A stretch of DNA of 64,000 nt from a virus, in IMG/VR virus record IMGVR_UViG_3300045988_112234, positions 51,374 to 115,373 of that record. One strand, 5' to 3'. Numbering within the stretch: position 1 is the first letter of the stretch; every line of letters starts with the position of its first letter. Shown here piece after piece: positions 1 to 64,000 of the stretch. The translations under genes and the position numbers were made by a program. The notes beneath the pieces were generated by a model, which had not been told where the DNA came from, searched no databases, and saw only the letters and a program-made list of their open reading frames with translations.

Positions 1-24
1 TTTTACTGAAGCGCTTTCTGCCAT
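1..24 (-). CDS. 5' end (MAESASVK...) of a minus-strand gene running off the left edge of the window
   Basis: reverse complement of 1-24 reads ATG GCA GAA AGC GCT TCA GTA AAA; no stop before the window edge. Confidence 0.3.
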
Positions 25-296
25 TCTGTTACGCTCCTTCTATAGAAGGAATTTCTATATTTTATTTAATTCCTCTATTGGCGAAGGATGATTAATAATA
101 TAATATAATGTGTATTATATTATTAACGGAGAAAATTCTTCGATTTTCTCTCTCTATGTTACCATAGAGTTCGGACTATTGCATATTTTAAATAAATTTA
201 TTTAAAATTCTCTTTATTTAGTCTCTCAGGCTGCCCATAATTATAATAATTATTGCTTGCCCCTCGTTGTCCTTAATTTAAGGAGTTTCGAGTCAA

Positions 297-2066
297 TTAA
301 AAGAGATTTATAGTGCCCACACGTCTAGGCACTTGTTCAGTATTAAATTGAGCTGTTTTAGTTTTATGTTTCTTATTCTGTTCTTTTATAGTACTGAATA
401 TCAATTTACAGAATGTCTTATAATAAATATTATTATTACATTCCATTCCTAAGTATTCAGCAGCCTGATTTAAGCCATTAATTCCAATAGTTAAATACTG
501 TTTATCAAGATTAATAAAACCAGCATCATAAGCAGCATATAAATGATGATCTTTGCACCAATGCATTAAGTCGTTATAAGCATACTGATATAAATAAACT
601 CTTTCAAGAATATTTTCTATATATTTCTTAATTCCTTCTTGGAAGTCTTTATGTGTAATCCAATCTACTGGGAAACAACATTTATTGGTATTAGCATCAA
701 TATGGTCTTTATAATCAGACCAAGTATGCTGCCAATCTTGAATAATTCTATTTAAATCAAGAGTGATAACATTCTTACTACCAGTCATTATACCTATTTG
801 ACCATTAGTAGTATTAAATGTATTTTCTTGTACGGCATTCTGTAAACGACAACATGAACTTAAACTATCTACACTACGAGACAAATAAGTAAAGAAAGAA
901 TTTCCTTGAGCATATTCACTGCATATAAAATGGAAAGTATCTAAATCTTTAAAATTACCTTCCTTATCTGTTAAGCAAGCATAACTACATACAGGAAATG
1001 TTAAGATACATTTTAATCTTTCTTGATTTAACCAATGTAAATAACGTCTTTGTAACCAATTAGTAGAATTCCATTCTGGCTTTGTTCCATCTGGAAATAC
1101 AAATTCTCCAAACATACCTTCAAAGAAATATTTATCGAAGAATGAAAAATTTGTAAATGGAGACTGCATTCCTCTAGCTCCCGCTATTTGATTAATGGAA
1201 TAAGTTACCTGTTGGAAATATTGATCAATTTGACTACCAATAGTTTTTTGTTTTATACAATAGTCTGTAGTTATTTTTACACTTGGTTTGAGATAATAAT
1301 TATTTCCCCATTCTTTTCTACAGAAATAATCCATATACATCAGAAACTCAGGAGTAGCTACTGCTCCTTTAATTTCAGAGGCTAATGCAAAGTTTAAATT
1401 TACATAAATACCACAGAATGAATCAAGGTTCTTTGGAACAGCTGATTTACCTCCTAATTTCTCTAATCCAAACAACAAGAAAGGATACATAGAAGCTGCC
1501 ATACAATATGGTTCCCCTACTTGAGAAGATGAGTCATGAGGATACAAAATAGTTTTAAAGTCATTCCTCATAACTTTTATATTAAAGTTAGGGTCTCTCT
1601 TCTTTACAAAACTTTCCCACCATTCTGTATTAGTAAGTTTATTATCGACTTTATGTATTTCAGCGTTTAATACTCCAATACCTTTAGTTCCAACATTACT
1701 ATTATCATCAATAGTAGCATTAGCAGTATTATCAGATTTTACAAAATTATGAATAAATTTAATATCCCTAATAGCATGATTTCTAATATCTTCACGTTCT
1801 TTACGATATAGAATATATTTTTTAGCTACGTTGTAATATCCTAAATCCATTAAGAGTTCTTCAATTTGGTCTTGAATATCCTCAATAGATTGATCTTTAG
1901 TCTCTACTACAGAATTAGTTATTTCAGTAACTGCTCTGTAAATATCTTCGTCCATTGTCTTACTAGAATTTTGGGTAATTCCAAAAGCCTTTAGTACAGC
2001 ATCTCTAATTTTGTTTCTGTTAAACTCTTCTTTAATTCCGTCTCTCTTTATTACCATAAATAACAT
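297..2066 (-). CDS. nrdD: class III anaerobic ribonucleoside-triphosphate reductase (NrdD-like), N-terminal ATP-cone; C-terminal Zn-ribbon/glycyl-radical region not present in the ORF
   Basis: ATP-cone MVIKRDGIKEEFNRNKIRDAVLKA; core motif CRLQ...GIMTGSKNVITLDLNRI aligns with T4 NrdD GCRSF...GVVTLNLPRI; ORF ends about 110-190 aa short of full-length NrdD. Confidence 0.7.
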   Translation of the reverse strand: MLFMVIKRDGIKEEFNRNKIRDAVLKAFGITQNSSKTMDEDIYRAVTEITNSVVETKDQSIEDIQDQIEELLMDLGYYNVAKKYILYRKEREDIRNHAIRDIKFIHNFVKSDNTANATIDDNSNVGTKGIGVLNAEIHKVDNKLTNTEWWESFVKKRDPNFNIKVMRNDFKTILYPHDSSSQVGEPYCMAASMYPFLLFGLEKLGGKSAVPKNLDSFCGIYVNLNFALASEIKGAVATPEFLMYMDYFCRKEWGNNYYLKPSVKITTDYCIKQKTIGSQIDQYFQQVTYSINQIAGARGMQSPFTNFSFFDKYFFEGMFGEFVFPDGTKPEWNSTNWLQRRYLHWLNQERLKCILTFPVCSYACLTDKEGNFKDLDTFHFICSEYAQGNSFFTYLSRSVDSLSSCCRLQNAVQENTFNTTNGQIGIMTGSKNVITLDLNRIIQDWQHTWSDYKDHIDANTNKCCFPVDWITHKDFQEGIKKYIENILERVYLYQYAYNDLMHWCKDHHLYAAYDAGFINLDKQYLTIGINGLNQAAEYLGMECNNNIYYKTFCKLIFSTIKEQNKKHKTKTAQFNTEQVPRRVGTINLF

Positions 2067-2163
2067 TTATAAATTAACATTTTAAATCATCTACGAAATA
2101 AGCACTATAATACTAGTACTGAACTAATAATATAGTGCTTATATAGTTATTTCAAAATATTTT

Positions 2164-2958
2164 TTACAAAGTTAAAATGCTGTTTACTAGTAAAGTTTTC
2201 TCAACCTGATTCATAATATCCTTTTTCATAGAATCAGTTATAATTTGAGTGAATGCATTATATACAGTAAACATATTTGCGTTATCATCTGATATAAGAT
2301 ATGGACTATCTTTTTTATCAAATAATAATTTATAAGCATCAATAGGAGTTGATGTAGCTAATTTTACTTTACCAAAACCATTATCAACAGATTCAGACAT
2401 ACAGTTACGAATCCATCTACCCAAATGTTCATTTACAAAACTTTTATTAGTATAGTCAAAATCTGTATCTGCAAAACGTCTGAGAGTAACTCCTATCTCT
2501 GTAGTTTGCTCTACAAGTCTTGTAATTGGCTTAAAGTCAATAGGAGTCTCGGGTTCTATTTCATTAACTACTAAACTGTCTGGATTAAACACACAAAGGT
2601 TAGTGCAAGCAGAATTTACGGCACCTGAGTATATTTTTACAACAGCTTTTCTAGTATCTAGACCATATACCATACCAATTACTTGCTGATGATTAGCATA
2701 TTGATATTCATTTGGTAATACTGCTTCCAACCATACTCTATTAAAAGTTAAATCAGCAGTATCTATGTCACCATTTTTATTATAAGTGATTTGATCAGGT
2801 AATTTTACATGTACTCTAATATCAGAAGTTAATTTTTGAACTCTTTCTAGAAAAGGCTCAATATATCCTCTAGTAGGAAGATAATCTTTACCTTTAATAC
2901 TAGTAGCTTTTCCTTTTAATACTTCTTCTAAAGTAAATTCAGTTGGCATTCTCTCCAT
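2164..2958 (-). CDS. hypothetical protein (264 aa)
   Basis: long ORF in compact minus-strand array. Confidence 0.6.
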   Translation of the reverse strand: MERMPTEFTLEEVLKGKATSIKGKDYLPTRGYIEPFLERVQKLTSDIRVHVKLPDQITYNKNGDIDTADLTFNRVWLEAVLPNEYQYANHQQVIGMVYGLDTRKAVVKIYSGAVNSACTNLCVFNPDSLVVNEIEPETPIDFKPITRLVEQTTEIGVTLRRFADTDFDYTNKSFVNEHLGRWIRNCMSESVDNGFGKVKLATSTPIDAYKLLFDKKDSPYLISDDNANMFTVYNAFTQIITDSMKKDIMNQVEKTLLVNSILTL

Positions 2959-3175
2959 TGTATGTGAAAAACATTATATTATCAATAATTTCTTTATCTA
3001 ATAATTTTTGTACTAAATTATGGGGAGTATCTTCCGTATAATTAACTTTATTTATATCTACACTAGTAATATATATCCACTTACTCCCGTTGTATAATAT
3101 TTGTCCACAGGGATATGAATTTTTATAGCAGATAAGTAGTGTCTTGTTATCTTTAGTAATGTCATTAGTTACCAT
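2939..3175 (-). CDS. hypothetical protein (78 aa)
   Basis: ORF overlapping neighbours by a few codons, operon-like packing. Confidence 0.45.
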   Translation of the reverse strand: MVTNDITKDNKTLLICYKNSYPCGQILYNGSKWIYITSVDINKVNYTEDTPHNLVQKLLDKEIIDNIMFFTYNGENAN

Positions 3176-3789
3176 TTTAATGTAGCAAGAAATTCTTCAT
3201 CAGATACTTTTTCAAAATCTCCATCCCCATAAATAACATCTGCGATATTATATTCTACTATTTTAAACTCTGGCTTGCCATGACTATGCCAATATTCTGT
3301 AACATGTTTTGCATTACAATTGGGACTAGGACCTAATGCAATACTACAAGAAAATTTATTAGTTTCATAGCAATGTCCTTTATAAAAGTTTTGACATTTC
3401 TTTATATAGTCAATAATAGTATCAACTTCTCCTGGGCAAGTAATAACTTCTTTTAGTGGGAGAACTTTTTTATAATCTCTATAAGCAGGTTTATCAGGAG
3501 TAGCTTTTTTATAGTCATCTTCTACACCTCCTTCTAAAAGTTGCTTAATTAATATTTCAAAAGTATCATCCCAAGTATCCTTAATACCATATGCATACAT
3601 ATAAGTATCTCTTATATAATTAAAATTATCTTGAGATAAATAATGTCTAGCATATAAAGGATATTCTGTACTATCTTTAAATCCCTTCTTAATAAGCTCA
3701 TCCAAATCTATAGAAGGCTGAGCCCATCTATACATTTCTACAAAACACTTATGTAAAGCTTCCTGTAAAACGTCTTCTCTATCAATCAT
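3169..3789 (-). CDS. hypothetical protein (206 aa)
   Basis: long ORF, start overlaps upstream stop. Confidence 0.6.
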   Translation of the reverse strand: MIDREDVLQEALHKCFVEMYRWAQPSIDLDELIKKGFKDSTEYPLYARHYLSQDNFNYIRDTYMYAYGIKDTWDDTFEILIKQLLEGGVEDDYKKATPDKPAYRDYKKVLPLKEVITCPGEVDTIIDYIKKCQNFYKGHCYETNKFSCSIALGPSPNCNAKHVTEYWHSHGKPEFKIVEYNIADVIYGDGDFEKVSDEEFLATLKW

Positions 3790-4066
3790 CGTTATTAGTA
3801 TAAAATTCTAATAATTTAAAACTATCTGCTATATGTTTAATATCTATTAATTCATTGACTACTTCTAATAATGTATCTATACATGTATCAAATTGAGCAT
3901 TATCTATATTGTCATAAAAATACCACAACTCGGTATCTGAGCAATATGAAATTCTTCCTACAGCCATACCTTCTTTGTAAACAATAATTATGCCTTTATA
4001 ATCATTAGTAATAGCTGCTAAGTCTATAGTGTATTCACTATTTTTAGGAATAGTAATATATTTCAT
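3782..4066 (-). CDS. hypothetical protein, tandem paralog A (94 aa)
   Basis: shares ...ADSFKL... C-terminus and overall pattern with 4070-4333. Confidence 0.55.
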   Translation of the reverse strand: MKYITIPKNSEYTIDLAAITNDYKGIIIVYKEGMAVGRISYCSDTELWYFYDNIDNAQFDTCIDTLLEVVNELIDIKHIADSFKLLEFYTNNDD

Positions 4067-4069
4067 TAT

Positions 4070-4333
4070 TTAAAAATCAACTAATTTAAAACTATCGGCG
4101 TAATTACTAGCTATTACGTTTCTTAGTAAAGCTAATAAATTTTCGTCTCGTTTGTAACTACAGTTTATAGTAATATCATCTAAGTATACCCACTCATTAT
4201 TATCATCGTCATATCCAATAAATCCTATTGGTTTATTACCTTTGTATGCTAAGATAATACCTTCAGTATTTGTATCTATAGCAGAGATGTCTATAGATTT
4301 ATCGGATGTTTCTGGAAGTCTTATGTCCTTCAT
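4070..4333 (-). CDS. hypothetical protein, tandem paralog B (87 aa)
   Basis: paralog of 3782-4066. Confidence 0.55.
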   Translation of the reverse strand: MKDIRLPETSDKSIDISAIDTNTEGIILAYKGNKPIGFIGYDDDNNEWVYLDDITINCSYKRDENLLALLRNVIASNYADSFKLVDF

Positions 4334-4647
4334 TAATTATTTCCTTTAATAGTTCCCATCAAAATATCTTTATCTTTTACAATAGTATAATTAATACTCC
4401 ATTTAGTATGTCCAAAATTAGCTGTAATATAATTACTACTACCATACATACTACCTACTGATATATAATCAAATCGTTTACCAGTAGTATAAGCATAATT
4501 ATGAAGATCACCTTTTACTACATAAATATGAGGACTACATATACCTTTTTCTGCTATATAATTAGCAAAGAATAATTCAGTCTGAGGATTTAAAGTAAGA
4601 GGAAATTGTCTAGTCTGAGAATTATTATCTTTCAGTTTTGTTATCAT
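4333..4647 (-). CDS. calcineurin-like metallophosphoesterase, C-terminal segment (motifs GDLHNY and GHTKWS)
   Basis: GD.H and GH.H-type motifs typical of the C-terminal half of Mre11/SbcD-type phosphoesterases; complements 4879-6126. Confidence 0.6.
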   Translation of the reverse strand: MITKLKDNNSQTRQFPLTLNPQTELFFANYIAEKGICSPHIYVVKGDLHNYAYTTGKRFDYISVGSMYGSSNYITANFGHTKWSINYTIVKDKDILMGTIKGNN

Positions 4648-4878
4648 ACAGCTTTTTATCTGTATTTCTATAGTTTCTTATTTACTATAGCTCGGCGTAC
4701 ATATTCACCTCCACCTTTACGTGCTGAGGGCAAACCACTCTTGGAACTATTTTATTCTGATTTCTCAGGTTCAAGTTCTACGCTCTACGATGCTACAGAC
4801 TCTTTAGTTTCTGTAGTTATCTCGGTATTAGCATCACAGCCTTCACCGATATTGGTTTGTTTTAACATATTTGATTTC
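4648..4878 (-). other. 230-bp GC-richer non-coding insert separating the two halves of the phosphoesterase gene (candidate small intron, ncRNA, or split-gene spacer)
   Basis: local GC jump (agctcggcgtacatattcacctccacctttacgtgctgagggcaaacc); 7-bp hairpin ctacaga...tctgtag; no ORF. Confidence 0.35.
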
Positions 4879-6126
4879 TCAAATATACGGCAAAACTCTA
4901 CCGTGAGCATACAGGAATTGATGATCTCCAATAATAAAATTATCAATAGGATAGTTACTAATATAACTCTTAACATTATATTTAGTTAAATATGCAGCTA
5001 AGAGTTTTTGATTTAACCATTCAAAATCCCCACCATGATTAGATTCTCCTATAGAGAGATAATTAAAATCTTCACTTTTTACTTTTACTGTAAGAGTAGC
5101 AAAGAACTCCATCATACACTCTATAAATGCTTCACTAATTTCTTTATTATCAAGAATCTCAGGAAGCTCATGACCCCCTCTAGTAGTTTCTTTATTGAAC
5201 CCATCAATAGAATCTCCAAGATTAACTACATATACAGAATGATATTCTTGTCCCACAAAAGATTCCACAATTCTAGATAATCTAGATTTAATTTCTGGAA
5301 CATCATAAGAAGGTAACTGTACAAAACTACTATATTTAGCATTATAAGCTCCGATATGTAAATCAGATAACCATATAATTAAATCAGGATATTTCGCTTC
5401 TTTATTATTAATATTTACTGGAAGCTCTTTATAATCCTTTACTGTATTTTTAATAGTGTCTTCTATAAGTTCCTTATTTAAAGACTTAGAGGTTTCCTTA
5501 GTTAACTTAGTAACTAAAGCTCTTAAATCCTTTACCTCATCTTTCTCTATTCTTTTTAAGAAATCATTCTCTTTTTCCCTAAGATGCATTTCTTTTAATT
5601 CATCCTCAGTATATTCTTCATACATATGAGGAGCAAATGGAGAGGATGCTTTAGTAATATTAAAAGCTCGTAAAATTCTTTTAAAGTCAATAAGAGAATA
5701 ATCTGGGAAATATCTGCTGACAATCTGCTGGGTTAAACCAGAACCGTAATAAGTATACATTCTATATACACTATTCATTTCGTTTCTAGTAAAGACTCCT
5801 GTGATTGCGGGCTTATTTCTTCTGAAAATCTCAAACTTATATCCAGTAATTTTACCAGTCTCCTCGTCTCTTATTTCCCAAGTATTAGAAGCATCATCTG
5901 TATCTTTCTTTACTTCTTTTTTCTTAGTATCCTTTAGTCTATCATATAATTCCAATATCTTCTTGTCATCTTCATCTTTATTTTCTTTCTTTCTAAGATT
6001 TCTCATTGTAATATATACAGTATTTATATTTTTTCCTGATATAGTACACTGAGCTTTTAAAGAACGATTATTATTAATTGCATCATTAAAGAACTTAATA
6101 TAAGAAGATTTTGTTGCTTGTTTCAT
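4879..6126 (-). CDS. calcineurin-like metallophosphoesterase, N-terminal segment (K/E-rich N-domain plus motifs I-III)
   Basis: SDLHIG (GDxHG-type), LGDSIDG (GDxxDRG-type), GESNHGG (GNHD/E-type). Confidence 0.65.
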   Translation of the reverse strand: MKQATKSSYIKFFNDAINNNRSLKAQCTISGKNINTVYITMRNLRKKENKDEDDKKILELYDRLKDTKKKEVKKDTDDASNTWEIRDEETGKITGYKFEIFRRNKPAITGVFTRNEMNSVYRMYTYYGSGLTQQIVSRYFPDYSLIDFKRILRAFNITKASSPFAPHMYEEYTEDELKEMHLREKENDFLKRIEKDEVKDLRALVTKLTKETSKSLNKELIEDTIKNTVKDYKELPVNINNKEAKYPDLIIWLSDLHIGAYNAKYSSFVQLPSYDVPEIKSRLSRIVESFVGQEYHSVYVVNLGDSIDGFNKETTRGGHELPEILDNKEISEAFIECMMEFFATLTVKVKSEDFNYLSIGESNHGGDFEWLNQKLLAAYLTKYNVKSYISNYPIDNFIIGDHQFLYAHGRVLPYI

Positions 6127-6198
6127 ACTTTTTTAAAAATTAGATAGCTGTTACGCCTTTATAAATAAAAGTATCTAGTAAAATAAAAGGTATCTAAA

Positions 6199-6235
6199 TT
6201 AAAAAAAGGCAGATACTCTCGCGAGCACCTGCCTT
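6199..6235 (-). terminator. rho-independent terminator (aaggcag...ctgcctt stem followed by T-run on minus strand)
   Basis: 7-bp GC-containing stem with 14-nt loop and TTTTTTT on the transcribed strand, directly after the TAA of 6234-7229. Confidence 0.6.
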
Positions 6236-7229
6236 AAATTATATTAAATATGTTTATATCTGTAGAATTATAAGGAATTTCATAATGATTATTTACAAAT
6301 GCTTTATATCTTAAGTATTTTCTAGTTAGATATATTGAGCAATTATCATATAAATAATGTAAGAACTCAATACTTTCTGATTTTTTAAGTTTTAAATTGT
6401 AATAATCATGTACAGTATGGCACAACTAAATTAAGCTATTATTTTGATTACTATATTCCGCTATTTTAGTTACTAACTGTAAAGTTCCAAGTACTGAACA
6501 TCTAGGAACTATTCCATATTTATATTTATTATAACTAATACAACCATCACCATCGAAATATCCCCTAATAAAATGTCTAATTAAATCTTTGGATTTAAAG
6601 ATATTTTCATCAGGAAATTTAAGAGTTAAGGATTTATTAGGAGTACATACATATTTATTTAAAGTCTGCCACAAATGTTTATTAGAGGCTGCCCAAATAC
6701 AACTATTAGTATTTTGTCTTATATTAACTGTTCCAGACATAAAAGTATTAAATTTATGTAAATGCTCAATATCAGAATTTTTTAAAGTTATATTTAAAGT
6801 GTACGTCTAAATTTTTTTAGTAACAGTCTTAATATTACCATCAGCATAAATGAACCCTAACCAATACGCTTTTTCTTCAGTATCAATAGAATCAAATATA
6901 GTTTCTGATATCCTAGATTCAATCTGCTTATTTTTAATATTGTAACCTAAATTTTTTAACTTTTCAGATAATGTAGTTCTACTAGTATGATAAACATCTG
7001 CTAAATATCTAAGACTTTTTCCTTCCTTCCAAGGTTTTATTATATCTTTATCAAAATCTTTTATTAATGATTTCTTAGGATTATGCTAAGTTATATTCCA
7101 AGTTCTTAGATTTTCTAAAATAGAATTTTTAGAGACTTTATATTTTTCACTAAGTTCAGTTATTGAAATTCCATCAATATAATCCTATATTAGATTTTGT
7201 TTAATATTATTTAAATCTTTCCTAAACAT
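6234..7229 (-). CDS. LAGLIDADG homing endonuclease paralog with N-terminal HTH; intact 331-codon reading frame only if four in-frame TAG codons (7185, 7086, 6807, 6426) are read through
   Basis: ATG at 7227-7229, TAA at 6234-6236, no TAA/TGA in frame. Translation MFRKDLNNIKQNLI*DYIDG...DTEEKAYWLGFIYADGN...LIRHFIRGYFDGDGC... is colinear with the standard-code paralog 17132-18088. The ORF track breaks it at each TAG. Confidence 0.7.
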
Positions 7230-7233
7230 AAAT

Positions 7234-7253
7234 AGGGAGGATTACTCCTCCCT
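7234..7253 (-). terminator. hairpin agggagg-agtaat-cctccct between 7260-7940 and the recoded endonuclease gene; also carries a GGAGG just upstream of its ATG
   Basis: perfect 7-bp inverted repeat. Confidence 0.4.
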
Positions 7254-7259
7254 AAAATA

Positions 7260-7940
7260 TTAAAATTCCAAACCAAAAACCATCCATCTTCCATTACGAG
7301 TACTCTTAGATGGAGTATAAGTTACAGTAGCTACTACTGGGTCAGAGCCAATAGACTCCTTACCCTGAACGATATCGATCTGACCCTTAAAGCCCTTCTT
7401 AATAAGTTCCTTAGCCATTTCCTTAGCTGCGGTCTTAGTAGGACGAATAACCTTTGTATCTTGCTCAACACGACCAGTATCGTTACCATCCTTATCAAGA
7501 ATTGGCTCGCCAGCCTTCTCATTCTTTACACGCTCAGACTTCAAAGTCTTCAGTACTTCCTTTGTATTGTGGTCTACCAAATCAAACTTCTTCTGAGTAT
7601 CACGCTTACCCTCAGTCTTAATATCAACAACCTTCCAAGGACGCTCACGTGTACTTGCAACAGCACTAGAAAGAGTTACAATGAAACCACTACCAGGAGC
7701 ATTCTTAGTCTTTTTCTTCAAATACTCCAGCTTAAATTCCTTCTCATCATTAGAAGTTACTTTAGCACTCTTCTCATGGAACTTCTTCCATGCCTGTGTT
7801 GCATCACCATTAATATGAAAATTCTCTTTCTCTACCTGTGCTACTGCTGCTTCCTTTGTTTCTGCACTTACTTCAAAACTCTTAAAATTAAAAATTTCAC
7901 TCATTTTCAAAAATATATTAACATTAATTCTTATTATCAA
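7260..7940 (-). CDS. hypothetical protein (likely true start MSEIF... near 7904); GC-richer than surroundings
   Basis: long ORF, conserved-looking K/E-rich sequence. Confidence 0.6.
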   Translation of the reverse strand: MIIRINVNIFLKMSEIFNFKSFEVSAETKEAAVAQVEKENFHINGDATQAWKKFHEKSAKVTSNDEKEFKLEYLKKKTKNAPGSGFIVTLSSAVASTRERPWKVVDIKTEGKRDTQKKFDLVDHNTKEVLKTLKSERVKNEKAGEPILDKDGNDTGRVEQDTKVIRPTKTAAKEMAKELIKKGFKGQIDIVQGKESIGSDPVVATVTYTPSKSTRNGRWMVFGLEF

Positions 7941-8033
7941 ATCATCTGCGATGTTTTTTCTTTATCTTTGTAGGGCTAATATAATCTATATTTTTTGCCT
8001 CCAAAAAGAAAATTATAAAAAAAAATAATTTTT

Positions 8034-8393
8034 TTAGAATGGAAGAAATTTTCCCATTAATTCTCTTATTTTTGTTGGCATATCTTTTGGTTGCACGCCA
8101 AATGTTGGAAAATCGGTACATCCATATGAAAAATCCTCAGTGATGATAGCAATAGCTTGTATTATATCTTCATCAAGACCTGTTTTTTCTGCTAATTTAG
8201 CAGTTACTTCATAATAAGTAACTCCAGGTTTTTTCTTCTTCATAGAATTTACCATATATCCAAGTAATGATATAAGTGCAAATTTTAAATTTATACTTTC
8301 CCCTAAAGACCCTAAACTAAAGTATTTACGATATAAATCGGAAAGTTTAGTATAATCAGGTCTCTTGAGTAATTCCGAATCCCTCATAACCAT
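8034..8393 (-). CDS. hypothetical protein (119 aa)
   Basis: ORF in array. Confidence 0.55.
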   Translation of the reverse strand: MVMRDSELLKRPDYTKLSDLYRKYFSLGSLGESINLKFALISLLGYMVNSMKKKKPGVTYYEVTAKLAEKTGLDEDIIQAIAIITEDFSYGCTDFPTFGVQPKDMPTKIRELMGKFLPF

Positions 8394-9402
8394 GCATACA
8401 ATAGAATGCTACTAATTTAAGAAGGTGAGTAAACTCTTTAAATCCTTTATTAAAAAGTTCTCTAGTCATAGGAACTACTTTAGTATTAAAATTTGGAATA
8501 GTTTCTACTACTAAGAAATTACTTCTAATTTTAGGATTCTCAATGTTATAATTCTTCTTAGCAGCCATAGTTAATAACCAACTATATAAAGCCATCTCTC
8601 TATAATAGTGATATTTAATAAGAGCTCCTTTAGCAAAGTTATTTATTAAATCTCCTGTGGTTTTTAAATCATTTACAGTGATTATTCCTTCTTCTTTATC
8701 TATACTATAGTTATCAAGTTTAGACTTAATTTTTAGTATAAAAGGTTTATGCTCTGGAGCCTCTACTAAAACATCTATAAGGAAAGCTATTTCATTACCA
8801 ATAATTGGTTGTTCTAGTAATCCTTCAGGGTTTAGTAAAGATTGAATTTGTGTATCACTATCTAGGGACTCTAGACAGACTTTCAGTTTAGCATGATTTT
8901 TAGGATCTGTAAATATTGGTGTTCTAGCATCATTATTTTCTTTTTCAAAAGCTTTTCTATTACACCAGTATTGAGCACAGTCTGCTAACACTTTTTCTAT
9001 TTTTTTATCTGACATTTTATCTTTATAATAATCACATTTATCAGATGCTTCTAATATAATATCATTAGTAACATTGATACCTTGTGTTTTCTTATAAATA
9101 TAGTCTGCCATTGACCCCATTTTAGCAGTAGGTCTGCTAACATCTGTTAGAAAGAAGTCATCAGGTTGTAAAACTAAAGTATGTAACCAACTACCAAATT
9201 CCAAACTAGTTGTATTTAACTTAGTCTTACCCCAATTATCAAAGAACTCTGTTGGAGAACCATCTTGATCTGGATTTATCTTAGATAATCTAGAGTTTGA
9301 GATATAATTATTATACTTTTCTGAGAAATAAGTATTATCATCAATATCTTCAACTCTTAAAGTCTCTATCAGAGGTTTAATAGAAATTTGACTTAATTTC
9401 AC
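8356..9402 (-). CDS. hypothetical protein (348 aa), possibly a nuclease
   Basis: long ORF; weak D...D/E.K-like pattern only. Confidence 0.55.
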   Translation of the reverse strand: MKLSQISIKPLIETLRVEDIDDNTYFSEKYNNYISNSRLSKINPDQDGSPTEFFDNWGKTKLNTTSLEFGSWLHTLVLQPDDFFLTDVSRPTAKMGSMADYIYKKTQGINVTNDIILEASDKCDYYKDKMSDKKIEKVLADCAQYWCNRKAFEKENNDARTPIFTDPKNHAKLKVCLESLDSDTQIQSLLNPEGLLEQPIIGNEIAFLIDVLVEAPEHKPFILKIKSKLDNYSIDKEEGIITVNDLKTTGDLINNFAKGALIKYHYYREMALYSWLLTMAAKKNYNIENPKIRSNFLVVETIPNFNTKVVPMTRELFNKGFKEFTHLLKLVAFYCMHGYEGFGITQET

Positions 9403-9913
9403 GTAAGTAATTATTAAAGTCTTCCGACTCTTTTATACATTCATACCCATATTCTATCTCTTCTTTATCTAAACTATAAATCTTACCATAAGGACCCCAT
9501 TTTTCATTAGATTCAGAAGCTACTAATAAGCAAGGCAATCCTGCTAGATTCATCTGAATAAAATTACTAATAGAATCATCAATAAAAATATCAACTCTAC
9601 CTTTTATATACCGAGCTTTATTAGCACGCTGGCACAAGACTTGATAAACAGGTTTATTAGGATAACCATTATTCTTTAGCCATGTTTTACTATAGTCTTT
9701 ATTACATACTCTTTTAGTACAATATAATTCAGGTATAAAGTTTATTTTATTTTTTATTGGAAGATTTATCCACCATTCTCTGTCTTTTATTAAAACTTGT
9801 TGTACATTTTTTGTTATTTCTCCATCAGACTTAGGATATCCAAATCTTTTTAAATATGGATTCATAAACTCATTTAATGTATCATCTAAATCTAAACCAA
9901 TTCTTAATTTCAT
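9377..9913 (-). CDS. HAD-superfamily hydrolase, 5'(3')-deoxyribonucleotidase-like
   Basis: N-terminal GLDLDDTL (DxDxT/V HAD motif I). Confidence 0.6.
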   Translation of the reverse strand: MKLRIGLDLDDTLNEFMNPYLKRFGYPKSDGEITKNVQQVLIKDREWWINLPIKNKINFIPELYCTKRVCNKDYSKTWLKNNGYPNKPVYQVLCQRANKARYIKGRVDIFIDDSISNFIQMNLAGLPCLLVASESNEKWGPYGKIYSLDKEEIEYGYECIKESEDFNNYLREIKSNFY

Positions 9914-10155
9914 AGATTAAATAATTCCTCAATATCTCTTATATATGTTACCCCAATACCTTTCTTAGCCAATTCAGCTCTGATATTTATCCAGCTATTA
10001 TTGTTATCAAGAATAGCATATGTATCATCGTCTAAATTTAAGTACTTATCAACTTCTTCTTTAGCCTTTTCAACAGCTTCCTCATATGAAGATGCAGTTA
10101 ACTTATGAAGTTTATTTTTATCACTCTGACAAATTGCAAAAATATAATTATTCAT
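9910..10155 (-). CDS. hypothetical protein (81 aa)
   Basis: ORF with ATGA overlap to the downstream gene. Confidence 0.45.
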   Translation of the reverse strand: MNNYIFAICQSDKNKLHKLTASSYEEAVEKAKEEVDKYLNLDDDTYAILDNNNSWINIRAELAKKGIGVTYIRDIEELFNL

Positions 10156-10336
10156 TTGGTATTGTTATATATAATTATCATTATAATAATAAATAATATC
10201 ATTATGGTAATTGGGAGTGATAAAAATATTACCACTGCTAATGTTATCCAACTCCATAACAATATTCCAAAAATCTTAAGTAAAATTAATATTGTACTTA
10301 TTATAAAATCTATTACTCCTAAGGCTAATAGTTCTC

Positions 10337-10846
10337 TCATATTAAATTATTACTTTTAGAATAACATTCTAATAAAGTATAAAAGAAATCCATAGGAATC
10401 ATTGCTATTGCTCCTGGACTAACACTACCTTCTGTTGGAACCTTCTTCCAGCATAGCACAAATGACTTGTCCTTATAAGGGCAAGAATTTTCTATCTTAA
10501 AATATGCTGGAGTATTAGCAGTATGTTTTGCTTGAATATTTATAGGTAATTTTCCAGACCTATCAATAATATCAACTTTATTATTATCTGTAAACTTACT
10601 CTCTCCTCTAGCACTTACACACTCAGTATACCCCATATCTCTAAGATGATGAATTATATCTGCTTCCCATGCACTTCCTTTATTTCTAGATTTTTTAGCT
10701 TGATAACTCTTCTTAGTATGGCTATCTATCCATTCATATAAAGTGCCATCAGCCATTTTTCCAGATTTATTACATCTAATTTTAAGAGCTGCTTGACTTA
10801 TTTTAGTTTTCTCAGAGCATTCCTCTATAGATGTATAATCGTGCAC
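10337..10846 (-). CDS. hypothetical protein (169 aa)
   Basis: ORF in array. Confidence 0.55.
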   Translation of the reverse strand: MHDYTSIEECSEKTKISQAALKIRCNKSGKMADGTLYEWIDSHTKKSYQAKKSRNKGSAWEADIIHHLRDMGYTECVSARGESKFTDNNKVDIIDRSGKLPINIQAKHTANTPAYFKIENSCPYKDKSFVLCWKKVPTEGSVSPGAIAMIPMDFFYTLLECYSKSNNLI

Positions 10847-10892
10847 ATCGCCGTTTTTATATGTTATTCTAATAGCAGTATTCAGATTCTAA

Positions 10893-11903
10893 TTACTTTT
10901 TGACATAGTTACTTAATTTTTTTATATAATACTTTATAAATTTTAAAGTATTCTGTCGACCATATTTTTTATAAAAATCACTTATATCTTTTACTTTGAA
11001 TTTATGAGGTATAAAGAAATAAAGTAATTCTGGATGATTTCTTCTTATCTTAGCCATATTAAACATTCCAGGTCTATCATTATCATAAAAAGTTACTATA
11101 TAAGTAAATCTTTCTTTTAGATCATTTAACATATTTTCAGATAACCATTGTGTTTCACTATTTGGAGCACAGGCTGTTACACCTAAACCTCTTAAACACA
11201 TAGTATCCTTCATACTTTTAGTTATAACTAATAAAGTACCTTTTTTAGGTAACTGACTATAACCTTGAACCTTTTTAGAGGGCCAATTTGTTAGAAATCT
11301 ATATTCCTTACGTTTAGGATAATAAATTCTCCACAATTCTTTACCTTGCATTGTTCCTCCATAATATCCGAAGATAAAGTTATCTTTAGTCTTTATAGTT
11401 TGAATATTACCATTTAAAAATACAGTACGACAAGAATATACTTTATATTTATTTAGTAATTCTAAAGAAACTCCTTGTTTACCCCACCATTTTAATTCAT
11501 CTTCTGAGAAATCTTTTATTTCTACTCGTATATCTGCTGGCTCATTTGTTTTAACAAAAGAAGTGCTTGATTGTATTACAGAATGATAATTATTTTGTCC
11601 TTTTAATAAGCCAAAATCTTTAGCTATAATGTCTAATGCTTGATGGTATTTACAAGCATATTTAGTCATAACTACTGATATAAAGTTTCCATAAAAGCTC
11701 CCATTAAAATCATGGAATATAAGTTCTCCTTTAGAGTTACGAAAAAAGGAAGCCGTAGGATTTTTATCTTTACGTAAAGGATTACAAATTAATTTTTTTG
11801 AAACTTTTACGCCAAGATAATACTCCATATAGGCTTCCTCTGTGTTATATTTAAGTAAGTAGTCCTTAGTAATATCTGGTTTATAAGAAAAATCTAATTC
11901 CAT
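10893..11903 (-). CDS. DNA primase (zinc-binding N-terminus plus TOPRIM domain)
   Basis: CNPLRKDKNPTASFF resembles the primase Zn-finger CP.H.EKTPSF; TOPRIM-like LLVITKSMKD...TFYDNDRPG (E ... DxD). Confidence 0.6.
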   Translation of the reverse strand: MELDFSYKPDITKDYLLKYNTEEAYMEYYLGVKVSKKLICNPLRKDKNPTASFFRNSKGELIFHDFNGSFYGNFISVVMTKYACKYHQALDIIAKDFGLLKGQNNYHSVIQSSTSFVKTNEPADIRVEIKDFSEDELKWWGKQGVSLELLNKYKVYSCRTVFLNGNIQTIKTKDNFIFGYYGGTMQGKELWRIYYPKRKEYRFLTNWPSKKVQGYSQLPKKGTLLVITKSMKDTMCLRGLGVTACAPNSETQWLSENMLNDLKERFTYIVTFYDNDRPGMFNMAKIRRNHPELLYFFIPHKFKVKDISDFYKKYGRQNTLKFIKYYIKKLSNYVKK

Positions 11904-11926
11904 AAAAACTACTTACTTTATAATTA

Positions 11927-12697
11927 CTACATATCTGCCAGCATAGCATCGAAGTCTTCATCTTGAGCCTCCTTGCCTTCAGTAGAGTCAATAGATTTAG
12001 CCTCTTCTGAATCAGCTGCTGGCACAGGAGCAGTAGGCTTACGCTTCTCCATATCCTCTTTCTGCTTAATCTCATAATTAGAGAATGACAATTTATCTTC
12101 CTCTAAGCTAGCAAAATTATCACGGATATAGAACTGTCCATCACTATTAATAGCTCCAATATCAGGAATCTTAGCAAATACATTACCAGTTTCCTTTGAA
12201 ATTCCCTTTTCATCCTTTTTCTTTTCCTTATGACCGCTAAGCTTTAAATAAAAGTTTTTATTCATACAATACTTAGTCAATACTGCCTGGAAAAGCTGCA
12301 TGAATTGGTCAGTACTCTTACAAGTAGGAGCTTTAGTTACAAACAATTCTTTAGCTTTATCACCACCTACTACTGTTATAATATGCAGCATAAAACCTTT
12401 AAGCTGTTCAAATGCTGAAGGAAGTACATATGGGAATTCTACACCCTTAGAATCCTTTCTCTTACCCTCATATCTTTTAGCAGAACTTTCATTAGGATAA
12501 AACAATGATTCTTGATAAGTTCCTTGTTCTCCTTCAAAATGAAGTACCAGAGATTTCCAAGTTGTACTAGGGTCTTGTTTACCTTGACCTTCCTTAGTTT
12601 CTACACTTTTTAACTGAACGAGATAAATTCCATAAGGACGAAGACCTTTCTTACTTGTAGGATTAATATCACCAAGACCACCAAAATTTAAATTCAT
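11927..12697 (-). CDS. hypothetical protein with acidic C-terminal tail (possible ssDNA-binding/annealing protein)
   Basis: C-terminus ...DEDFDAMLADM; position between primase and ATPase. Confidence 0.5.
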   Translation of the reverse strand: MNLNFGGLGDINPTSKKGLRPYGIYLVQLKSVETKEGQGKQDPSTTWKSLVLHFEGEQGTYQESLFYPNESSAKRYEGKRKDSKGVEFPYVLPSAFEQLKGFMLHIITVVGGDKAKELFVTKAPTCKSTDQFMQLFQAVLTKYCMNKNFYLKLSGHKEKKKDEKGISKETGNVFAKIPDIGAINSDGQFYIRDNFASLEEDKLSFSNYEIKQKEDMEKRKPTAPVPAADSEEAKSIDSTEGKEAQDEDFDAMLADM

Positions 12698-12709
12698 ATT
12701 GCTATATTA

Positions 12710-13315
12710 TTAAAGATTATCGAAATTAAAATCATTATCTGAGATTTCTGTATCATCTGTGTTGCCGTCAATAAGACTAGCCATTTCGTCATCTAATTCA
12801 TCTTCTGATGCAATATCCTCTGCTTCAGGAACTACATCTTCTTTAATCTCAGGCTCTCGATTACCTGTTAATATAAACAATCCATCAATTTTAGGATGTG
12901 GAGTGAAAGTAAACTCATTACCATGCTCAGCAAGGTTCTGGTTATTCTTTCCTCTATATGAAACTGCATTCTTCTGAGTTAATTTATTACCTGACTGCGT
13001 ACCAAATGTTTCAGCAGCTCCGATAACTAAGCACTCCTTCTTATTAAGTTTCTGCTGTTTAATGTCTACCTTATCTCCTGGTTCTACACCAAGAGCCTCA
13101 ACAGCAGCCTTATTAAGAATATACTTATTCTCCTCAAGAATTAATAGTGGATTAGGATTTGTATCATCTACTTCTGAATCTTTCTTTTTAGAAGAAGACT
13201 TACGAGTAGACGGCTTCTTTACAGAATCATCCTTCAATTCACGTGTATCAGTAAAAATTTCTCCAGTTTCTTCATTAAGCCACTCGGACTTAATTGTCAT
13301 TTTAATTAGCTTCAT
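12710..13315 (-). CDS. hypothetical acidic protein (201 aa)
   Basis: ORF, D/E-rich termini. Confidence 0.55.
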   Translation of the reverse strand: MKLIKMTIKSEWLNEETGEIFTDTRELKDDSVKKPSTRKSSSKKKDSEVDDTNPNPLLILEENKYILNKAAVEALGVEPGDKVDIKQQKLNKKECLVIGAAETFGTQSGNKLTQKNAVSYRGKNNQNLAEHGNEFTFTPHPKIDGLFILTGNREPEIKEDVVPEAEDIASEDELDDEMASLIDGNTDDTEISDNDFNFDNL

Positions 13316-14057
13316 TTAAAATATTGTCATCATTATTGGTTTCATTATGGTCATCTGCGATTTCTTCTTCTTCCTCACTATATTCAAAGTTATGGATAGT
13401 ATCTAAAACCTTCTGCATATTAGGTTCAATCAGTTTATCTTTAAAACATCCATCAACACTACGACAAGTATCATTACCATTGGTTTTGGTTCTAAAGAAA
13501 TAACTAATATTGCCCTCATCATCAACCTGGCGTTCAGTATATAAAATATAAGAAAATAAACCATCAATATTTACAGTTCTATCCAACATTTTACCACTAG
13601 AATATAACTGCCAATGTTCATCGAGGTCAGTACCAGCATTAATAATATGACTAATGAATACTACATTAAGATCTTCACGCAGTTCACTAGCTTCCATGAT
13701 TAAATCATAGTAATTTTTAGCAAACACAACGTGCTTATCCCAACCTTTTTCAAGGGCAGAATCCATTATATTATTTGAAAGACAATAGTTAGCATCATCT
13801 ATGACTACTGTCTTAATATCAGAACGTAATTTATCAATAATCTTTAACCACTTACCAATAGTAGTATAATCATTAGACACAAGCCAATTTCCAACTGGCT
13901 TCTTATTTACAACTTCAGCTTTCTTATACTTACGTCTAAATCCAGGAATTTGAAGTTGCTTGTTAGTGCAACTAATGATAAATGTTGATTTATAATCTAA
14001 ATAACGCAAAGAAGTGCTTTTTCCGGTACCACTCAAACCTGCTAAACCAATAATCAT
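13302..14057 (-). CDS. P-loop NTPase (AAA_24/Sak4-like phage ATPase)
   Basis: Walker A GLSGTGKST at the N-terminus; Walker B-like VVIDDA. Confidence 0.65.
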   Translation of the reverse strand: MIIGLAGLSGTGKSTSLRYLDYKSTFIISCTNKQLQIPGFRRKYKKAEVVNKKPVGNWLVSNDYTTIGKWLKIIDKLRSDIKTVVIDDANYCLSNNIMDSALEKGWDKHVVFAKNYYDLIMEASELREDLNVVFISHIINAGTDLDEHWQLYSSGKMLDRTVNIDGLFSYILYTERQVDDEGNISYFFRTKTNGNDTCRSVDGCFKDKLIEPNMQKVLDTIHNFEYSEEEEEIADDHNETNNDDNILNEAN

Positions 14058-15136
14058 AAACTATAGTCTAATTTATTTTTCACTTTTTTATCTTTATCTT
14101 CATTCTTTATTGTATTATCTGTTGAACTGTTATTTGTAGCTCGATATCTAGAATAATCAAAGATTTCTTCTGGCTTAGGCATTTCCATCCACTTATTTAC
14201 TGCTCCGTCAAAGAAACAGCAATCAGCTACTTGGTTTTCTCCATATCTTGACTTTAGTACAAGAATACTTCGAAACCTATAACCCATTTCTTTAACTTGG
14301 TAACCTCTATAAGTTATTCTTTTATCAACTTGAGGATTATATACAGCTAAAATAATTTCAGAATTCTCTGAAACAGTGGATGTTTCCTTAATATCCTCCA
14401 CCATTGGCTCCATGAAAGCTTCATTCTTTTTTCTTTCCATGTTAGCCACTGCTCTATTGGATTGCATAACAATAATTGGAGATAATCCTGTTTTATTTCT
14501 AATGATAACTAATTTATTAGTATAATCATCAATTTCTCCTTTTCTGCTCCTTCCATTGGATGGTTGGATCAATCCAACATGGTCAGTTACTGAAAGTATT
14601 ACTTTTTTAGGGTCTTTCGGAATATATTTATTCTCTGTAAATTCTCCTTCTTTTTTAAGCTCTTCCATTGTAACTTTTATGAGCCTATCAGAATTAAAAG
14701 AGCCTTCGTATATAGTTAGTACTTTATATACTTTTTCTAGCCAATCATATCCTAGTTGTACATACTCATATAAATCATCAGGTAAAATATAATCTTTACC
14801 TATAGATAATATTTGTTTAGCAGTTACAACAATATGATAGGTATCATATAAATAGGTACTTAATAATTTAGCTATAATAAAGTCTTCTTTCATTTCAAGA
14901 GCAAAGAAAATAATTTTTAATTTATTATCTTCTAAATGTTCTTTTAAAGGAGCATATATGTAAGAATATAATACACATGAACTTTTACCTTGTCCTGAAC
15001 TCGCAAATAAAAGAGTCATGGTACTTTTAGTAATACCTCCTATTAATTCTTCCAATTTAGGAAGACCCATACTAAATCCTTGATTAAATCCTTGTCTACC
15101 AAGCTCTATCGAACGTTTAAAACTTTCTAAACTCAC
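14054..15136 (-). CDS. replicative DNA helicase, DnaB/gp4 family (RecA-like C-domain)
   Basis: LIGGITKSTMTLLFASSGQGKSS Walker A region; adjacent to primase. Confidence 0.6.
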   Translation of the reverse strand: MSLESFKRSIELGRQGFNQGFSMGLPKLEELIGGITKSTMTLLFASSGQGKSSCVLYSYIYAPLKEHLEDNKLKIIFFALEMKEDFIIAKLLSTYLYDTYHIVVTAKQILSIGKDYILPDDLYEYVQLGYDWLEKVYKVLTIYEGSFNSDRLIKVTMEELKKEGEFTENKYIPKDPKKVILSVTDHVGLIQPSNGRSRKGEIDDYTNKLVIIRNKTGLSPIIVMQSNRAVANMERKKNEAFMEPMVEDIKETSTVSENSEIILAVYNPQVDKRITYRGYQVKEMGYRFRSILVLKSRYGENQVADCCFFDGAVNKWMEMPKPEEIFDYSRYRATNNSSTDNTIKNEDKDKKVKNKLDYSL

Positions 15137-15744
15137 AGAGTGGTGATTGAATTATAATTCATACCTGAATCTCCATTCTTTAAAGCTTCAAGGTCTTCCC
15201 ATTTTTCATCTACAATAAATGTAGCTAAGCTATAATTAATAATACCATTATCAGTATTAGCTTCCCAATCTAGTAAATCAATAATCTTTTTATGAAGTTC
15301 TTCATTCCAATGGATTTTCTTTCCATAAGTTCTATAAGCATCTTCAAGACTATTAAACTTTTTAGAAACACCTAGCATACTAGTTAAGCATCCATTAATA
15401 TTTCTAAATCTAGGATAATGTTCTCTAAGTTCTTTTCCCATTTCAAAGGAACTCTTAGCTAAACATTTTAGGAAGTTTTTATTAAATGGTATCTCTTCAG
15501 GAACTAGTTTCATTCCTGGAATAATTTTATAACTTTTAAGGATAAGACCTTTATCTTGTAAAGATTTAAGTATATCTATAAAACTTCCTACATACTTTTT
15601 ATCAATAGCCAAATACCTACGAAGATAATCTTCTGAATAATCTTCTATATAAGCATTAATAGCTTTAATAACAAATAATTCAGTAGGAGTAATATTATAT
15701 TTTTCTAAAATTGTTATTTCTTCATCAATGTTTAAATCAAACAT
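15133..15744 (-). CDS. hypothetical protein (203 aa)
   Basis: ORF in array. Confidence 0.55.
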   Translation of the reverse strand: MFDLNIDEEITILEKYNITPTELFVIKAINAYIEDYSEDYLRRYLAIDKKYVGSFIDILKSLQDKGLILKSYKIIPGMKLVPEEIPFNKNFLKCLAKSSFEMGKELREHYPRFRNINGCLTSMLGVSKKFNSLEDAYRTYGKKIHWNEELHKKIIDLLDWEANTDNGIINYSLATFIVDEKWEDLEALKNGDSGMNYNSITTL

Positions 15745-15822
15745 ACAGTAATTCGGATAATTAAAAGTCTTCCATACTGTAATTAAGTTAATCTCTTCTC
15801 AGAGCGATATTAATACATAGAT

Positions 15823-16953
15823 TCAGAATCTAAAATCAAATTTAGGAACTATCTTTTCACCTGGGGTAAAGTCTTTACCTTGTAATACTTTATCCAATTC
15901 TGATTCGTCTATAGTTATAAAAGAATCTCCCTTATGAGAATCATAAAACCACTTGGTCTCTTGAGTCCTATTTAATACTATATTGAATATCTCTGCTGTC
16001 TTACCTTTTTCAAAGCGGATTGATCTTCCTCTCCGTTGACAAGCTCTAGTAGTTGAACTATCTAATCCAAATATAATAGCTACAGAAAGACCTTTTACAT
16101 CAAGTCCTTCATCAGCTTTTTTTACTGTAGATAATAAAGTTATCTTTCCAGAGTTAAAATCTTCAATAGTTGTAGCACTTCTTTTCTTAGAAGTTCTACT
16201 AGAATATACAGTAGCATTAGGAATTTTTTCTGCCATTTTAATATTATTAGCAAAAGTTATTATTTTTTTATCCTTTCTAGCTTCTATAATTTTCTTTACT
16301 ATTTCAATTTTCTTTGGATGATTATTTATGAAAGCTTTTTTCTCATGCATAGTAGACCAGAATCTGATAGCATGGTAATTTATATTTTGCAATACTTCAG
16401 ATTTTTTGTTAGGATCACTACACATAGAATCTCTTAGGAGTAGTTTATTTCGCCAACCCATAGGACCGGCTAATTTATTAACTAACTCCCAAGAGAATCC
16501 GAAGAATTCAAAATGAGAAATGAATTCTTTATTTATTTTTTCATATTCTTCTAAATCATCAACATTTACTAAGACTAGATATTCTTTATATGGGCTAACC
16601 CAACCATTTGCAAGACAAGTATTAATATCAATAGTATCAATTACTGGACAGTATTTTGCTAATATTTTATCTCTACCATCAAGACGCTCAAAAGTAGCTG
16701 TAAGACCTAAGATAAATTGGTATTTTACTACTTCAAATAATCTTACAAAAGTCTCAGCTGCATATCTATGCGCTTCATCCAATACTAAAAGATCATATTT
16801 GGCAGGATGTTTTATTACAGTGTTTATTATTTGTACATCACAATTTAATCCTAGCCCATTAGAATCTATATGACCACACCATTGTTTTTGTAAAGTTTCT
16901 GTTGGTACAATTATTAGTACTCGATATTGTGGAAAGTGTTTTAGCACTGTTTT
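15823..16953 (-). CDS. SF2 (DEAH/UvsW-like) helicase, exon 2; begins at KTVLKHF, the second half of Walker A
   Basis: motifs LVLDEAHRY (II), GLTATFER (III), QRRGRSIR (VI). No Walker A in the ORF. The frame stays open upstream to 16953, then a stop follows. Confidence 0.7.
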   Translation of the reverse strand, partial: KTVLKHFPQYRVLIIVPTETLQKQWCGHIDSNGLGLNCDVQIINTVIKHPAKYDLLVLDEAHRYAAETFVRLFEVVKYQFILGLTATFERLDGRDKILAKYCPVIDTIDINTCLANGWVSPYKEYLVLVNVDDLEEYEKINKEFISHFEFFGFSWELVNKLAGPMGWRNKLLLRDSMCSDPNKKSEVLQNINYHAIRFWSTMHEKKAFINNHPKKIEIVKKIIEARKDKKIITFANNIKMAEKIPNATVYSSRTSKKRSATTIEDFNSGKITLLSTVKKADEGLDVKGLSVAIIFGLDSSTTRACQRRGRSIRFEKGKTAEIFNIVLNRTQETKWFYDSHKGDSFITIDESELDKVLQGKDFTPGEKIVPKFDFRF

Positions 16954-18192
16954 AATACAGTTTAGTCCTATTCTGGATTTCGGCCTTGTTATCGTATAGC
17001 TTTTTATCTATACTTCTTACTATTACTAATAAGCCCCGCATAAATTTTTACCCACTTATTTCAGTTGGGGCATCGAACACTCGTGGAGAAATTATATTCT
17101 AATAAAAATAGCCTATTTAATAACTAGACTATTAATTAGGTTCATTCTCTATGCTGTACGGTGTAGAAGATTCTTTAATTTCTTCTATTACCTCGGTATT
17201 ACCCTCTATAGGGCTTTCACCGATTTTGCTCGATGATAATTCTGCCCATTCCTGAACAGAACGGCTTCCATTTTTAAAAAATTCATATAATTTATATTTT
17301 CTATCTAAATAGATAGTACAATTATTGTATAAATAATTTATTAATTCAATTCCTGGTTCTTTGTGATACTCTAATGTCCATGTAAATTCTGTATAACATT
17401 TATCATGTCTATAATTTGCTTCTATTTTAGAATATTCTAAAATTTTATCAAGAAAATCTTTAGTTCCTAAAAAACTAATAGCAGGAGACACAATAGTATG
17501 ATGAATATGCCTGGTAAAACACCCATCACCATCAAAGTATCCCCTAATAAAATGTCTTATTAAATCCCTAGATTTAAAGATACTTTCATTAGGAAATTTT
17601 AATGTTAAACTCTTTCTAGGAGTACATCCATAATTATTAAGAGTTTCCCACAGATGCTTATTTGCTACGTACCATCTACATCTTTTACAAATTACTTTTC
17701 CACATTTAGCATCTTCAATAGTTACTTTATTAGCATTTTCATGCTTCATAAATTTATTGAATTTATCTAAATGGTTTTTATCACTTGCTTTTAAAGAAAT
17801 TTCTAATAAGTATCTAGATTTTCCTTTTAAGGAGTCTGAACTAATATATCCATCAGCAAATATGAAACCTAACCAGTAAGCTTTTTCTTCAGTATCTATA
17901 CAATCAAAAACTGTATTATCAAATTTTAATCTATTTTGTTTATTTATAATCTCTACTCCTAATTCTCTAAAATGTTTAGCTAATGTTTGGCGAGTAGTAC
18001 CTTCTCTTGCTGCCATTTTAGTAGGAGAGATAGATGAATTTAAAAATTCATCAGCTAAAGTTCTGTAATATTTTAATTTTTCTTGCATAAGTAATTATTT
18101 GTTACTTTACAAGTACAGTTAAAATATTACAGGTACAAAATAAATTTTACATTGAATACAAAATTACTAAATTGTTCAAAATTTTAATTGAA
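16954..18192 (-). mobile_element. about 1.24-kb insertion interrupting the helicase gene inside Walker A; candidate group I intron carrying a LAGLIDADG HEG
   Basis: exon 1 ends ...IVASTGFG and exon 2 starts KTVL..., which would restore AxTGxGKT. Flanks are a 130-nt 5' and a 180-nt GC-richer 3' non-coding segment around the HEG. Confidence 0.5.
17132..18088 (-). CDS. LAGLIDADG homing endonuclease (318 aa, standard code) with N-terminal HTH
   Basis: LIRHFIRGYFDGDGC motif; own ATG and stop; paralog of 6234-7229. Confidence 0.8.
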   Translation of the reverse strand: MQEKLKYYRTLADEFLNSSISPTKMAAREGTTRQTLAKHFRELGVEIINKQNRLKFDNTVFDCIDTEEKAYWLGFIFADGYISSDSLKGKSRYLLEISLKASDKNHLDKFNKFMKHENANKVTIEDAKCGKVICKRCRWYVANKHLWETLNNYGCTPRKSLTLKFPNESIFKSRDLIRHFIRGYFDGDGCFTRHIHHTIVSPAISFLGTKDFLDKILEYSKIEANYRHDKCYTEFTWTLEYHKEPGIELINYLYNNCTIYLDRKYKLYEFFKNGSRSVQEWAELSSSKIGESPIEGNTEVIEEIKESSTPYSIENEPN

Positions 18193-18324
18193 ACCAAATC
18201 CAGTAGATGCGACTATTGTCCCCACACAACGATTTTTTATCCATTTTCTACGACACTCTTCTTGTCGTTCATCTCTAGTGATTTTATGAAATAATTCTCC
18301 TTCAATCAGAGAGTTTGTAGCCAT
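18193..18324 (-). CDS. SF2 helicase exon 1 (MATNSLIEGELFHKITRDERQEECRRKWIKNRCVGTIVASTGFG)
   Basis: ATG at 18322-18324 overlaps the end of 18302-19288 in another frame; ends with the first half of Walker A. Confidence 0.55.
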
Positions 18325-19288
18325 TGTAATCAGCTACTGCTTTGATTTGTTTAATACGCTTCTCCCACTCTGAAGCTTGCCATCTAACCTTATTTTCGAG
18401 ATGCAGTAAAACTTTATCTCTTAAGGTTTCCAATTGTACTTTAGTCAGATCATTATAACGCTTATCATATTTATCCTTACGGAAGGTAAACATTGCGCTA
18501 AACTCTTTTAGAGTTAAGCCTTTTCTATCATCAATTTTTAAAACAAGACCTTTTCTATCTTCAGGATTCTTAGGGTCTCTCAGTTTAATATTTAGAAGTT
18601 CAGCAACTTGCTTAATTCTATCTACTAAACGACCATTCTCGTCTTTTTTATTTAATTCTAATAACTCAGAACGTGTAAACCACAATCCAAGCTCAGTAAT
18701 AAATGTAAGAGTAATGTGTTTACGGATACATTTACCTAAAGCAGATAAACAAGCTTCTCTAACGATATACAATGGTAATGAAGCAAACATGGTAAATGAA
18801 TCTTCATCACTATTCATAATATCATTAAGAGTCCACTCTTTAAAGAGAGTTTCTGCAATAGCACTAACATTTGTTTCGCCCTCACCACTTTCTGCATTCT
18901 CTTTAGCAAACTGTTCTGCCTGAGCAGTAATCTGCTGATTGAGCATATTAAAGAAACTAGTTCTTACAATACCTTGTCTAGTACTACCTTCACCTGGGTA
19001 CAATAGCCAAATTAAGAACAACTCAGCATTACAGCGAGTTCTTTGATCTTCAATCTGTTCCAACAAAACTCGTCGTCCAGGATTTTCATAGTTGTCACTA
19101 TAAAGCATTGATTCACAATGTTTATATGCTTTACGTAATTCTTCTTCAGTCATATCTATCATTTTCATGGAAGACTGAATGCGTTCACCATCTACAATTT
19201 TTCTGGAACCTTTCCAGAGAAATGTTTCTACATCGTTATTCTTAGCTTCAAAAGCTTGATTGAGTTTATCACCTAAAACTGTTGTCAT
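18302..19288 (-). CDS. hypothetical protein (328 aa)
   Basis: long ORF. Confidence 0.6.
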   Translation of the reverse strand: MTTVLGDKLNQAFEAKNNDVETFLWKGSRKIVDGERIQSSMKMIDMTEEELRKAYKHCESMLYSDNYENPGRRVLLEQIEDQRTRCNAELFLIWLLYPGEGSTRQGIVRTSFFNMLNQQITAQAEQFAKENAESGEGETNVSAIAETLFKEWTLNDIMNSDEDSFTMFASLPLYIVREACLSALGKCIRKHITLTFITELGLWFTRSELLELNKKDENGRLVDRIKQVAELLNIKLRDPKNPEDRKGLVLKIDDRKGLTLKEFSAMFTFRKDKYDKRYNDLTKVQLETLRDKVLLHLENKVRWQASEWEKRIKQIKAVADYNGYKLSD

Positions 19289-19304
19289 AAATCTTAAAGA
19301 TTAT

Positions 19305-19643
19305 TTATTGTATTATTATATCATCTACGTTTTTAGGTCTCTGAGGGACAAACTTAATAAACCAGATATTATTATATCTGTATTTCTGTTGTGTGTCTCC
19401 ATCGTACCATTCATCTATCCCTGCTATTACAGGCTTCACTTCGAGATAACCAATATCCCCATAATTTATAGTAGCAGCGCTCCAATTAGGAGGTTGAGTA
19501 CACATAAGGTATTTAGTCTTTTCTCTAAGCTTATCCTCATTATCTAACAATTCGAATACATATATCACATAGCCTAAGCTATCATTAAATTTCTCAAGTA
19601 ATTTACTATAAACAACCATTAATTGATAAATAAATTTCCTCAA
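19305..19643 (-). CDS. hypothetical protein (112 aa)
   Basis: ORF. Confidence 0.5.
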   Translation of the reverse strand: MRKFIYQLMVVYSKLLEKFNDSLGYVIYVFELLDNEDKLREKTKYLMCTQPPNWSAATINYGDIGYLEVKPVIAGIDEWYDGDTQQKYRYNNIWFIKFVPQRPKNVDDIIIQ

Positions 19644-19851
19644 TAATATGGTAATCCTTTTTCAAGGCGTAAATATTATTTATCAATTTTTAGTAATTTT
19701 AGTTATCTAGGATTATAATTTCTGCATCCATACCTAGCAAAATTACATTTAAGCATGTCCATATTTACTAAGCATTTATATCTTTTACAATTCTTACAAT
19801 CTCTATCTGGAAATTTAAATTTCTTACCGTCAGTATCCTTTATGTAAGTAT

Positions 19852-20265
19852 CTAATGTATTAGAGCACATATTATAGATAATATACTTATACCTCCAAAT
19901 AAATAATTCAATTTTGATAATTTTTTATTTTGCATATACAATTCATTATTTTTATCAGATTGAATCTTTATTTGATAATTTTTATATGTTAGCGTACTAT
20001 CCAGCGTATTTACTAAAGATTTGTAGTTATTTATTTGAATTTTTTGTAGACTATCATTTACTAGTAAATATTTATGCTCATTAAAAATAAGATTAGTTAT
20101 TTTTAATTGATACGGTGTCAATAAGAAGTTTTCTCCCGACTTCTTGAATGTAGTTTGTGAAAAACTGCATGTCGCTATCAGGAGACTGCTTAATAATATT
20201 GTCCTTCTCTTTAACATAGATAGTTTTATTATAGTAGATAGCAGTATCACACTTATTGATATCAA
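19852..20265 (-). CDS. hypothetical membrane protein (137 aa)
   Basis: hydrophobic N- and C-termini. Confidence 0.45.
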   Translation of the reverse strand: MISISVILLSTIIKLSMLKRRTILLSSLLIATCSFSQTTFKKSGENFLLTPYQLKITNLIFNEHKYLLVNDSLQKIQINNYKSLVNTLDSTLTYKNYQIKIQSDKNNELYMQNKKLSKLNYLFGGISILSIICALIH

Positions 20266-20425
20266 CTTTAATAGAATTTTTCTTACTATTTAATGAGTCT
20301 ATTTTTCTTTCTAAGGTATCTGTAGGCATTACAGTAATAGATTTAAACCCTTTATATAAAAAGATAGTAGCTCCTATAATAGTAATAAAAATTAATATTA
20401 AAATTAATCTATCTAAAAGTTTCAT
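20093..20425 (-). CDS. hypothetical membrane-anchored protein (110 aa); overlaps 19852-20265 in another frame, one of the two may be spurious
   Basis: N-terminal TM LILILIFITIIGATIFLY. Confidence 0.4.
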   Translation of the reverse strand: MKLLDRLILILIFITIIGATIFLYKGFKSITVMPTDTLERKIDSLNSKKNSIKVDINKCDTAIYYNKTIYVKEKDNIIKQSPDSDMQFFTNYIQEVGRKLLIDTVSIKNN

Positions 20426-20847
20426 TAATCTGCTACTGCCTTATTATATAAAACTGCTTTTTGAGCTAAAGCTTTAGCTTTTTCATATTTATCTTTAGCT
20501 TTAGCATATGCCACACTATACTGCTCAGGATATTGTTTTACGTGATTAACTTCATTATCAAGTATATATTTTACAGTCTCAATATTAAGAAGTCCTGCTC
20601 TACCTAATAGTACGTTGGTATTTCTATCACTAATACTTTTACCATAAGCAATTTTCTTACCAAGTTCGTTGTTGTGTTTATCTACCGGATTACAGAAAGA
20701 TACTCCAAAACTAAGAATTCTAGTAGTATTTTCAAATACAGCACTTTCTCTAAGAACAGCGCATACTACAAAGTAATGATCTTTACCTTCAAAGTCTACA
20801 AAACTACCTTCTCTGTAATCTACAAGTTTCTGCTTAGTGTTTGTCAT
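20425..20847 (-). CDS. hypothetical protein (140 aa)
   Basis: ORF. Confidence 0.55.
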   Translation of the reverse strand: MTNTKQKLVDYREGSFVDFEGKDHYFVVCAVLRESAVFENTTRILSFGVSFCNPVDKHNNELGKKIAYGKSISDRNTNVLLGRAGLLNIETVKYILDNEVNHVKQYPEQYSVAYAKAKDKYEKAKALAQKAVLYNKAVAD

Positions 20848-21113
20848 AATTTTTTAAATTTGGAATTATTAATAATATAATCTAGAGGAGCTGATACTAA
20901 GTCAATGGATTTTATAATTCTGTATCCAATTTTTTTAGTAACTTGTATCCTCTCTTTAAGAGGTTTACTTGAAGATATAAACTTGCTACCTAGTAATTCC
21001 TCTCTATCTTTATAGTGAGCATATGCTGTAAGTTCATAAACGAACATCTTAGAAACTGTAATATCTCTATGATGTTCGTCTCTCCAAGTAGTTATAGGAA
21101 TGGACTTAATCAT
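20844..21113 (-). CDS. hypothetical protein (89 aa)
   Basis: ORF, 4-nt overlap. Confidence 0.5.
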   Translation of the reverse strand: MIKSIPITTWRDEHHRDITVSKMFVYELTAYAHYKDREELLGSKFISSSKPLKERIQVTKKIGYRIIKSIDLVSAPLDYIINNSKFKKL

Positions 21114-21427
21114 TCCTCCATCAAAGTAGTATTGTTAGGAGTTTCCCCCACAATATCATATAATCTATGAAGTTCTTTTGTATAGGAATCTAAATATTGT
21201 TGCATAGTAAAAGCCTTTTCAGAATTAGCTTTAGCTACTCTATATCTAGCAATTGATGCCATAGCTCCAGATAAGGTTAATCCATATCCTGCTAAAGTAA
21301 GTTCCTCTCTAGCCTCTCTAGTTTTAGATTTGGCATTAATGGTCTTCATAATATATAAATCCCAATGAGGACAACTTTCATCATTTGTTGAAGATCTTAA
21401 TTCAAAATCAGACTCTTTAATTATCAT
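21110..21427 (-). CDS. hypothetical protein (105 aa)
   Basis: ORF, 4-nt overlap. Confidence 0.5.
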   Translation of the reverse strand: MIIKESDFELRSSTNDESCPHWDLYIMKTINAKSKTREAREELTLAGYGLTLSGAMASIARYRVAKANSEKAFTMQQYLDSYTKELHRLYDIVGETPNNTTLMEE

Positions 21428-21704
21428 AGATTACTTTGATCCAATACCACCAGGTCTTGTTGTTGCATTCTTTACTGTTTGAGGGAGCTTATCCCACCAT
21501 ACCTGCTTCTGACGAAGTCTTTCAAGCTTTGCCTTATACTTCATTTTAACTAGAATTGAAAATTAAAAGAAAATTAATCATCTGTGTAATATTAAAATTA
21601 TCTAGGTAAAATACCATAATTTAGTCATAGACACATCTAGAATAGCCTACAAACTTCTAAATTTAGAATCATGAACAATTTATCACTCTAGAAATGAAAA
21701 TGTC

Positions 21705-21884
21705 TTAGAGAGACTCTGAGACATTACCTTCAAAGTGCTCATCAGCATACTTACGAGCATCTTTGATATCATCGAAATATTTACTTGGTTTTAATCGGTC
21801 ACTACGTTTTACCGCAATTTTACCACCAGTAGTACGATAAATAGTAATAGTATCCACTGTTGCTTTTACAATTTCTTTAGCCAT
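21705..21884 (-). CDS. small hypothetical protein (59 aa, MAKEIVKATVDT...)
   Basis: ATG-to-TAA ORF below the track cutoff; hairpin overlaps its 3' end. Confidence 0.4.
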   Translation of the reverse strand: MAKEIVKATVDTITIYRTTGGKIAVKRSDRLKPSKYFDDIKDARKYADEHFEGNVSESL

Positions 21885-21886
21885 AA

Positions 21887-22102
21887 TTAATTATTTTTAA
21901 AAATTTTACTTAAAGTTTCTGTTAACTCAGGATACAGGTAATACAGTGCTAATAACGTATTTATAATTGGACATACTAATATTAACATTGTTATTATATT
22001 AGTAGGAACATTAATTTCAGTCCATCTGTCTATAACAGCAAATGCAGATCCAATATAAATAGCTATACCTGCAACAATTATTATTGATATAACTAAATAC
22101 AT
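21887..22102 (-). CDS. small membrane protein (71 aa, two TM helices)
   Basis: hydrophobic throughout. Confidence 0.45.
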   Translation of the reverse strand: MYLVISIIIVAGIAIYIGSAFAVIDRWTEINVPTNIITMLILVCPIINTLLALYYLYPELTETLSKIFKNN

Positions 22103-22515
22103 TATTCTAATAATTCTAAACTAGCATTACTAGCTAATTCATCCGCTAGATTATTACCAAAACAATCTTGATGTCCCCTAACATGGGTAAATTTAATATT
22201 TTTTATTAAAGATTTAACTCTTTCATATTCTTTATCTAAAATATTCCAGAGCTCTACATTCTTTTTTTTCTTCCATCCTTTAGTAAGACATCCTAATACA
22301 TATTGACTGTCACTTATAAATTCTACTTCATCTATTGGAGTTTTAATGGACTTAAAAGCACATAGCATAGCAATTAATTCCATTTTATTATTAGTAGTAT
22401 GTTTAAAGCCTTTAGAGTATTTTTTAAATACTTCATCATCCTTCATCCATACTATTCCAATACCTCCCTGGTCAATAGAAGATTTATAAGCACCATCAGT
22501 ATAAATCTGTAACAT
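22102..22515 (-). CDS. rnh: ribonuclease H (RNase HI family)
   Basis: IYTDGA...GGIG, TNNKMEL, SDSQYV, VRGHQDCFGNNLADELA catalytic motifs in canonical order. Confidence 0.85.
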   Translation of the reverse strand: MLQIYTDGAYKSSIDQGGIGIVWMKDDEVFKKYSKGFKHTTNNKMELIAMLCAFKSIKTPIDEVEFISDSQYVLGCLTKGWKKKKNVELWNILDKEYERVKSLIKNIKFTHVRGHQDCFGNNLADELASNASLELLE

Positions 22516-22517
22516 AG

Positions 22518-22844
22518 TTATAAAGATATGTAATCTGCATATTCAAATACTATTCCGTTCTTTTCAGGATCAAAATACGTTGTAGACATACAAAAAGTAT
22601 CAAAACTATGAGCTTTTCTATAACCATTTAATAAATCCCTAACATACTCTTCAGTATCCTCTATTGTGGAAATATAACAGTGTTCCTCACCTTTAATAAC
22701 AATTCGTATATCTGAAGCATCATCTAAATCTCCAGTACTAGAACTAATTTCCCAAGTTCTATTATCTGTAAATAATGCTTCTAACTCCAAATTAATGTCA
22801 TGAATTAAGTTAGGATCTAATTCATTTTTATTTATAATGATCAT
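22518..22844 (-). CDS. hypothetical protein (108 aa)
   Basis: ORF. Confidence 0.5.
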   Translation of the reverse strand: MIIINKNELDPNLIHDINLELEALFTDNRTWEISSSTGDLDDASDIRIVIKGEEHCYISTIEDTEEYVRDLLNGYRKAHSFDTFCMSTTYFDPEKNGIVFEYADYISL

Positions 22845-22985
22845 TTTTATTCCAAAGTATTAAATAACAACGTTCTCCTTCTAAATTTGAATACCACAAT
22901 ATACATTGGTTATCTGTAATATCTAATCTTGGATCAATTATAATTATTACCAAAATAATAGTTATAATAAGTCCCAAAATATACA

Positions 22986-23795
22986 TTAGATAACCTTAAA
23001 CATTGTAACATTCTCAGGAAGATTGTCCCAGTCTTTATAAGAATTAGTAAACCATACGTGATTAAAATTTTCTGACAGATTCTTTATACCCTTAGGATTT
23101 ACCATATGAGTAACTGCAATATTTAAACGCTCTTTAGAAATACCTAAAGCATTAAATGCTTTAGCAATACCACAGAAGGTTCCACCACCATCACATAAAT
23201 CATCAAGAATTAACAGAGGTTTATCCTGTATATTTTCAGGATTATCTATTTTAATCTCTAAGATTTTTCCAGTAGTTAAATCTCGGACTTTACTACAAGT
23301 AATTCCTACGCGATTATATCTGAATTCATTTCTCTTTACAGCTCCAGCATCTGGGAAAACTAATTGAAATTCTTTCCAAGTATTATTAGATGGATTCTTT
23401 TCACTATAGAGAGACATAAATTTAACTCCGAATCTAGAATCATAATAAACATCAGAATGAGGTTCTAAAATTTCAATAGTCTCTGCATTACAATTTTTTA
23501 ATATGTTTAAGACTATTTTTAAAGTGAATGGTCTATTGAAATCCATTACTCTATCCATTCTCATACTCATTAAGTAATAGATATTTAACTTATACAGAAC
23601 TTCATGTCTATCAAGAATATCTAAAACTTGTATAAGTATAAATAAGTCTTCAGCATTAGTAACTCTACAGTTAACTAATACTTGCTCCTTATGGCTGAAT
23701 TCTTCTAATGAAATTTGAACTTCTCCATCAGGGAATCTAGAGATAGAATACTTAATATCACTATCTTCTAAATGTACTAAATTTAATTGTTGCAT
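22986..23795 (-). CDS. PRPP-synthetase (Prs)-like phosphoribosyl pyrophosphokinase; candidate ADPR-PP synthetase (Adps) of a NARP1-type pathway
   Basis: type I PRTase/Prs PRPP-binding motif LLILDDLCDGGGT; N-terminal FPDGE...RMDR pattern resembling Prs. Confidence 0.6.
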   Translation of the reverse strand: MQQLNLVHLEDSDIKYSISRFPDGEVQISLEEFSHKEQVLVNCRVTNAEDLFILIQVLDILDRHEVLYKLNIYYLMSMRMDRVMDFNRPFTLKIVLNILKNCNAETIEILEPHSDVYYDSRFGVKFMSLYSEKNPSNNTWKEFQLVFPDAGAVKRNEFRYNRVGITCSKVRDLTTGKILEIKIDNPENIQDKPLLILDDLCDGGGTFCGIAKAFNALGISKERLNIAVTHMVNPKGIKNLSENFNHVWFTNSYKDWDNLPENVTMFKVI

Positions 23796-24277
23796 AATTT
23801 ATAAATATAAAGAGTTATTGTTAAATCATTAGCAAAAAGTTCTTGGAGCATAGGATAAACTACTCCGTCCCAATCTCCTCCTGCTAATCCACATCCCAAT
23901 TTATAAGGAATACCTACTTCTGTTACTTCTTCGTCCTCACAAAAAGCTTTTAAATTTAACAAAGCTTTTTTAAGAGCATTATAATCAGTATGTCTATTTT
24001 CAAAAGGAGCTACTGATTCAGTAAAAGAATATTCTCCAAATAAATTAGCTACGAGATTAATAGGTTCATTTCCTGTTATACATACTTGACATTTTCCTAG
24101 TAATTTTCTAGAATATTTAGAATTTTTACAATAATTAGCATATTGTGTATATACGCTATTCCATTTATTTTTAATAGCCTTAGCTATACCTGCCTCCATT
24201 ACTCCTAAACAATTAGTTTGGTGAGCTATAAGAGGTAAATTTGATTGGAGTAAATCTTCATTAACAACTTCTATCAT
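23783..24277 (-). CDS. macro domain protein (ADP-ribose binding/processing)
   Basis: IAHQTNCLGVMEAGIAKAI and GIPYKLGCGLAGG macro-domain motifs. Confidence 0.7.
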   Translation of the reverse strand: MIEVVNEDLLQSNLPLIAHQTNCLGVMEAGIAKAIKNKWNSVYTQYANYCKNSKYSRKLLGKCQVCITGNEPINLVANLFGEYSFTESVAPFENRHTDYNALKKALLNLKAFCEDEEVTEVGIPYKLGCGLAGGDWDGVVYPMLQELFANDLTITLYIYKLCNN

Positions 24278-25827
24278 ACTAATGTTGAATTTACACGTTC
24301 ACGAATTTCAGAAAGAGAATATTCTCTTACTAATTCTCCATCTACAAAGACTGTTTTAAGACAACCTTGTAGTTCTGCATCCTTAGTCTGCTGGTCATAA
24401 GCAACATACTTACCATCCTCTTTTTCAACTCTTATAAGACCTTTAAGAGAGTTCTTTGTTCCATCATCAGTCTTTGGGTGCTTATAGATTTCTATAAGTT
24501 TACCATTAATGATGCATGCGGTTGCTTTAACTGCGAAACCCAAAGAATCTCTACTCTTAAATTGATAAGTATAAGATCCAATACCTAGAACAAGATTACA
24601 AGCTGCCATATGAGCGTTTTCCAATCTAGCATAGATATCACGCTGACGCTCCAGAGTAATAGAATCTCCATAAAGTAATCCAACCTTGGTACTTGGATAA
24701 CGATAGTCATTTACAGTAGTATTCCATCCAAAGATTTTTCCTAGCATATAATATGCTCCATAGTACTGACCTTCAGATACTTCTACATAATGATTTTCAT
24801 CATCGTCCATAAATGGATTAAAATCACAGTAATACTTACCTTCTTTCATAGCAGTATGATAGTGAGGATTTGTACGAAGACCACAAATAATGTCTACTGG
24901 ATCACCACTATCAGGACGAATTACTACTCGACCAACACGTTTCATAATATCTGCCTTAAGCTTAGGCAAGAATTTTTCAACTACCTGCCAAAAATCCCAA
25001 GTATCAGATACTATTGAGATAATACCTGTTGGATATAGGTCATTAATAAGACGGCGGTATGTTTCAATCTCATCATCCTCACCTCCTGCGCACATTACTG
25101 AATGTTCCGAAGCCGGAACAGTTGCAGCTACAAGTTCTTCAGTAACATTTGCATTGTAATAATGTTCTACTGCTTCAATAGCAGGAATTGTTTCACTACC
25201 ACAGAATGAAGTCATATGAGCCATACCAGAGATAATAGCAGCATCAAGTCCTGCCATACCTCTCATTGAGAAATCGTGACAAGAGAAACCTAGATTTACT
25301 TCCTCTGGGAATCCAGTCTTTCTAGCATGTTCCATAAGTCTCTTTTTATAGAGACGAGCACTTGTTGCAGAAGTACAAGGAAGCCATAGAGTACAACTAA
25401 TTAAAGTTTCCAAGTAATTAGTCAACCAAAAGAAGTCCGGGAGAGTGTTCTTAATAGTCATCATAGGTACTCTTATAGGACAGATAGAACCTTCAGGAAG
25501 AGCTTTAATTTCAATAGGAAGATATCCTAAATCATAGAGTTCTTCAATATGCTTTGTCCCAACCTGGTTAAGATCTACAAAGTTACCTACACGATAGGCA
25601 AATTGCTTAATAGCTTCTTCCTTAGGAAGAGCAAACCATTTGTTAAATTCCTCTATCAAATACTTCTTTACAAAGTACTGAATACCAAATACTACAGAAC
25701 CTTCTGTAGCTTCTGGGAAGTAACGATTACTTCTAGGAGTCCAGTTACTATAAACCATTTGTGTACCCTCTGGGTACATACGATGATGACCAAGCTTGTA
25801 GCCATCAGTTGCATTAATAATTTCCAT
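24274..25827 (-). CDS. nadV: nicotinamide phosphoribosyltransferase family (NadV/NAMPT-like; candidate Namat)
   Basis: N-terminal NATDGYKLGHH... and overall length/pattern of NAMPT. Confidence 0.75.
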   Translation of the reverse strand: MEIINATDGYKLGHHRMYPEGTQMVYSNWTPRSNRYFPEATEGSVVFGIQYFVKKYLIEEFNKWFALPKEEAIKQFAYRVGNFVDLNQVGTKHIEELYDLGYLPIEIKALPEGSICPIRVPMMTIKNTLPDFFWLTNYLETLISCTLWLPCTSATSARLYKKRLMEHARKTGFPEEVNLGFSCHDFSMRGMAGLDAAIISGMAHMTSFCGSETIPAIEAVEHYYNANVTEELVAATVPASEHSVMCAGGEDDEIETYRRLINDLYPTGIISIVSDTWDFWQVVEKFLPKLKADIMKRVGRVVIRPDSGDPVDIICGLRTNPHYHTAMKEGKYYCDFNPFMDDDENHYVEVSEGQYYGAYYMLGKIFGWNTTVNDYRYPSTKVGLLYGDSITLERQRDIYARLENAHMAACNLVLGIGSYTYQFKSRDSLGFAVKATACIINGKLIEIYKHPKTDDGTKNSLKGLIRVEKEDGKYVAYDQQTKDAELQGCLKTVFVDGELVREYSLSEIRERVNSTLV

Positions 25828-26317
25828 TAATTGATTCTTTTAATGTTAAACCTGTACTATATTTATAAAACACTTCAGTTATATAACTCTTAGTTTTTTT
25901 GTGGATTTTCATATGAGGCTGTTGTTTAAGCCACCATGTATATTCTCTTCTAGGGTCAGCTCCATATGTTTTAGCTGCTGCTAAATAATCACATATAAGT
26001 TCTAGAACATATTTTTTAGGCATTTTAGCAGGAATTCCTCCATTATCTAAGGAATGTATCCAATATTCATAATGGTGAGGATTCCTTCCTCTATGATGAA
26101 GGAATGTTTGACTATATCCTAATATTCTACACTCATTCGCTAAAGAGCTCATTTTATCATCCCAATACTTAATAGCTCTTGAAAATTCTGTAAAACTAAA
26201 TTTAGACAAATCATGAGTAATACCTTGCCAATATAATCCTATTTGAAAGCAATATTTAGCAACATAATACTTATGAGTTAAGATTCGCTTTATTAATTTC
26301 AACCAAACTAAGTTCAT
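25814..26317 (-). CDS. hypothetical protein (167 aa)
   Basis: ORF overlapping the nadV start. Confidence 0.55.
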   Translation of the reverse strand: MNLVWLKLIKRILTHKYYVAKYCFQIGLYWQGITHDLSKFSFTEFSRAIKYWDDKMSSLANECRILGYSQTFLHHRGRNPHHYEYWIHSLDNGGIPAKMPKKYVLELICDYLAAAKTYGADPRREYTWWLKQQPHMKIHKKTKSYITEVFYKYSTGLTLKESINGNY

Positions 26318-26541
26318 AATGCTGATAATTTATTTATATAAATATCTGAATATTTCTTTCCAAGTTTTTGCATTATACTATAGAAACTTCTTCTAAAACT
26401 GCTATCTTTCATACACAATATCTTTATATTAGAAATTAAATCTTCTGGTATATGTGCTTCAGAATATTCTTTAGACACTATTTCAGAAGATTTAATTAAT
26501 TCTACTAATAAAGATACTTGATTAGCTTTTTGATAATTCAT
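26314..26541 (-). CDS. hypothetical protein (75 aa)
   Basis: ORF. Confidence 0.4.
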   Translation of the reverse strand: MNYQKANQVSLLVELIKSSEIVSKEYSEAHIPEDLISNIKILCMKDSSFRRSFYSIMQKLGKKYSDIYINKLSAL

Positions 26542-26723
26542 AAGTGAGAATCCCTAATTGCTGTATAATATCCTAGAATAAAAAAGTCTTTACACTTTCC
26601 TAACTCTCTATTAAACATTAATAGATATATAGGAGACTCTGCAATTAATGTTTTCCAAGCTTTATTTACTTTTATTTCAAGAGTATCTGAATTCATAATC
26701 CTTCTTTTTCTAAGGAATTCCAA
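26538..26723 (-). CDS. hypothetical protein (61 aa)
   Basis: ORF. Confidence 0.35.
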   Translation of the reverse strand: MEFLRKRRIMNSDTLEIKVNKAWKTLIAESPIYLLMFNRELGKCKDFFILGYYTAIRDSHL

Positions 26724-26759
26724 TAGTCTGCTTCTAGATCATTCCAATAATCATCTAGA

Positions 26760-26987
26760 TCACTTATAATGTCTGTTAGATCTTCCATCAGATATACAAT
26801 ATAAAATTAGCAATATAATACAGAGTATAATTATAAGCTCTATTCCTATTAAGAATGGGCTAAAAACAACTAACCATGAAATATCTGAATGTAGAATAAC
26901 TTTAGCAACTAATAAAATAATAAAAGCTACTGGAATAACCCATCCTAAACATCCTAAATTCACATTTACTTTATTACTTGACAACAT
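26760..26987 (-). CDS. small membrane protein (75 aa)
   Basis: two hydrophobic helices. Confidence 0.4.
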   Translation of the reverse strand: MLSSNKVNVNLGCLGWVIPVAFIILLVAKVILHSDISWLVVFSPFLIGIELIIILCIILLILYCISDGRSNRHYK

Positions 26988-27156
26988 TTAATAAAGACTT
27001 TATATAATCAATAGATTCCTTCACAGATAAGCAGCCTCCACTCTTTAACATAATGTAAGAGCTTTCACCAACTTCTTCTACTAAGGAAATATCATCTACG
27101 GCTATTAAATATCTTCTATTAATATTGTCATTGTCTAATGTTAAATCAATAAACAC
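26974..27156 (-). CDS. hypothetical protein (60 aa)
   Basis: ORF. Confidence 0.35.
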   Translation of the reverse strand: MFIDLTLDNDNINRRYLIAVDDISLVEEVGESSYIMLKSGGCLSVKESIDYIKSLLNVVK

Positions 27157-27221
27157 ATTTAATCATATTAATAATTTTCTATAATAATCATCTACGTTAT
27201 GATAAGTAAGATAATATAATA

Positions 27222-27422
27222 CTATAAAGATTTAATCCTAGTACAGATCGTTTCTACAGCATTATTAAACTCTTGCTTATTACTATCTAAAATAGTTTCT
27301 CTTAAAAACCCTAAATATGAAGTACTACGACTAGTAATAGATGGTAATTTAAGATTTACTACAATACATTTATTACCATCTATTCTAATTCGTAATGCTC
27401 CACACTTTTTATACTTAACCAT
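27222..27422 (-). CDS. hypothetical protein (66 aa)
   Basis: ORF. Confidence 0.4.
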   Translation of the reverse strand: MVKYKKCGALRIRIDGNKCIVVNLKLPSITSRSTSYLGFLRETILDSNKQEFNNAVETICTRIKSL

Positions 27423-27459
27423 TTAAATTAATAAATATTAGTAATGCTAATACAAAAAT

Positions 27460-27490
27460 AGGGACTAATAAGATAAACTTACTAGTCCCT
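27460..27490 (-). terminator. hairpin agggacta...tagtccct (8-bp stem)
   Basis: inverted repeat in the intergenic region. Confidence 0.4.
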
Positions 27491-27586
27491 TTCTCCTTGC
27501 CATCAAAGGCTTCTACAATTTCTTTTAATGTCGTCTGTTCATCATATAATTAAAAAATTTATTTTTTGGAAGAGTTCTTAATAATT

Positions 27587-27799
27587 TTAAAGTATCATTT
27601 GCTATCCATCAGTATAATAGTGACTTCCTATAAATAAACCTATAGTATCAATAGATTCATCAATATCAAAACTATTATGTGTATCTCTACGACATTCATA
27701 TCTTCCAGCATAAGGACTTACTATCTTTATATTATATCCAAAAGAATGTAGTCCTATATCTATAATTAAATATTGGTGAATAATAATCTAACCTACCAT
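27587..27799 (-). CDS. 70-codon ORF with two in-frame TAG codons and a RuvC/YqgF-like N-terminal motif (LIIDIGLHSFGY); possibly a truncated resolvase remnant
   Basis: MVG*IIIHQYLIIDIGLHSFGYNIKIVSPYAGRYECRRDTHNSFDIDESIDTIGLFIGSHYYTDG*QMIL; no TAA/TGA in frame. Confidence 0.3.
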
Positions 27800-27873
27800 A
27801 ATTTATTAGAGCTTCCATACATATATGTTAGAAGTAGCTACACATTCTTCTTTATATCGCAAATATAAACACA

Positions 27874-28404
27874 TTATTTAAGAATTTTAACTTTTACATG
27901 TTTAATACTGATTCGTTTAGAATTTTTGGGGTGTATTAATATATCAATACAATGTTTATGTCTTTTATTCAGTATATTTAAGTACATATCCTTTACAAGA
28001 TAAAGTACAGATTGAACATTTGAATAGCTACAATTTAGTTTTCTTGCAACATCCATCATACTTTTACAAGTATCTATATAATTATTTTCGGAATCATATA
28101 TTGCTACTGATCTTTTGTTTAACTGTAACTTTGATGAATTTTTTCTAGATTTTTCAGGTTTAGTACCAAAATTGCAATTATACTTATTAGTACACCATTC
28201 TAAATTATCTACACAATTATTTAATTTATTTTCATCTATATGATTCACTTGTGGATAATTATGATAGAGTTGCACTCTCACATATCCACCTTTATCTATA
28301 AAAGTATTTTTAATTTTTTTTCTTTGCACAGAGTAGACTCTTCCTAAATTGGATATTTTATATGCTCCCTTATGCCATTCAATGTCTTTCCATACTTCTT
28401 CCAT
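27874..28404 (-). CDS. HNH homing endonuclease (NUMOD4 N-motif plus HNH_3)
   Basis: IEWHKGAYKISNLGRVYS (NUMOD4-like) and YHNYPQVNHIDENKLNNCVDNLEW (HNH). Confidence 0.75.
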   Translation of the reverse strand: MEEVWKDIEWHKGAYKISNLGRVYSVQRKKIKNTFIDKGGYVRVQLYHNYPQVNHIDENKLNNCVDNLEWCTNKYNCNFGTKPEKSRKNSSKLQLNKRSVAIYDSENNYIDTCKSMMDVARKLNCSYSNVQSVLYLVKDMYLNILNKRHKHCIDILIHPKNSKRISIKHVKVKILK

Positions 28405-28784
28405 TATAATATTTTAATTTTTACATTTTTTAATAAAATCTTTTTTGAATTTTTTGGATGCACTAATATATCGACTCTATGTTTAAATCGTTTATTAGTA
28501 ATATCTCTAACTTCATATATCCCAAATCCTTCTATAAACACTTTTTTAGGTTTATTCTTTGGAAATAAATAAAGTAAATCACGGGATATAGCACACCACT
28601 TGATTTTATTATGTTTTAAATGATGTAAGTTAATTTTAGAACCATCAGCTGTAACTAATGGTTTATTATCACATTGACTCTTTACTGGCTGATAACAAGT
28701 AAGAGTTACATGAGTTATTGTTTGAGCAATACTTTTAGTGCATAAGAAACATAATAATATTAATATAAATTTAAATCTTCTCAT
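28404..28784 (-). CDS. secreted 3D-domain protein (YuiC/MltA-like, cell-wall related)
   Basis: signal peptide; TCYQPV..QCD..P..TADGSKI...AISRDLL...IEGFGIYEVRDI...RVDIL matches the 3D-domain pattern. Confidence 0.65.
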   Translation of the reverse strand: MRRFKFILILLCFLCTKSIAQTITHVTLTCYQPVKSQCDNKPLVTADGSKINLHHLKHNKIKWCAISRDLLYLFPKNKPKKVFIEGFGIYEVRDITNKRFKHRVDILVHPKNSKKILLKNVKIKIL

Positions 28785-28798
28785 TATAAATAATCTTT

Positions 28799-29149
28799 TT
28801 AGTTATGGCATATATTACCACTCATAGTACTAACATTTCCACCAACATTACCACAAGTAACATCGCCACTCATTGTTAATACTCCACCTTTAACGTCTTT
28901 ACAGGATACATCACCACTAGTTGTATTAACAGTTGAAACATTCCCACTATCAGTACGTACACTAGCTACATTACCTTCTATTTTTACTTCTATAGATGGA
29001 CTTTCAAGACCTTCTCTTAAATTTCCATTTACATAAATTTTACCATTATTAATACTAATGGTTTGTGCTCCTTATATTTTAACATTGTTAATCCAAGTAG
29101 CACCATTAATACCATTTAATGTTGTTTTAATTGTGTTAATTATTCCCAT
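28799..29149 (-). pseudogene. beta-helix/bactofilin-like repeat protein gene interrupted by an in-frame TAA after codon 25
   Basis: MGIINTIKTTLNGINGATWINNVKI-TAA-GAQTISINNGKIYVNGN...SGDVSCKDVKGGVLTMSGDVTCGNVGGNVSTMSGNICHN. Confidence 0.4.
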
Positions 29150-29216
29150 AATATATAAAATTTTTAAAAATGTATACAAACAAAAAAAGTCGAGCTTATT
29201 GCCCGACTCAACATCA

Positions 29217-29239
29217 GTAAGTACCCCTTTGGTACTTAC
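29217..29239. terminator. bidirectional hairpin gtaagtacc-cctt-ggtacttac
   Basis: 9-bp perfect stem. Confidence 0.5.
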
Positions 29240-29614
29240 AAATTAAATAATAAGATTAAATAATTGGAGGCATGTATAATCTACAATACTGATTAGCATA
29301 CCAAGTCCAACCCTTCTTAAATGCTTTTAAAGTTCTTTTTAAAATTTTCATCATAATAAATCAAATTTAAAGTTTAACTTATAAAATATCTAGGAGGAGA
29401 GTTTAAAAAATTAAGAATCCCAGGTAAATCACCCCTGTTAGAGACAATCTTATGGTCTCTATTTTTATTATTTAGGATTCTGTAGGAATGCAAAAAACGT
29501 CGAACCATTCCAGTTCGTAGGTTCTACGACACCTAATAGGCGAGTATGCATCGTTGAGAGGCACCCTATAAGTTACGTTGCTCCTGTAACTAGTATTCTA
29601 GAGCTTTATCATAG

Positions 29615-29682
29615 TGCAAGATGTGGGAATCAAACCCACTGGTTGGAAGCCAGATATGCGCCTTCAGTTACACTAATCTTGC
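29615..29682 (-). tRNA. short (68-nt) tRNA-like gene, anticodon loop CTTCCAA (anticodon UCC, Gly?) with an atypical D/variable region
   Basis: perfect 7-bp acceptor GCAAGAT/ATCTTGC; T-arm GTGGG-TTTGATT-CCCAC. Confidence 0.45.
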
Positions 29683-29684
29683 AT

Positions 29685-30023
29685 TTATTTATAAGATATC
29701 TTTCCAACGCATGAAGAATAAGAAATTTTTTTATTATTATCTTCTAATATATAATAATAATCCTCAAATGTTTCTTGAATACCTTTAAAGACATATTCTT
29801 TATTCATATGCCCATCCATATAACAGGTTTTTCCTACATTAAGTAGTTCTTCTTTTACCCATTTTGGAGCATCTTCAGGAACATTGTCTACAGAATAATA
29901 ATTCCCTATTACTTCATACATTAATTTATTTATTAATTGTTGGAAAGTCTTCATTAAAATAGGAACATCTTCAGTTTTATACTTTAATGTTTCTAAATTG
30001 TCTGTATCAATAGTTATTTTCAT
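29685..30023 (-). CDS. hypothetical protein (112 aa)
   Basis: ORF between tRNA genes. Confidence 0.55.
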   Translation of the reverse strand: MKITIDTDNLETLKYKTEDVPILMKTFQQLINKLMYEVIGNYYSVDNVPEDAPKWVKEELLNVGKTCYMDGHMNKEYVFKGIQETFEDYYYILEDNNKKISYSSCVGKISYK

Positions 30024-30042
30024 AAATATTTAATTTAATAGT

Positions 30043-30116
30043 GGACCACGGTGGGACTCGAACCCACGACATCTACCTTGCAAAAGTAGCGTTCTAGCCA
30101 ACTGAACTACGAGCCC
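30043..30116 (-). tRNA. tRNA-Ala (anticodon UGC)
   Basis: D-arm GTTC/GAAC, anticodon stem CTACT/GGTAG, loop TTTGCAA, T-arm GTGGG-TTCGAGT-CCCAC; two mismatches in the acceptor stem by hand parse. Confidence 0.6.
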
Positions 30117-30126
30117 AAATTGGAGA

Positions 30127-30603
30127 TTATTCTCCAGTTAATTGTTTTATTTTAAGTTTAGCTTGTGTTAATTCATATACTAAATCAGACATAGTTTTTT
30201 TATTATCTTTAAGATGTTTTTTGAGAGCTTTAATAGCTAATTTCATGCTATTAAAGTCTTTCAAATTATTTGCTATAGATTCTAATTCTCTAAAAGACTT
30301 AGTATTATCAAATAAAGATATATTAACTTTAGCTCTTAACTCTCTAATTTTAAGATTCTGTTTCTCAATCTCATTTTCTAAAGACTGAATCTTATTATTT
30401 AAAGATTCTATACCAAGTCCATTTTCTAATTCATCTATATAGGATTCTAATTCTCCGATTTTTTGTTCTAATCCAGCATAATGTTTTTTTCTTTCAGCAT
30501 CATACTCTTTAAAACTATTTATTTTTCTTTTTAAAGTAGCTATAATAAAATCCTTTTTATCATAAAAATTTGCATCAGATTGATAATTAAAAGTTTTTTC
30601 CAT
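30127..30603 (-). CDS. coiled-coil protein (158 aa)
   Basis: heptad-rich K/E/L sequence. Confidence 0.55.
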   Translation of the reverse strand: MEKTFNYQSDANFYDKKDFIIATLKRKINSFKEYDAERKKHYAGLEQKIGELESYIDELENGLGIESLNNKIQSLENEIEKQNLKIRELRAKVNISLFDNTKSFRELESIANNLKDFNSMKLAIKALKKHLKDNKKTMSDLVYELTQAKLKIKQLTGE

Positions 30604-30628
30604 ATTATTTATTTTTTTTAATTAGTTG

Positions 30629-30705
30629 CGGAATATAAGGGATTCGAACCCTTAGTTTTACTAGAGTGACAGTCTAGTTCCCTTACCAACAGGGCTTAAT
30701 ACTCC
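30629..30705 (-). tRNA. tRNA-Asp (anticodon GUC)
   Basis: anticodon stem CTAGA/TCTAG, loop CTGTCAC, T-arm AAGGG-TTCGAAT-CCCTT, acceptor GGAGTAT/ATATTCC. Confidence 0.65.
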
Positions 30706-30769
30706 AGGCGCGTACACATTTCTTTTCGAGAAGGTAGCTAACCTTAGAAATAAGAGGCATATATTATTA

Positions 30770-30851
30770 CGTCTAGACTAGGATTCGAACCTAGGAACCT
30801 TTCGGGGCAAGTTAACAGCTTGCTGCCGTTGACCACTTGGCTATCTAGACG
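30770..30851 (-). tRNA. tRNA with anticodon GUU (Asn) and an unusually long variable region
   Basis: palindromic acceptor GTCTAGA/TCTAGAC; anticodon stem GCAAG/CTTGC, loop CTGTTAA; T-arm CTAGG-TTCGAAT-CCTAG. Confidence 0.55.
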
Positions 30852-30861
30852 AAAGTCCTGA

Positions 30862-31017
30862 TTAATCAGGACATACAGTTGAATCAATAGCAGTAGTATC
30901 AACTACTGTAGTATCAACATTAATAGAATCATTTAAAGTTGAATTTACTGAATTATTTGAACCAGTAGAACAACTCAAGAGTGTAAATAACACACTAAAT
31001 ACAAGTAATTTCTTCAT
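30862..31017 (-). CDS. small lipoprotein (51 aa), signal peptide plus lipobox LLSC
   Basis: MKKLLVFSVLFTLLSCSTGSNNS...; ATG at 31015-31017, TAA at 30862-30864; below the ORF-track cutoff. Confidence 0.5.
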   Translation of the reverse strand: MKKLLVFSVLFTLLSCSTGSNNSVNSTLNDSINVDTTVVDTTAIDSTVCPD

Positions 31018-31098
31018 TTTTTATTCTTTTTTATCGTATTGACTATTATAAATCTAAATTTTATTATTCAAAATATAATTTTAATAAAATTTAAAAAT

Positions 31099-31126
31099 GA
31101 ACCGAGAACTTCCCAATTCTCGGTTC
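31099..31126 (-). terminator. rho-independent terminator gaaccgagaa...ttctcggttc followed by T-run (minus strand)
   Basis: 10-bp stem, 8-nt loop, downstream of 31298-31519. Confidence 0.55.
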
Positions 31127-31297
31127 TGTGTACTAAGGTAAGTACGACCCTTCCAATTTCATGTTGAAATCTTCAAAAAAGTCAGTATATTTATAGATAT
31201 ATACATCTGGGAATCAGGTTAATCGTGAAATTCGTAACTATAACAGTCCTAACCCGTTTGTGATATAAATATAATTTAACTATAAAAATTATAAAAG

Positions 31298-31519
31298 TTA
31301 ATTTTTGTTTACTTTATTATTTTTAATTAAATTATTTATTTCTGTCTCTGTGAGTTCTATCTTGTAATCCCCATAACTTAAAGAATAATTAAAATCAAAT
31401 AAATAGACAAATTTATTATCTATATATTGGGCACATTGTGGAATTACACTAATATTAATAACTGTAAATTTAATATTGTCTAAGACAATACTTTCATACA
31501 ATTTAAATTTGCTAGTCAT
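31298..31519 (-). CDS. hypothetical protein (73 aa)
   Basis: ORF. Confidence 0.45.
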   Translation of the reverse strand: MTSKFKLYESIVLDNIKFTVINISVIPQCAQYIDNKFVYLFDFNYSLSYGDYKIELTETEINNLIKNNKVNKN

Positions 31520-31684
31520 AATAAACCAAAAGAGGGAACTCTAAATAGAGTCCCCTCAAAAGATTGAGTTTCCTTTTAATTATCACGACTATAATCCACG
31601 TTTCACAACGTTCAATAAGTATTCCTTATTACTGAGGTTATTATAGTTGTGAATTTTTTTTCTAAAAATAAAATCTTAAAAATT

Positions 31685-32053
31685 TTAATTCTGAAGCATA
31701 GCACGAAGTTCTTCAGTAGATTTCTTCTCAAGCTCTTCGTCATTTCTCTTTGCGAGGATCTCAAGGATACGTTTCTTTTGAGCATTAGCTTGTGCTTTAT
31801 CAATATTGTCTTTACGAGCCTTTAATTTAATATTAATTACATCTTTTACGATGCTGAAACGAAGTTCATCATCATTTTTTTCAGCTGGGAGCTCTTCAAT
31901 GAAAGACTTCTTAGGAGCCTCACTAATTTTCTTATCCAGCATAATAGCTAAAGTGTTAAGATTCTGCAGAGATAAGTCGAACAAATCTTCTGTAGTAATC
32001 ATACCCTTGTTTGTCTTAAAACGTAATTTCTTTTGTAATGCTTCTTTGTACAT
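31685..32053 (-). CDS. hypothetical protein (122 aa)
   Basis: ORF. Confidence 0.55.
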   Translation of the reverse strand: MYKEALQKKLRFKTNKGMITTEDLFDLSLQNLNTLAIMLDKKISEAPKKSFIEELPAEKNDDELRFSIVKDVINIKLKARKDNIDKAQANAQKKRILEILAKRNDEELEKKSTEELRAMLQN

Positions 32054-32065
32054 TGTTGTTAATTA

Positions 32066-34099
32066 TTAAATGTTTACTTTATAAATTTTACCTGAATCTA
32101 CTCTAACCATAAGTGAATTACGAGAAGTAGCTATAAATCCTAAACCACTCATCTGATTATCATCATAAGGAGTCAAAGCTTTAGATGCTAATACTTCAAA
32201 TACTCTCTTATGATTTTTAGTGAGTTCGTCTTTAAGATACTCATTAAAATATCCACGAACAGCATCTGGATTCTTACAATCCTTCAACATAAAGAAATAG
32301 TGCTTAGCACCTATTTTATTATTTCCCCAATAATTTGGAGATAAGCATATAGCAGATACTTCAACGAAGTTCTGAGTCTTTACTCCCCAAATTTCTTTAG
32401 ATGCTGTAGTACTACTCAAATATTCCTTAGTGAAGATAACTTCATGTCCATTAGAAGTAAAGTCTAATACTAAAACATCGCTTTTATGAGGGACGTCTTT
32501 ATCATACACATAAGTATGAATAACTCCATTGAGCTCTACTTCTACTTCAAATCCTAAATCAATATTTTCAACTTTAGCAAAGTTGTTAACAAATACTTCA
32601 TAAGTACCTGCTTTAGGAATTCCTGGGAAAATGATATTTTCTACAGCATTGCGAGAGAATTTCTTAGGATTATTACGTTCTTCAGAAGCACTACCTCCAT
32701 AGGCATTCATATCTACATCGAGAAGGTCTGCTTTATTACTATAATAAATGTGTCCATAAGGACTATTCATATGTAAATCCAAATCATCGTAATTATACCA
32801 ATGAAGAGAGATTCTCATATAGCCATCTACCTTACCTCCTACTTCTTTAACACGTTGTTTAATAGCATCAGAGATATTACCATTATATGCCCAAGCAAAC
32901 CCATTATTCCATTTAAACATAGAAGGAGCTTCTTTATTAACTGGGGCAGTAAGAGTTACTAAATTATTATTTAACTTATTGTCAAAGAATAATTCAAGCT
33001 TACTAGCCTTAGAAACAATATTATTAAGGAACTCTTCCATAGTTGTTGGAATAGCAATCTTCTCAAAGTCTGTAGCAGTTTTGCTAGTATTAGAAGTTTC
33101 ATTCATAAGAGAATCAAATCCTCCTAACATTCTCTTACGAGTTTCTCTATTTACAAAGATAACATCTTCAATAGATATATCTTCTACTTTAGCATGACGA
33201 CGCTCTAAAGAATCTTCATAACCAAGTTCTACTACAGTTTTATAAACATTTTCTACCTGAGTTTTGGTGATAATACCCTTAGGTCTCTTATAATTATAAG
33301 GAGCAACCATAGCTTCAAACTTTTTAACTGAACTTTCAACATTGTTAGTATCAGTTATGTCTTTAAGAAGTTGACCTATAGCACTATTAAGTATATGTGT
33401 TACAGCATCAGGAAGTACACAAGAAGATATCCAAGCATAATTATCTAACTCAAAACCTTCCAAGTGCTTACTCTCTATTGTATCAAGAGCAGTCTTTAAA
33501 GCACTCACTTGACGTAGATAAGTGTCACCTCTATAGAGGTTATTATCTGCAATTAAGTCTAATACTGTTTGTACAGAATTATAGTTAATTTCAGATAAAG
33601 TTCTTACCCATACATCATGTGAAGATTTAGCACCTGCACGGAATGTTGGAATCTGAGACTTATTCATAATTAAATTAATTGTAGGAGTAACATAAAAATG
33701 GTTCCAAGTAATTATTTCTTTAGAAGGTAGTATCTGCTGATTACATTTACAACCCATCGTAGTCTCTTCCGTAACAAATGCATTCCTAATTTTAGTATTT
33801 TTAAGCACTTGTAACATATTGTCTACAACTTTAGCAAACATTCCTTCAGCGTGAACATCCTCCCAGTAAGAATGTATTTTATAATTCTCATCTACAGAGA
33901 CTAATGCTCCATAGCGAGTAATGAAATGTTTACAATTTACACAGTTAAATTCTTGACGTACGGCTCCTTCAGGGAAAGATTCCATATAAGCCGTCCATAA
34001 AAACTTTTTTTGAGTGTCAAGAATAAAGAGATGTTTGTTCTCTTTAATCATCTTATTACATGCTTCTGTAACAAGATTTCTAAAATCTAAGTATTCCAT
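32066..34099 (-). CDS. large hypothetical protein (677 aa)
   Basis: long ORF, no motif recognised by eye. Confidence 0.65.
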   Translation of the reverse strand: MEYLDFRNLVTEACNKMIKENKHLFILDTQKKFLWTAYMESFPEGAVRQEFNCVNCKHFITRYGALVSVDENYKIHSYWEDVHAEGMFAKVVDNMLQVLKNTKIRNAFVTEETTMGCKCNQQILPSKEIITWNHFYVTPTINLIMNKSQIPTFRAGAKSSHDVWVRTLSEINYNSVQTVLDLIADNNLYRGDTYLRQVSALKTALDTIESKHLEGFELDNYAWISSCVLPDAVTHILNSAIGQLLKDITDTNNVESSVKKFEAMVAPYNYKRPKGIITKTQVENVYKTVVELGYEDSLERRHAKVEDISIEDVIFVNRETRKRMLGGFDSLMNETSNTSKTATDFEKIAIPTTMEEFLNNIVSKASKLELFFDNKLNNNLVTLTAPVNKEAPSMFKWNNGFAWAYNGNISDAIKQRVKEVGGKVDGYMRISLHWYNYDDLDLHMNSPYGHIYYSNKADLLDVDMNAYGGSASEERNNPKKFSRNAVENIIFPGIPKAGTYEVFVNNFAKVENIDLGFEVEVELNGVIHTYVYDKDVPHKSDVLVLDFTSNGHEVIFTKEYLSSTTASKEIWGVKTQNFVEVSAICLSPNYWGNNKIGAKHYFFMLKDCKNPDAVRGYFNEYLKDELTKNHKRVFEVLASKALTPYDDNQMSGLGFIATSRNSLMVRVDSGKIYKVNI

Positions 34100-34161
34100 A
34101 AAATTTTTAAAAGTTAGAAAAAGAGGGAGAGATTATTCCCTCCCTCTGTGATACTTAATAT

Positions 34162-35715
34162 TTATACATTTACGTTGGTGTTTTCTACGTCGCCGTTAAC
34201 GTTAACATTCTTGTTAACCTTTGCATCAATAGTGTTAGCCTTCATAATGTCTGCCATATCTACACCTGTAGCATCTTTTACAATGTCACGGGTTTGCTTA
34301 ATAATAGCAGGTACATTACCAGAAATACCAGAAGCCTCAGAACCATTAGTTCCATAAACTGTCATATTGCCAATCTTACTCATAGGTTCAGCAATATACT
34401 TAGCCATATCAGGAAGAACTTTCTCATTAAGTTTAGAAAGCATGTCAATTACAGCAATAGAACCATACTTACTATATGCTTCAGCCTTCTTCTGCATAGC
34501 CTCAGCTTCTGCAAGACCCTTAGCCTTCACACCTTCAGCTTCTGCCAAAAGTTTAGCTTTAGTACCTTCAGCTTCTGCAGTCAAGGTCTGCTGAGTAGCA
34601 TATGCTTCAGCTTCACCCTTAGCACGAATACCTGCTGCCTCCTGCTCCTGAGAATAACGATTAGCTTCAGCCTTAGCTTTTACAGCCTTAGCAGTTTGCT
34701 CTGCTTTATAAGCTTCAGCCTCAGCCTCACGCTTCTGCTTCTCCAAAGCAGCCTGAGCATCAATTTCTGTCTGATACTTGTCAGCATCAGCCTTAGCATT
34801 TACATCTGCAAGATACTCATTCTGCTTAATCTTAATCTTCTCCTCAGACAAGGTCTGTTCCTTACGAGTCTTCTCAATATCAGCATCTACAGTTTTGATA
34901 TTAATAGTTTTTTGCTGCTCTTGCTGCTGAATTTCATATGCGGCATCAGATTCAGCCTTCTTAATATCAGATAATCTCTTCAGTTCAGCTCTCTTAATAG
35001 CTAATTCATTATTACGTTCAGCAATAATGGTGTCAGCCTTTACTCGTGCTTCATTAGCCTCATTGTCAGCCTCAGCCTGAGCCTTAGCTACATCTCTATC
35101 AGCATTAGCACGGGTAATCTTAGCATTCTTCTGAATAGCTGCTGTATTATCAGCTCCCAAATCACGGATCAAGCCTTTCTCATCAGTAATATTCTGAATA
35201 TTGCAAGACAAAATCTCAAGACCTAACTTAGCCATATCAGGAGCTGCCTTCTTCTGAATTTCATCAGAGAATGCATCTCTATCAGTGTTAATCTTAATCA
35301 AGTCAAGAGAACCTACTACTTCACGCATATTACCCTCCAAAGAATCTTTCACCTGAGCAGCAATCTGCACAGAATTCATATTCAAGAAGTTCTTAGCTGC
35401 AAGTCTAGTGCCTTCTGTATCAGGTTTTACCCTAACTTTACATACGGCATCTACCATTACATCCAAAAAATCATGAGTAGGAACTGGTTGTGAAGTCTTA
35501 ACATCAACTGTTACTTGACCAAGATATACTTTATCTAATCGTTCAAGTACAGGAATTTTTACTCCACCACCACCGATAAGTACTCGTGGCTCCTTACGAA
35601 AACCTGAAAGAATGTACGCCATCGAAGGAGGAGCTTTAACATACATTGTAGCAATAATAATAAGCAGTACAATAATAACGACTGCGATAACACCAATAAG
35701 AACTAAATGTTCCAT
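34162..35715 (-). CDS. flotillin-like SPFH/band-7 membrane protein with a long A/E/K-rich coiled coil
   Basis: N-terminal TM helix, SPFH-like core, then EA/AK repeats like bacterial FloT/YqiK; GC-richer codon usage than neighbours. Confidence 0.7.
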   Translation of the reverse strand: MEHLVLIGVIAVVIIVLLIIIATMYVKAPPSMAYILSGFRKEPRVLIGGGGVKIPVLERLDKVYLGQVTVDVKTSQPVPTHDFLDVMVDAVCKVRVKPDTEGTRLAAKNFLNMNSVQIAAQVKDSLEGNMREVVGSLDLIKINTDRDAFSDEIQKKAAPDMAKLGLEILSCNIQNITDEKGLIRDLGADNTAAIQKNAKITRANADRDVAKAQAEADNEANEARVKADTIIAERNNELAIKRAELKRLSDIKKAESDAAYEIQQQEQQKTINIKTVDADIEKTRKEQTLSEEKIKIKQNEYLADVNAKADADKYQTEIDAQAALEKQKREAEAEAYKAEQTAKAVKAKAEANRYSQEQEAAGIRAKGEAEAYATQQTLTAEAEGTKAKLLAEAEGVKAKGLAEAEAMQKKAEAYSKYGSIAVIDMLSKLNEKVLPDMAKYIAEPMSKIGNMTVYGTNGSEASGISGNVPAIIKQTRDIVKDATGVDMADIMKANTIDAKVNKNVNVNGDVENTNVNV

Positions 35716-35793
35716 AAATCTGTAAATGTTTAAATAATAAAAATTAAATATCTAAGAACTAACTGATGTTAATTCCAAGGGGGCATTTATTTT

Positions 35794-36906
35794 TTATAAT
35801 TCGTAATTTACAAGACCTGTAGCTTTACTTGTAGAATAGCAACTATTAATTATATATATTCTAATATTCCCATAATCAGTCATAGTTACTACATATTTTT
35901 CTTTAATACTTACCATCAATATACGATCATCCTCAAAATAATCTCCAGGTTCCAGATATTTTAACTCTTTATCCTCAGTAGTGGAACCATAATCCTCATT
36001 GAACTTAGTAGACCATTCGTTATAGAATTTGCTTTCTTCACGAGTATGTTTCTCCCAATCTTTCTTTTTAATTTCTTTAAACTTATAAAAAGCTTTTAAT
36101 ATATTCTTTATATTTTCAGGAGTAAATTTCAAGTCACAATGTCTGATTTGTACTTCTCTATACAAATAAGTAAACCTAGAGAATTCAATATTAAAGGTTT
36201 CTTTAATATTAGGAAGAGCTTCTACTCCATGAATATTAATTTCAGTTGCTATAGCTTTAATTAAGTCTATAGTAATAATATTCATAGAATGAGTTAGCTC
36301 TATAACCTTTTCTATAGCAGTTTTATCTTCCAAGATATCATTAAGAATCTCTCTAGTAACTTCCTCAGAAAGATTACTGAAAGACTTTTTATATCTTATT
36401 CTAGAAGGTCTACCAAGAAGATTTGGGTCTACATTTAACTCATTAGTAGTAAGTAAAAATACCTTACGATAAATAGAGTTATAAGTACCATCCATGAAAG
36501 AAAGAACATCAGAAAAATTTTTAAATTCTTTCTCATATTTATCAAAGAAGAAGATACAGTCAAAATCAATAGAGGTAGATAAATATTTTATTAATTTACT
36601 ATTAGCCATTGATTGTACTAAGATCACAGGAAGCTGTAAATGATTACAAAGTTCCTTTGCAACGACCGTCTTACCAGTTCCTTTGATTCCATCTAGCAGA
36701 ACACCTAAATTTCCTGTAGTGTTCTCATATGTCTTTAAGACATAATCAATAAATTTTTGGTTCAGACCATACAGTTTGTAATCAAACGTAAAAGACTCAG
36801 CGATTTTACTTAAGTAAAATCCAGTCATTGAGACTTTTACTTCATAAATACCTTTCGGTAATCCTTCAGTCGCACTACCCTGACTAAAAACGTTGCCATC
36901 TTGCAA
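35794..36906 (-). CDS. AAA+ ATPase
   Basis: Walker A LLDGIKGTGKTVVAKEL; Walker B-like IFFFDKYE. Confidence 0.65.
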   Translation of the reverse strand: MQDGNVFSQGSATEGLPKGIYEVKVSMTGFYLSKIAESFTFDYKLYGLNQKFIDYVLKTYENTTGNLGVLLDGIKGTGKTVVAKELCNHLQLPVILVQSMANSKLIKYLSTSIDFDCIFFFDKYEKEFKNFSDVLSFMDGTYNSIYRKVFLLTTNELNVDPNLLGRPSRIRYKKSFSNLSEEVTREILNDILEDKTAIEKVIELTHSMNIITIDLIKAIATEINIHGVEALPNIKETFNIEFSRFTYLYREVQIRHCDLKFTPENIKNILKAFYKFKEIKKKDWEKHTREESKFYNEWSTKFNEDYGSTTEDKELKYLEPGDYFEDDRILMVSIKEKYVVTMTDYGNIRIYIINSCYSTSKATGLVNYEL

Positions 36907-37569
36907 TCAAATTTGTTTACCCATTTTGATAAATGTTTAATAATTACTTTAATAAATTTATAAGAATATCTATGTTATGTAACATATTATCAATTATTTT
37001 AATAGAGTTATTAATATGTTCTTCCATAATTAACAGTTAAAATTAAACAAAAATCCCTGAACTATAATAATAGCCCAGGGATTAAAAACAAACAATAAAA
37101 ACAGTTCTATGAACTGGTGGAGCTAGACGGTACTGCCCCGTCGTCTTGCCTATTTGCATCAAAACGTTCTTACAGCATAGGTTTTAAAGACTTTCCTTGT
37201 CTGTTAGGGTTGACAAGATTAATATTGTCAACTTCCACCACTCTGTTCCTAAAGTATACAGAGAACTAATAAAGAAATGGAAAATAGTGCACCTTTCTGT
37301 TCCTAAGCAAGTGCTGCTCGGCTTATTAGGCAGCAGCCTGATAAGCAGGAGTCATATTGATAACTCTAGCGATTATTGTTTTGTTGTCTCTCCAACTGTC
37401 TTGCTGTGTTTCTTATCTCCTAGACAATCAAATACTAGTTTAGCCCCATACTTAAAAAAGTTCTAATTTAGAACTCTTTAATATCTTCTGATTCTTCGGC
37501 TATATGGAAAACCCATATCATCTGGATCTATTCTATCTTCATTACCCATAATTTAAAACTTAATTAATG
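36907..37569. promoter_or_regulatory. 660-bp non-coding, locally GC-richer region with palindrome TTGACAagattaatatTGTCAA, direct repeat tctgttcctaa(a/g) x2 and GC hairpins
   Basis: no credible ORF (37197-37466 plus ORF judged spurious); unusually large gap for this genome. Confidence 0.35.
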
Positions 37570-37899
37570 TTAAAAACTAAATTGAACATCTCTATTAACA
37601 TCTAATAATCCTCCTTGCCAATTAGATTGAATATCCATACTAAACCATGTACCATATTTAGTTCTTGCAAACCAAATAAGATGATCGTCGTACTCAGGAA
37701 TATAACAACCTATAAAATAGTCAGTATCTCCATTCCATATCCAACTACAGTTAAGAGCACTATTAACTAAATGTATCTTTAGATGTATATCAGCTTTATT
37801 AAAAGGAATTACTTTCTTTATATAAGCTTTATATAATCTACTAGGTGAACATTTACCATCGTCAAAGAAATTATAAATCTGTTTCTTTTTTGGAATCAT
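37570..37899 (-). CDS. hypothetical protein (109 aa)
   Basis: ORF. Confidence 0.5.
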   Translation of the reverse strand: MIPKKKQIYNFFDDGKCSPSRLYKAYIKKVIPFNKADIHLKIHLVNSALNCSWIWNGDTDYFIGCYIPEYDDHLIWFARTKYGTWFSMDIQSNWQGGLLDVNRDVQFSF

Positions 37900-38497
37900 T
37901 TATCATACACTGTCTTAATATATTTTCATTAACTGTACCATCATTTTCTCTAGTGAGATTATCTAATAACTCTAGATTAAATTCTTCCTTTTGAAACTTG
38001 AATTGAATCCAGTTAGGTTCAAATTCTCTATAATCTAGATGAGACAGAGGTTCATCTGTGTTAAGTACATATTTAACTAATTTAGTTAAACGTTCTCCAG
38101 CTAGTTTAGATACTACAAAACCAGATAAATCATAACCTACACCTCTACTTCTCCAATATTCACCAACTTCAGGTTTAGAATCTGGAGCAACATAGAACAT
38201 TTTATAATAATCTGAAGACTCTAAAGTTACATAAGTACCTAACTGACTACTACAACATATACCTAAACCAATATTAGAATACAAATTATTATCACGCTCT
38301 AATGTAAGAAATACTAGAACTTTATCAGGGTCTAAATTATTAATCTCACAATTACGTAGTGCAGTGTGAACATACTCAAGTAATTTAGATACTGATATAG
38401 TACTTAGTTTAGTATCTTCTTCACTTTTGTTCTCTTTAATGGCAGTATCAGAACATCTAGTGTGCCAATTTTTCCATTTATCTCCTTCTAAATACAT
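37871..38497 (-). CDS. hypothetical protein (208 aa)
   Basis: ORF. Confidence 0.55.
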   Translation of the reverse strand: MYLEGDKWKNWHTRCSDTAIKENKSEEDTKLSTISVSKLLEYVHTALRNCEINNLDPDKVLVFLTLERDNNLYSNIGLGICCSSQLGTYVTLESSDYYKMFYVAPDSKPEVGEYWRSRGVGYDLSGFVVSKLAGERLTKLVKYVLNTDEPLSHLDYREFEPNWIQFKFQKEEFNLELLDNLTRENDGTVNENILRQCMINDSKKETDL

Positions 38498-38606
38498 AGC
38501 AATTAACTTATATAATACAATAAAAAAGTCATAGAAACAATTAATATTCCTATCATAATAAAGAATAGAATTACAAATTGAATATCTGCATTCATATTAT
38601 AAATAC

Positions 38607-38816
38607 TTAATCACCTCCAGGCAGACTATCTAAATACTGAGGAATAGTTACTTCTGTATTATTCTTCTCTTTTTCAAGTTGCTGAATAGCATTTGACTGT
38701 CTATCTACAATTATTTGCAATTCCAGAATTTTTGCTTTCTGATAATAGTAGCTAGGTACTGACCAAGCTAAAACAATTATAAAACAAATTGTTGGTAATA
38801 TCCAAAGTTTATTCAT
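38607..38816 (-). CDS. small membrane-anchored coiled-coil protein (69 aa)
   Basis: N-terminal TM then QQLEKEKNN. Confidence 0.45.
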   Translation of the reverse strand: MNKLWILPTICFIIVLAWSVPSYYYQKAKILELQIIVDRQSNAIQQLEKEKNNTEVTIPQYLDSLPGGD

Positions 38817-38838
38817 ATTTTTTATTTTTTTTTTATTT

Positions 38839-39078
38839 TTAACCCCAAATTACATAAACTCCATGTTCACCCTTATAACGAAGACTAATCTCAAATCCTA
38901 ACTCTTTAAGGTAATTATAATATTTGTCAACATTAGTTGGCGGAAGTATAGAACCAATCCAAGCTGCATAATTACCTTTACTAGCTTCCTTAATTATAGC
39001 AAAGTTTATTTGATCTAATATATGCGGGTCTAATACAGCAGACCTAGATATAATCTTTGCTTCTGTTGCTTTAATCAT
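38839..39078 (-). CDS. hypothetical protein (79 aa)
   Basis: ORF. Confidence 0.45.
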   Translation of the reverse strand: MIKATEAKIISRSAVLDPHILDQINFAIIKEASKGNYAAWIGSILPPTNVDKYYNYLKELGFEISLRYKGEHGVYVIWG

Positions 39079-39479
39079 AACTTTTTAATTTTTAAACTAG
39101 CATCCTTAAACCATATATTAAGTCTATCTATGGCACTTTCCCATTCAGATTGAGAGCAGATTTTATAATATTTTAAAAAGTTAGTATTATCTGCATTAAA
39201 TTGGTATATACCTATACATTTACCACCAGGAGTGATTTTAGTTACAGTATATCCAGTACCATCATTGATAACTACTTTTAGATAAGATGTGTTATCTTTA
39301 TAGTAAGGATGTTCTCTAAGAGCGTGATTACTAACTTTCAGTTTTTTAGCTCTTATATTATTTATTATTTCTCCTATAGTATTCTCTAAATTATCTCTTT
39401 GACTTAGAAACTTTATTTTGAGTTTTTCCAAGTCCTCAATAGACATTTCCGAATAGTTATTTATATTTTCTGTTTCCAT
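39075..39479 (-). CDS. hypothetical protein (134 aa)
   Basis: ORF. Confidence 0.5.
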   Translation of the reverse strand: METENINNYSEMSIEDLEKLKIKFLSQRDNLENTIGEIINNIRAKKLKVSNHALREHPYYKDNTSYLKVVINDGTGYTVTKITPGGKCIGIYQFNADNTNFLKYYKICSQSEWESAIDRLNIWFKDASLKIKKL

Positions 39480-39481
39480 AA

Positions 39482-39781
39482 CTATAATTTTTTTAATATT
39501 TTTACATTCTTAATTAATGGTTCGCCATCAGTACCAGTTTCATCTAACAAATCACCGGTTACTAGATATTTATTGCCAGTAAAGTATTTTACATTATATA
39601 TAAAATCATTAAATGCCATCTCATTTGTTGGAAATGGAAGAACAGGAGAATATGTTCCATTTATATTTTTATGAGCTTCATAAACAGACACACCCTTTTC
39701 TTTACCTATTACTTCATTATTATTGTTCCATATAGATGAACATGCATCTTCTGGAATTTCACCAAATCTATAGAATATCAT
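39482..39781 (-). CDS. hypothetical protein (99 aa)
   Basis: ORF. Confidence 0.5.
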   Translation of the reverse strand: MIFYRFGEIPEDACSSIWNNNNEVIGKEKGVSVYEAHKNINGTYSPVLPFPTNEMAFNDFIYNVKYFTGNKYLVTGDLLDETGTDGEPLIKNVKILKKL

Positions 39782-39927
39782 TTATTTTTTTAAGTTCTAT
39801 ACTACTAAATGCCAAAAATATCCATCTACTAGTTGAGATATATCTGGTTCTAAACTTTTTAGGTCTTTGAGAATGGAGTATGTAAATTCTTCTAAGATTT
39901 CTAAGTTATTATTGTTATTATTCATGT

Positions 39928-40278
39928 TCATTTTTCTCTAATATCTAGAATATCGTTGATTTTCCTTTCAATAAACTCATCAGAAGTATTTTCTTTTATT
40001 AGAGCATCAATGTCAGGCAACTCTACATCAACTTTATCTTCTTGTACTTTTGAAGTGAGCATACCAATTACTAATTTCGCCCAAGGACTATTAGCCATAT
40101 TTGTTAATGAATCCTTTTGGATTTCATAAGCTTTCTTTAATTCTCCATTATCACGGAAATATCTGAGAACATCTGTTAATGCAGCAACAAAGTTTTTGTC
40201 AGACATTGAATTGCTTTTAGCCTCTTCCAGTTTAATCATTAGAAAAAGCAATGATGAATGTAAATCTGTTTTGCTCAT
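39928..40278 (-). CDS. hypothetical protein (116 aa)
   Basis: ORF. Confidence 0.5.
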   Translation of the reverse strand: MSKTDLHSSLLFLMIKLEEAKSNSMSDKNFVAALTDVLRYFRDNGELKKAYEIQKDSLTNMANSPWAKLVIGMLTSKVQEDKVDVELPDIDALIKENTSDEFIERKINDILDIREK

Positions 40279-40280
40279 AA

Positions 40281-40655
40281 CTATTCTTCTCTTATACCAA
40301 ATGGAGTCCCATCTGCAAATGTATATTCTTTAATAGCACCTGAATAATTAGTATTATCATCAACATCTGTTATAAAACTATATTCGATTGCTCCTATTAG
40401 TTTAGTCCACCCAAACGGCTGGTGCTTTTGCATTTCTGCCCAGCACTCTTTTGCATCCTTGAATGGACGATACTTTGGTTCTGGCTTAACACGGTACTCT
40501 GTATTATTCCAAAACTCAATCTCTTTTATTTCCGTCCAATCATTCGGAACACTTGTGCCTTTTACGGCATTCGGCTTTGTCCTACACTCAATTGCCTTTT
40601 CTTCTGCAAAAGCTTGCAGAATAGGATAAAATTTTTTAGCTTGATTTCTGTTCAT
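40281..40655 (-). CDS. hypothetical protein (124 aa)
   Basis: ORF. Confidence 0.5.
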   Translation of the reverse strand: MNRNQAKKFYPILQAFAEEKAIECRTKPNAVKGTSVPNDWTEIKEIEFWNNTEYRVKPEPKYRPFKDAKECWAEMQKHQPFGWTKLIGAIEYSFITDVDDNTNYSGAIKEYTFADGTPFGIREE

Positions 40656-40660
40656 ATTAA

Positions 40661-41005
40661 TTATAATTTGATTGGAAAACCATGAACATAAACTTCACGA
40701 TTGTCATAAGTACCATCTTTTTTCTCCATATGGAAGAAAAGGGTCAAACTCAATGTCGCACACATAAACCTTTCCGATGGTGAACGATATGGAACTATTC
40801 TGGAAAGTTGACCTACACGTCCATCCTCATCCATAATCTTATCTCCAATTTTAACAGGCAAGGCTTTAATATAGTCTTCTTGAAATTGTTTCATTTCTTG
40901 AAGTAGCTCATCGCGTCTTACATTTAATTTGTCCCTTTTATCTATAAAAGATCTAATAATTTCTAGCCATCTTTCTGCATTCCTTTCTACTTCTTCTTTA
41001 GTCAT
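40661..41005 (-). CDS. hypothetical protein, MTKEE family paralog 1 (114 aa)
   Basis: shares MTKEE...LP.K.GDK...KKDGT..NRE with 42895-43200. Confidence 0.55.
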   Translation of the reverse strand: MTKEEVERNAERWLEIIRSFIDKRDKLNVRRDELLQEMKQFQEDYIKALPVKIGDKIMDEDGRVGQLSRIVPYRSPSERFMCATLSLTLFFHMEKKDGTYDNREVYVHGFPIKL

Positions 41006-41751
41006 ATTCTATTTATTTCTTTTATAGTAATATTAATACGGATTGAGAATCCATTACCTATTTTATACACTCTATGACCAACATAGACAGTTTTAATTTC
41101 GTAGGAGTGCTTCATTCTTTAGTTTTAGATTGATTTTTGTAAAACTCTGGAACTCTATTTACTTCCCACCAAGAACCTCCTTCATCGCCACAAGACACTA
41201 TCCATACTGGTTCTTTAGTATCTTTATCTTGACAGTACCTAAAACGTCATCATGCCAAAAGACAGAATCTACTTCAAAGTCTAAGTCCTCTAAAGTGATA
41301 TAGACTTTACAGGAAAATATATTTCTATCTTCATTATAGCGTCTAGCAAAAGCTTCCATCACTATTTACTAAGTCTATTTTAAGTATTTCTAGATTATTC
41401 TTTTCGACAATCTCTAGAATTGACTTTTTAACATTTATTTTACCCATTATTCATCCTCCAACTCTTTAAGTACATCCTCAATATTGCCCATAGCCTTCCA
41501 AAGAAGATTATGCTGAGTAGCACCGCCTTTATTGTATTCATCAAGCTGACTGAATGCTTGACTTAATAATTCCTTAATTTTGCTCATTACTTTCTCTCCT
41601 TTATATTACATGTTGCTTGGTCTCCTTCATAGTAAGGAGCACCAACTTTAGGTAATATTTGAGTATCCATATTACAGGAACATTGCATCACCCAAGGTGC
41701 GTTTACCTTTCCACATCTAGGGCATATCCATCCTTCTTGTGCCATATTATT

Positions 41752-42006
41752 TTATTTTTTAAAAACTACCGCAGAATCTACTGGTGTATTTCCTTCATAC
41801 GTGATACGTAATTCAGTTTTACCTTTATATACATCGATTGCTCGTGGTCTACTATTTATGTATCCAATAATAAGTAATAAACCAGTTATAAATCCGACAT
41901 AAGATATTATAATACCTATTTTTTCATCAGATTCATGTATGATTGCTATTCCTAAACAGATAGCAAGAATCACAAGAAGAATTCCTAATATTAACCAAAT
42001 TACCAT
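41752..42006 (-). CDS. small membrane protein (84 aa)
   Basis: two TM helices. Confidence 0.45.
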   Translation of the reverse strand: MVIWLILGILLVILAICLGIAIIHESDEKIGIIISYVGFITGLLLIIGYINSRPRAIDVYKGKTELRITYEGNTPVDSAVVFKK

Positions 42007-42308
42007 ATTCTTTTATTTTATCTTTTTCCTTTTATAGGAAAGAGTAGTTAATTACTCAACTATAACTTTCCAATCTTCTGCTAAGATATCACACTGAGTT
42101 GGAGTATAGAATCCAACATCACCATCTTTGCAGCGAATAGCAATGTATTCCTTATACAGAACTTTTCCATCTTTATCAGCAATAGAGTTTTCTATACTGC
42201 CGATGGAACATAATAAAGAAATTTATCTCCACTCCAACATTCACGTCTTACTTTCTTGCCATTTTTAATGGCTTCAATCATTTCTTGTATTTTCATATTA
42301 TTTATATA

Positions 42309-42599
42309 TTACTCTGTTACTTTCTCATAAGTCTTATCAAAAATATCAGGCTTACAAGGATAGAACTCTCCGTTTATACCTTTGATGATGTAATCACCAA
42401 TATTAGCTTTCATATTACCTTCTAATGTTGGAATATAAAACCCACCTTTAACATCATCAATGGTTGCTGATTTTCCAATTAAAGATGTTTCCATTCCTAT
42501 TTTAAAAACCCACTCGATACATTCTTCTATTGAATCATCGTTATTTAATAATCTAATAGCTTCAATAGTAACTGGCTTTTTTCTAAATTTCTTAATCAC
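42309..42599 (-). CDS. hypothetical protein (96 aa)
   Basis: ORF. Confidence 0.5.
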   Translation of the reverse strand: MIKKFRKKPVTIEAIRLLNNDDSIEECIEWVFKIGMETSLIGKSATIDDVKGGFYIPTLEGNMKANIGDYIIKGINGEFYPCKPDIFDKTYEKVTE

Positions 42600-42621
42600 A
42601 CTATTATTAAATTATTATTAA

Positions 42622-42888
42622 TTACTTGTTTGGAATACAACGATTCTCAAACTTCTTATAAGCATCTAGATAGAATTCATCCTTAACTTTATTGTATGTT
42701 ACTTCATAATACATATCATCTGGAAGTGTTGTTGAAAGCAGCCACTTTGCATTACCAAGAATATAACACTGCCATACTACATATACATCATACTCTTGTT
42801 TTTGGTCACTCTTATCTAAGTGCTCCTCAACATACTTACGTACAATCTCAATTACTTTTTTATTCATATTACTACTATTTATGCCCAA
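42622..42888 (-). CDS. hypothetical protein (88 aa)
   Basis: ORF. Confidence 0.5.
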   Translation of the reverse strand: MGINSSNMNKKVIEIVRKYVEEHLDKSDQKQEYDVYVVWQCYILGNAKWLLSTTLPDDMYYEVTYNKVKDEFYLDAYKKFENRCIPNK

Positions 42889-42894
42889 AAGCGA

Positions 42895-43200
42895 TTAACT
42901 AATCTTTTTGATACTATCAATTTCCATACTCCATAGTACAAACTCTCTATTGGAGCGAGTGCCATCTTTCTTAGCAGGGTTGATTCTTACTTCAATCTTG
43001 CCAGTATAGCCTCTATAACTTTTTTCCGGAACAATACTTTTAATCCAACAAACATCACATCTGGAACAGCTAACTTTGTCGCCAACCTTGTATGGAAGAC
43101 TTTCGATGTAATCATTTACGTAAGAACAAATCTCATCGTTAGCATCATTGATAATGCTTAGTTGTTTGTCAACCTTTACTTTTAATTCTTCTTTTGTCAT
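42895..43200 (-). CDS. hypothetical protein, MTKEE family paralog 2 (101 aa)
   Basis: paralog of 40661-41005. Confidence 0.55.
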   Translation of the reverse strand: MTKEELKVKVDKQLSIINDANDEICSYVNDYIESLPYKVGDKVSCSRCDVCWIKSIVPEKSYRGYTGKIEVRINPAKKDGTRSNREFVLWSMEIDSIKKIS

Positions 43201-43430
43201 ATCTTTTAAAATTATGTCCGAAGACGTTAAACATTTAACAATACTCTTTTGAGCTTTATTCGCAAATTCTCTTTTAACTCTTTAGCTTCACTCCAAGGTG
43301 TATATGTTGTGGTATAAAAATTATAACTACGTTCATCTACACAATGTAAGCCTGTTATGAGTAATTCTAACTCTTCGTTTGATAATACAACATTTTTATC
43401 CATACTTCTATTATTTATGCCTGAAGGTAA

Positions 43431-43931
43431 TTAATAATTGCGTCTTATCTCAACTTTCCACTCTTTAGAAGAGAACTTCTTTTTGAGGTTTTTAATTAAA
43501 TTCTCTATCTCTTCAAGAGATTCGAAGGCATTAACTAAATCCCCTACTTCATACCAATCATCCCATCTGTCTGGTTGCTCATCTTTCTCCTTTTGAGTGA
43601 GTGGTCTAACAAACTCCCCTTTGATGGTTTGATAGTCGTTTGGAATTTCAATTCCACCCAAATATCCACTTACCGAGCTGTTACCACACATATTGCTTAC
43701 TTTAATATACAATTTTGCGTAATAATGTATTGCTCCACCACAAAGACCACAAAAAGAACTAATTTCGATATTCATGAGTCTTTTTTTGTCTTTAGTATAG
43801 CTACCCATAGTTGTATATGTTTTATCAGAAAGATCAAACTGAAATCCTTCTCCAATATTCTGAGGAATAACCCCAGTTATCTTAGATATATCATATCCAT
43901 TTTCTATTCGTAAATAGCTGTTTGTATTCAT
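43431..43931 (-). CDS. hypothetical protein (166 aa)
   Basis: ORF. Confidence 0.55.
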   Translation of the reverse strand: MNTNSYLRIENGYDISKITGVIPQNIGEGFQFDLSDKTYTTMGSYTKDKKRLMNIEISSFCGLCGGAIHYYAKLYIKVSNMCGNSSVSGYLGGIEIPNDYQTIKGEFVRPLTQKEKDEQPDRWDDWYEVGDLVNAFESLEEIENLIKNLKKKFSSKEWKVEIRRNY

Positions 43932-44253
43932 ACGCTTTGCTTTTTACACTAAGTTCTTTCTAGCCCAAGCTTCAGCCTTTGGCTTAGTCTTAAACTTCTT
44001 ATCTTTCACTTCATGCCAAACTCCATAAGGACCGGTCTTATACTCGATGAGAAACAAACCTTTCTCAATCTTGACTATTCTATATTCATAATACATACGC
44101 TTTATTTTTTAAGTTTCTTATATCTTTTATACCAATCTGGTGAGAAATAACCACATAGATATGCTGCTATAACGCTACAAATTAAAAAATAAACCGTTAA
44201 AAATATCCAGAAAGCAATTCCTAGAATTTCATTTTTTACTTCGCCCATACGCT

Positions 44254-44496
44254 TTACTCCTTAACTTCTTTAAAGATTACACACTTATTATCAGAACGTT
44301 CTCTTATTGTCCATTCCCAATATAGTCGATTATTCAAAGCGTTCCAATTATGATTTTTACACTTCAGCGTATTATTAGCGCACCATCCATGGGAACACCC
44401 AAACGCACAATTCCAACAATTTCCTGTGGCATCTTCAACAACAATGTATTTTTTGCCACAGTAATTAAAATATTCTCCAACTTTAAGCTCTTTCAT
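44254..44496 (-). CDS. Cys-rich small protein (80 aa)
   Basis: N-terminal K.GE.F.Y..K.Y.VV shared with 46471-47109. Confidence 0.5.
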   Translation of the reverse strand: MKELKVGEYFNYCGKKYIVVEDATGNCWNCAFGCSHGWCANNTLKCKNHNWNALNNRLYWEWTIRERSDNKCVIFKEVKE

Positions 44497-44921
44497 TGCT
44501 CACCTCCTTTTGGGAACAAATCATCAATATTGATATATTCTACTAATGAGCCTTTAATGTAACAATCCCAAGCCTTTGTATCGACGACATCAGCTTCAAA
44601 ACATTCTTCTTCTTTGTCTTTGTAATGAAGCAATAAATAGTTGCATCTACGTTTTGGTGCTTCACTAGCAGGATGCCATAAATTCTTCAAGAACTCATTG
44701 ATAGCCCACTTAGCACCAGCCTTGAAATCTATAATACATTGATTACGTTTTTCTTCATTAGTAATAGGATAATTCCATTCGGCTTCATCCCTATCATAAA
44801 ACTCACCAATCATATAGACTTTTGCAACTTCTTCTATTTTCTTATCGTCCATCATGTTTTTAAGTTTTATAGTGACCTCCACGACCAGTATTGTTCTGGG
44901 GCTAAGAAGGTATATGGGCAT
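44493..44921 (-). CDS. hypothetical protein (142 aa)
   Basis: ORF. Confidence 0.5.
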   Translation of the reverse strand: MPIYLLSPRTILVVEVTIKLKNMMDDKKIEEVAKVYMIGEFYDRDEAEWNYPITNEEKRNQCIIDFKAGAKWAINEFLKNLWHPASEAPKRRCNYLLLHYKDKEEECFEADVVDTKAWDCYIKGSLVEYINIDDLFPKGGEQ

Positions 44922-44966
44922 AAAGCCTTAACTTACTTTCGCTCATTCTGTGTCGTGGAGGTTGTA

Positions 44967-45916
44967 CTATTCAGGATTATTTCTTGTGCCTAGAAGATGT
45001 TCATTACCTTCGTAAGGAATACAATACTTACGACTAAATCCGATACACCGAAAAGGATATTGTGATTCTTCTCTATAATGAGAAAAGAGATCAGCTTCCC
45101 ATACATCATCTTTCTCATTTCGCCCCAACACTTTATCGAATGGCTTAAACTCACACTTTGGCTTCAAATCCACAATCTGTTTCTTCTCACTATCCCAAGC
45201 CTTGCCTTTCTTTGTAAGGGCATCAAAAAGTTCTTTCTTTTCATCCTCTCTAGCAGGATAAAGTCTTGAAAGAAGAAAATTATCTATAGGTACATTAGTT
45301 TCAACAAGTTTCTTATGTCTAATCAAAGAAACTATTGATTCTGTTATATTTTCATCCTTATGAAGTATTAAAGTTGTATGTCTTGTAAATGAATCTTCAT
45401 CACAACTAAGTATATCTCCATCCTTAAACTTTGGTTGCTTTTCAATCTCCAAAGTTTCAAGATTGAGCTTGCCATCCAAACGCTTCTTTATGGTGTTAAT
45501 GTAGGTCTGAGCTTCAAGGGAATATCTTTCAGTTGTGCATAAGAATTCTTCATAATATACGATTTTATTCTTATCTTCACTGTTAAGGTAATGCTTACAA
45601 TAAAAACTTGTACATCGTACCATTTGTCAAAGATAACCTCTGTGCCACCATCACCTTTTTCCCATTGGAACTTAGACCAATCACGCATTTCCTTAGATGG
45701 GAAGATAATACATTCTCCGCCATCATACATATTACCAAATTTAATTAAGGTACATTCTCCAGATTGTGTTAAACCAAATTTTGAAGTACAGAAGTTTATT
45801 TTAAAAATTTCATCTGTTACTGCTTCAGAACTACATTTACCATGAATCATAGAATACAATTTAGTACCCCTTGGTTTATTCTTCAAGATTTCTGCTATAT
45901 TAAGTTTCTGTTCCAT
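44967..45916 (-). CDS. one gene of about 316 aa apparently split by a frameshift in a T5 homopolymer near 45600 (track ORFs 45488-45916 and 44967-45623)
   Basis: adding one T in gtttttatt joins ...FDKWYDVQVF to YCKHYLNSEDKNK... in frame. Confidence 0.45.
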
Positions 45917-46117
45917 AATCTACTTAATTTTAATAAAACATATTGTATATTATATCTTCATATTTAAGTTTATCTATTACTTTATTCAAGTAATCGATAG
46001 CCACTTTACAATCAGGTCTAAATTTTTTTATCTCAGAAACTAGTTGCTCTAAATCTGATAATCTAGTATTCATAATTAGCTATTAACACTAGTTACAATA
46101 GAGTTTAAAACTTTATT

Positions 46118-46474
46118 TCAATTAGATTCTGGTCTTTCTTCAAAATCTGGATCTTGAATATCCTTTATTACAGCAAGATAAGCATCTTTAAATTGGTGAG
46201 GAGTAATCTTTTCCCAATCTTCAATATCATATATATAAGAATAGTCTCTAGTGATACAATCCTTATCTAAACATATATAATATATGTAATTATCTTTTAT
46301 CGAAACAATTTTTATTAAATCATTCCATTTTGTATTTAAGTAACAATCACCAACAGTAAACTTAGAAATTGCATTTCTCTTTTCTAGTGCTTTAATTTTA
46401 CTATAAAGATTATTACTTTCTTCTTGTAATTTCTTATATGTATTTTTTAGTTCTTTTAATGTTTCTATAATCAA
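46118..46474 (-). CDS. hypothetical protein (118 aa)
   Basis: ORF. Confidence 0.5.
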   Translation of the reverse strand: MIIETLKELKNTYKKLQEESNNLYSKIKALEKRNAISKFTVGDCYLNTKWNDLIKIVSIKDNYIYYICLDKDCITRDYSYIYDIEDWEKITPHQFKDAYLAVIKDIQDPDFEERPESN

Positions 46475-47109
46475 TTTTTATAAATAGCATCAAGAATACT
46501 TCTAAAATTAGGATTAGTTATTACATATTTAGCATCATCTTTATTTTTAAATACAGGAATACCATAGTAAACACTTGCCTGTGGACTTATTGCATTATAA
46601 CGATATCCACCATTATCTACTAAGTGCGCACCATAATAAATGGCATAACCTATAGTCTTATCATCATCTACATTATAATTCCAATCTCCATTAAAATATC
46701 TAGCTATATTCATTAATTGTGCTAGGGCTTTGGATTTCTTTGTATCATTACTATGTGTATAAACATTAGTATTGACTACAGAATTAAAGGAATTAATTAT
46801 CTCACTATAAGTAATATACTTAGGTTTAAACTTAATTATTCCTTTAGCTAAATCACTGTCTTCTAAATCTATCTCCATTCCTTCAGGAATATCAATAGTT
46901 AATTGATTATTCTTTATTTCCATATTATTTATTTCTTTAAATACTACATTAGTTTTATCAAATCTTATACTAGAGACGCATAGACCTATATGTGATCTAA
47001 TAATACTACAATCGTTCTCTCTAAATGCACAATTCGCACATATATCAGATTTTACTACCTGATAAATTTTACTATTATAAGTAAATGTTTCACCTATTTT
47101 TCTTTCCAT
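46471..47109 (-). CDS. hypothetical protein (212 aa); N-terminal domain paralogous to 44254-44496
   Basis: MERKIGETFTYNSKIYQVV...CANCAF. Confidence 0.55.
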   Translation of the reverse strand: MERKIGETFTYNSKIYQVVKSDICANCAFRENDCSIIRSHIGLCVSSIRFDKTNVVFKEINNMEIKNNQLTIDIPEGMEIDLEDSDLAKGIIKFKPKYITYSEIINSFNSVVNTNVYTHSNDTKKSKALAQLMNIARYFNGDWNYNVDDDKTIGYAIYYGAHLVDNGGYRYNAISPQASVYYGIPVFKNKDDAKYVITNPNFRSILDAIYKN

Positions 47110-47128
47110 AATCCTTTTGTATATATGC

Positions 47129-47503
47129 TTAACTTTTTATATAATCTAGAGCTTTGTCATACTCTTCTCTAGTGCACTCTCTACAATATGCATTACTGAA
47201 GGCTCTATAATAAGGATAAACTTCCATGGTAGTATACAGCTCAGATGTATTAACTTCATACACAAATATAACATCTTCTTTAATATCATAGACTTTACAG
47301 TATAAACCATTATTATCAGTATAATAGCCCTTCTTGATATTCTTTAATACTATTTTATCTCTTAGCTCATTAATCTTATTTACTAAAGCTGTATCTTGCG
47401 CACTTAATAGAGTTCGTTGCTTTTGCAATTCTTTAATTTGATTAAAAATTTCTTGATTGTCCATAATTAATTTTGTTAATGTATTAAATATAAAAAGGAG
47501 CAT
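47129..47503 (-). CDS. hypothetical protein (124 aa)
   Basis: ORF. Confidence 0.5.
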   Translation of the reverse strand: MLLFIFNTLTKLIMDNQEIFNQIKELQKQRTLLSAQDTALVNKINELRDKIVLKNIKKGYYTDNNGLYCKVYDIKEDVIFVYEVNTSELYTTMEVYPYYRAFSNAYCRECTREEYDKALDYIKS

Positions 47504-47555
47504 ACTAACTAAAAGTTAATATACTCCTATGAAACCTGGCATTTCAGTCTATCAA

Positions 47556-47760
47556 AGACTTTGGAGAAGTAATACGAATCGAACGTACTTCGACTACTTA
47601 GATAATAATCATGTTTCGCCTTATCACCTGTCCTACATACTCCGGATTATGTAGGTAACTTCTCTTTTCTCTAATTAGGTACATAATTTCCTAACTAGGT
47701 ACAACAACTGAAACTTCGCAGTGGGGGGACTTACGAATCTAACGTACTTTGAAACTTTCG
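47556..47760 (-). repeat. two degenerate tRNA-like elements sharing the GTACGTT(C/A)GATTCGTA T-arm-like core
   Basis: cgaatcgaacgtact at about 47575 and cgaatctaacgtact at about 47735; neither folds into a clean cloverleaf by hand. Confidence 0.3.
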
Positions 47761-47949
47761 TTCACAATTCCTGAGGGTTACTAGAATTACCCATTCATTG
47801 TTTCCGTTTCTTATCAATCTGCCCTATAATATTCGCGACTATATAGGTATCCCCCAAATTGGCTGCATTAGTTGGTTAATATTCTTTTACCAGTCGGGTG
47901 CAACCCATGCGTCTAAGTATACTTAGAATACAAACCAACCCGATTTTCG

Positions 47950-48031
47950 TCGGAATAGTGGGACTCGAACCCACACGCATTGCTGCATATGCTCCTAGGG
48001 CATATGTGTCTACCAATTCCACCATACTCCG
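47950..48031 (-). tRNA. class II tRNA-Leu (anticodon UAG) with palindromic anticodon loop CCTAGGA (C at position 33)
   Basis: acceptor CGGAGTA/TATTCCG, 6-bp anticodon stem ATATGC/GCATAT, 13-nt variable arm, T-arm GTGGG-TTCGAGT-CCCAC; overlaps spurious ORF 47876-48070. Confidence 0.6.
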
Positions 48032-48215
48032 AGTTGCCTTTTGTCTACAAAGTTGAGAGGCATAACTCAACTATCGGACTTTTTCTTTTTCGGGTCTTAT
48101 TTATACTGGTTTAACCCCACTTACATGTTATCACAACATCATAGTGAATCTAGCCATTAATCGCTAGTAATCATCAGAATGCCTTCCCAGTTTCATTTAT
48201 TATTCAGGATAAAAT

Positions 48216-48614
48216 TTAGATTTCTTCTAATAACCCTAAATATTTAATATCAGTACTAACTACTTCTCTATATGCATAGTTGATATATACAGTAGCACCT
48301 ACTGGAATTTCAAATATTCCTATTTCAGCACTATACATTCTACCCTTAGCCATTTCTTCAGTTAAGTATGAATGATAACCTTCATGTATATAAAAACGAT
48401 CATAATTCCAAAGTTCTCCCACACATCCCATAACAGATCTATACCTTTCAAATTTAGGTCCTATCTTTACTGTAGGCATAGTCTGAGATTTATAGTATCT
48501 AAAATTTTGATATAAACTTATAAAGATACCTAAAGTTTTTGCCGTGCCTACTTTATAAACTTTCAAAGGCTTCTTCAATACAATTGGAGTTGCCATATAA
48601 TTTGACCAACACAT
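48216..48614 (-). CDS. hypothetical protein, MCW...EGYHSY family paralog 1 (132 aa)
   Basis: paralog of 49078-49515. Confidence 0.55.
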   Translation of the reverse strand: MCWSNYMATPIVLKKPLKVYKVGTAKTLGIFISLYQNFRYYKSQTMPTVKIGPKFERYRSVMGCVGELWNYDRFYIHEGYHSYLTEEMAKGRMYSAEIGIFEIPVGATVYINYAYREVVSTDIKYLGLLEEI

Positions 48615-48638
48615 AATTTAATTATAAATTGTTTTACT

Positions 48639-48857
48639 TTATTTAAATAATTCTATAATTCTCCAATAGATGATTGTATGATGAATACTATATTGTAATA
48701 TCCAAAATAACAATAGAAGTGTACTATACGTTCCTATTCCAAAACTATAAAATATTCGTTTATCTGAATAACTGGAACTAGTATACATTCCCATAAATAT
48801 AGCAATATAAAGTATTATCATAAATATAGCCATTATTAATTGAATAAACCAAGGCAT
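48639..48857 (-). CDS. small membrane protein (72 aa)
   Basis: hydrophobic. Confidence 0.45.
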   Translation of the reverse strand: MPWFIQLIMAIFMIILYIAIFMGMYTSSSYSDKRIFYSFGIGTYSTLLLLFWILQYSIHHTIIYWRIIELFK

Positions 48858-48859
48858 AA

Positions 48860-49081
48860 TTATTTATATGTATTGGCATCCAAATCAATAGCTGTCATTC
48901 CTTCTCTAAATTCGGAATAAATAACTATCTTATGAGGTTTCTTTTTAGAATCATACATTATTTCTAATGTTTTATTCTCATAAGCCCAGCTTCTCTTACC
49001 TGTCCACGTGTCAGGATAATTGTAACTATTGACTAAAACAACAATTAATAATAATCCTATAATTAATAATACTTTTTTCAT
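48860..49081 (-). CDS. small secreted/membrane-anchored protein (73 aa)
   Basis: N-terminal signal/TM. Confidence 0.45.
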   Translation of the reverse strand: MKKVLLIIGLLLIVVLVNSYNYPDTWTGKRSWAYENKTLEIMYDSKKKPHKIVIYSEFREGMTAIDLDANTYK

Positions 49082-49515
49082 AATTTTATATATTTACCTG
49101 TGTAGCGAATTTTATTAGAAACAATTTCACCTTCTTCGTTTGTAAAATATACAAAACCTGAGGGAATTATAAAGGTAGCTAAATATAAAGAATTGTCTAA
49201 TCTAAATATTCTATCACGATTTCCACACTGTATAGTTTTTACACAACCTCCAAAGATGTCCGGCACTATTGAATCACATACGAAATTTACAGAAGAGTAA
49301 CTATGATAACCTTCTGTAATTTTTGCAAAAATTGAACAAGGTTCAATCATTACTCCTAAAGTTAAAGAAGGCTGTATATCTTTTGAATAGTAAGTATAAT
49401 CCATAAATGGAGATATACAATATTTCTTAGTAGCTTTCTTAACTATTTTATATATATTAATATCTTCTTTAGCTATTTGAGCTTTTAATTTATTAATATT
49501 ACAAGTCCAACACAT
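49078..49515 (-). CDS. hypothetical protein, MCW...EGYHSY family paralog 2 (145 aa)
   Basis: paralog of 48216-48614. Confidence 0.55.
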   Translation of the reverse strand: MCWTCNINKLKAQIAKEDINIYKIVKKATKKYCISPFMDYTYYSKDIQPSLTLGVMIEPCSIFAKITEGYHSYSSVNFVCDSIVPDIFGGCVKTIQCGNRDRIFRLDNSLYLATFIIPSGFVYFTNEEGEIVSNKIRYTGKYIKL

Positions 49516-49861
49516 AATTATTTAACTAATTTATAGAATCCTAGTTCTATGGCATCCTTTCTATGCTTGAGAAAAGATGCCATTTACCTATAATACTATT
49601 TTGTCCATTCCAAATCAATAATTTTATTTATATCCTTCATCTTTGTGCATAAATTTAGTTAAATCTAAATAATTGATAAGCTGATCAGCATACCATTATT
49701 TACTTTCTCCTAAATCCTCATAATAGTACCACTGTTTCTTAGAATTAACATAAAACATAATAATACCATTATTTACTTTTATTTTAGTAATTAATAGTTC
49801 ATCTCTACCTGCCTTAGTTCAAAACATATTAAAGCAAACTGTTCTCCGCATAAATCAGATA

Positions 49862-50278
49862 CTAAGTATTCTTTACCATCATTAGGTATACTATTAATAT
49901 ATTTGAATAATTGAGTATAGTCACTATTAATATTATTAAGCTTTCTTTGCTGATACACTTAATAAATTCTTCTTTGGATATTTCCTTAGCACCTTCCAAT
50001 TTTTTACTTAGCTCCTCTACATTCCAATATTTACGGCTAAGATGCCCTGCCGTACTTATTAAAGTACAATTAAATACAAAATAGTCAGAATTAAGACACT
50101 TACCTCCAGTGTATAATAAAGAATATCCTTTCAATTTAAAGAATCTTCTATATCCATCAGAACTAGGTTTTGTAGACACCTCCTTTAAAAGTTGTAAATG
50201 ATCATTATTACGTTTCAACATTTCCTCTAATCTGAGCTTCTCAGATTCAAGAGTGTTTATTTCATTTGTAAAATCCAT
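49862..50278 (-). CDS. hypothetical protein (138 aa)
   Basis: ORF. Confidence 0.5.
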   Translation of the reverse strand: MDFTNEINTLESEKLRLEEMLKRNNDHLQLLKEVSTKPSSDGYRRFFKLKGYSLLYTGGKCLNSDYFVFNCTLISTAGHLSRKYWNVEELSKKLEGAKEISKEEFIKCISKESLIILIVTILNYSNILIVYLMMVKNT

Positions 50279-50361
50279 ATGTTAATGTGTTAAATAAAAG
50301 AGCCTAACTAGATTAACTAATTAGACTCTCCAAAATAATAATAATATGATAAAAGAAATGG

Positions 50362-50435
50362 TCCGTGTTGAGGGACTTGAACCCCCGACCACTTAGGTAT
50401 AAGCTGAGCACTCTGACCAACTGAGTTAAACACGG
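50362..50435 (-). tRNA. tRNA with anticodon UAU (Ile, AUA-reading) by hand parse
   Basis: acceptor CCGTGTT/AACACGG, D-arm ACTC/GAGT, anticodon loop CTTATAC, T-arm GGGGG-TTCAAGT-CCCTC. Confidence 0.55.
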
Positions 50436-50442
50436 ATATAAA

Positions 50443-50510
50443 AGTGTCTGAGGGTCGCTACTTCCTCTCCTCCCTAATTGCTAGCAGGGCGTGCACTTGC
50501 CACTAAGACA
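50443..50510 (-). ncRNA. GC-rich about 68-nt element closed by a GTGTCT/AGACAC stem between two tRNA genes (possible small RNA or processing element)
   Basis: local GC island in an AT-rich spacer; no T-loop motif. Confidence 0.25.
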
Positions 50511-50681
50511 CTTAGCGCTTTAGGCTTTTTATAAGAAGCCTTAACTTAATAAAGTTCTCGCATAATTTATAACCAAAAACAGATAAATAATTCCATTTTC
50601 ACAAACAGAATTTTTACCGAAAACTTAGAAAATTCTTAAAACTTATGAGTATAAAACATCGAATATGAATAATAATAGAGT

Positions 50682-50753
50682 AAATATGGACAGACTCGAA
50701 CTGTCAACCTCTGGTTACCTAGCCAGTGCCCTACCGCTTTAAACTACATATTT
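50682..50753 (-). tRNA. tRNA-like gene with an 8-nt anticodon loop CTAGGTAA on a 4-bp stem (identity unresolved)
   Basis: good acceptor AAATATG/CATATTT and T-arm GACAG-TTCGAGT-CTGTC; the anticodon stem fits only as CTGG/CCAG with an 8-nt loop. Confidence 0.4.
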
Positions 50754-50925
50754 CTATTTATACTAGTATTGTAAAAACTCATACTACTTTCGCAAGCAGT
50801 ATGAGTTTAAAAAAAGATAAAATCTTTTACAAAACGAAAATTTTACATTACTTATAAATTTTCACAAATTCACAGTAATTATGAATGATTTTAATTTTTC
50901 AAAACATAATAAATAATCAATTATG

Positions 50926-51010
50926 TAGCTCAGACGGGACTCGAACCCGTACGGACACATGTCCAATGGTGTTTAAGACCATCTCCTATACCAATTCGGA
51001 TACTGAGCCA
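50926..51010 (-). tRNA. class II tRNA-Leu (anticodon UAA)
   Basis: anticodon stem ATGGT/ACCAT, loop CTTAAAC, long variable arm, T-arm ACGGG-TTCGAGT-CCCGT. Confidence 0.65.
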
Positions 51011-51014
51011 AGGA

Positions 51015-51037
51015 GCAACTAATTATCTGCTAGTTGC
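51015..51037 (-). terminator. hairpin gcaacta-attatctgc-tagttgc (copy 1 of a repeated hairpin)
   Basis: identical 33-nt sequence recurs at 53525-53557; lies just downstream of the 51077-51436 gene end. Confidence 0.5.
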
Positions 51038-51076
51038 CAACAATATTTATTTTATAAACCCTAAACTATTACGGTA

Positions 51077-51436
51077 TTACAATTGTTTTAACATGTTTGT
51101 AGCTATATGTAATGAAATATCCACAGTTGTATGAATATCATCATTTAATTTTAAGATATATGTATTGTTTTTATCATTCTTTCTAGTTATCTCAGATATG
51201 TATTTATGATTTATTAAAAATCCTTGTGTTGCAAGAATAAAATTAATACATAAAACACGTGAAATATTTTTTAATGAACAACACACAATAATACTATTGC
51301 CATGAACATCTATTATAGTACTATATTTACCAGATGTTTTTATACACACAATGTCATTTATGTTTATCTGTCTGTACTCTCGTCCCTTAAACACTAAAAA
51401 TGTATCAGAGTCAATCTGTATTGTTTTTATTTCCAT
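51077..51436 (-). CDS. hypothetical protein (119 aa)
   Basis: ORF. Confidence 0.5.
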   Translation of the reverse strand: MEIKTIQIDSDTFLVFKGREYRQININDIVCIKTSGKYSTIIDVHGNSIIVCCSLKNISRVLCINFILATQGFLINHKYISEITRKNDKNNTYILKLNDDIHTTVDISLHIATNMLKQL

Positions 51437-51441
51437 ATCTC

Positions 51442-51831
51442 TTAACCCATAATAAAACGAGCATCTACAATATTTTCAGGATGATGAATAGTTTTAGTTA
51501 ATCCTATCATCGCCCATTTCACAACATCAGAATGTTTAACTCCACTTTTAAGTTTATGGTAAAATATTAAATCATAAGCTTCTCCACTTTTAAAAGTTAC
51601 TTTGATTTTAAATGTAGGCTTTTCATCATTTCTAATAAGTTCGTCCATTTCTTCATCAGTTACCATGTAACTGAACAGAGGATTAGAAAGATGTTCTTTT
51701 TTGTATTTCTTTTCAAGTTCAGCTAAGTTTAACTTTGCACACTTGAGTACATATTTACAACCAAATTTCTTAGCACTTTCTATTTGTGCTATTAAATTGG
51801 TTTTACTAATAAAATAATCTTGTCTTGTCAT
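51442..51831 (-). CDS. hypothetical protein (129 aa)
   Basis: ORF. Confidence 0.5.
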   Translation of the reverse strand: MTRQDYFISKTNLIAQIESAKKFGCKYVLKCAKLNLAELEKKYKKEHLSNPLFSYMVTDEEMDELIRNDEKPTFKIKVTFKSGEAYDLIFYHKLKSGVKHSDVVKWAMIGLTKTIHHPENIVDARFIMG

Positions 51832-52016
51832 AATTTATCTATAATTAATGTGTTAATAATCTATTTAAATAATAGGTGACTGGTTATATTTAAACTATTC
51901 CATTGTCCTCAGCTATCTAACGTTCTTTCTCTTTTTAACCCAAATGATTAATTTTAAGGTAATTACGCTATTTAATAGAGTTACTGAGAGTTGTTTAGTA
52001 TCTATTTATTAATTAG

Positions 52017-52089
52017 TAGAGGATGGCAGAGTCGGACTGCCTATTAGGGAGTCAAAGTCCCTCGTGTGAAACCGTTACACTAATCCTCC
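52017..52089 (-). tRNA. tRNA-Gln (anticodon UUG)
   Basis: acceptor GGAGGAT/ATCCTCT, D-arm GTGT/ACAC, anticodon stem AGGGA/TCCCT, loop CTTTGAC, T-arm GGCAG-TCCGACT-CTGCC. Confidence 0.6.
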
Positions 52090-52155
52090 GAATAAAATAC
52101 TATTCTCATGAACCATATTTTCCAACTACAAGTTCACAATTTGTCATAAATGTTG

Positions 52156-52230
52156 CGGAGAAAGAAGGATTCGAACCTTCGAGCTAACACCTTAGCAGGG
52201 TGCCACTTTCGACCGCTCAGTCATTTCTCC
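52156..52230 (-). tRNA. tRNA with anticodon GCU (Ser-type) but a short class-I variable loop
   Basis: acceptor GGAGAAA/TTTCTCC, anticodon stem GCACC/GGTGT, loop CTGCTAA, T-arm GAAGG-TTCGAAT-CCTTC. Confidence 0.5.
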
Positions 52231-52343
52231 AATAAAGCTTCCTATCTTCACAGACAAGAAGCCTAGCAACTCTTTAACGTTATAAAGTCCGCTGACTTTA
52301 TATTTTAAATATTAATCGTATTAGTTTTTTAAATATGGAAGAG

Positions 52344-52416
52344 TAGCACTAGCGATGCTCGAAATCGCCTTTGGATCTTGAAAGAATCCCGTCCTAACCA
52401 GCTAGACAATAGTGCC
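52344..52416 (-). tRNA. tRNA-Glu (anticodon UUC)
   Basis: acceptor GGCACTA/TAGTGCT, anticodon loop CTTTCAA, T-arm GCGAT-TTCGAGC-ATCGC. Confidence 0.6.
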
Positions 52417-52590
52417 AAGTAGATTCTCTATCTTTACAGACTGAGAATCTCGTGTATTACAAATGAATACTTTTAACAAATTAAAAATTAATGGTGCTCC
52501 CTGACAGTACTGACCTGTCTTCCCGAAATTAAAAGTTTCGTGCTTCACCTTAAAGCTTAGAGAGCTAATTTATAATCTTATTTTGCACAC

Positions 52591-52636
52591 GGAGTAGGAT
52601 TCGAACCCACGCTCTGACCTTCTGAGCTATATCTCC
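52591..52636 (-). ncRNA. truncated tRNA-like mini-element: acceptor half, canonical D-arm and T-arm but no anticodon arm
   Basis: GGAGATA-TA-GCTCAGAAGGTCAGAGC-G-TGGGTTCGAATCCTAC-TCC. Confidence 0.3.
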
Positions 52637-52865
52637 ATAGCCCACATTTCTATAAAGGAGAATAGTGGTAACACCTACCTATACTAATAGATTTATTAGT
52701 TAGGATACACACTAACAATATGATTAAATTTAAATAAAATGATAGTGTCTTCTCAAATCATGACTGGTGATTGTAGAAATTCTACATAAATGAGCATTTT
52801 AAACGAAACTATTGATAATATCTAATAGTTGAAGATCTCACCTCCATCCTATCAAATTAAATTTG

Positions 52866-52935
52866 TACGGTAGAAAGGATTCGAACCAATGACCTATTAT
52901 AAAAAGAGATGCTTTAACCACTGAGCTACTACCGT
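52866..52935 (-). tRNA. degenerate tRNA-like gene (perfect acceptor ACGGTAG/CTACCGT, AT-rich anticodon arm with loop TTTTATA, weak T-stem); possible pseudogene
   Basis: hand fold has a mismatched anticodon stem and T-stem ATTGG/CCTTT. Confidence 0.3.
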
Positions 52936-52990
52936 AAGTACTAGTTTATATCGGAAAACTAGTAAAACGTTAACACATTATTATGGAAAC

Positions 52991-53341
52991 TTAAAAGCCA
53001 AATAAAAACATGGTATTTGCGGAAGTGCTGAGAGTTACATAAGGAATATTATCTCTTACTGTAATAAGGACAACAAAGCGTCTTTCTGTATTAACCTCTC
53101 TACAATAATGGATTTCTACTCCATCCTTCATTTCAGAAGAGTATATTTTTAATACCATTTTACCATACTCACTATTACTAAAAGTAATAGTTTGTCTGGC
53201 TTCATTATATACTACTGAAGTTTTAATATACAATGGTTTGCCCCATTCACCATCTTGATAAAGAGTGATAGAACCATAATTAAACGCATGAGCTATTGTA
53301 GTTAATACAATAAAACTCATTAATAAAATAATCTTTTTCAT
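52991..53341 (-). CDS. secreted protein (116 aa) with signal peptide
   Basis: MKKIILLMSFIVLTTIAHA signal. Confidence 0.5.
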   Translation of the reverse strand: MKKIILLMSFIVLTTIAHAFNYGSITLYQDGEWGKPLYIKTSVVYNEARQTITFSNSEYGKMVLKIYSSEMKDGVEIHYCREVNTERRFVVLITVRDNIPYVTLSTSANTMFLFGF

Positions 53342-53365
53342 ATTACTTAATCTTTTAATGTTAGT

Positions 53366-53445
53366 ACGGAGTAAAGGATTCGAACCAATATAACCTCTCT
53401 ATGAATTGTGGAAGTGAGGTGCTCTAGCCATTAAGCTAACTCCGC
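53366..53445 (-). tRNA. 80-nt tRNA-like gene with an unresolvable anticodon region (possible intron/long insert or pseudogene)
   Basis: acceptor GCGGAGT/ACTCCGT, D-arm GCTT/GAGC, same unusual T-arm ATTGG-TTCGAAT-CCTTT as 52866-52935. Confidence 0.3.
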
Positions 53446-53450
53446 ATGTG

Positions 53451-53523
53451 TGGTCCTGGTGAGAATCTAACTCACGACCCGGAATTTAGAAGATTCCTGC
53501 TCTATACACTGAGCTACAGGACC
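53451..53523 (-). tRNA. tRNA-Arg (anticodon UCU)
   Basis: perfect acceptor GGTCCTG/CAGGACC, D-arm GCTC/GAGC, anticodon stem GGAAT/ATTCC, loop CTTCTAA, T-arm GTGAG-TTAGATT-CTCAC. Confidence 0.7.
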
Positions 53524-53527
53524 AAGT

Positions 53528-53550
53528 GCAACTAATTATCTGCTAGTTGC
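53528..53550 (-). terminator. hairpin gcaacta-attatctgc-tagttgc (copy 2)
   Basis: identical to 51015-51037; downstream of the 53577-53840 gene end and upstream of tRNA-Arg. Confidence 0.5.
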
Positions 53551-53576
53551 CAACAATATATATGAACTTTACAGAA

Positions 53577-53840
53577 TTACTCTATTATTTCAGTTTCAGA
53601 TATACACCATTTACCATTAATTTTAACGGCTTCTACCTGTTTATTATTTACTGTCTCAAGAGATACTTTATTTTCTAAAGTTCTATTGAACGAAATAATG
53701 TATTTGTTAGCCTCTTCTTTAGAATTGACTACACGAGACTGAATGCTATTGTTAATAACATTATATATCTTTCTTAAAACTTTCATAATTATAATTTTTA
53801 TAAAGTTAATAGTATATAGAGCATTGTTTCTCAACAACAC
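53577..53840 (-). CDS. hypothetical protein (87 aa)
   Basis: ORF. Confidence 0.45.
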   Translation of the reverse strand: MLLRNNALYTINFIKIIIMKVLRKIYNVINNSIQSRVVNSKEEANKYIISFNRTLENKVSLETVNNKQVEAVKINGKWCISETEIIE

Positions 53841-53948
53841 TCTACTATAGTTTCAAATATCCATTGTAAAAGTAAAAATTTGTTAATTTCAAATTTTATA
53901 GTTTAAATTATCATATTTTGCAAATTTTAAACTTTAACAAAGACAATT

Positions 53949-54455
53949 TTATAGTATGTCTGCAATATCCACATCATTATCTTCTGAGTCTGGACAAATA
54001 TCATATATATAATTCTCATTGTATTTTAAATGATAAGCAATGTGCTCTAACTTATTAATAATATTGTTTACTTTAGCTAATCTATTATAAGTAGAATCCA
54101 AAGCCTGATTCAAAGCATTTGCAATAACTTTACACATAGTATGCATAGCTTTATCTCTTACAATTCGATTAGCTACTACCTGGTCGTCCTTATCATTTTT
54201 ACTTAAAGTAATTTTAGAAACGACTGTTACAGTAGAATTATCAACAGTAAGTCCCCAAGAAGCAAGATTTTTAATGAAAATCTTTCTTTCTTTAGAAGTC
54301 GCAATTTTTAGGAATACAGAAGTATCAGCACTTGAAACTTTTATATTAGCTCCTTCTAAGTGATCCATTATGTACTCTAAATCACAAGACATAGTACAAA
54401 ACGTACTATTACCAACTCTTTCAATGCTGTACTTTACTTTCTTAATTGTCTGCAT
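53949..54455 (-). CDS. hypothetical protein (168 aa)
   Basis: ORF. Confidence 0.55.
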   Translation of the reverse strand: MQTIKKVKYSIERVGNSTFCTMSCDLEYIMDHLEGANIKVSSADTSVFLKIATSKERKIFIKNLASWGLTVDNSTVTVVSKITLSKNDKDDQVVANRIVRDKAMHTMCKVIANALNQALDSTYNRLAKVNNIINKLEHIAYHLKYNENYIYDICPDSEDNDVDIADIL

Positions 54456-54837
54456 TTTCTTTCGTTTTAGATTGTTTGAACAATTTAATGATGCCTTTTA
54501 AAACATATTCTGGAACATTTCCACAAAGGCATCCACCATTTACATACAGTTTAATATTACCATAAGTAAATTTAGTAATTTCAAGATTTCCTTCAGCGCC
54601 ATTAGATTCATTCTCTAACCATACTGGAAAATCTTTCCATTCATCTACAGTTAATGATTCATCAATAACTGAATGTTCTTCAATAGTCGGTTTCAGAGCT
54701 TTAAAATGCTTTAAGACTAAAGTCTTATGCACTGAATCAGCAAACTCTAGTTTCTTTGGTTTCTTGCTAAGAAAGAAGTAATCTTTACCAATTTTAGCCA
54801 CAACATTTTTCTGTTTAACATTAAATAATAATTCCAT
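54442..54837 (-). CDS. hypothetical protein (131 aa)
   Basis: ORF. Confidence 0.5.
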   Translation of the reverse strand: MELLFNVKQKNVVAKIGKDYFFLSKKPKKLEFADSVHKTLVLKHFKALKPTIEEHSVIDESLTVDEWKDFPVWLENESNGAEGNLEITKFTYGNIKLYVNGGCLCGNVPEYVLKGIIKLFKQSKTKENADN

Positions 54838-54848
54838 AATTTTTAAAA

Positions 54849-55247
54849 TTAATAGTTATATCTATCTAGTTCAAGATTAACTTCAGAAATTAATCTAGAT
54901 TTATATGTAGCTAATGCTGTTTTATAAGTTTCAGAATCAGCTTCATAATGACCTTCAATATATTCTAAAGTTCCCTCTTTGAACACTACAATTTTAGATG
55001 ATAAGTTATCTGATAGAAATACTATTCCATCAGATGTCAAAGATTTACTCCTAGTAAATCCTTTATTATACATATTAATATGTATATACAAACAATCGTA
55101 GAGACTTAAAGCATTGTTTATATTGCTTCTTATATCTCTTAGCTGATTAAGTTTTACTTGTTTTATTACTTTATTATGACTGGCAATAGTCCAAATCACA
55201 CATAGAATAAAAGCAAGTATAACAATTCCTAGCAAACCTTTATCCAT
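54849..55247 (-). CDS. membrane-anchored protein (132 aa)
   Basis: N-terminal TM. Confidence 0.5.
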   Translation of the reverse strand: MDKGLLGIVILAFILCVIWTIASHNKVIKQVKLNQLRDIRSNINNALSLYDCLYIHINMYNKGFTRSKSLTSDGIVFLSDNLSSKIVVFKEGTLEYIEGHYEADSETYKTALATYKSRLISEVNLELDRYNY

Positions 55248-55590
55248 ATATTCTTGGTTCTGTATTAATGTTTTTAGAACTCATATATTGGTAAAGCCAT
55301 TTAACATTATTTACAACAAAAGTGTTACCTTTTATATCTGTAAATAATATTTTCTTGTACTTATCCATAATTAGTCCCGATAATACTAACAAAGGATTTC
55401 TAATATATGCTGCAAATGTTCCCCCCTTTATACTTTCTCCAGAAATAATTCTTAATGTATTATTAAGATATTGATATTTCTTATTGAAAGCATTAGCATA
55501 GTTAGCATTAGAAATATTGTACTCTGCATCAATCTGTGCTGAGAGCATTATTACTAAATCTCCCAGAGTATTGTGATTCATTGTTACCAT
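55240..55590 (-). CDS. hypothetical protein (116 aa)
   Basis: ORF. Confidence 0.5.
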   Translation of the reverse strand: MVTMNHNTLGDLVIMLSAQIDAEYNISNANYANAFNKKYQYLNNTLRIISGESIKGGTFAAYIRNPLLVLSGLIMDKYKKILFTDIKGNTFVVNNVKWLYQYMSSKNINTEPRIYG

Positions 55591-56061
55591 TGATAAATTC
55601 CTCCCAAAGATAATGTTTCTAAGTCACTCTTGATTGGAAGTTCTTTACCATGAATAGCTTTGTACTCCTTACTTACTTGTGCAATAGTTTTCTTTTTAGA
55701 AAAGACTAATGCTGTAATCTTAATAATGTCTTTTGTCTCCATTTTTTTAAACTATTTAATTATTAATAATGTGCCATCACCTTTCTCATTAAGAGTCTGC
55801 TACTTTGGATATGCAGGATGTAGGTTTACACTAGAGCTCTATCTGTCACAGACCGAACTCTAATATTTGTCTTTGTTGTGTTTATGGACATAGTAGATTA
55901 CTAAAGTAACTAGCCACAGACCGAACTAGCGAAAATGATCTAAATTGTATATTGTTGATAACTATTTTATTTTAAAAATACATAAGTCTTGTCTTATGAT
56001 TAACCAATTTTCTTTCCAAGATGTCAACTATTTATTATACTCTATAGTACTAGAGTGCAGC

Positions 56062-56436
56062 TTAATAAACTTCACTTCTTAAAGATTCATAGCCTTCATA
56101 TAATGGAAATTCTGAATTAAGAGTAATCTTAATAAAGACTCTGTTGTCGATAGTTACAAGTCCTACAGTTTTAATATTGCGATTACAATTATCAAAACTA
56201 GTACAAATAACTGTATTAGAGGTAAAATCTTCTATGCCTTTAAAACCCATATCAGCAAGAACCTTACATATAGGTGTTAAGTAATAAATTTTACCTTCCT
56301 TGATAACACAAGAAGAAAATGGAATTACTCTATCACTAATGTGATAAGTTCTAGCATCATGATCTATTATGAGAGCCTTACCTGCAAGACTCTCACAACC
56401 TGATACAATTTTTTTATTTAAGTTCTCTGTATTCAT
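56062..56436 (-). CDS. hypothetical protein (124 aa)
   Basis: ORF. Confidence 0.5.
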   Translation of the reverse strand: MNTENLNKKIVSGCESLAGKALIIDHDARTYHISDRVIPFSSCVIKEGKIYYLTPICKVLADMGFKGIEDFTSNTVICTSFDNCNRNIKTVGLVTIDNRVFIKITLNSEFPLYEGYESLRSEVY

Positions 56437-56457
56437 CTGTTACATCAATAATAAATA

Positions 56458-56922
56458 TTATAACTTATAATTATTTTGTTGGTATTCTGCTACTAATAAC
56501 TTAGCATTATCTGCAAGTGCTATAATATTAGATTTTAACAATCTTTTATAAGCACATAAGATAATGTCATAGCATGTCCGTGTAGAATCATATGGTTCTT
56601 CTTTAGAATCTTCCCATTGTGCGATAGTTCGAGTATTAAGACCATAGATTCCTCCAATATAAACCTCATTTATTGTCATAAGGTTTATATCTTTAGTTCT
56701 AAACATTCCATATTTATCTGGACCAAGGTTAGCATTACGAAACCCTTTATGCCAAATTCTTTTATGGAGTATCATACACTCAGATAGAGTATTGGCATTA
56801 CCAATTTTAGTAAGCCAACACTCATAACTATTAACAAGATCTTGTTGAAGTTTGTAATCTGTAACATTCTTGTTTAATTCCTTTTTATGGAAAATTTTAT
56901 TCCAAACGTTGTATTTCTTCAT
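56458..56922 (-). CDS. hypothetical protein (154 aa)
   Basis: ORF. Confidence 0.55.
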   Translation of the reverse strand: MKKYNVWNKIFHKKELNKNVTDYKLQQDLVNSYECWLTKIGNANTLSECMILHKRIWHKGFRNANLGPDKYGMFRTKDINLMTINEVYIGGIYGLNTRTIAQWEDSKEEPYDSTRTCYDIILCAYKRLLKSNIIALADNAKLLVAEYQQNNYKL

Positions 56923-57306
56923 TTTATTTAAATAATTAAATTGTTTATAAGTTTAAATATACATAATACATTTTTCGTTGAGGCACTTTAGTTTTAAGAC
57001 CTATAAACCACGTTGAGGTATGCTCTATGATATAGGATTTCGTCTAAAGTAAACTTTAGACAGGGATTTCAACCTATGGAATAAAAAACCTTTTGTTTGT
57101 TTTATTTTATTTGTGTTTTGTTATTTTTAGTAAAACATCTTACAAAGAATAAAGATATTATTGTATAATATCCTTAAAATTTATTTGATGTGATGTTGAT
57201 TTTTTGGAGTGATATATAAGTTGGTTTTAGTGAGAGAGATTGGGAAATTGAGGAAAGGTTTGTTTGGTGGATGGGGGTTGAGAATGGGGGTTTTTGTCCC
57301 AAAATC

Positions 57307-57552
57307 TCATACCAAGCCATACAAACAACTAACTTTCCTTACCCATTCCCACCTTATCCCCCACCATTTCCAACTATCTCTCCAAGTAGCATATTTGACA
57401 ACGATAACTTTATCATTTTCAATGAGAATCATAAAGATTCCAACAATTTGTGTCGGAAGTTGAACATTGTAGAATTCCAAAGTTTCTAAGTCAACAAGCT
57501 TATTTTTTCCATAAACTCCCTTAATAGTTTTGAACATATACAAAAAATACAA
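57307..57552 (-). CDS. small protein with Trp/Arg-rich C-terminus (81 aa, ...WRDSWKWWGIRWEWVRK...)
   Basis: ORF encoded opposite a C-rich/G-rich asymmetric stretch; preceded by a terminator of the upstream gene. Confidence 0.4.
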   Translation of the reverse strand: MYFLYMFKTIKGVYGKNKLVDLETLEFYNVQLPTQIVGIFMILIENDKVIVVKYATWRDSWKWWGIRWEWVRKVSCLYGLV

Positions 57553-57577
57553 AGAAATTTATAAAAAAAATTTTAAA

Positions 57578-57597
57578 GGAGAGAGATTACTCTCTCC
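57578..57597 (-). terminator. rho-independent terminator ggagagag-atta-ctctctcc plus T-run (minus strand)
   Basis: 8-bp stem immediately downstream of 57606-58019. Confidence 0.6.
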
Positions 57598-57605
57598 CCT
57601 TTTCT

Positions 57606-58019
57606 TTACTTAGTACCAATTACGTTATTAAAACGTTTTGCTCCACCATAGTTTTCAAGAGTTTCAATATCAGCTGTGAAACCTTTGAAACCCTTCTCGT
57701 TGATGATTTTAACGGCGTCATCAACATCAGCCGCTCCAGGTGCCAACATAGCCAGCACTCGATTACAATTGATAGTACGAACACCATCTAAGCCCTCTAT
57801 AGTGACGTTAGCCATGGTGGCAACTACTGCCTTTGAGGCAGCAATTCCTCTCATAACATCACCTGGCATTGATTGCTCTGATGCAGATACTGATGTATCA
57901 TCAGTGAAGCTAAACTTAAGCCCAGTAGCTTTACCGTTCAATGCAGCCTGAATGGCTGCAGCACCCATGGATACCTGGCGAAGTGCTAAAGCTCCGCCGC
58001 CTTTAACTGTAATTTTCAT
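57606..58019 (-). CDS. hypothetical protein (137 aa), Gly/Ala/Val-rich, markedly GC-richer than the genome
   Basis: long ORF with strong codon bias shift. Confidence 0.6.
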   Translation of the reverse strand: MKITVKGGGALALRQVSMGAAAIQAALNGKATGLKFSFTDDTSVSASEQSMPGDVMRGIAASKAVVATMANVTIEGLDGVRTINCNRVLAMLAPGAADVDDAVKIINEKGFKGFTADIETLENYGGAKRFNNVIGTK

Positions 58020-58109
58020 AATCTTTAATTGTTTTAAATTTGTTAATAATTTTTATTTGGTTTTTACTCCAAATATGTGGGGGGCTCTAAGGGGTAGTGA
58101 ACACCCGTA

Positions 58110-58240
58110 TAAATAACTAAATTTAATTTTACTAGCCATTAATTTCCTAAAAATTAACTAAATTTAATTTAAAAATTAACTAAATTTAATTTAAAAATTA
58201 ACTACTAGCCATTAATTTCCTAAAAAATAACGGGGGGGGG
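58110..58240. promoter_or_regulatory. divergent control region: iteron-like repeats taactaaatttaattt (x3) and actagccattaatttcctaaaaa (x2) followed by a G9 homopolymer
   Basis: repeats at about 58114, 58155, 58177 and 58131, 58203; cggggggggg at 58231-58240; sits between the minus gene starting at 58019 and the plus cassette starting at 58327. Confidence 0.4.
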
Positions 58241-58326
58241 AATATATAAAGTAACCTTAAAAATTTTTTATGCATTCCTACATTTGTTCTATTTATAATT
58301 TTTGTGACATAATTTTTGTGAATCAT

Positions 58327-58443
58327 ATGAATAAATTAATTTTAATTAAAACAAATGTTAATATGAAACAAATAGAGTCAATTAAAGTTGGAGTGGGTGG
58401 AGAGATATTATTAGCTTGTTAGTGCTCTGCCAGATATATTTAA
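58327..58443 (+). CDS. small ORF (38 codons) with one in-frame TAG at 58420
   Basis: MNKLILIKTNVNMKQIESIKVGVGGEILLAC*CSARYI, TAA stop. Confidence 0.35.
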
Positions 58444-58449
58444 GAGATA

Positions 58450-58659
58450 ATGAAGAATTTTATAAGTTATCTAAAGCAGAGTCTAATGTATTAGCTTACT
58501 TCTAATTATTATGAAGATAAAGATAGGGCACTTCCAGGAAATAAGATTTCTTTAGATGAAGAACTTAGAGATACTATTAAAATTAAAACTAACTTAGCTG
58601 CTGGAACTATACGTAATACTATTACTCCTTTAGTAAAGAAAAAGATGTTTACTATTTAA
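58450..58659 (+). CDS. small ORF (69 codons) with one in-frame TAG at 58492
   Basis: MKNFISYLKQSLMY*LTSNYYEDKDRALPGNKISLDEELRDTIKIKTNLAAGTIRNTITPLVKKKMFTI, TAA stop. Confidence 0.45.
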
Positions 58660-58950
58660 ATCCTGAATACTTTTTTAAAGGTAAAATATCTGATAGAACT
58701 CAAATTATAAAAAATATAATTGAGTATAAGTTTATTTAGTAATTGAATTTTTAAAATTTTAATTTAAAAATCTTAGAATATTAACTTTTACAAAAATTAA
58801 CTTTTTAATATTCTCTACCTCGACTATATTACTCGCGTAATCAAAAAGAAATATTAAATGAATAAAGAACAACTAATACAAAGTATTAAAGACCTTCCTG
58901 ATTAGTATAATATAAATTTATAGGTTATTGATAATGTAATTCATATAACC

Positions 58951-59160
58951 ATGACTAAAAAGGTAGATGAATTTGAAGAATATTGTAGTAAATTAGATGA
59001 TGAAACATTTAACAATGCTTGTCTAATATTTGGAATTATCTCAGATATATCTTTAGAAGATTTTTCTTCTAATTTAGATAATTCTAAATATAAAAAATAT
59101 AAACAAGAATTTAAACACATAGTGGATTTTTTAAATGATAGAAACATTACAAAAAATTAA
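58951..59160 (+). CDS. small hypothetical protein (69 aa), standard code
   Basis: ORF in the plus-strand cassette. Confidence 0.45.
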   Translation: MTKKVDEFEEYCSKLDDETFNNACLIFGIISDISLEDFSSNLDNSKYKKYKQEFKHIVDFLNDRNITKN

Positions 59161-59322
59161 TAAGATAGTTCCTAATCTTACAGTATCTCAATTAATAGAA
59201 CTAGTAAATATTATTAATGGTTTTAAAAGATATACCACATTTATTACAATAAACACTAGTGATAATAAAACTACTTCTACTGAAAATCCTTTTAGTGTTA
59301 GTAGTTATTTATAAGATAATAT

Positions 59323-59394
59323 TCTCCTATGGTGTAATGGTTAGCACAGAAGACTCTAAATCTTTTAGTCAGGGTTCGAATCCTTGTGGGAGAA
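59323..59394 (+). tRNA. amber suppressor tRNA, anticodon CUA (tRNA-Sup; amino acid identity not determinable, Gln is the usual assignment in TAG-recoding phages)
   Basis: acceptor TCTCCTA/TGGGAGA, D-arm GTGT-AATGGTTA-GCAC, anticodon stem GAAGA/TCTTT, loop CTCTAAA (U33-CUA-A37), variable TAGT, T-arm CAGGG-TTCGAAT-CCTTG; 72 nt. Confidence 0.8.
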
Positions 59395-59469
59395 GAATAG
59401 CGTAAGTAGAAACCTCCACGTGGTGCTATTCGGATAACGCTAATTCTACTTTAAAAACATAATCTTCAA

Positions 59470-59751
59470 ATGATAGCAGCAATTTATGAATTAAATGGTA
59501 AGATTTTAAAAACAACTAATCTTACTAAAAAATTAAAACGATTAAAATCAGAACCTAAGATTCTATTTCAATTAGAGAATGGAACAGAAGCTGATTTAGA
59601 CCAATGGATTAAAGATAACCAAAATATAAATTCTAATTCAGAAGAAGATATTGAAATTAAAAAATATCATTATAGAAATCCAATTACAGGATATACAATG
59701 ACTTCTATATATGATAATCTAGATGTTAATGATTATATAAAAATTGATTAA
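59470..59751 (+). CDS. small hypothetical protein (93 aa), standard code
   Basis: ORF directly downstream of tRNA-Sup. Confidence 0.45.
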   Translation: MIAAIYELNGKILKTTNLTKKLKRLKSEPKILFQLENGTEADLDQWIKDNQNINSNSEEDIEIKKYHYRNPITGYTMTSIYDNLDVNDYIKID

Positions 59752-59909
59752 TGACTAACAAAGAATTAAAAGGCTTAAAGTCTAAAATGAACAAAGTACT
59801 TAATGAAGTACAGTAGATTATTGATACTATAGGAGATAATGATTTACAAGATAATCAATTAACTCTTGATTTTTGCGATAAGTTAAATGAATTATCTGTT
59901 ACTTATTAA
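59751..59909 (+). CDS. small ORF (52 codons) with one in-frame TAG at 59814; ATG overlaps the TAA of the upstream ORF
   Basis: MTNKELKGLKSKMNKVLNEVQ*IIDTIGDNDLQDNQLTLDFCDKLNELSVTY, TAA stop. Confidence 0.4.
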
Positions 59910-59951
59910 TAAATATTTGGGGATGGATATTTATTAATTTTAAAAAAAAAT

Positions 59952-59985
59952 AGCCGAGGCTTCTCATTTGAGAAACTTCGGCTAT
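59952..59985. terminator. bidirectional terminator: 15-17-bp stem agccgaggcttctca/tgagaaacttcggct flanked by an A9 run and a T-rich stretch
   Basis: between the end of the plus cassette and the convergent minus-strand late gene ending at about 60103. Confidence 0.6.
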
Positions 59986-60102
59986 TGTGGTATTATTGCT
60001 TTATATACAAAAAATTTCCTCCACCAGCATCATATTCTAATAAATCATCTCTGGTAAATATTTTATCAAAGGTTCTTAATCCTGAATGATATCTAGAGTA
60101 TT

Positions 60103-60660
60103 TTTAACATTGTTTCTAGATTTCATAGCCTCTATCTCATCTCTAATATTATCTATACTTCCAGAAACTAAACGAACTTCTTTACCAGCCTATATAATTA
60201 TTCTTCCTCCAGCTATAGAACCATATTCATCAGTTATATTATTATTAGCTAAGAAATTTAATCTGTTATTTACAGTATAGCATGGACTTTTTTTAGAACC
60301 ATTAGAATTACTTTCCATGAATAATACATTATCTTTAGAATCTGTTTTAAAACCAGTTTTAAATGTTGAAGAAATCATACTTCCATTAGGAATATCTGAA
60401 TATTTACCAAAAACAAATTTACCAATAGAATCTATACCTATATAATTCTAATTATTAGGAGATATACTTTCTTTAGATTTGAAATTAGAAAAAGCAGTAA
60501 TAGGAGCTGCTATACTATTTATAGGAGTATAATTACCTCTATTTCTATAACCAAAAGTATGCTTTGTTAAGGATTCTGGTATACGATATCTTCTAGAGTT
60601 TATTTTAGTAGTATCATTTATAGTTTGGAGATATTTCTATTTCTCTCCTCTTATTTTTAG
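60103..60660 (-). CDS. late (structural-looking, N/S/T/G-rich) protein gene segment with in-frame TAG codons at 60190, 60448 and 60637; TAA stop at about 60103; start not resolved
   Basis: track ORF 60190-60378 ends on TAG and continues 29 more sense codons to a TAA; upstream the frame is open to a TAA at 60661 except for TAGs. Confidence 0.45.
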
Positions 60661-60956
60661 TTACTTTTTTATTAGGAATTTTAATTCTTTTACTAGTATG
60701 CTCAGGTTCTGAATCAAAAAATAACTATAGTTTTCTACTTAATCCATTTCCTACTAAATTAATCAACTATTTACCACTATTGTTTCTTCTTTCTATTTAG
60801 GAGTAGATATTTTTTTAGCAGTGGGCATTTCTTTATATTTTGCCGGGTGGTAGATGTTGGTTTCTACTCCTTTAGCCTAAACCTATGGAAATATTATACT
60901 TTATCAGAATTAATTTTAAAAGGGATCTTATTTGATTACCATACAACTACCCATCT

Positions 60957-61377
60957 TCATACCAGTATTGAATCATTATCAGTATACAGCCATGGTGTTC
61001 TTACTATTACTGGAGTTCCTAATTTATTTAATATTTTTAATCCTAATACAGCTTTACTGTCTAAATCATATGAACTCCATTTCTACTTATATTCATCAGG
61101 ATTAAACTTCCAAATATCTTGTGCTCTATATACTTTCTTACCATTAGATGTTCCTTCCTAAACTAAATGTCCAGCAGTATCTCCAAAGTCTAGATTATTA
61201 TTAGCACCTTTCCAAGGAGTTTTATTAGTTATATTAGAAGCTTTCTATATAGGTTTCTTAGTAAAGAAATCTAAAGTTTCTGTATTTTCATATACAGGAA
61301 TATCTTTATAAGGTTTCTTATATAATTTTAATGTGCTACATTTATCTTTCTTACTCCATAAGAAGGATTTATAGTTT
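60957..61377 (-). CDS. late gene segment ending in TGA at about 60957 with three in-frame TAG codons within about 100 codons; start not resolved
   Basis: ...KPYKDIPVYENTETLDFFTKKPI*KASNITNKTPWKGANNNLDFGDTAGHLV*EGTSNGKKVYRAQDIWKFNPDEYK*KWSSYDLDSKAVLGLKILNKLGTPVIVRTPWLYTDNDSILV-TGA. Confidence 0.35.
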
Positions 61378-64000
61378 TATTATATAAATCATATCATTGC
61401 CTTTAGCTGCTTTCTAAAATCCAGTATATGCTTCAGGAGCATAGGTATTGTAACCTACACCAGTTGATATATAACTCCAGCATGTTTTTTAGGACTTGCC
61501 TTATGCATATTATATACTATGTCTTCTATAGGATTCGCATTATTCTCATAGCTACTTCTACTCCACGTTTTAAAGGAACTTTTACAGCATATCCTATTAC
61601 AGAAGCATTACTAAATAATTACTAGCTTTAGTTGGATTCTTAGATATATCTAAAGCACCTTTAGTATAATCATATACTGCCTAAGCAGCTGGAGCTAAAG
61701 CATAACCTATTCCTGAATTAACTAATGCTTTAATAGGACTAGTATTATTATTCCAACTATCTACTTCTCTAGCATAAGCTCCTTTTATAGGATGGGTTCT
61801 ATTCTTATTACTATAATTATATAATTTAGAATTAGTATGCCCACCCTATTTTATAGTCCTACAAATACATCTTGTACCCCATTTAAAGTTCTAACGGGAA
61901 TAACTCTCTACTAATATTTAGCACCAAGATATGAAGCTAGGATGATTTAATCTATTATAATATTCCATATCTATAGCCATCTATTTATTCCGAGTATTAT
62001 TATTTACTCCTTTATTTTGTTTACTCTCATCTACTATTGGCATATTTATACTTTATTTTTCCATATACTAGTTATACTATCTATACCTAGTAATCCCATA
62101 CAACAATATAAAACTGTATCTATCATATCAGGAGCTTGTATCTAACTAATAGAACAGTATATTAGAATAATTAAACTTACTATCCATCCTAATATTCCAC
62201 ACACTCTTTTACTACTTATTCCAGTATGTGCTGTTATTAATTTAATTAAAAACTATTTCATATTTTTTCACATAGTTTTAATAAAGAATCTAGAGTAATC
62301 TCAGAATATGATATTTCTACTGGGTTTTCCATAGTAATCCTTTTTCAGTTTTAATCATCTGTTTCATATTTTTTTAAATATTTATCCCATAACTATTTAT
62401 CCCTCTCACTTACAAAATCTAAAAATCTTTGTAATTCTTCAATTTTTTCTGTCAAAATATATGTATCCATTATTATTTTTATTAGGTTTTAAATTAAATC
62501 CACTACCTTTAGTTTTAGTAATATACAATGTTGGGAGACTCCATCATAAACTACTTTAGTTCCACCATTATTATAGTCATAATCGGAACCTAGATAGTCC
62601 ATAGTATAATCTAAAGGCTAACCACTATTAGGTTTTATATATTGATCTTTACTTATTATTATCTCTACTCCAAGATTTATCTCCTAAATCTGGATAAGTC
62701 GGATGAGTTTTAGTTTTATAAGTCCCTGAAGCTCCTTCATCAGGAAAATGCCCAGTAGGAATATACCTATTCCAATTATGTGCTAGAATACTATTTAACT
62801 ATAGCCAAGCTACTATAGGTTGGTCATTATAGTATTTTCTATAATCGTAATGGTCTTTATACCCCATGCTTGAGATAACTATTTATTCCAAATATTATAA
62901 TTATTATTATTTATTTCTGGCATGTATATCAATAATATTAGGTATAATCTAAATAGGTAACTATATCTTAGGACTTAATTTAATAACATCATTTGCTATT
63001 ATAGTATTCCATTTAGCTACCTATTCTAAATAAGATCTATTTAATTCCTAAGATGTGAAGTATGAACCTTGACTTGGTCGAACTCCTTTTTTAGCTAATT
63101 TTTTAGTAGTTTCTTTTTTCTACTAATTTAATACTACGTCGACTTGTCTCTTCCGCATAGCATTAACTCTTGGAGATTAGGGTAATAATCAGGTAGATCT
63201 AAGAAGTTTAGAACCTCCTTTAGTTAAAGTTGTTGCAAATTTAGCTCCTAATATATCTGCCCCAGTTTCTAAAGTATTCCATACAGCGCTTCCAAAATTA
63301 CTTGGGGATTCTTTAAAAATCTTGTACCATCCTCTACCAGCTATAGCTAAAGAAGGCAACTAACCTACTCCAGCAATAATTCCTCCTATAGGAGCACCTA
63401 CAGCGGTAGTACTTATACCTGCACCTAGTCCTAAACTACCTAAAGATATAGCTGCCGCAGTAGGTTCTCATTTATCTGCTTGACGATCTAATTCTTCAAA
63501 AATTTCAGGCATTTCTAAATTTATTTATATATTTTGCAACACTAATACCATTGGCATCAGACCCTCCTGCAATACCATGTTTATAATAATTTTTAGTCCA
63601 TGTTGGACTTAACCATGATGCTGCTATAGCTTCTCCAGTAACTGCTATACCATTATTTCTTAAAAATCTTGCATTAGCATCATATAATTGTGATGCGGCT
63701 AATACTTGTGCATCAGGACTATTTTTAAACTGTTCTCTAGATAAATTAGAATATTTATTTCTAGTACCATCTATAAGCTAGAACCATCCAGTAGCAGAAC
63801 TATTTTTAGATTGAGCTTTAGAATTAAATCCTGATTCTAGAGAAGCTATCTTCATTAAAGTAATTTTCTTGTTTCCAGTGATACCATATTTATCTAAAGT
63901 CTATTCTAGTACCTATTTATTTTTACTAGGCTTGTTTCCAGTGATTAAAGTCTATTCTAGTACCTATTTATTTTTACTAGGCTTGTTTCCAGTGATACCA
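61378..64000 (-). other. remainder of the minus-strand late-gene block; the standard-code ORF track is fragmentary here, consistent with TAG-recoded coding sequence (gene boundaries unresolved)
   Basis: high density of plus-strand cta triplets; the only track ORFs are short antisense ones. Confidence 0.4.
63868..64000. repeat. tandem direct repeat of about 51 bp (about 2.5 copies; unit aaagtctattctagtacctatttatttttactaggcttgtttccagtgat) running into the window edge
   Basis: 63896-63945 and 63947-63996 are identical; cttgtttccagtgatacca recurs at 63868 and 63982. Confidence 0.6.

What the first reader, a model, noticed from the sequence alone, without database searches (positions are those of the whole stretch)
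58327..59985. Plus-strand amber-suppressor cassette: tRNA(CUA) embedded among small ORFs, three of which contain in-frame TAG
This is the only plus-strand coding island in 64 kb. It holds a cloverleaf-perfect tRNA whose anticodon loop is CUCUAAA (anticodon CUA). Three of the surrounding small ATG-to-TAA ORFs (58327-58443, 58450-58659, 59751-59909) each contain exactly one in-frame TAG and no other stop. The cassette is bounded by a repeat-rich divergent promoter region (58110-58240) and a strong bidirectional terminator (59952-59985). Together with the TAG-containing late genes and the TAG-containing homing endonuclease, this looks like a self-contained stop-codon-recoding module (TAG reassigned; TAA and TGA retained). 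Placing TAG inside the small ORFs next to the tRNA would make their own expression depend on the suppressor, a possible feed-forward switch.
Basis: seen in the sequence. Interest (0 to 1): 0.9.

Follow-up and report, generated by a model that had tools for sequence, protein, structure and literature searches.

The report
Amber-suppressor tRNA in recoded gut phage
The window holds a real glutamine-type amber-suppressor tRNA of a large human-gut phage whose late (virion) genes use TAG as a glutamine codon, which is a known strategy; two of the three "TAG-containing small genes" beside it are broken pieces of one ordinary gene.

Summary
The tRNA(CUA) at 59323-59394 is real: ARAGORN calls it, Rfam scores it 63.6 bits, and 8 of 21 stem pairs covary among relatives. 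Its closest annotated match is a phage tRNA-Gln(UUG). It serves a genuine TAG-to-Gln recoding. TAG density is 1 per 1000 codons in the 58-kb replication block and 23-28 per 1000 in the late block (portal, terminase, transglycosylase). One TAG aligns with the invariant Gln of the SLT motif.

The cassette reading is only partly right. ORFs 58327-58443 and 58450-58659 are frameshifted fragments of one TAG-free winged-helix gene that is intact in five relatives, so their TAGs are out of frame. Their homologues in sister lineages carry no TAG, so a designed feed-forward switch is not supported.

The phage looks like a Zeta-type crAss-like phage, where suppressor tRNAs and late-gene recoding are already described.

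Extras found in relatives:
- The tRNA always lies in a conserved small-ORF cassette.
- In 8 of 30 related loci it is split in the anticodon loop by a probable group I intron, so the tRNA finder used here (ARAGORN) misses it.

The window also carries an unexplained swarm of 6-28-nt deletions from 52 to 64 kb.

The parts
58111..58231 (.). AT-rich repeat array in the divergent intergenic region: a 22-nt unit (TAAAAATTAACTAAATTTAATT) x3 interleaved with a 29-nt unit x2. The motif AAAAATTAACT recurs at 58792, upstream of ORF-A.
   Evidence: the repeat finder. Motif counts: 6 observed versus 0.56 expected. The 23-mer occurs twice versus 0 expected. Function not tested.
58327..58742 (+). Frameshifted (pseudogene or mis-assembled) winged-helix gene.
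   Evidence: Alignment with MT835539 shows 4-, 11- and 28-nt deletions in the window. The intact TAG-free ORF of about 151 aa is present in L001, L022, L025, L026 and L031, and absent from L004, L005 and L009. Pfam matches are weak and below cut-off: RepL E=0.0018 and Penicillinase_R E=0.0075.
58858..59160 (+). ORF-A, 100 codons, with in-frame TAG at 58903-58905 and 58921-58923. Function unknown.
59135..59314 (+). ORF-A2, 59 codons, no TAG. Function unknown. The window copy has 20/26-nt and 7-nt deletions that shift and then restore the frame.
59323..59394 (+). tRNA-Sup(CUA), glutamine type
   Evidence: ARAGORN; Rfam 63.6 bits; covariation. It is 85% identical to the annotated tRNA-Gln(TTG) of Acinetobacter phage AM24, sharing the D arm and anticodon stem. 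An identical or near-identical gene occurs in 40 related loci.
59396..59469 (+). 74-nt spacer. It equals the 5' leader of a GIY-YIG homing-endonuclease insertion found between the tRNA and ORF-B in relatives, so it is a remnant or 'empty' form.
   Evidence: The same sequence opens the roughly 750-nt GIY-YIG insert in L014, L016 and L037. It is absent in L001, L008 and L009.
59470..59751 (+). ORF-B, 93 codons, no TAG. This is the conserved tRNA-linked small protein family; function unknown.
59751..59909 (+). ORF-C, 52 codons, with in-frame TAG at 59814-59816. Function unknown.
   Evidence: The TAG is conserved in lineage 1. Homologues are TAG-free and continuous across that position. There is no ATG after the TAG, so the conserved C-terminus needs read-through.
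59949..59986 (.). Strong hairpin between the convergent cassette (+) and late block (-). It is preceded by A9, which gives a U9 tail on the - strand transcript.
   Evidence: Conserved in MT835539 (98.7% identity over 59470-60023).
60076..63999 (-). Start of the TAG-recoded late block. The gene fragments carry 1-6 in-frame TAGs each, including an SLT lytic-transglycosylase domain at 63505-63999.
   Evidence: SLT Pfam E=3e-9 on the MT835539 orthologue. The TAG aligns with Q of gp144. The window copy is broken by about 33 short deletions relative to L006.

Best explanation
The window is part of a roughly 170-190-kb, 30%-GC human-gut phage, most likely a Zeta-type crAss-like phage, that uses two dialects of the genetic code.

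The replication and nucleotide-metabolism block (1-58 kb, - strand) can be read with the standard code. The late block that starts at 60 kb and continues in relatives into portal, terminase and very large virion proteins uses TAG as its main glutamine codon. TAA and TGA remain stops.

The decoder is the tRNA(CUA) at 59323-59394, a derivative of a tRNA-Gln. It lies in a short, oppositely oriented operon between the two blocks.

Inferred steps: the host glutaminyl-tRNA synthetase charges the tRNA, as happens with supE-type suppressors. The charged tRNA then competes with release factor 1. Full-length virion proteins can therefore be made only after the tRNA has accumulated.

The small ORFs around the tRNA (A, A2, B, C) are conserved neighbours of unknown function. 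TAG codons in A and C of this lineage are best read as drift from CAA/CAG in genes that are translated while the suppressor is present, not as a designed switch. The two other 'TAG ORFs' are debris of a frameshifted winged-helix gene.
For: - tRNA call, score and covariation.
- tRNA-Gln ancestry.
- TAG density is 1.05 per 1000 codons in 81 early genes, 22.8 in the window's late block and 27.9 in the MT835539 late block, where TAG is 57% of TAG+CAA+CAG. All ORFs end in TAA or TGA.
- Coding potential continues across TAGs.
- TAG aligns with the invariant Q of the SSATGWFQ motif of phiKZ gp144.
- Among orthologue pairs, 342 TAG sites pair with TAG. Of the 24 that do not, 12 pair with Gln, 11 of them CAA, which is two mutations away from TAG.
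- The late block holds portal (46 TAG), TerL, a 2071-aa protein (64 TAG) and SLT.
- Early genes that contain TAG mostly have it 0-12 codons before a TAA or TGA.
- Cassette synteny holds in about 70 loci.
- The TAGs of A and C are absent from sister lineages.
- The winged-helix gene is intact and TAG-free in five relatives.
- The literature describes the same pattern: Yutin 2021 (PMC7886860), Borges 2021 (10.1101/2021.08.26.457843), Peters 2022 (PMC9523058), Babkin 2025 (PMC12386605).
Against: - There is no direct evidence of charging with Gln, of expression timing, or of the host's code.
- Only one TAG falls on an invariant Gln of an outside family. The orthologue table also shows Lys (6), Ile (4) and Pro (2) partners.
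- The acceptor stem has C2:G71, U3:A70 and A73, which differ from the E. coli GlnRS identity set (G2:C71, G3:C70, G73; from my own knowledge).
- The window copy of the late block is riddled with frameshifting deletions, so this particular sequence may not encode a viable phage.
- Assignment to crAss-like phages rests on remote TerL similarity of 22-26%.
Confidence: 0.85

Rival explanations
1. Feed-forward switch. TAG codons were placed in the small ORFs next to the tRNA so that their expression depends on the suppressor, forming a positive-feedback code-switch circuit.
For: ORF-A (2 TAG) and ORF-C (1 TAG) do need read-through to yield their conserved parts. Those TAGs are conserved in about 20 lineage-1 loci. 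The A/B/C neighbourhood of the tRNA is deeply conserved.
Against: - Two of the three cited ORFs are frameshift artefacts.
- Lineage-1 loci are 85-99% identical, so conservation of the TAGs there says little.
- Homologues of A and C in lineage 2 (about 14 loci) and in L055, L070, L052 and L074 have no TAG.
- ORF-B, the most conserved neighbour, never has a TAG.
- No function is known for any of these proteins.
Confidence: 0.07
2. The tRNA(CUA) mainly attacks the host by reading through host TAG stops to cripple defence or physiology. Decoding of phage genes is secondary. This was proposed for Zeta crAss-like phages that carry 'idle' suppressors.
For: Babkin 2025 (PMC12386605) reports clades with a CTA suppressor but no recoding. 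Early genes here tolerate read-through because back-up stops follow their TAGs.
Against: In this phage the late genes cannot be made without TAG decoding: 46 TAGs in the portal and 64 in a 2071-aa virion protein. Decoding is therefore essential, and host sabotage could at most be an additional effect.
Confidence: 0.05
3. The tRNA inserts an amino acid other than Gln: pyrrolysine as ARAGORN labels it, or Lys, Glu, Tyr, Trp, Leu or Ser.
For: ARAGORN prints 'tRNA-Pyl' for any CUA anticodon. The orthologue table includes Lys, Ile and Pro partners. The acceptor stem is not E. coli tRNA-Gln-like.
Against: - The tRNA has a standard cloverleaf with a 4-nt variable loop and a tRNA-Gln-like D arm and anticodon stem.
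- No pyl genes were seen among the window proteins.
- TAG falls on an invariant Gln.
- Gln (CAA) is the dominant non-TAG partner.
- TAG-to-Gln has been verified by mass spectrometry in other crAss-like phages (PMC9523058).
Confidence: 0.03

Closest known systems
Zeta-group crAss-like phages with amber recoding (Yutin et al. 2021, PMC7886860; Babkin et al. 2025, PMC12386605)
   Same: - Human-gut origin, genomes of 145-192 kb (related contigs here are 163-190 kb) and about 30% GC.
- Many tRNAs, including Sup-CTA.
- TAG in late genes only.
- Heavy load of homing endonucleases, introns and inteins. Here these are LAGLIDADG, HNH and GIY-YIG endonucleases and an intein-like insert in an exonuclease.
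- TerL hits only crAss-like phages.
   Different: - No phylogenetic placement was done, and TerL identity is only 22-26%.
- No named Zeta genome appeared in the GenBank phage collection searches. Only three UNVERIFIED scaffolds appeared: MT835539, MT835492 and MT835470.
- A conserved tRNA cassette and an intron-split suppressor tRNA were not mentioned in the passages I read.
Code-15 (TAG to Gln) phages in general: Lak megaphages, crAss-like, Garnet, Amethyst, Sapphire and other clades (Borges et al. 2021 preprint, 10.1101/2021.08.26.457843; Peters et al. 2022, PMC9523058)
   Same: Standard-code replication genes, recoded structural and lysis genes, a phage-encoded suppressor tRNA, and a recoded homing endonuclease sitting in an early region. 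The last is described for Agate phages; here it is the LAGLIDADG gene at 6234-7229.
   Different: There are only short nucleotide matches of about 80-83% to Lak phages. Genome size and the TerL hits (which were confined to crAss-like phages) differ from Lak.
Jade-phage 'code change module' (suppressor tRNA + tRNA synthetase + release factor upstream of the lysis cassette; Borges et al.)
   Same: A discrete locus holding the suppressor tRNA lies at the edge of the recoded block.
   Different: No synthetase or release factor was found in the window. The neighbours are small proteins of unknown function. The Jade module is written in standard code, whereas two cassette ORFs here contain TAG.
Group I introns in bacterial and plastid tRNA anticodon loops (tRNA-Leu(UAA) of cyanobacteria and plastids; from my own knowledge)
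   Same: This applies to relatives, not the window. The insert sits in the anticodon loop, the 5' exon ends in U and the intron ends in G. A P1 pairing CUCU/GGAG is visible in the ORF-less L048 intron (less clear in the HNH-bearing one), as are R/S-like core elements (GUAGAGACUAUA ... GAAGAAAUAGUCC). The insert is about 225 nt without an ORF and about 990 nt with an HNH ORF.
   Different: The host gene is a phage suppressor tRNA, and the insertion lies between anticodon nucleotides 35 and 36. Rfam scores (13.6-16.8 bits) are far below the gathering score of 50. Splicing is untested.

Membership tests
Phage amber-suppressor tRNA serving TAG-to-Gln recoding (code 15) | Canonical tRNA with anticodon CUA | tested here: met
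   ARAGORN; Rfam 63.6 bits; covariation in 8 of 21 pairs
Phage amber-suppressor tRNA serving TAG-to-Gln recoding (code 15) | In-frame TAG in conserved phage genes, with TAA and TGA still terminating | tested here: met
   Portal has 46 TAG and TerL fragment 7. All ORFs end in TAA or TGA.
Phage amber-suppressor tRNA serving TAG-to-Gln recoding (code 15) | TAG positions correspond to Gln in homologues | tested here: met
   One invariant Q in the SLT motif versus phiKZ gp144. Gln, mostly CAA, is the main non-TAG partner at 12 of 24 sites. The sample is small.
Phage amber-suppressor tRNA serving TAG-to-Gln recoding (code 15) | tRNA body of glutamine type | tested here: met
   85% identity to annotated tRNA-Gln(TTG) of phage AM24. 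The acceptor stem and discriminator differ from the E. coli identity set (my own knowledge).
Phage amber-suppressor tRNA serving TAG-to-Gln recoding (code 15) | Gln actually inserted at TAG; tRNA expressed before the late genes | not testable with these tools
   Needs proteomics and a transcript time course.
crAss-like phages (Crassvirales), Zeta group | Homology of hallmark virion and packaging genes (TerL, portal, MCP) to crAss-like phages | tested here: inconclusive
   The TerL fragment of MT835539 hits only crAss-like phages beyond its own clade, but at 22-26% identity. Portal and TerL match PHROGs. MCP not examined and no tree built.
crAss-like phages (Crassvirales), Zeta group | Genome of 145-192 kb with many introns, inteins and homing endonucleases, and many tRNAs | tested here: met
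   Related contigs are 163-190 kb. There are 14 tRNAs in the window. LAGLIDADG, HNH and GIY-YIG endonucleases and an intein-like insert are present.
'Code change module' of Jade phages (tRNA + aaRS + RF) | Release factor and/or aminoacyl-tRNA synthetase next to the suppressor tRNA | tested here: not met
   None among the cassette ORFs or among 57 early-block proteins.
Pyrrolysine tRNA (ARAGORN's label) | Pyl-type tRNA architecture together with pylS and pylBCD genes | tested here: not met
   Ordinary cloverleaf of tRNA-Gln type. No Pyl genes among the proteins scanned.
Group I intron (for the insert in relatives' tRNA, not in the window) | Conserved catalytic core (P3-P9, P7 from R/S elements), U at the 5' splice site and terminal G | tested here: inconclusive
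   Rfam Intron_gpI gives 16.8 bits, E=0.059 (L048) and 13.6 bits, E=0.31 (L001), both below the gathering score of 50. The boundaries, the P1 pairing and the R/S-like motifs were read directly.
RepL / winged-helix replication or repressor proteins (for the broken gene 58327-58742) | Pfam match above the curated cut-off | tested here: not met
   RepL 18.2 bits against a cut-off of 20.3. Penicillinase_R 17.1 bits against 22.6.

The most novel reading that the evidence does not exclude
The suppressor tRNA may be the centre of a deeply conserved 'code-switch cassette' rather than a lone gene.
- ORF-B is always directly downstream of the tRNA. ORF-A, ORF-C and often a winged-helix protein lie alongside. 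These proteins could be functional partners of the switch, for example controlling tRNA expression or processing, or antagonising release factor 1.
- In about a quarter of relatives the tRNA is interrupted in its anticodon by a self-splicing group I intron, with or without an HNH endonuclease. The genetic-code switch would then be gated by RNA splicing.
- The intron-split form also explains why suppressor tRNAs go undetected in some obviously recoded phages.
Probability: 0.15. Interest if true: 0.75.

Novelty: new member of a known kind. Interest (0 to 1): 0.33.

Why it matters
The main result is a correction. This is a textbook-style case of late-gene TAG-to-Gln recoding with a phage suppressor tRNA, already described for crAss-like and other gut phages. 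Most of the 'TAG ORF' evidence for a special switch dissolves on comparison with relatives.

Two by-products could be useful to people who annotate recoded phages:
1. In this clade the suppressor tRNA is often split by an intron in the anticodon loop, so ARAGORN fails to call it. Published surveys repeatedly report recoded genomes with no detectable suppressor.
2. The tRNA lies in a conserved small-gene cassette that is a hot spot for three kinds of homing endonuclease. This offers candidates for experimental work on how the code switch is timed.

Tried and rejected
- Rfam on all of L001 at E<0.1 found nothing. The intron signal appeared only when short stretches were searched, and it stays below the gathering score.
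- I searched for independent contigs carrying one of the window's deletion junctions. None turned up in IMG/VR or JGI/ENA metagenomes, so the deletions could not be validated.
- I searched GTDB genomes for the tRNA to find a host or prophage. There was no hit.
- Pfam and PHROGs gave nothing for ORF-A, A2, B, C or for the 137-aa gene at 57606-58019.
- Several low-Z GIY-YIG hits, together with an 'IY...NGK...T.NL' motif, suggested that ORF-B is a degenerate GIY-YIG domain. Profile comparison with the neighbouring GIY-YIG endonuclease gave probability 0.1 and Pfam gave nothing, so I dropped the idea.
- I asked whether the repeats plus the winged-helix gene mark a replication origin. GC skew only mirrors the coding strand and shows no global switch, so this is unsupported.
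- A tblastn of the 677-aa early protein was uninformative for taxonomy, because it hits many unrelated phage groups.
- The first search for related loci attempt with the 30-sequence ORF-B alignment failed because it had no conserved stretch. It worked with 11 sequences.
Full report
**1. Is the observation there?**

ARAGORN finds 12 tRNAs in the window. Eleven are on the - strand between 30 and 53.5 kb. One is on the + strand at 59322-59395 with anticodon CTA. Rfam scores it 63.6 bits, the second best of 13 tRNA matches.

Its sequence recurs, identical or nearly so, in 8 IMG/VR contigs and 31 metagenome contigs. The nine distinct variants keep the cloverleaf through compensatory changes: 8 of 21 pairs, 98.9% of cells paired, and 0 of 500 shuffles as good.

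A coding-potential scan trained on the window's own long ORFs finds + strand genes only between 58.4 and 59.9 kb.

The repeat array at 58111-58231 (22 nt x3, 29 nt x2) is real. So is the hairpin at 59949-59986, at about -23 kcal/mol on either strand with z about -6. Only the - strand transcript gets a U9 tail. The hairpin is therefore first of all the terminator of the late block that runs into it.

**2. The three 'TAG ORFs'.**

Alignment with the closest record, MT835539.1 (90% identical), shows that 58327-58443 and 58450-58659 are parts of one ORF of about 151 aa. That ORF is uninterrupted and TAG-free in MT835539. The window lacks 4, 11 and 28 nt there.

The same gene is intact in four more contigs (L022, L025, L026, L031) and absent from others. 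It is a variable winged-helix gene with weak, sub-threshold RepL and Penicillinase_R matches. Both TAGs are out of the true frame.

The third ORF, 59751-59909, is genuine. Its TAG (59814-59816) is conserved in all window-like loci. TAG-free homologues run continuously across that position, and no ATG follows it.

Its N-terminal stretch aligns with 130-133-aa TAG-free homologues.

**3. Is TAG recoded?**

Yes, in part of the genome.
- The 81 - strand genes of 1-58 kb hold 15 TAGs in 14,273 codons. Four sit in a LAGLIDADG homing endonuclease (6234-7229). About half of the rest lie 0-12 codons before a TAA or TGA.
- In 60-64 kb the density is 22.8 per 1000 codons.
- In the 35 kb of MT835539 that continue this block the density is 27.9 per 1000. 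There TAG makes up 57% of TAG+CAA+CAG.
- That block encodes portal (46 TAG), TerL, a 2071-aa protein (64 TAG) and an SLT transglycosylase.
- In the window's SLT domain, 'SSATGWF-TAG-LIDGT' aligns with 'SSATGWFQFLTGT' of phiKZ gp144.
- Across orthologue pairs, 342 TAG sites face TAG. Of the 24 that do not, 12 face Gln (11 CAA), 6 Lys, 4 Ile and 2 Pro.
- The tRNA is 85% identical to an annotated phage tRNA-Gln(TTG), sharing the D arm and anticodon stem.

**4. What phage is it?**

Related contigs are 163-190 kb and come from human gut samples. The early block has NrdD, a DnaB-like helicase, NAMPT, RNase H, flotillin and several homing endonucleases.

Beyond its own clade, the TerL of MT835539 hits only crAss-like phages, at 22-26% identity. 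Size, GC content, tRNA load, intron and intein load and the Sup-CTA tRNA fit the Zeta group of crAss-like phages (PMC7886860; PMC12386605).

Late-gene recoding with a phage suppressor tRNA is well documented (10.1101/2021.08.26.457843; PMC9523058). The core of the finding is therefore a new member of a known kind.

**5. The cassette.**

The order ORF-A, (A2), tRNA, ORF-B, ORF-C holds in every related locus with enough flank.

All 30 IMG/VR loci found through ORF-B have a tRNA(CUA) directly upstream, 22 intact and 8 interrupted. A lineage whose ORF-B is about 38% identical has two tandem tRNA(CUA) genes there, with an ORF-C-like gene and an HTH_36 protein upstream.

None of A, A2, B or C matches Pfam, PHROGs or a solved fold. 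No release factor or synthetase is present in the window.

The TAGs of A and C occur only in the window's lineage. This argues for drift under an active suppressor rather than a designed feed-forward loop.

**6. Mobile elements at the tRNA (relatives).**
- In MT835539 and L045-47 the tRNA is split after CUCU of the anticodon loop by about 990 nt that encode an HNH endonuclease.
- L048, L050, L052 and L070 have ORF-less inserts of about 225-240 nt at the same site. L053 has another HNH form.
- The boundaries (U|...G|), the P1 pairing and the R/S-like core motifs fit a group I intron. Rfam gives only 13.6-16.8 bits.
- ARAGORN reports no tRNA in any of these loci.
- Other relatives carry a GIY-YIG endonuclease gene between the tRNA and ORF-B. 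The window's 59396-59469 spacer is the leader of that element.

**7. Sequence quality.**

Relative to relatives that agree with one another, the window lacks about 33 segments of 6-13 nt (plus two single bases and one 26-nt segment) between 59.2 and 63.4 kb. It lacks three more in the winged-helix gene and about a dozen between 52 and 57 kb, two of which truncate tRNA genes. In 1-36 kb such gaps are sparse.

Most of these deletions are not multiples of three, and they break the late genes into frame-hopping pieces. No independent contig with one such junction was found. I cannot tell an assembly artefact from a decaying variant. Either way, the deletions are the source of the two spurious TAG ORFs.

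**8. Verdict.**

There is a real glutamine-type amber suppressor in a TAG-recoded, probably Zeta crAss-like, gut phage. The recoding interpretation is right, but the 'self-contained module with feed-forward switch' is not supported.

Interest is modest for the finding itself. The intron-split suppressor tRNA and the conserved cassette in relatives are the parts worth following.

Noticed in passing
window 52100-63400 (for example 52185, 52896, 55611, 56061, 58404, 58498, 58638, 59221, 60092, 61178, 63343): There is a swarm of about 50 short deletions, mostly 6-16 nt and up to 28 nt, relative to several relatives that agree with each other. Density rises from about 1 per 330 nt (52-57 kb) to about 1 per 140 nt (59-63.4 kb). 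In 1-36 kb they are sparse. They frameshift the late genes and the winged-helix gene and truncate tRNA-Ser (76 nt versus 89 nt). I saw no common motif in the deleted segments.
   Followed up: partly
L001 5417-6491 (MT835539.1); L045-L048, L050, L052, L053, L070 upstream of position 2500: In 8 of 30 related IMG/VR loci, and in MT835539, the suppressor tRNA is split between anticodon nucleotides 35 and 36 by a probable group I intron. The insert is about 225 nt without an ORF or about 990 nt with an HNH endonuclease. At least two unrelated intron sequences use the same site. ARAGORN calls no tRNA in these loci, which may explain 'missing' suppressors in recoded phages.
   Followed up: partly
window 59396-59469; L013, L014, L016, L020, L029, L037, L038 between the tRNA and ORF-B: Several relatives have a free-standing GIY-YIG homing endonuclease gene of about 750 nt inserted right after the tRNA. 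The window keeps only its 74-nt leader.
   Followed up: partly
window 6234-7229 (-): A LAGLIDADG homing endonuclease with four in-frame TAGs sits inside the otherwise TAG-free early block. The same pattern was reported for an intron endonuclease in Agate phages, where recoding is thought to delay its expression.
   Followed up: partly
window 11924-12697, 27168-27422, 39461-39781, 40275-40655, 41159-41359, 44943-45623 (-): These early genes end in TAG followed 0-12 codons later by TAA or TGA. Termination is therefore safe both before and after the suppressor appears.
   Followed up: partly
window 50680-50753, 52866-52935, 53365-53445 (-): Three odd tRNA-like genes. One has an 8-nt anticodon loop (ARAGORN 'aggt'). 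One has an 11-nt insertion in the anticodon loop (about 16 nt in all; Rfam only). One has a defective anticodon stem, and its counterpart in relatives is an 82-nt 'tRNA-??? (ta)'. Their identity and function are unclear, and some may be damaged by the deletions.
   Followed up: partly
L074 2833-2983 (Logan SRR27608089 contig, 176.7 kb): A distant relative carries two different tRNA(CUA) genes in tandem directly upstream of its ORF-B homologue. An ORF-C-like gene and an HTH_36/DnaD_N-like protein lie upstream.
   Followed up: no
window 58111-58231 and 58792-58802: The iteron-like repeats (22 nt x3, 29 nt x2) lie next to the broken winged-helix (RepL-like) gene, and the core motif AAAAATTAACT recurs upstream of ORF-A. 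They could be operator or origin repeats. GC skew gives no origin signal.
   Followed up: partly
window 63895-64000 (-): The N-terminal part of the SLT protein contains a tandem duplication (GNKPSKNK-TAG-VLE-TAG-TL twice) that includes two TAG codons per copy. Relatives (L001 and L006) show one copy.
   Followed up: no
window 151-275 and 24880-24980: Short nucleotide matches of about 80-83% to Prevotella Lak megaphages. These are the only similarity to named phages in the early block.
   Followed up: no
L073 4809-6752 (MT835539.1 24808-26751): A TAG-free 647-aa ORF inside the heavily recoded late block combines an exonuclease-like N-terminus with an intein/homing-endonuclease-like insert. The insert matches 'terminase' PHROGs through that insert.
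   Followed up: no

What the first reader, a model, noticed from the sequence alone, without database searches (positions are those of the whole stretch)
60103..64000. Late-gene block downstream of the suppressor tRNA is written with TAG as a sense codon; standard-code ORF calling collapses here
Track ORF 60190-60378 stops at TAG, yet the same frame continues as plausible protein (AGKEVRLVSGSIDNIRDEIEAMKSRNNVKNTLDIIQD) to a TAA near 60103, followed by a strong terminator. Upstream, the frame is open back to 60660 apart from two more TAGs. A second segment ending in TGA at about 60957 has three TAGs in about 100 codons. Elsewhere in the window (0-58 kb) minus-strand ORFs are long and contiguous in standard code, so recoding is confined to the late block. 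This fits a lytic switch where late genes are translatable only after the suppressor tRNA is made. By hand I could not assemble ATG-initiated full genes: stop-free segments occur in different frames. Either real frameshifts or indels are present, or my hand reading is incomplete.
Basis: partly seen in the sequence, partly recalled or inferred. Interest (0 to 1): 0.7.

Follow-up and report, generated by a model that had tools for sequence, protein, structure and literature searches.

The report
Amber-recoded phage genes riddled with deletions
This is the edge of the late-gene module of a ~172-kb human-gut phage that reads the TAG stop codon as glutamine (a known trick), but in this strain four of those genes have been broken by about 40 short deletions, which is why no full genes could be assembled by hand.

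Summary
In 60-64 kb, open frames of at least 100 codons cover 10% of the sequence in the standard code and 70% with TAG read as sense. An amber-suppressor tRNA (anticodon CTA) sits at 59322-59395. TAG means glutamine. TAG exchanges mainly with CAA/CAG among relatives, and a TAG aligns with the conserved Q of phiKZ gp144's 'SSATGWFQF' motif. TAG makes up 57% of Gln-type codons in a relative's late genes and none in 16 early genes of the window. This is the published recoded-phage pattern, so it is a new member of a known kind.

Compared with all 8-21 close relatives, which have intact TAG-sense genes, this strain lacks about 40 segments of 6-28 nt between 58.3 and 63.35 kb. The same deletions appear in assemblies made with several different pipelines. 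Other lineages from other studies carry different deletion sets in the same genes. The deletions avoid the SLT gene, a small membrane-protein gene, the suppressor tRNA and two small ORFs (0 found, 9.9 expected). They are therefore real mutations filtered by selection, and four genes are pseudogenes here.

Why this size class of deletion accumulates faster than substitutions is unexplained. Recoding is also not strictly confined to the late block.

The parts
59322..59395 (+). Amber-suppressor tRNA, anticodon CTA. ARAGORN labels it 'Pyl' only because of the anticodon. It has U1-A72 and G73.
   Evidence: ARAGORN. Rfam tRNA model, 63.6 bits. Conserved in relatives. 82-87% identical to tRNA-Gln genes annotated in several phage genomes, including crAss-like ones.
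63505..64000 (-). 3' part of gene H, an SLT / phiKZ gp144-like lytic transglycosylase. It is intact and runs off the window end (259 codons in a twin contig). In-frame TAGs are present.
   Evidence: Pfam SLT (PF01464) E = 3.2e-9 for the L001 ortholog. The window sequence aligns to PDB 3BKH/9XPS with its TAG opposite Q of SSATGWFQF and with the E-S catalytic motif conserved. Full ORF seen in L109. No lineage-specific deletions.
63895..63996 (-). 51-nt in-frame tandem repeat (2 copies here) in the N-terminal part of gene H. Copy number varies between assemblies of the same strain.
   Evidence: TRF. L095 and L109 comparison.
62907..63512 (-). Gene G remnant (Gly-rich, hydrophobic protein of 218 codons in relatives). 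It is broken by deletions of 12, 11, 7 and 9 nt and by a strain-specific TGG-to-TGA change at 63468-63470.
   Evidence: TGA is found only in the window and its twin contigs; all 22 other loci that contain this site have TGG.
62489..62925 (-). Gene F remnant (188 codons in relatives), split over two frames by deletions of 13, 11 and 7 nt.
62046..62261 (-). Gene D, a small membrane protein (71 codons plus stop, 2 in-frame TAGs). Intact.
   Evidence: 96.9% identical to L001 without gaps. phrog_1322 'membrane protein', E = 3.5e-4. No deletions in any decayed lineage.
60990..62043 (-). Gene B remnant. The intact form has 378 codons (cluster P0032, 2919 member sequences) and unknown function. About 12 deletions of 7-12 nt spread it over three frames.
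60076..60985 (-). Gene A remnant (about 300 codons in relatives, unknown function). About 16 deletions of 6-13 nt. The premature TAA at 60076-60078 arises from a frame shift; in relatives the gene ends just before the terminator.
59942..59986 (-). Intrinsic terminator (16-pair interrupted stem followed by U9) ending the minus-strand operon. It lies between the two converging gene sets.
   Evidence: Fold of -22.6 kcal/mol, z = -6.4, 0 of 200 shuffles as stable.
59470..59909 (+). Two small intact ORFs after the tRNA: 59470-59751 (no TAG) and 59751-59909 (1 TAG). 98.7% identical to L001.
   Evidence: No deletions in any decayed lineage.
58354..59314 (+). Small + strand ORFs upstream of the tRNA. 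58354-58760 is a remnant of a 153-codon gene, broken by deletions of 8, 8, 11 and 28 nt. 58858-59160 is intact with 2 TAGs. 59135-59314 is shortened by deletions of 26 and 7 nt.
6237..7241 (-). LAGLIDADG homing-endonuclease gene with 4 in-frame TAGs, inside the standard-code replication block.
   Evidence: phrog_4645, E = 3.2e-53 over residues 17-313, which span the TAG positions.
55587..56078 (-). Frame of 164 codons that is open only with TAG as sense (7 TAGs). It lies in the 'early' side and also carries lineage-specific deletions of 12, 7, 9 and 20 nt. No family match, so coding is not shown.

Best explanation
The region 58.3-64 kb is the near edge of the TAG-to-glutamine recoded late/lysis module of a ~172-kb phage from human gut metagenomes. 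It sits next to the phage's own amber-suppressor tRNA.

Shown: TAG is a sense codon in conserved genes, it corresponds to Gln, and the replication genes use the standard code.

Inferred from the literature: these genes can be translated only once the tRNA(CUA) is expressed, which would delay them until late in infection.

This strain has a second layer. Genes A, B, F and G and some small upstream ORFs are pseudogenes. About 40 deletions of 6-28 nt (mostly 7-13 nt) cut them up. Close relatives lack these deletions and have intact TAG-sense genes. The SLT lytic-transglycosylase gene, the small membrane-protein gene D, the suppressor tRNA and two small ORFs have been kept free of deletions by selection.

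The deletion process itself is real, recurrent in several lineages, faster than base substitution, without microhomology or a motif, and with almost no 1-5 nt events. Its mechanism is unexplained.
For: Recoding:
- Open-frame coverage in 60-64 kb is 0.10 in code 11 and 0.70 with TAG as sense; the TGA-sense control gives 0.18.
- Relatives have TAG-sense ORFs of 188-349 codons with 4-10 TAGs each and no TAA or TGA.
- At TAG sites among relatives, TAG exchanges with CAA/CAG in 16 of 30 distinct exchanges and never with TAA or TGA.
- A window TAG aligns with the conserved Q of phiKZ gp144.
- Late ORFs of relative L001 hold 57 TAG, 40 CAA and 3 CAG. Sixteen early ORFs of the window hold 0 TAG, 110 CAA and 67 CAG.
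- Polymorphism among intact relatives is richest at third codon positions of the TAG-sense frames (144/92/255 for positions 1/2/3).
- The tRNA(CTA) is supported. Early genes are replication genes.

Deletions are real:
- They are absent from all 8-21 relatives that cover each site.
- Contigs from five ENA assembly records with three different contig-naming styles (SPAdes-like NODE_*_cov, MEGAHIT-like k127_*, and 'scaffold_') match the window at 99.7-100% identity with at most 2 gap openings each. The assemblers are inferred from the names.
- Other lineages from other datasets (SRR24139404 and SAMN06110413; ERR7783523, ERR10682928 and SAMEA9464225; OMEK01000005) carry different sets of 6-14 nt deletions in the same genes.
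- L006 and L105 (k-mer coverage 17) are 0.6-0.7% diverged from the window and already carry 4 of its deletions.
- Deletions avoid H, D, the tRNA and two small ORFs: window 0 against 9.9 expected (P = 8e-6), L114 0 against 6.7 (P = 4e-4), L112 1 in-frame event against 6.4.
- Private substitutions in decayed lineages show no third-position excess (28/18/22).
- A strain-specific TGG-to-TGA change lies in gene G.
- TAG-rich genes just beyond the window end are intact in this strain.
- The two window-specific deletions that lie in the large ATPase ORF (9 and 15 nt) are in frame.
Against: - No proteomic or expression evidence exists for TAG read-through or for late timing in this phage.
- The deletion size spectrum (almost none under 6 nt, no microhomology) is unlike ordinary spontaneous indels, so an unrecognised technical cause cannot be fully excluded without reads.
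- The window strain is assembled at only about 4-5x k-mer coverage.
- Several of the agreeing assemblies may come from the same reads.
Confidence: 0.8

Rival explanations
1. The frame-breaking deletions are technical artefacts of assembly, consensus building or sequencing. The strain would then carry intact recoded genes like its relatives.
For: The size spectrum is odd: 7-13 nt, almost nothing under 6 nt, and microhomology close to random expectation (mean 1.29 against 0.87). k-mer coverage is low, 3.8-5.5. Contigs of one strain from different samples differ mainly by such indels: L114 and L115 differ by 2 SNPs and 8 indels.
Against: The same junctions appear in contigs with three different naming styles, so apparently from different assemblers. 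They also appear in Logan contigs and in a 17x-coverage contig. An identical decayed sequence is found in two datasets with 0 mismatches over 7 kb. Deletions avoid functional elements (P = 8e-6) and are in frame in the ATPase ORF. Artefacts would not do either. Private substitutions look unconstrained in these lineages, and a nonsense mutation accompanies the deletions.
Confidence: 0.08
2. The genes are still expressed despite the deletions, through programmed frameshifting, ribosome hopping or RNA-level repair. The block would then be functional in this strain.
For: Each fragment stays open in its ancestral frame. That is expected anyway shortly after a deletion.
Against: More than 30 frame changes in 3.3 kb would each need their own signal. 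The junctions share no motif. Sequence is missing, not extra, so bypassing cannot restore the lost residues. Private substitutions show no third-codon-position excess. Gene G also has a TGA nonsense codon. Deletion sets differ between lineages.
Confidence: 0.02
3. TAG is decoded as an amino acid other than glutamine (for example Pyl, Trp, Tyr or Lys), or is merely leaky read-through.
For: ARAGORN labels the tRNA 'Pyl'. Some TAG exchanges are with TGG, TAT, AAG and AAA.
Against: The 'Pyl' label only reflects the anticodon. CAA/CAG account for 16 of 30 exchanges, and TAG-to-CAA needs two base changes. The TAG aligns with an invariant Q in a solved homolog. CAG is nearly absent where TAG is abundant. 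The tRNA resembles phage tRNA-Gln genes. No Pyl machinery was looked for or seen.
Confidence: 0.04
4. The 60-64 kb stretch is simply non-coding or dead DNA in the standard code. The TAG-sense frames would be a by-product of AT-rich composition.
For: Reading TAA as sense opens as much sequence (0.71) as reading TAG as sense (0.70) in this stretch.
Against: Relatives have long TAG-sense ORFs with purifying selection on those frames. The SLT domain spans TAG positions. Thousands of homologous proteins are found. The TGA-sense control gives only 0.18.
Confidence: 0.01

Closest known systems
Stop-codon-recoded gut phages (code 15, TAG = Gln) with recoding biased to structural and lysis genes: crAss-like, Lak, Agate, Sapphire, Jade and others (Borges et al., bioRxiv 10.1101/2021.08.26.457843; Peters et al., PMC9523058)
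   Same: Low GC content and a phage-encoded tRNA(CUA). In-frame TAGs occur in late/lysis genes but not in replication genes. A homing endonuclease carrying in-frame stops sits inside an early region, as those authors also describe. The genome size of about 172 kb falls in the range of the large clades they name.
   Different: Clade membership was not tested. The tRNA here sits among small ORFs that themselves contain TAGs, not in a standard-code 'code-change module' with an aaRS or release factor. This strain carries pseudogenised recoded genes.
phiKZ gp144 endolysin / SLT lytic transglycosylases (PDB 3BKH, 9XPS; Pfam PF01464)
   Same: The catalytic E-S motif and the 'SSATGWFQ' motif are conserved in window gene H.
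   Different: Only about 40 residues align significantly (E = 2e-4). The role (endolysin or virion-associated enzyme) is not determined. The Q codon is TAG.
12-bp indels of archaeal rudiviruses and lipothrixviruses (reviewed in PMC4390879, section 7.3)
   Same: Many short indels of a characteristic length arise inside ORFs of closely related virus variants. They are discussed there in the context of CRISPR avoidance, and their mechanism is unknown.
   Different: Those indels are 12 bp. Here lengths run from 6 to 14 nt with no preference for multiples of three in the decayed genes, and four genes are destroyed. The hosts are bacteria of the human gut.
Deletion escapers from type III CRISPR-Cas (Thermus phage phiFa, PMC7515739; it cites Pyenson et al. 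2017)
   Same: Escape is by deletion rather than point mutation. Deletions are in frame in an essential gene and in any frame in a non-essential gene. No PAM is involved. This matches the pattern here: the two window-specific deletions in the ATPase ORF are in frame, deletions in genes A, B, F and G fall in any frame, and no motif is found.
   Different: No matching spacer was found in a single 20-mer scan. Hot-spotting is weak. Dozens of hits per gene are far more than is needed to escape a few spacers. The laboratory escapers in non-essential genes had longer deletions (99-270 bp).

Membership tests
TAG-to-Gln recoded phage (genetic code 15) with late-gene bias | In-frame TAG codons inside conserved protein-coding genes | tested here: met
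   Relatives have TAG-sense ORFs of 188-349 codons with 4-10 TAGs each. Third-position-rich polymorphism fits those frames. SLT and LAGLIDADG family matches span TAG positions.
TAG-to-Gln recoded phage (genetic code 15) with late-gene bias | Phage-encoded suppressor tRNA with anticodon CUA | tested here: met
   59322-59395. ARAGORN and Rfam (63.6 bits) both call it; it is conserved in relatives.
TAG-to-Gln recoded phage (genetic code 15) with late-gene bias | TAG corresponds to Gln in homologs | tested here: met
   TAG exchanges with CAA/CAG in 16 of 30 cases. TAG lies opposite Q in phiKZ gp144. TAG is 57% of Gln-type codons in late ORFs.
TAG-to-Gln recoded phage (genetic code 15) with late-gene bias | Replication / early genes written in the standard code | tested here: met
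   Sixteen early ORFs have 0 TAG in 6205 codons. Ten of them were annotated, mostly as replication or nucleotide-metabolism proteins such as NrdD, primase, DnaB and helicase. Exceptions: the LAGLIDADG endonuclease at 6237-7241 and the frame at 55587-56078.
TAG-to-Gln recoded phage (genetic code 15) with late-gene bias | TAG-containing genes are translated with Gln at TAG, late in infection, in a standard-code host | not testable with these tools
   Needs metaproteomics, transcript timing and host identification. The genome scan gave only distant hits in MAGs.
SLT-domain lytic transglycosylase | Catalytic Glu in the E-S motif and the downstream A-T-G-x-x-Q motif | tested here: met
   Window 'ASLESGF...SSATGWF(TAG)L' aligns with 'ASIESAF...SSATGWFQF' of 3BKH. 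Pfam PF01464 scores 36.8 bits against a cut-off of 21.3 for the ortholog.
Group I intron in a tRNA anticodon loop (applies to relatives L001, L002, L003 and L112, not to the window) | Insertion in the anticodon loop, U at the end of the 5' exon, G at the end of the intron, and a recognisable group I core | tested here: inconclusive
   The insertion lies between anticodon nucleotides 35 and 36. The exon ends in T and the insert ends in G. It carries an HNH ORF. Rfam found no group I intron at E <= 0.01.
CRISPR-escape deletions | Deletions overlap protospacers matched by host spacers | tested here: inconclusive
   One 20-mer at a recurrently deleted site gave 0 hits in 185,579 species genomes. 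This is far too narrow a test.
CRISPR-escape deletions | A PAM at a fixed distance from the deletions (for PAM-dependent types) | tested here: not met
   No enrichment of TTTV, NGG, CCN or other motifs at any offset (maximum 0.05 against background 0.03). This does not bear on the PAM-less type III systems.

The most novel reading that the evidence does not exclude
The short deletions may not be ordinary decay. They could be the footprint of a specific process acting on this phage group. One candidate is repeated escape from a mismatch-tolerant, PAM-less nucleic-acid-guided defence such as type III CRISPR, where only deletions of about 6 nt or more abolish targeting. The other is a replication or repair quirk that removes 6-14 nt without microhomology. 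Either process would act genome-wide, with selection allowing only in-frame events in needed genes and any event in dispensable ones. This would be a bacterial-phage counterpart of the unexplained 12-bp indels of archaeal rudiviruses, seen in natural human-gut populations and accumulating faster than point mutations. The window has 34 private deletions against 16 private substitutions in the block. Two contigs of one strain differ by 8 indels and 2 SNPs.
Probability: 0.3. Interest if true: 0.7.

Novelty: new member of a known kind. Interest (0 to 1): 0.42.

Why it matters
The recoding adds one more well-supported lineage of large gut phage to a known class. Public records of this lineage, such as MT835539.1, are unannotated. 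Annotating it with code 11 will shatter its late genes.

There is also a practical lesson. Code-15 gene calling is not enough here, because this strain's genes A, B, F and G are truly broken. Comparison with relatives is needed before calling proteins.

The part that could matter more is the deletion pattern. Several circulating lineages have independently riddled the same four conserved genes with 6-14 nt deletions, while sparing the neighbouring lysis-type genes and the suppressor tRNA. If this reflects defence escape or a distinctive mutational mechanism, these public metagenomes offer a natural time series in which to study it.

Tried and rejected
1. Rejected: the deletions are 6-28 nt and not in homopolymers.
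2. Slippage, microhomology-mediated joining, or assembly joins at overlaps. Microhomology averages 1.29 nt against 0.87 at random, and 16 of 38 junctions have none.
3. Cas12a- or Cas9-type escape with a PAM at a fixed distance, or any shared motif. No signal.
4. Deletions triggered at mismatches in heteroduplexes (endonuclease VII idea). Deleted segments are not enriched for polymorphic sites.
5. Strong hot spots. Only weak: 31 near-coincident events against 21.5 +/- 4.2 expected. The 16 identical shared deletions against 1.3 expected fit common descent or recombination.
6. A single mutator clade. The decayed lineages are polyphyletic by SNP distance, and intact lineages show the same kind of event, mostly in multiples of three.
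7. A link to loss of the suppressor tRNA. The tRNA is intact, and neighbouring TAG-rich genes are intact in this strain.
8. Compensating deletion pairs. By my own count from the list, 3 of 8 close pairs sum to a multiple of three, which is chance level.
10. Host or spacer evidence. A 20-mer scan of species genomes gave 0 hits. A protein scan gave only 26-32% identical hits in a Muribaculaceae MAG and a Bacilli MAG.
11. Group I intron model for the insertion in the relatives' tRNA. No Rfam hit.
Full report
**What is in the sequence**

The window is 30% GC. It carries 11 ordinary tRNA genes on the minus strand and one tRNA with anticodon CTA at 59322-59395 on the plus strand (Rfam 63.6 bits).

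In 60001-64000, stop-to-stop frames of at least 100 codons cover 10% of the sequence in the standard code. They cover 70% if TAG is read as sense and 18% if TGA is read as sense instead.

One runs from 60660 to a TAA at 60076-60078 (193 codons, 3 TAGs). Another runs from 61376 to a TGA at 60957-60959 (139 codons, 3 TAGs).

The minus-strand genes and the plus-strand tRNA cluster converge on this terminator. The block is therefore next to the tRNA, not downstream of it.

**Relatives**

A human-gut phage record (MT835539.1, unannotated, fetched as L001) matches 57-64 kb at 87-99% identity. More than 20 further relatives came from IMG/VR and from ENA and Logan assemblies, most on contigs of about 94-181 kb.

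Read with TAG as sense, L001 has a tidy row of minus-strand genes. I call them A (305 codons, 8 TAGs), B (349, 10 TAGs), C, D (72), E, F (188), G (218), H (225) and so on. None contains TAA or TGA in frame.

**TAG means glutamine**

- At sites where one relative has TAG, others most often have CAA or CAG (16 of 30 distinct exchanges). TAG-to-CAA needs two base changes. TAA and TGA never appear.
- Gene H has an SLT domain (Pfam PF01464, E = 3e-9).
- The window's copy aligns with the phiKZ gp144 lytic transglycosylase (PDB 3BKH). Its TAG lies opposite the Q of 'SSATGWFQF', and the catalytic E-S motif is conserved.
- In L001's late genes, TAG supplies 57 of 100 Gln-type codons and CAG only 3. In 16 early genes of the window there are 0 TAG, 110 CAA and 67 CAG.
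- Polymorphism among intact relatives is concentrated at third positions of the TAG-sense frames (144/92/255), so these frames are under purifying selection.
- The tRNA has U1-A72 and G73 and is 82-87% identical to annotated tRNA-Gln genes of several phage genomes, including crAss-like ones.

**Early versus late**

The large ORFs of 0-58 kb that I annotated encode NrdD, exonucleases, primase, a DnaB-type helicase, another helicase, NAMPT and an ATPase. All are in the standard code. This matches the published picture of recoded gut phages, in which replication genes use the standard code and structural and lysis genes use the alternative code. The authors propose that this delays late and lysis proteins until the suppressor tRNA acts (Borges et al., bioRxiv 10.1101/2021.08.26.457843). 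I could not test timing or translation.

The confinement is not absolute:
- A LAGLIDADG homing-endonuclease gene at 6237-7241 has four in-frame TAGs (phrog_4645, E = 3e-53). Borges et al. also noted recoded intron endonucleases in early genes.
- A frame at 55587-56078 is open only with TAG as sense and has seven TAGs. It has no family match.
- Two small plus-strand ORFs beside the tRNA contain TAGs.
- Eight of 79 standard-code ORFs end in TAG.

**Why the frames hop**

Aligned with every relative that covers each site (8 to 21 loci), the window alone lacks about 40 short segments between 58324 and 63341. Most are 7-13 nt, with extremes of 6 and 28. Base substitutions are few. Only two 1-nt deletions, one 1-nt insertion and one 3-nt insertion accompany them.

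These deletions sit exactly where the reading frame changes. For example, the 8-nt loss at 60624 and the 7-nt loss at 60778 bracket the stretch that reads in another frame. A TGG-to-TGA change in gene G is also private to this strain.

In this strain, genes A, B, F and G, and two of the small ORFs upstream of the tRNA, are broken. In relatives, gene A runs on to just before the terminator.

**Artefact or real?**

I first suspected an artefact, because the size spectrum is strange. The evidence points the other way.

1. Contigs from five ENA assembly records match the window at 99.7-100% identity with at most two gap openings each. Their names follow three styles: SPAdes-like 'NODE_*_cov', MEGAHIT-like 'k127_*' and 'scaffold_'. 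The assemblers are inferred from these names.
2. Other lineages from unrelated datasets carry their own sets of 6-14 nt deletions in the same genes. These are OMEK01000005; SRR24139404 with a Schirmer-cohort sample; and ERR7783523, ERR7783535, ERR10682928 with two 'MCDO18' samples. The sets overlap only partly with the window's.
3. The lineages are polyphyletic by SNP distance. The window's nearest neighbours (L006 and L105; L105 has k-mer coverage 17) are 0.6-0.7% diverged and already have four of its deletions.
4. The deletions avoid particular elements. None falls in the SLT gene H, gene D, the suppressor tRNA or the two small ORFs after it. The counts are 0 against 9.9 expected in the window lineage (P = 8e-6), 0 against 6.7 in another lineage, and one 18-nt in-frame event against 6.4 in a third.
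5. Elsewhere in the window the same kind of deletion occurs at low density: 0.3 per kb in 22-42 kb and about 1 per kb in 45-58 kb. In the large ATPase ORF the two events are 9 and 15 nt, so in frame. Other events hit tRNAs and small or non-coding stretches.
6. Substitutions private to decayed lineages show no third-position excess (28/18/22), unlike those of intact lineages.
7. In this strain, the recoded genes just beyond the window end are intact and TAG-rich.

Artefacts would not respect gene function. These are real mutations filtered by selection.

**What makes the deletions**

This remains unexplained. The process is fast relative to substitution. The window has 34 private deletions against 16 private substitutions in the block. 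Two contigs of one strain from different samples differ by 2 SNPs and 8 indels, and every indel is a loss in the same contig.

Several candidate causes were tested:
- Junction microhomology is near random.
- No motif or PAM lies at any fixed distance.
- There is no excess at polymorphic sites.
- Clustering between lineages is only weak beyond deletions shared by descent or recombination.
- Intact lineages show occasional events of the same size class, mostly multiples of three. The process therefore seems general to the group, and selection decides what survives.

Two literature parallels are worth naming. One is the unexplained 12-bp indels of archaeal rudiviruses and lipothrixviruses, which are discussed in the context of CRISPR avoidance (PMC4390879). 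The other is phage escapers from type III CRISPR. They carry deletions that are in frame in an essential gene and in any frame in a non-essential one (PMC7515739).

My single spacer scan found nothing, and that test was far too narrow to count against the idea.

It is also unknown why genes A, B, F and G are dispensable in some lineages yet conserved in others. These genes have no family or fold match.

**Verdict**

It is an instance of a known phenomenon. The claimed confinement to the late block is only approximately true, and the lytic-switch idea is untested here.

The unresolved frame problem is explained by genuine, lineage-specific short deletions that have made pseudogenes of four recoded genes. 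That deletion pattern is the one unusual thing in the region.

Noticed in passing
L001 14416-15490 (MT835539.1); also L002, L003 and L112. Corresponds to window 59322-59395.: In several relatives the suppressor tRNA is split between anticodon nucleotides 35 and 36 by about 1 kb that carries an HNH-endonuclease ORF with no TAGs. The 5' exon ends in T and the insert ends in G, as in group I introns. Rfam found no intron model. The window's tRNA is uninterrupted.
   Followed up: partly
window 52866-52935; L001 5797-5881, L012 11509-11593, L016 11555-11639, L022 11558-11642: Relatives carry an 85-nt tRNA with anticodon TTA, called 'tRNA-Stop' by ARAGORN and so a possible ochre suppressor. One relative's copy is read as Tyr-ATA instead. 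In the window it has the strain-specific 14-nt deletion at 52896 and ARAGORN no longer calls it.
   Followed up: partly
window 50680-50753: A tRNA-like gene with an abnormal anticodon loop ('aggt' here; 'ta' or 'tt' in relatives) is conserved across the group.
   Followed up: no
window 52155-52230 and 29639: tRNA-Ser(GCT) lacks 13 nt that all relatives have (76 nt here against 89 nt; I take the missing piece to be the variable arm). A tRNA-like sequence near 29639 has lost 10 nt. The same deletion process therefore also damages tRNA genes in this strain.
   Followed up: partly
window 6237-7241 (-): A LAGLIDADG homing-endonuclease gene with four in-frame TAGs lies inside the standard-code replication block. 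It is a few kb from an NrdD ORF (297-2066) that matches only part of the NrdD profile, so it may be an intron- or intein-associated insertion.
   Followed up: partly
window 63895-63996 and 58148-58204: A 51-nt in-frame tandem repeat lies in the SLT gene, and a 22-nt tandem repeat lies in the divergent intergenic region. Their copy numbers differ between assemblies of the same strain, and at least two assemblies' contigs end within about 50 nt of these repeats.
   Followed up: partly
L001 late ORFs A-J compared with window early ORFs: CAG is almost absent from the recoded genes (3 CAG, 57 TAG, 40 CAA) but common in early genes (67 CAG, 110 CAA). TAG seems to have taken over the role of CAG.
   Followed up: partly
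L001 24249-26189 and 28985-33364: Beyond the window, the relative's module holds a 647-codon TAG-free ORF with intein-like LAGLIDADG motifs, and terminase-like fragments interrupted by LAGLIDADG endonuclease ORFs. I identified these by eye from the translations; no family search was run. Selfish elements appear dense in this phage group.
   Followed up: no
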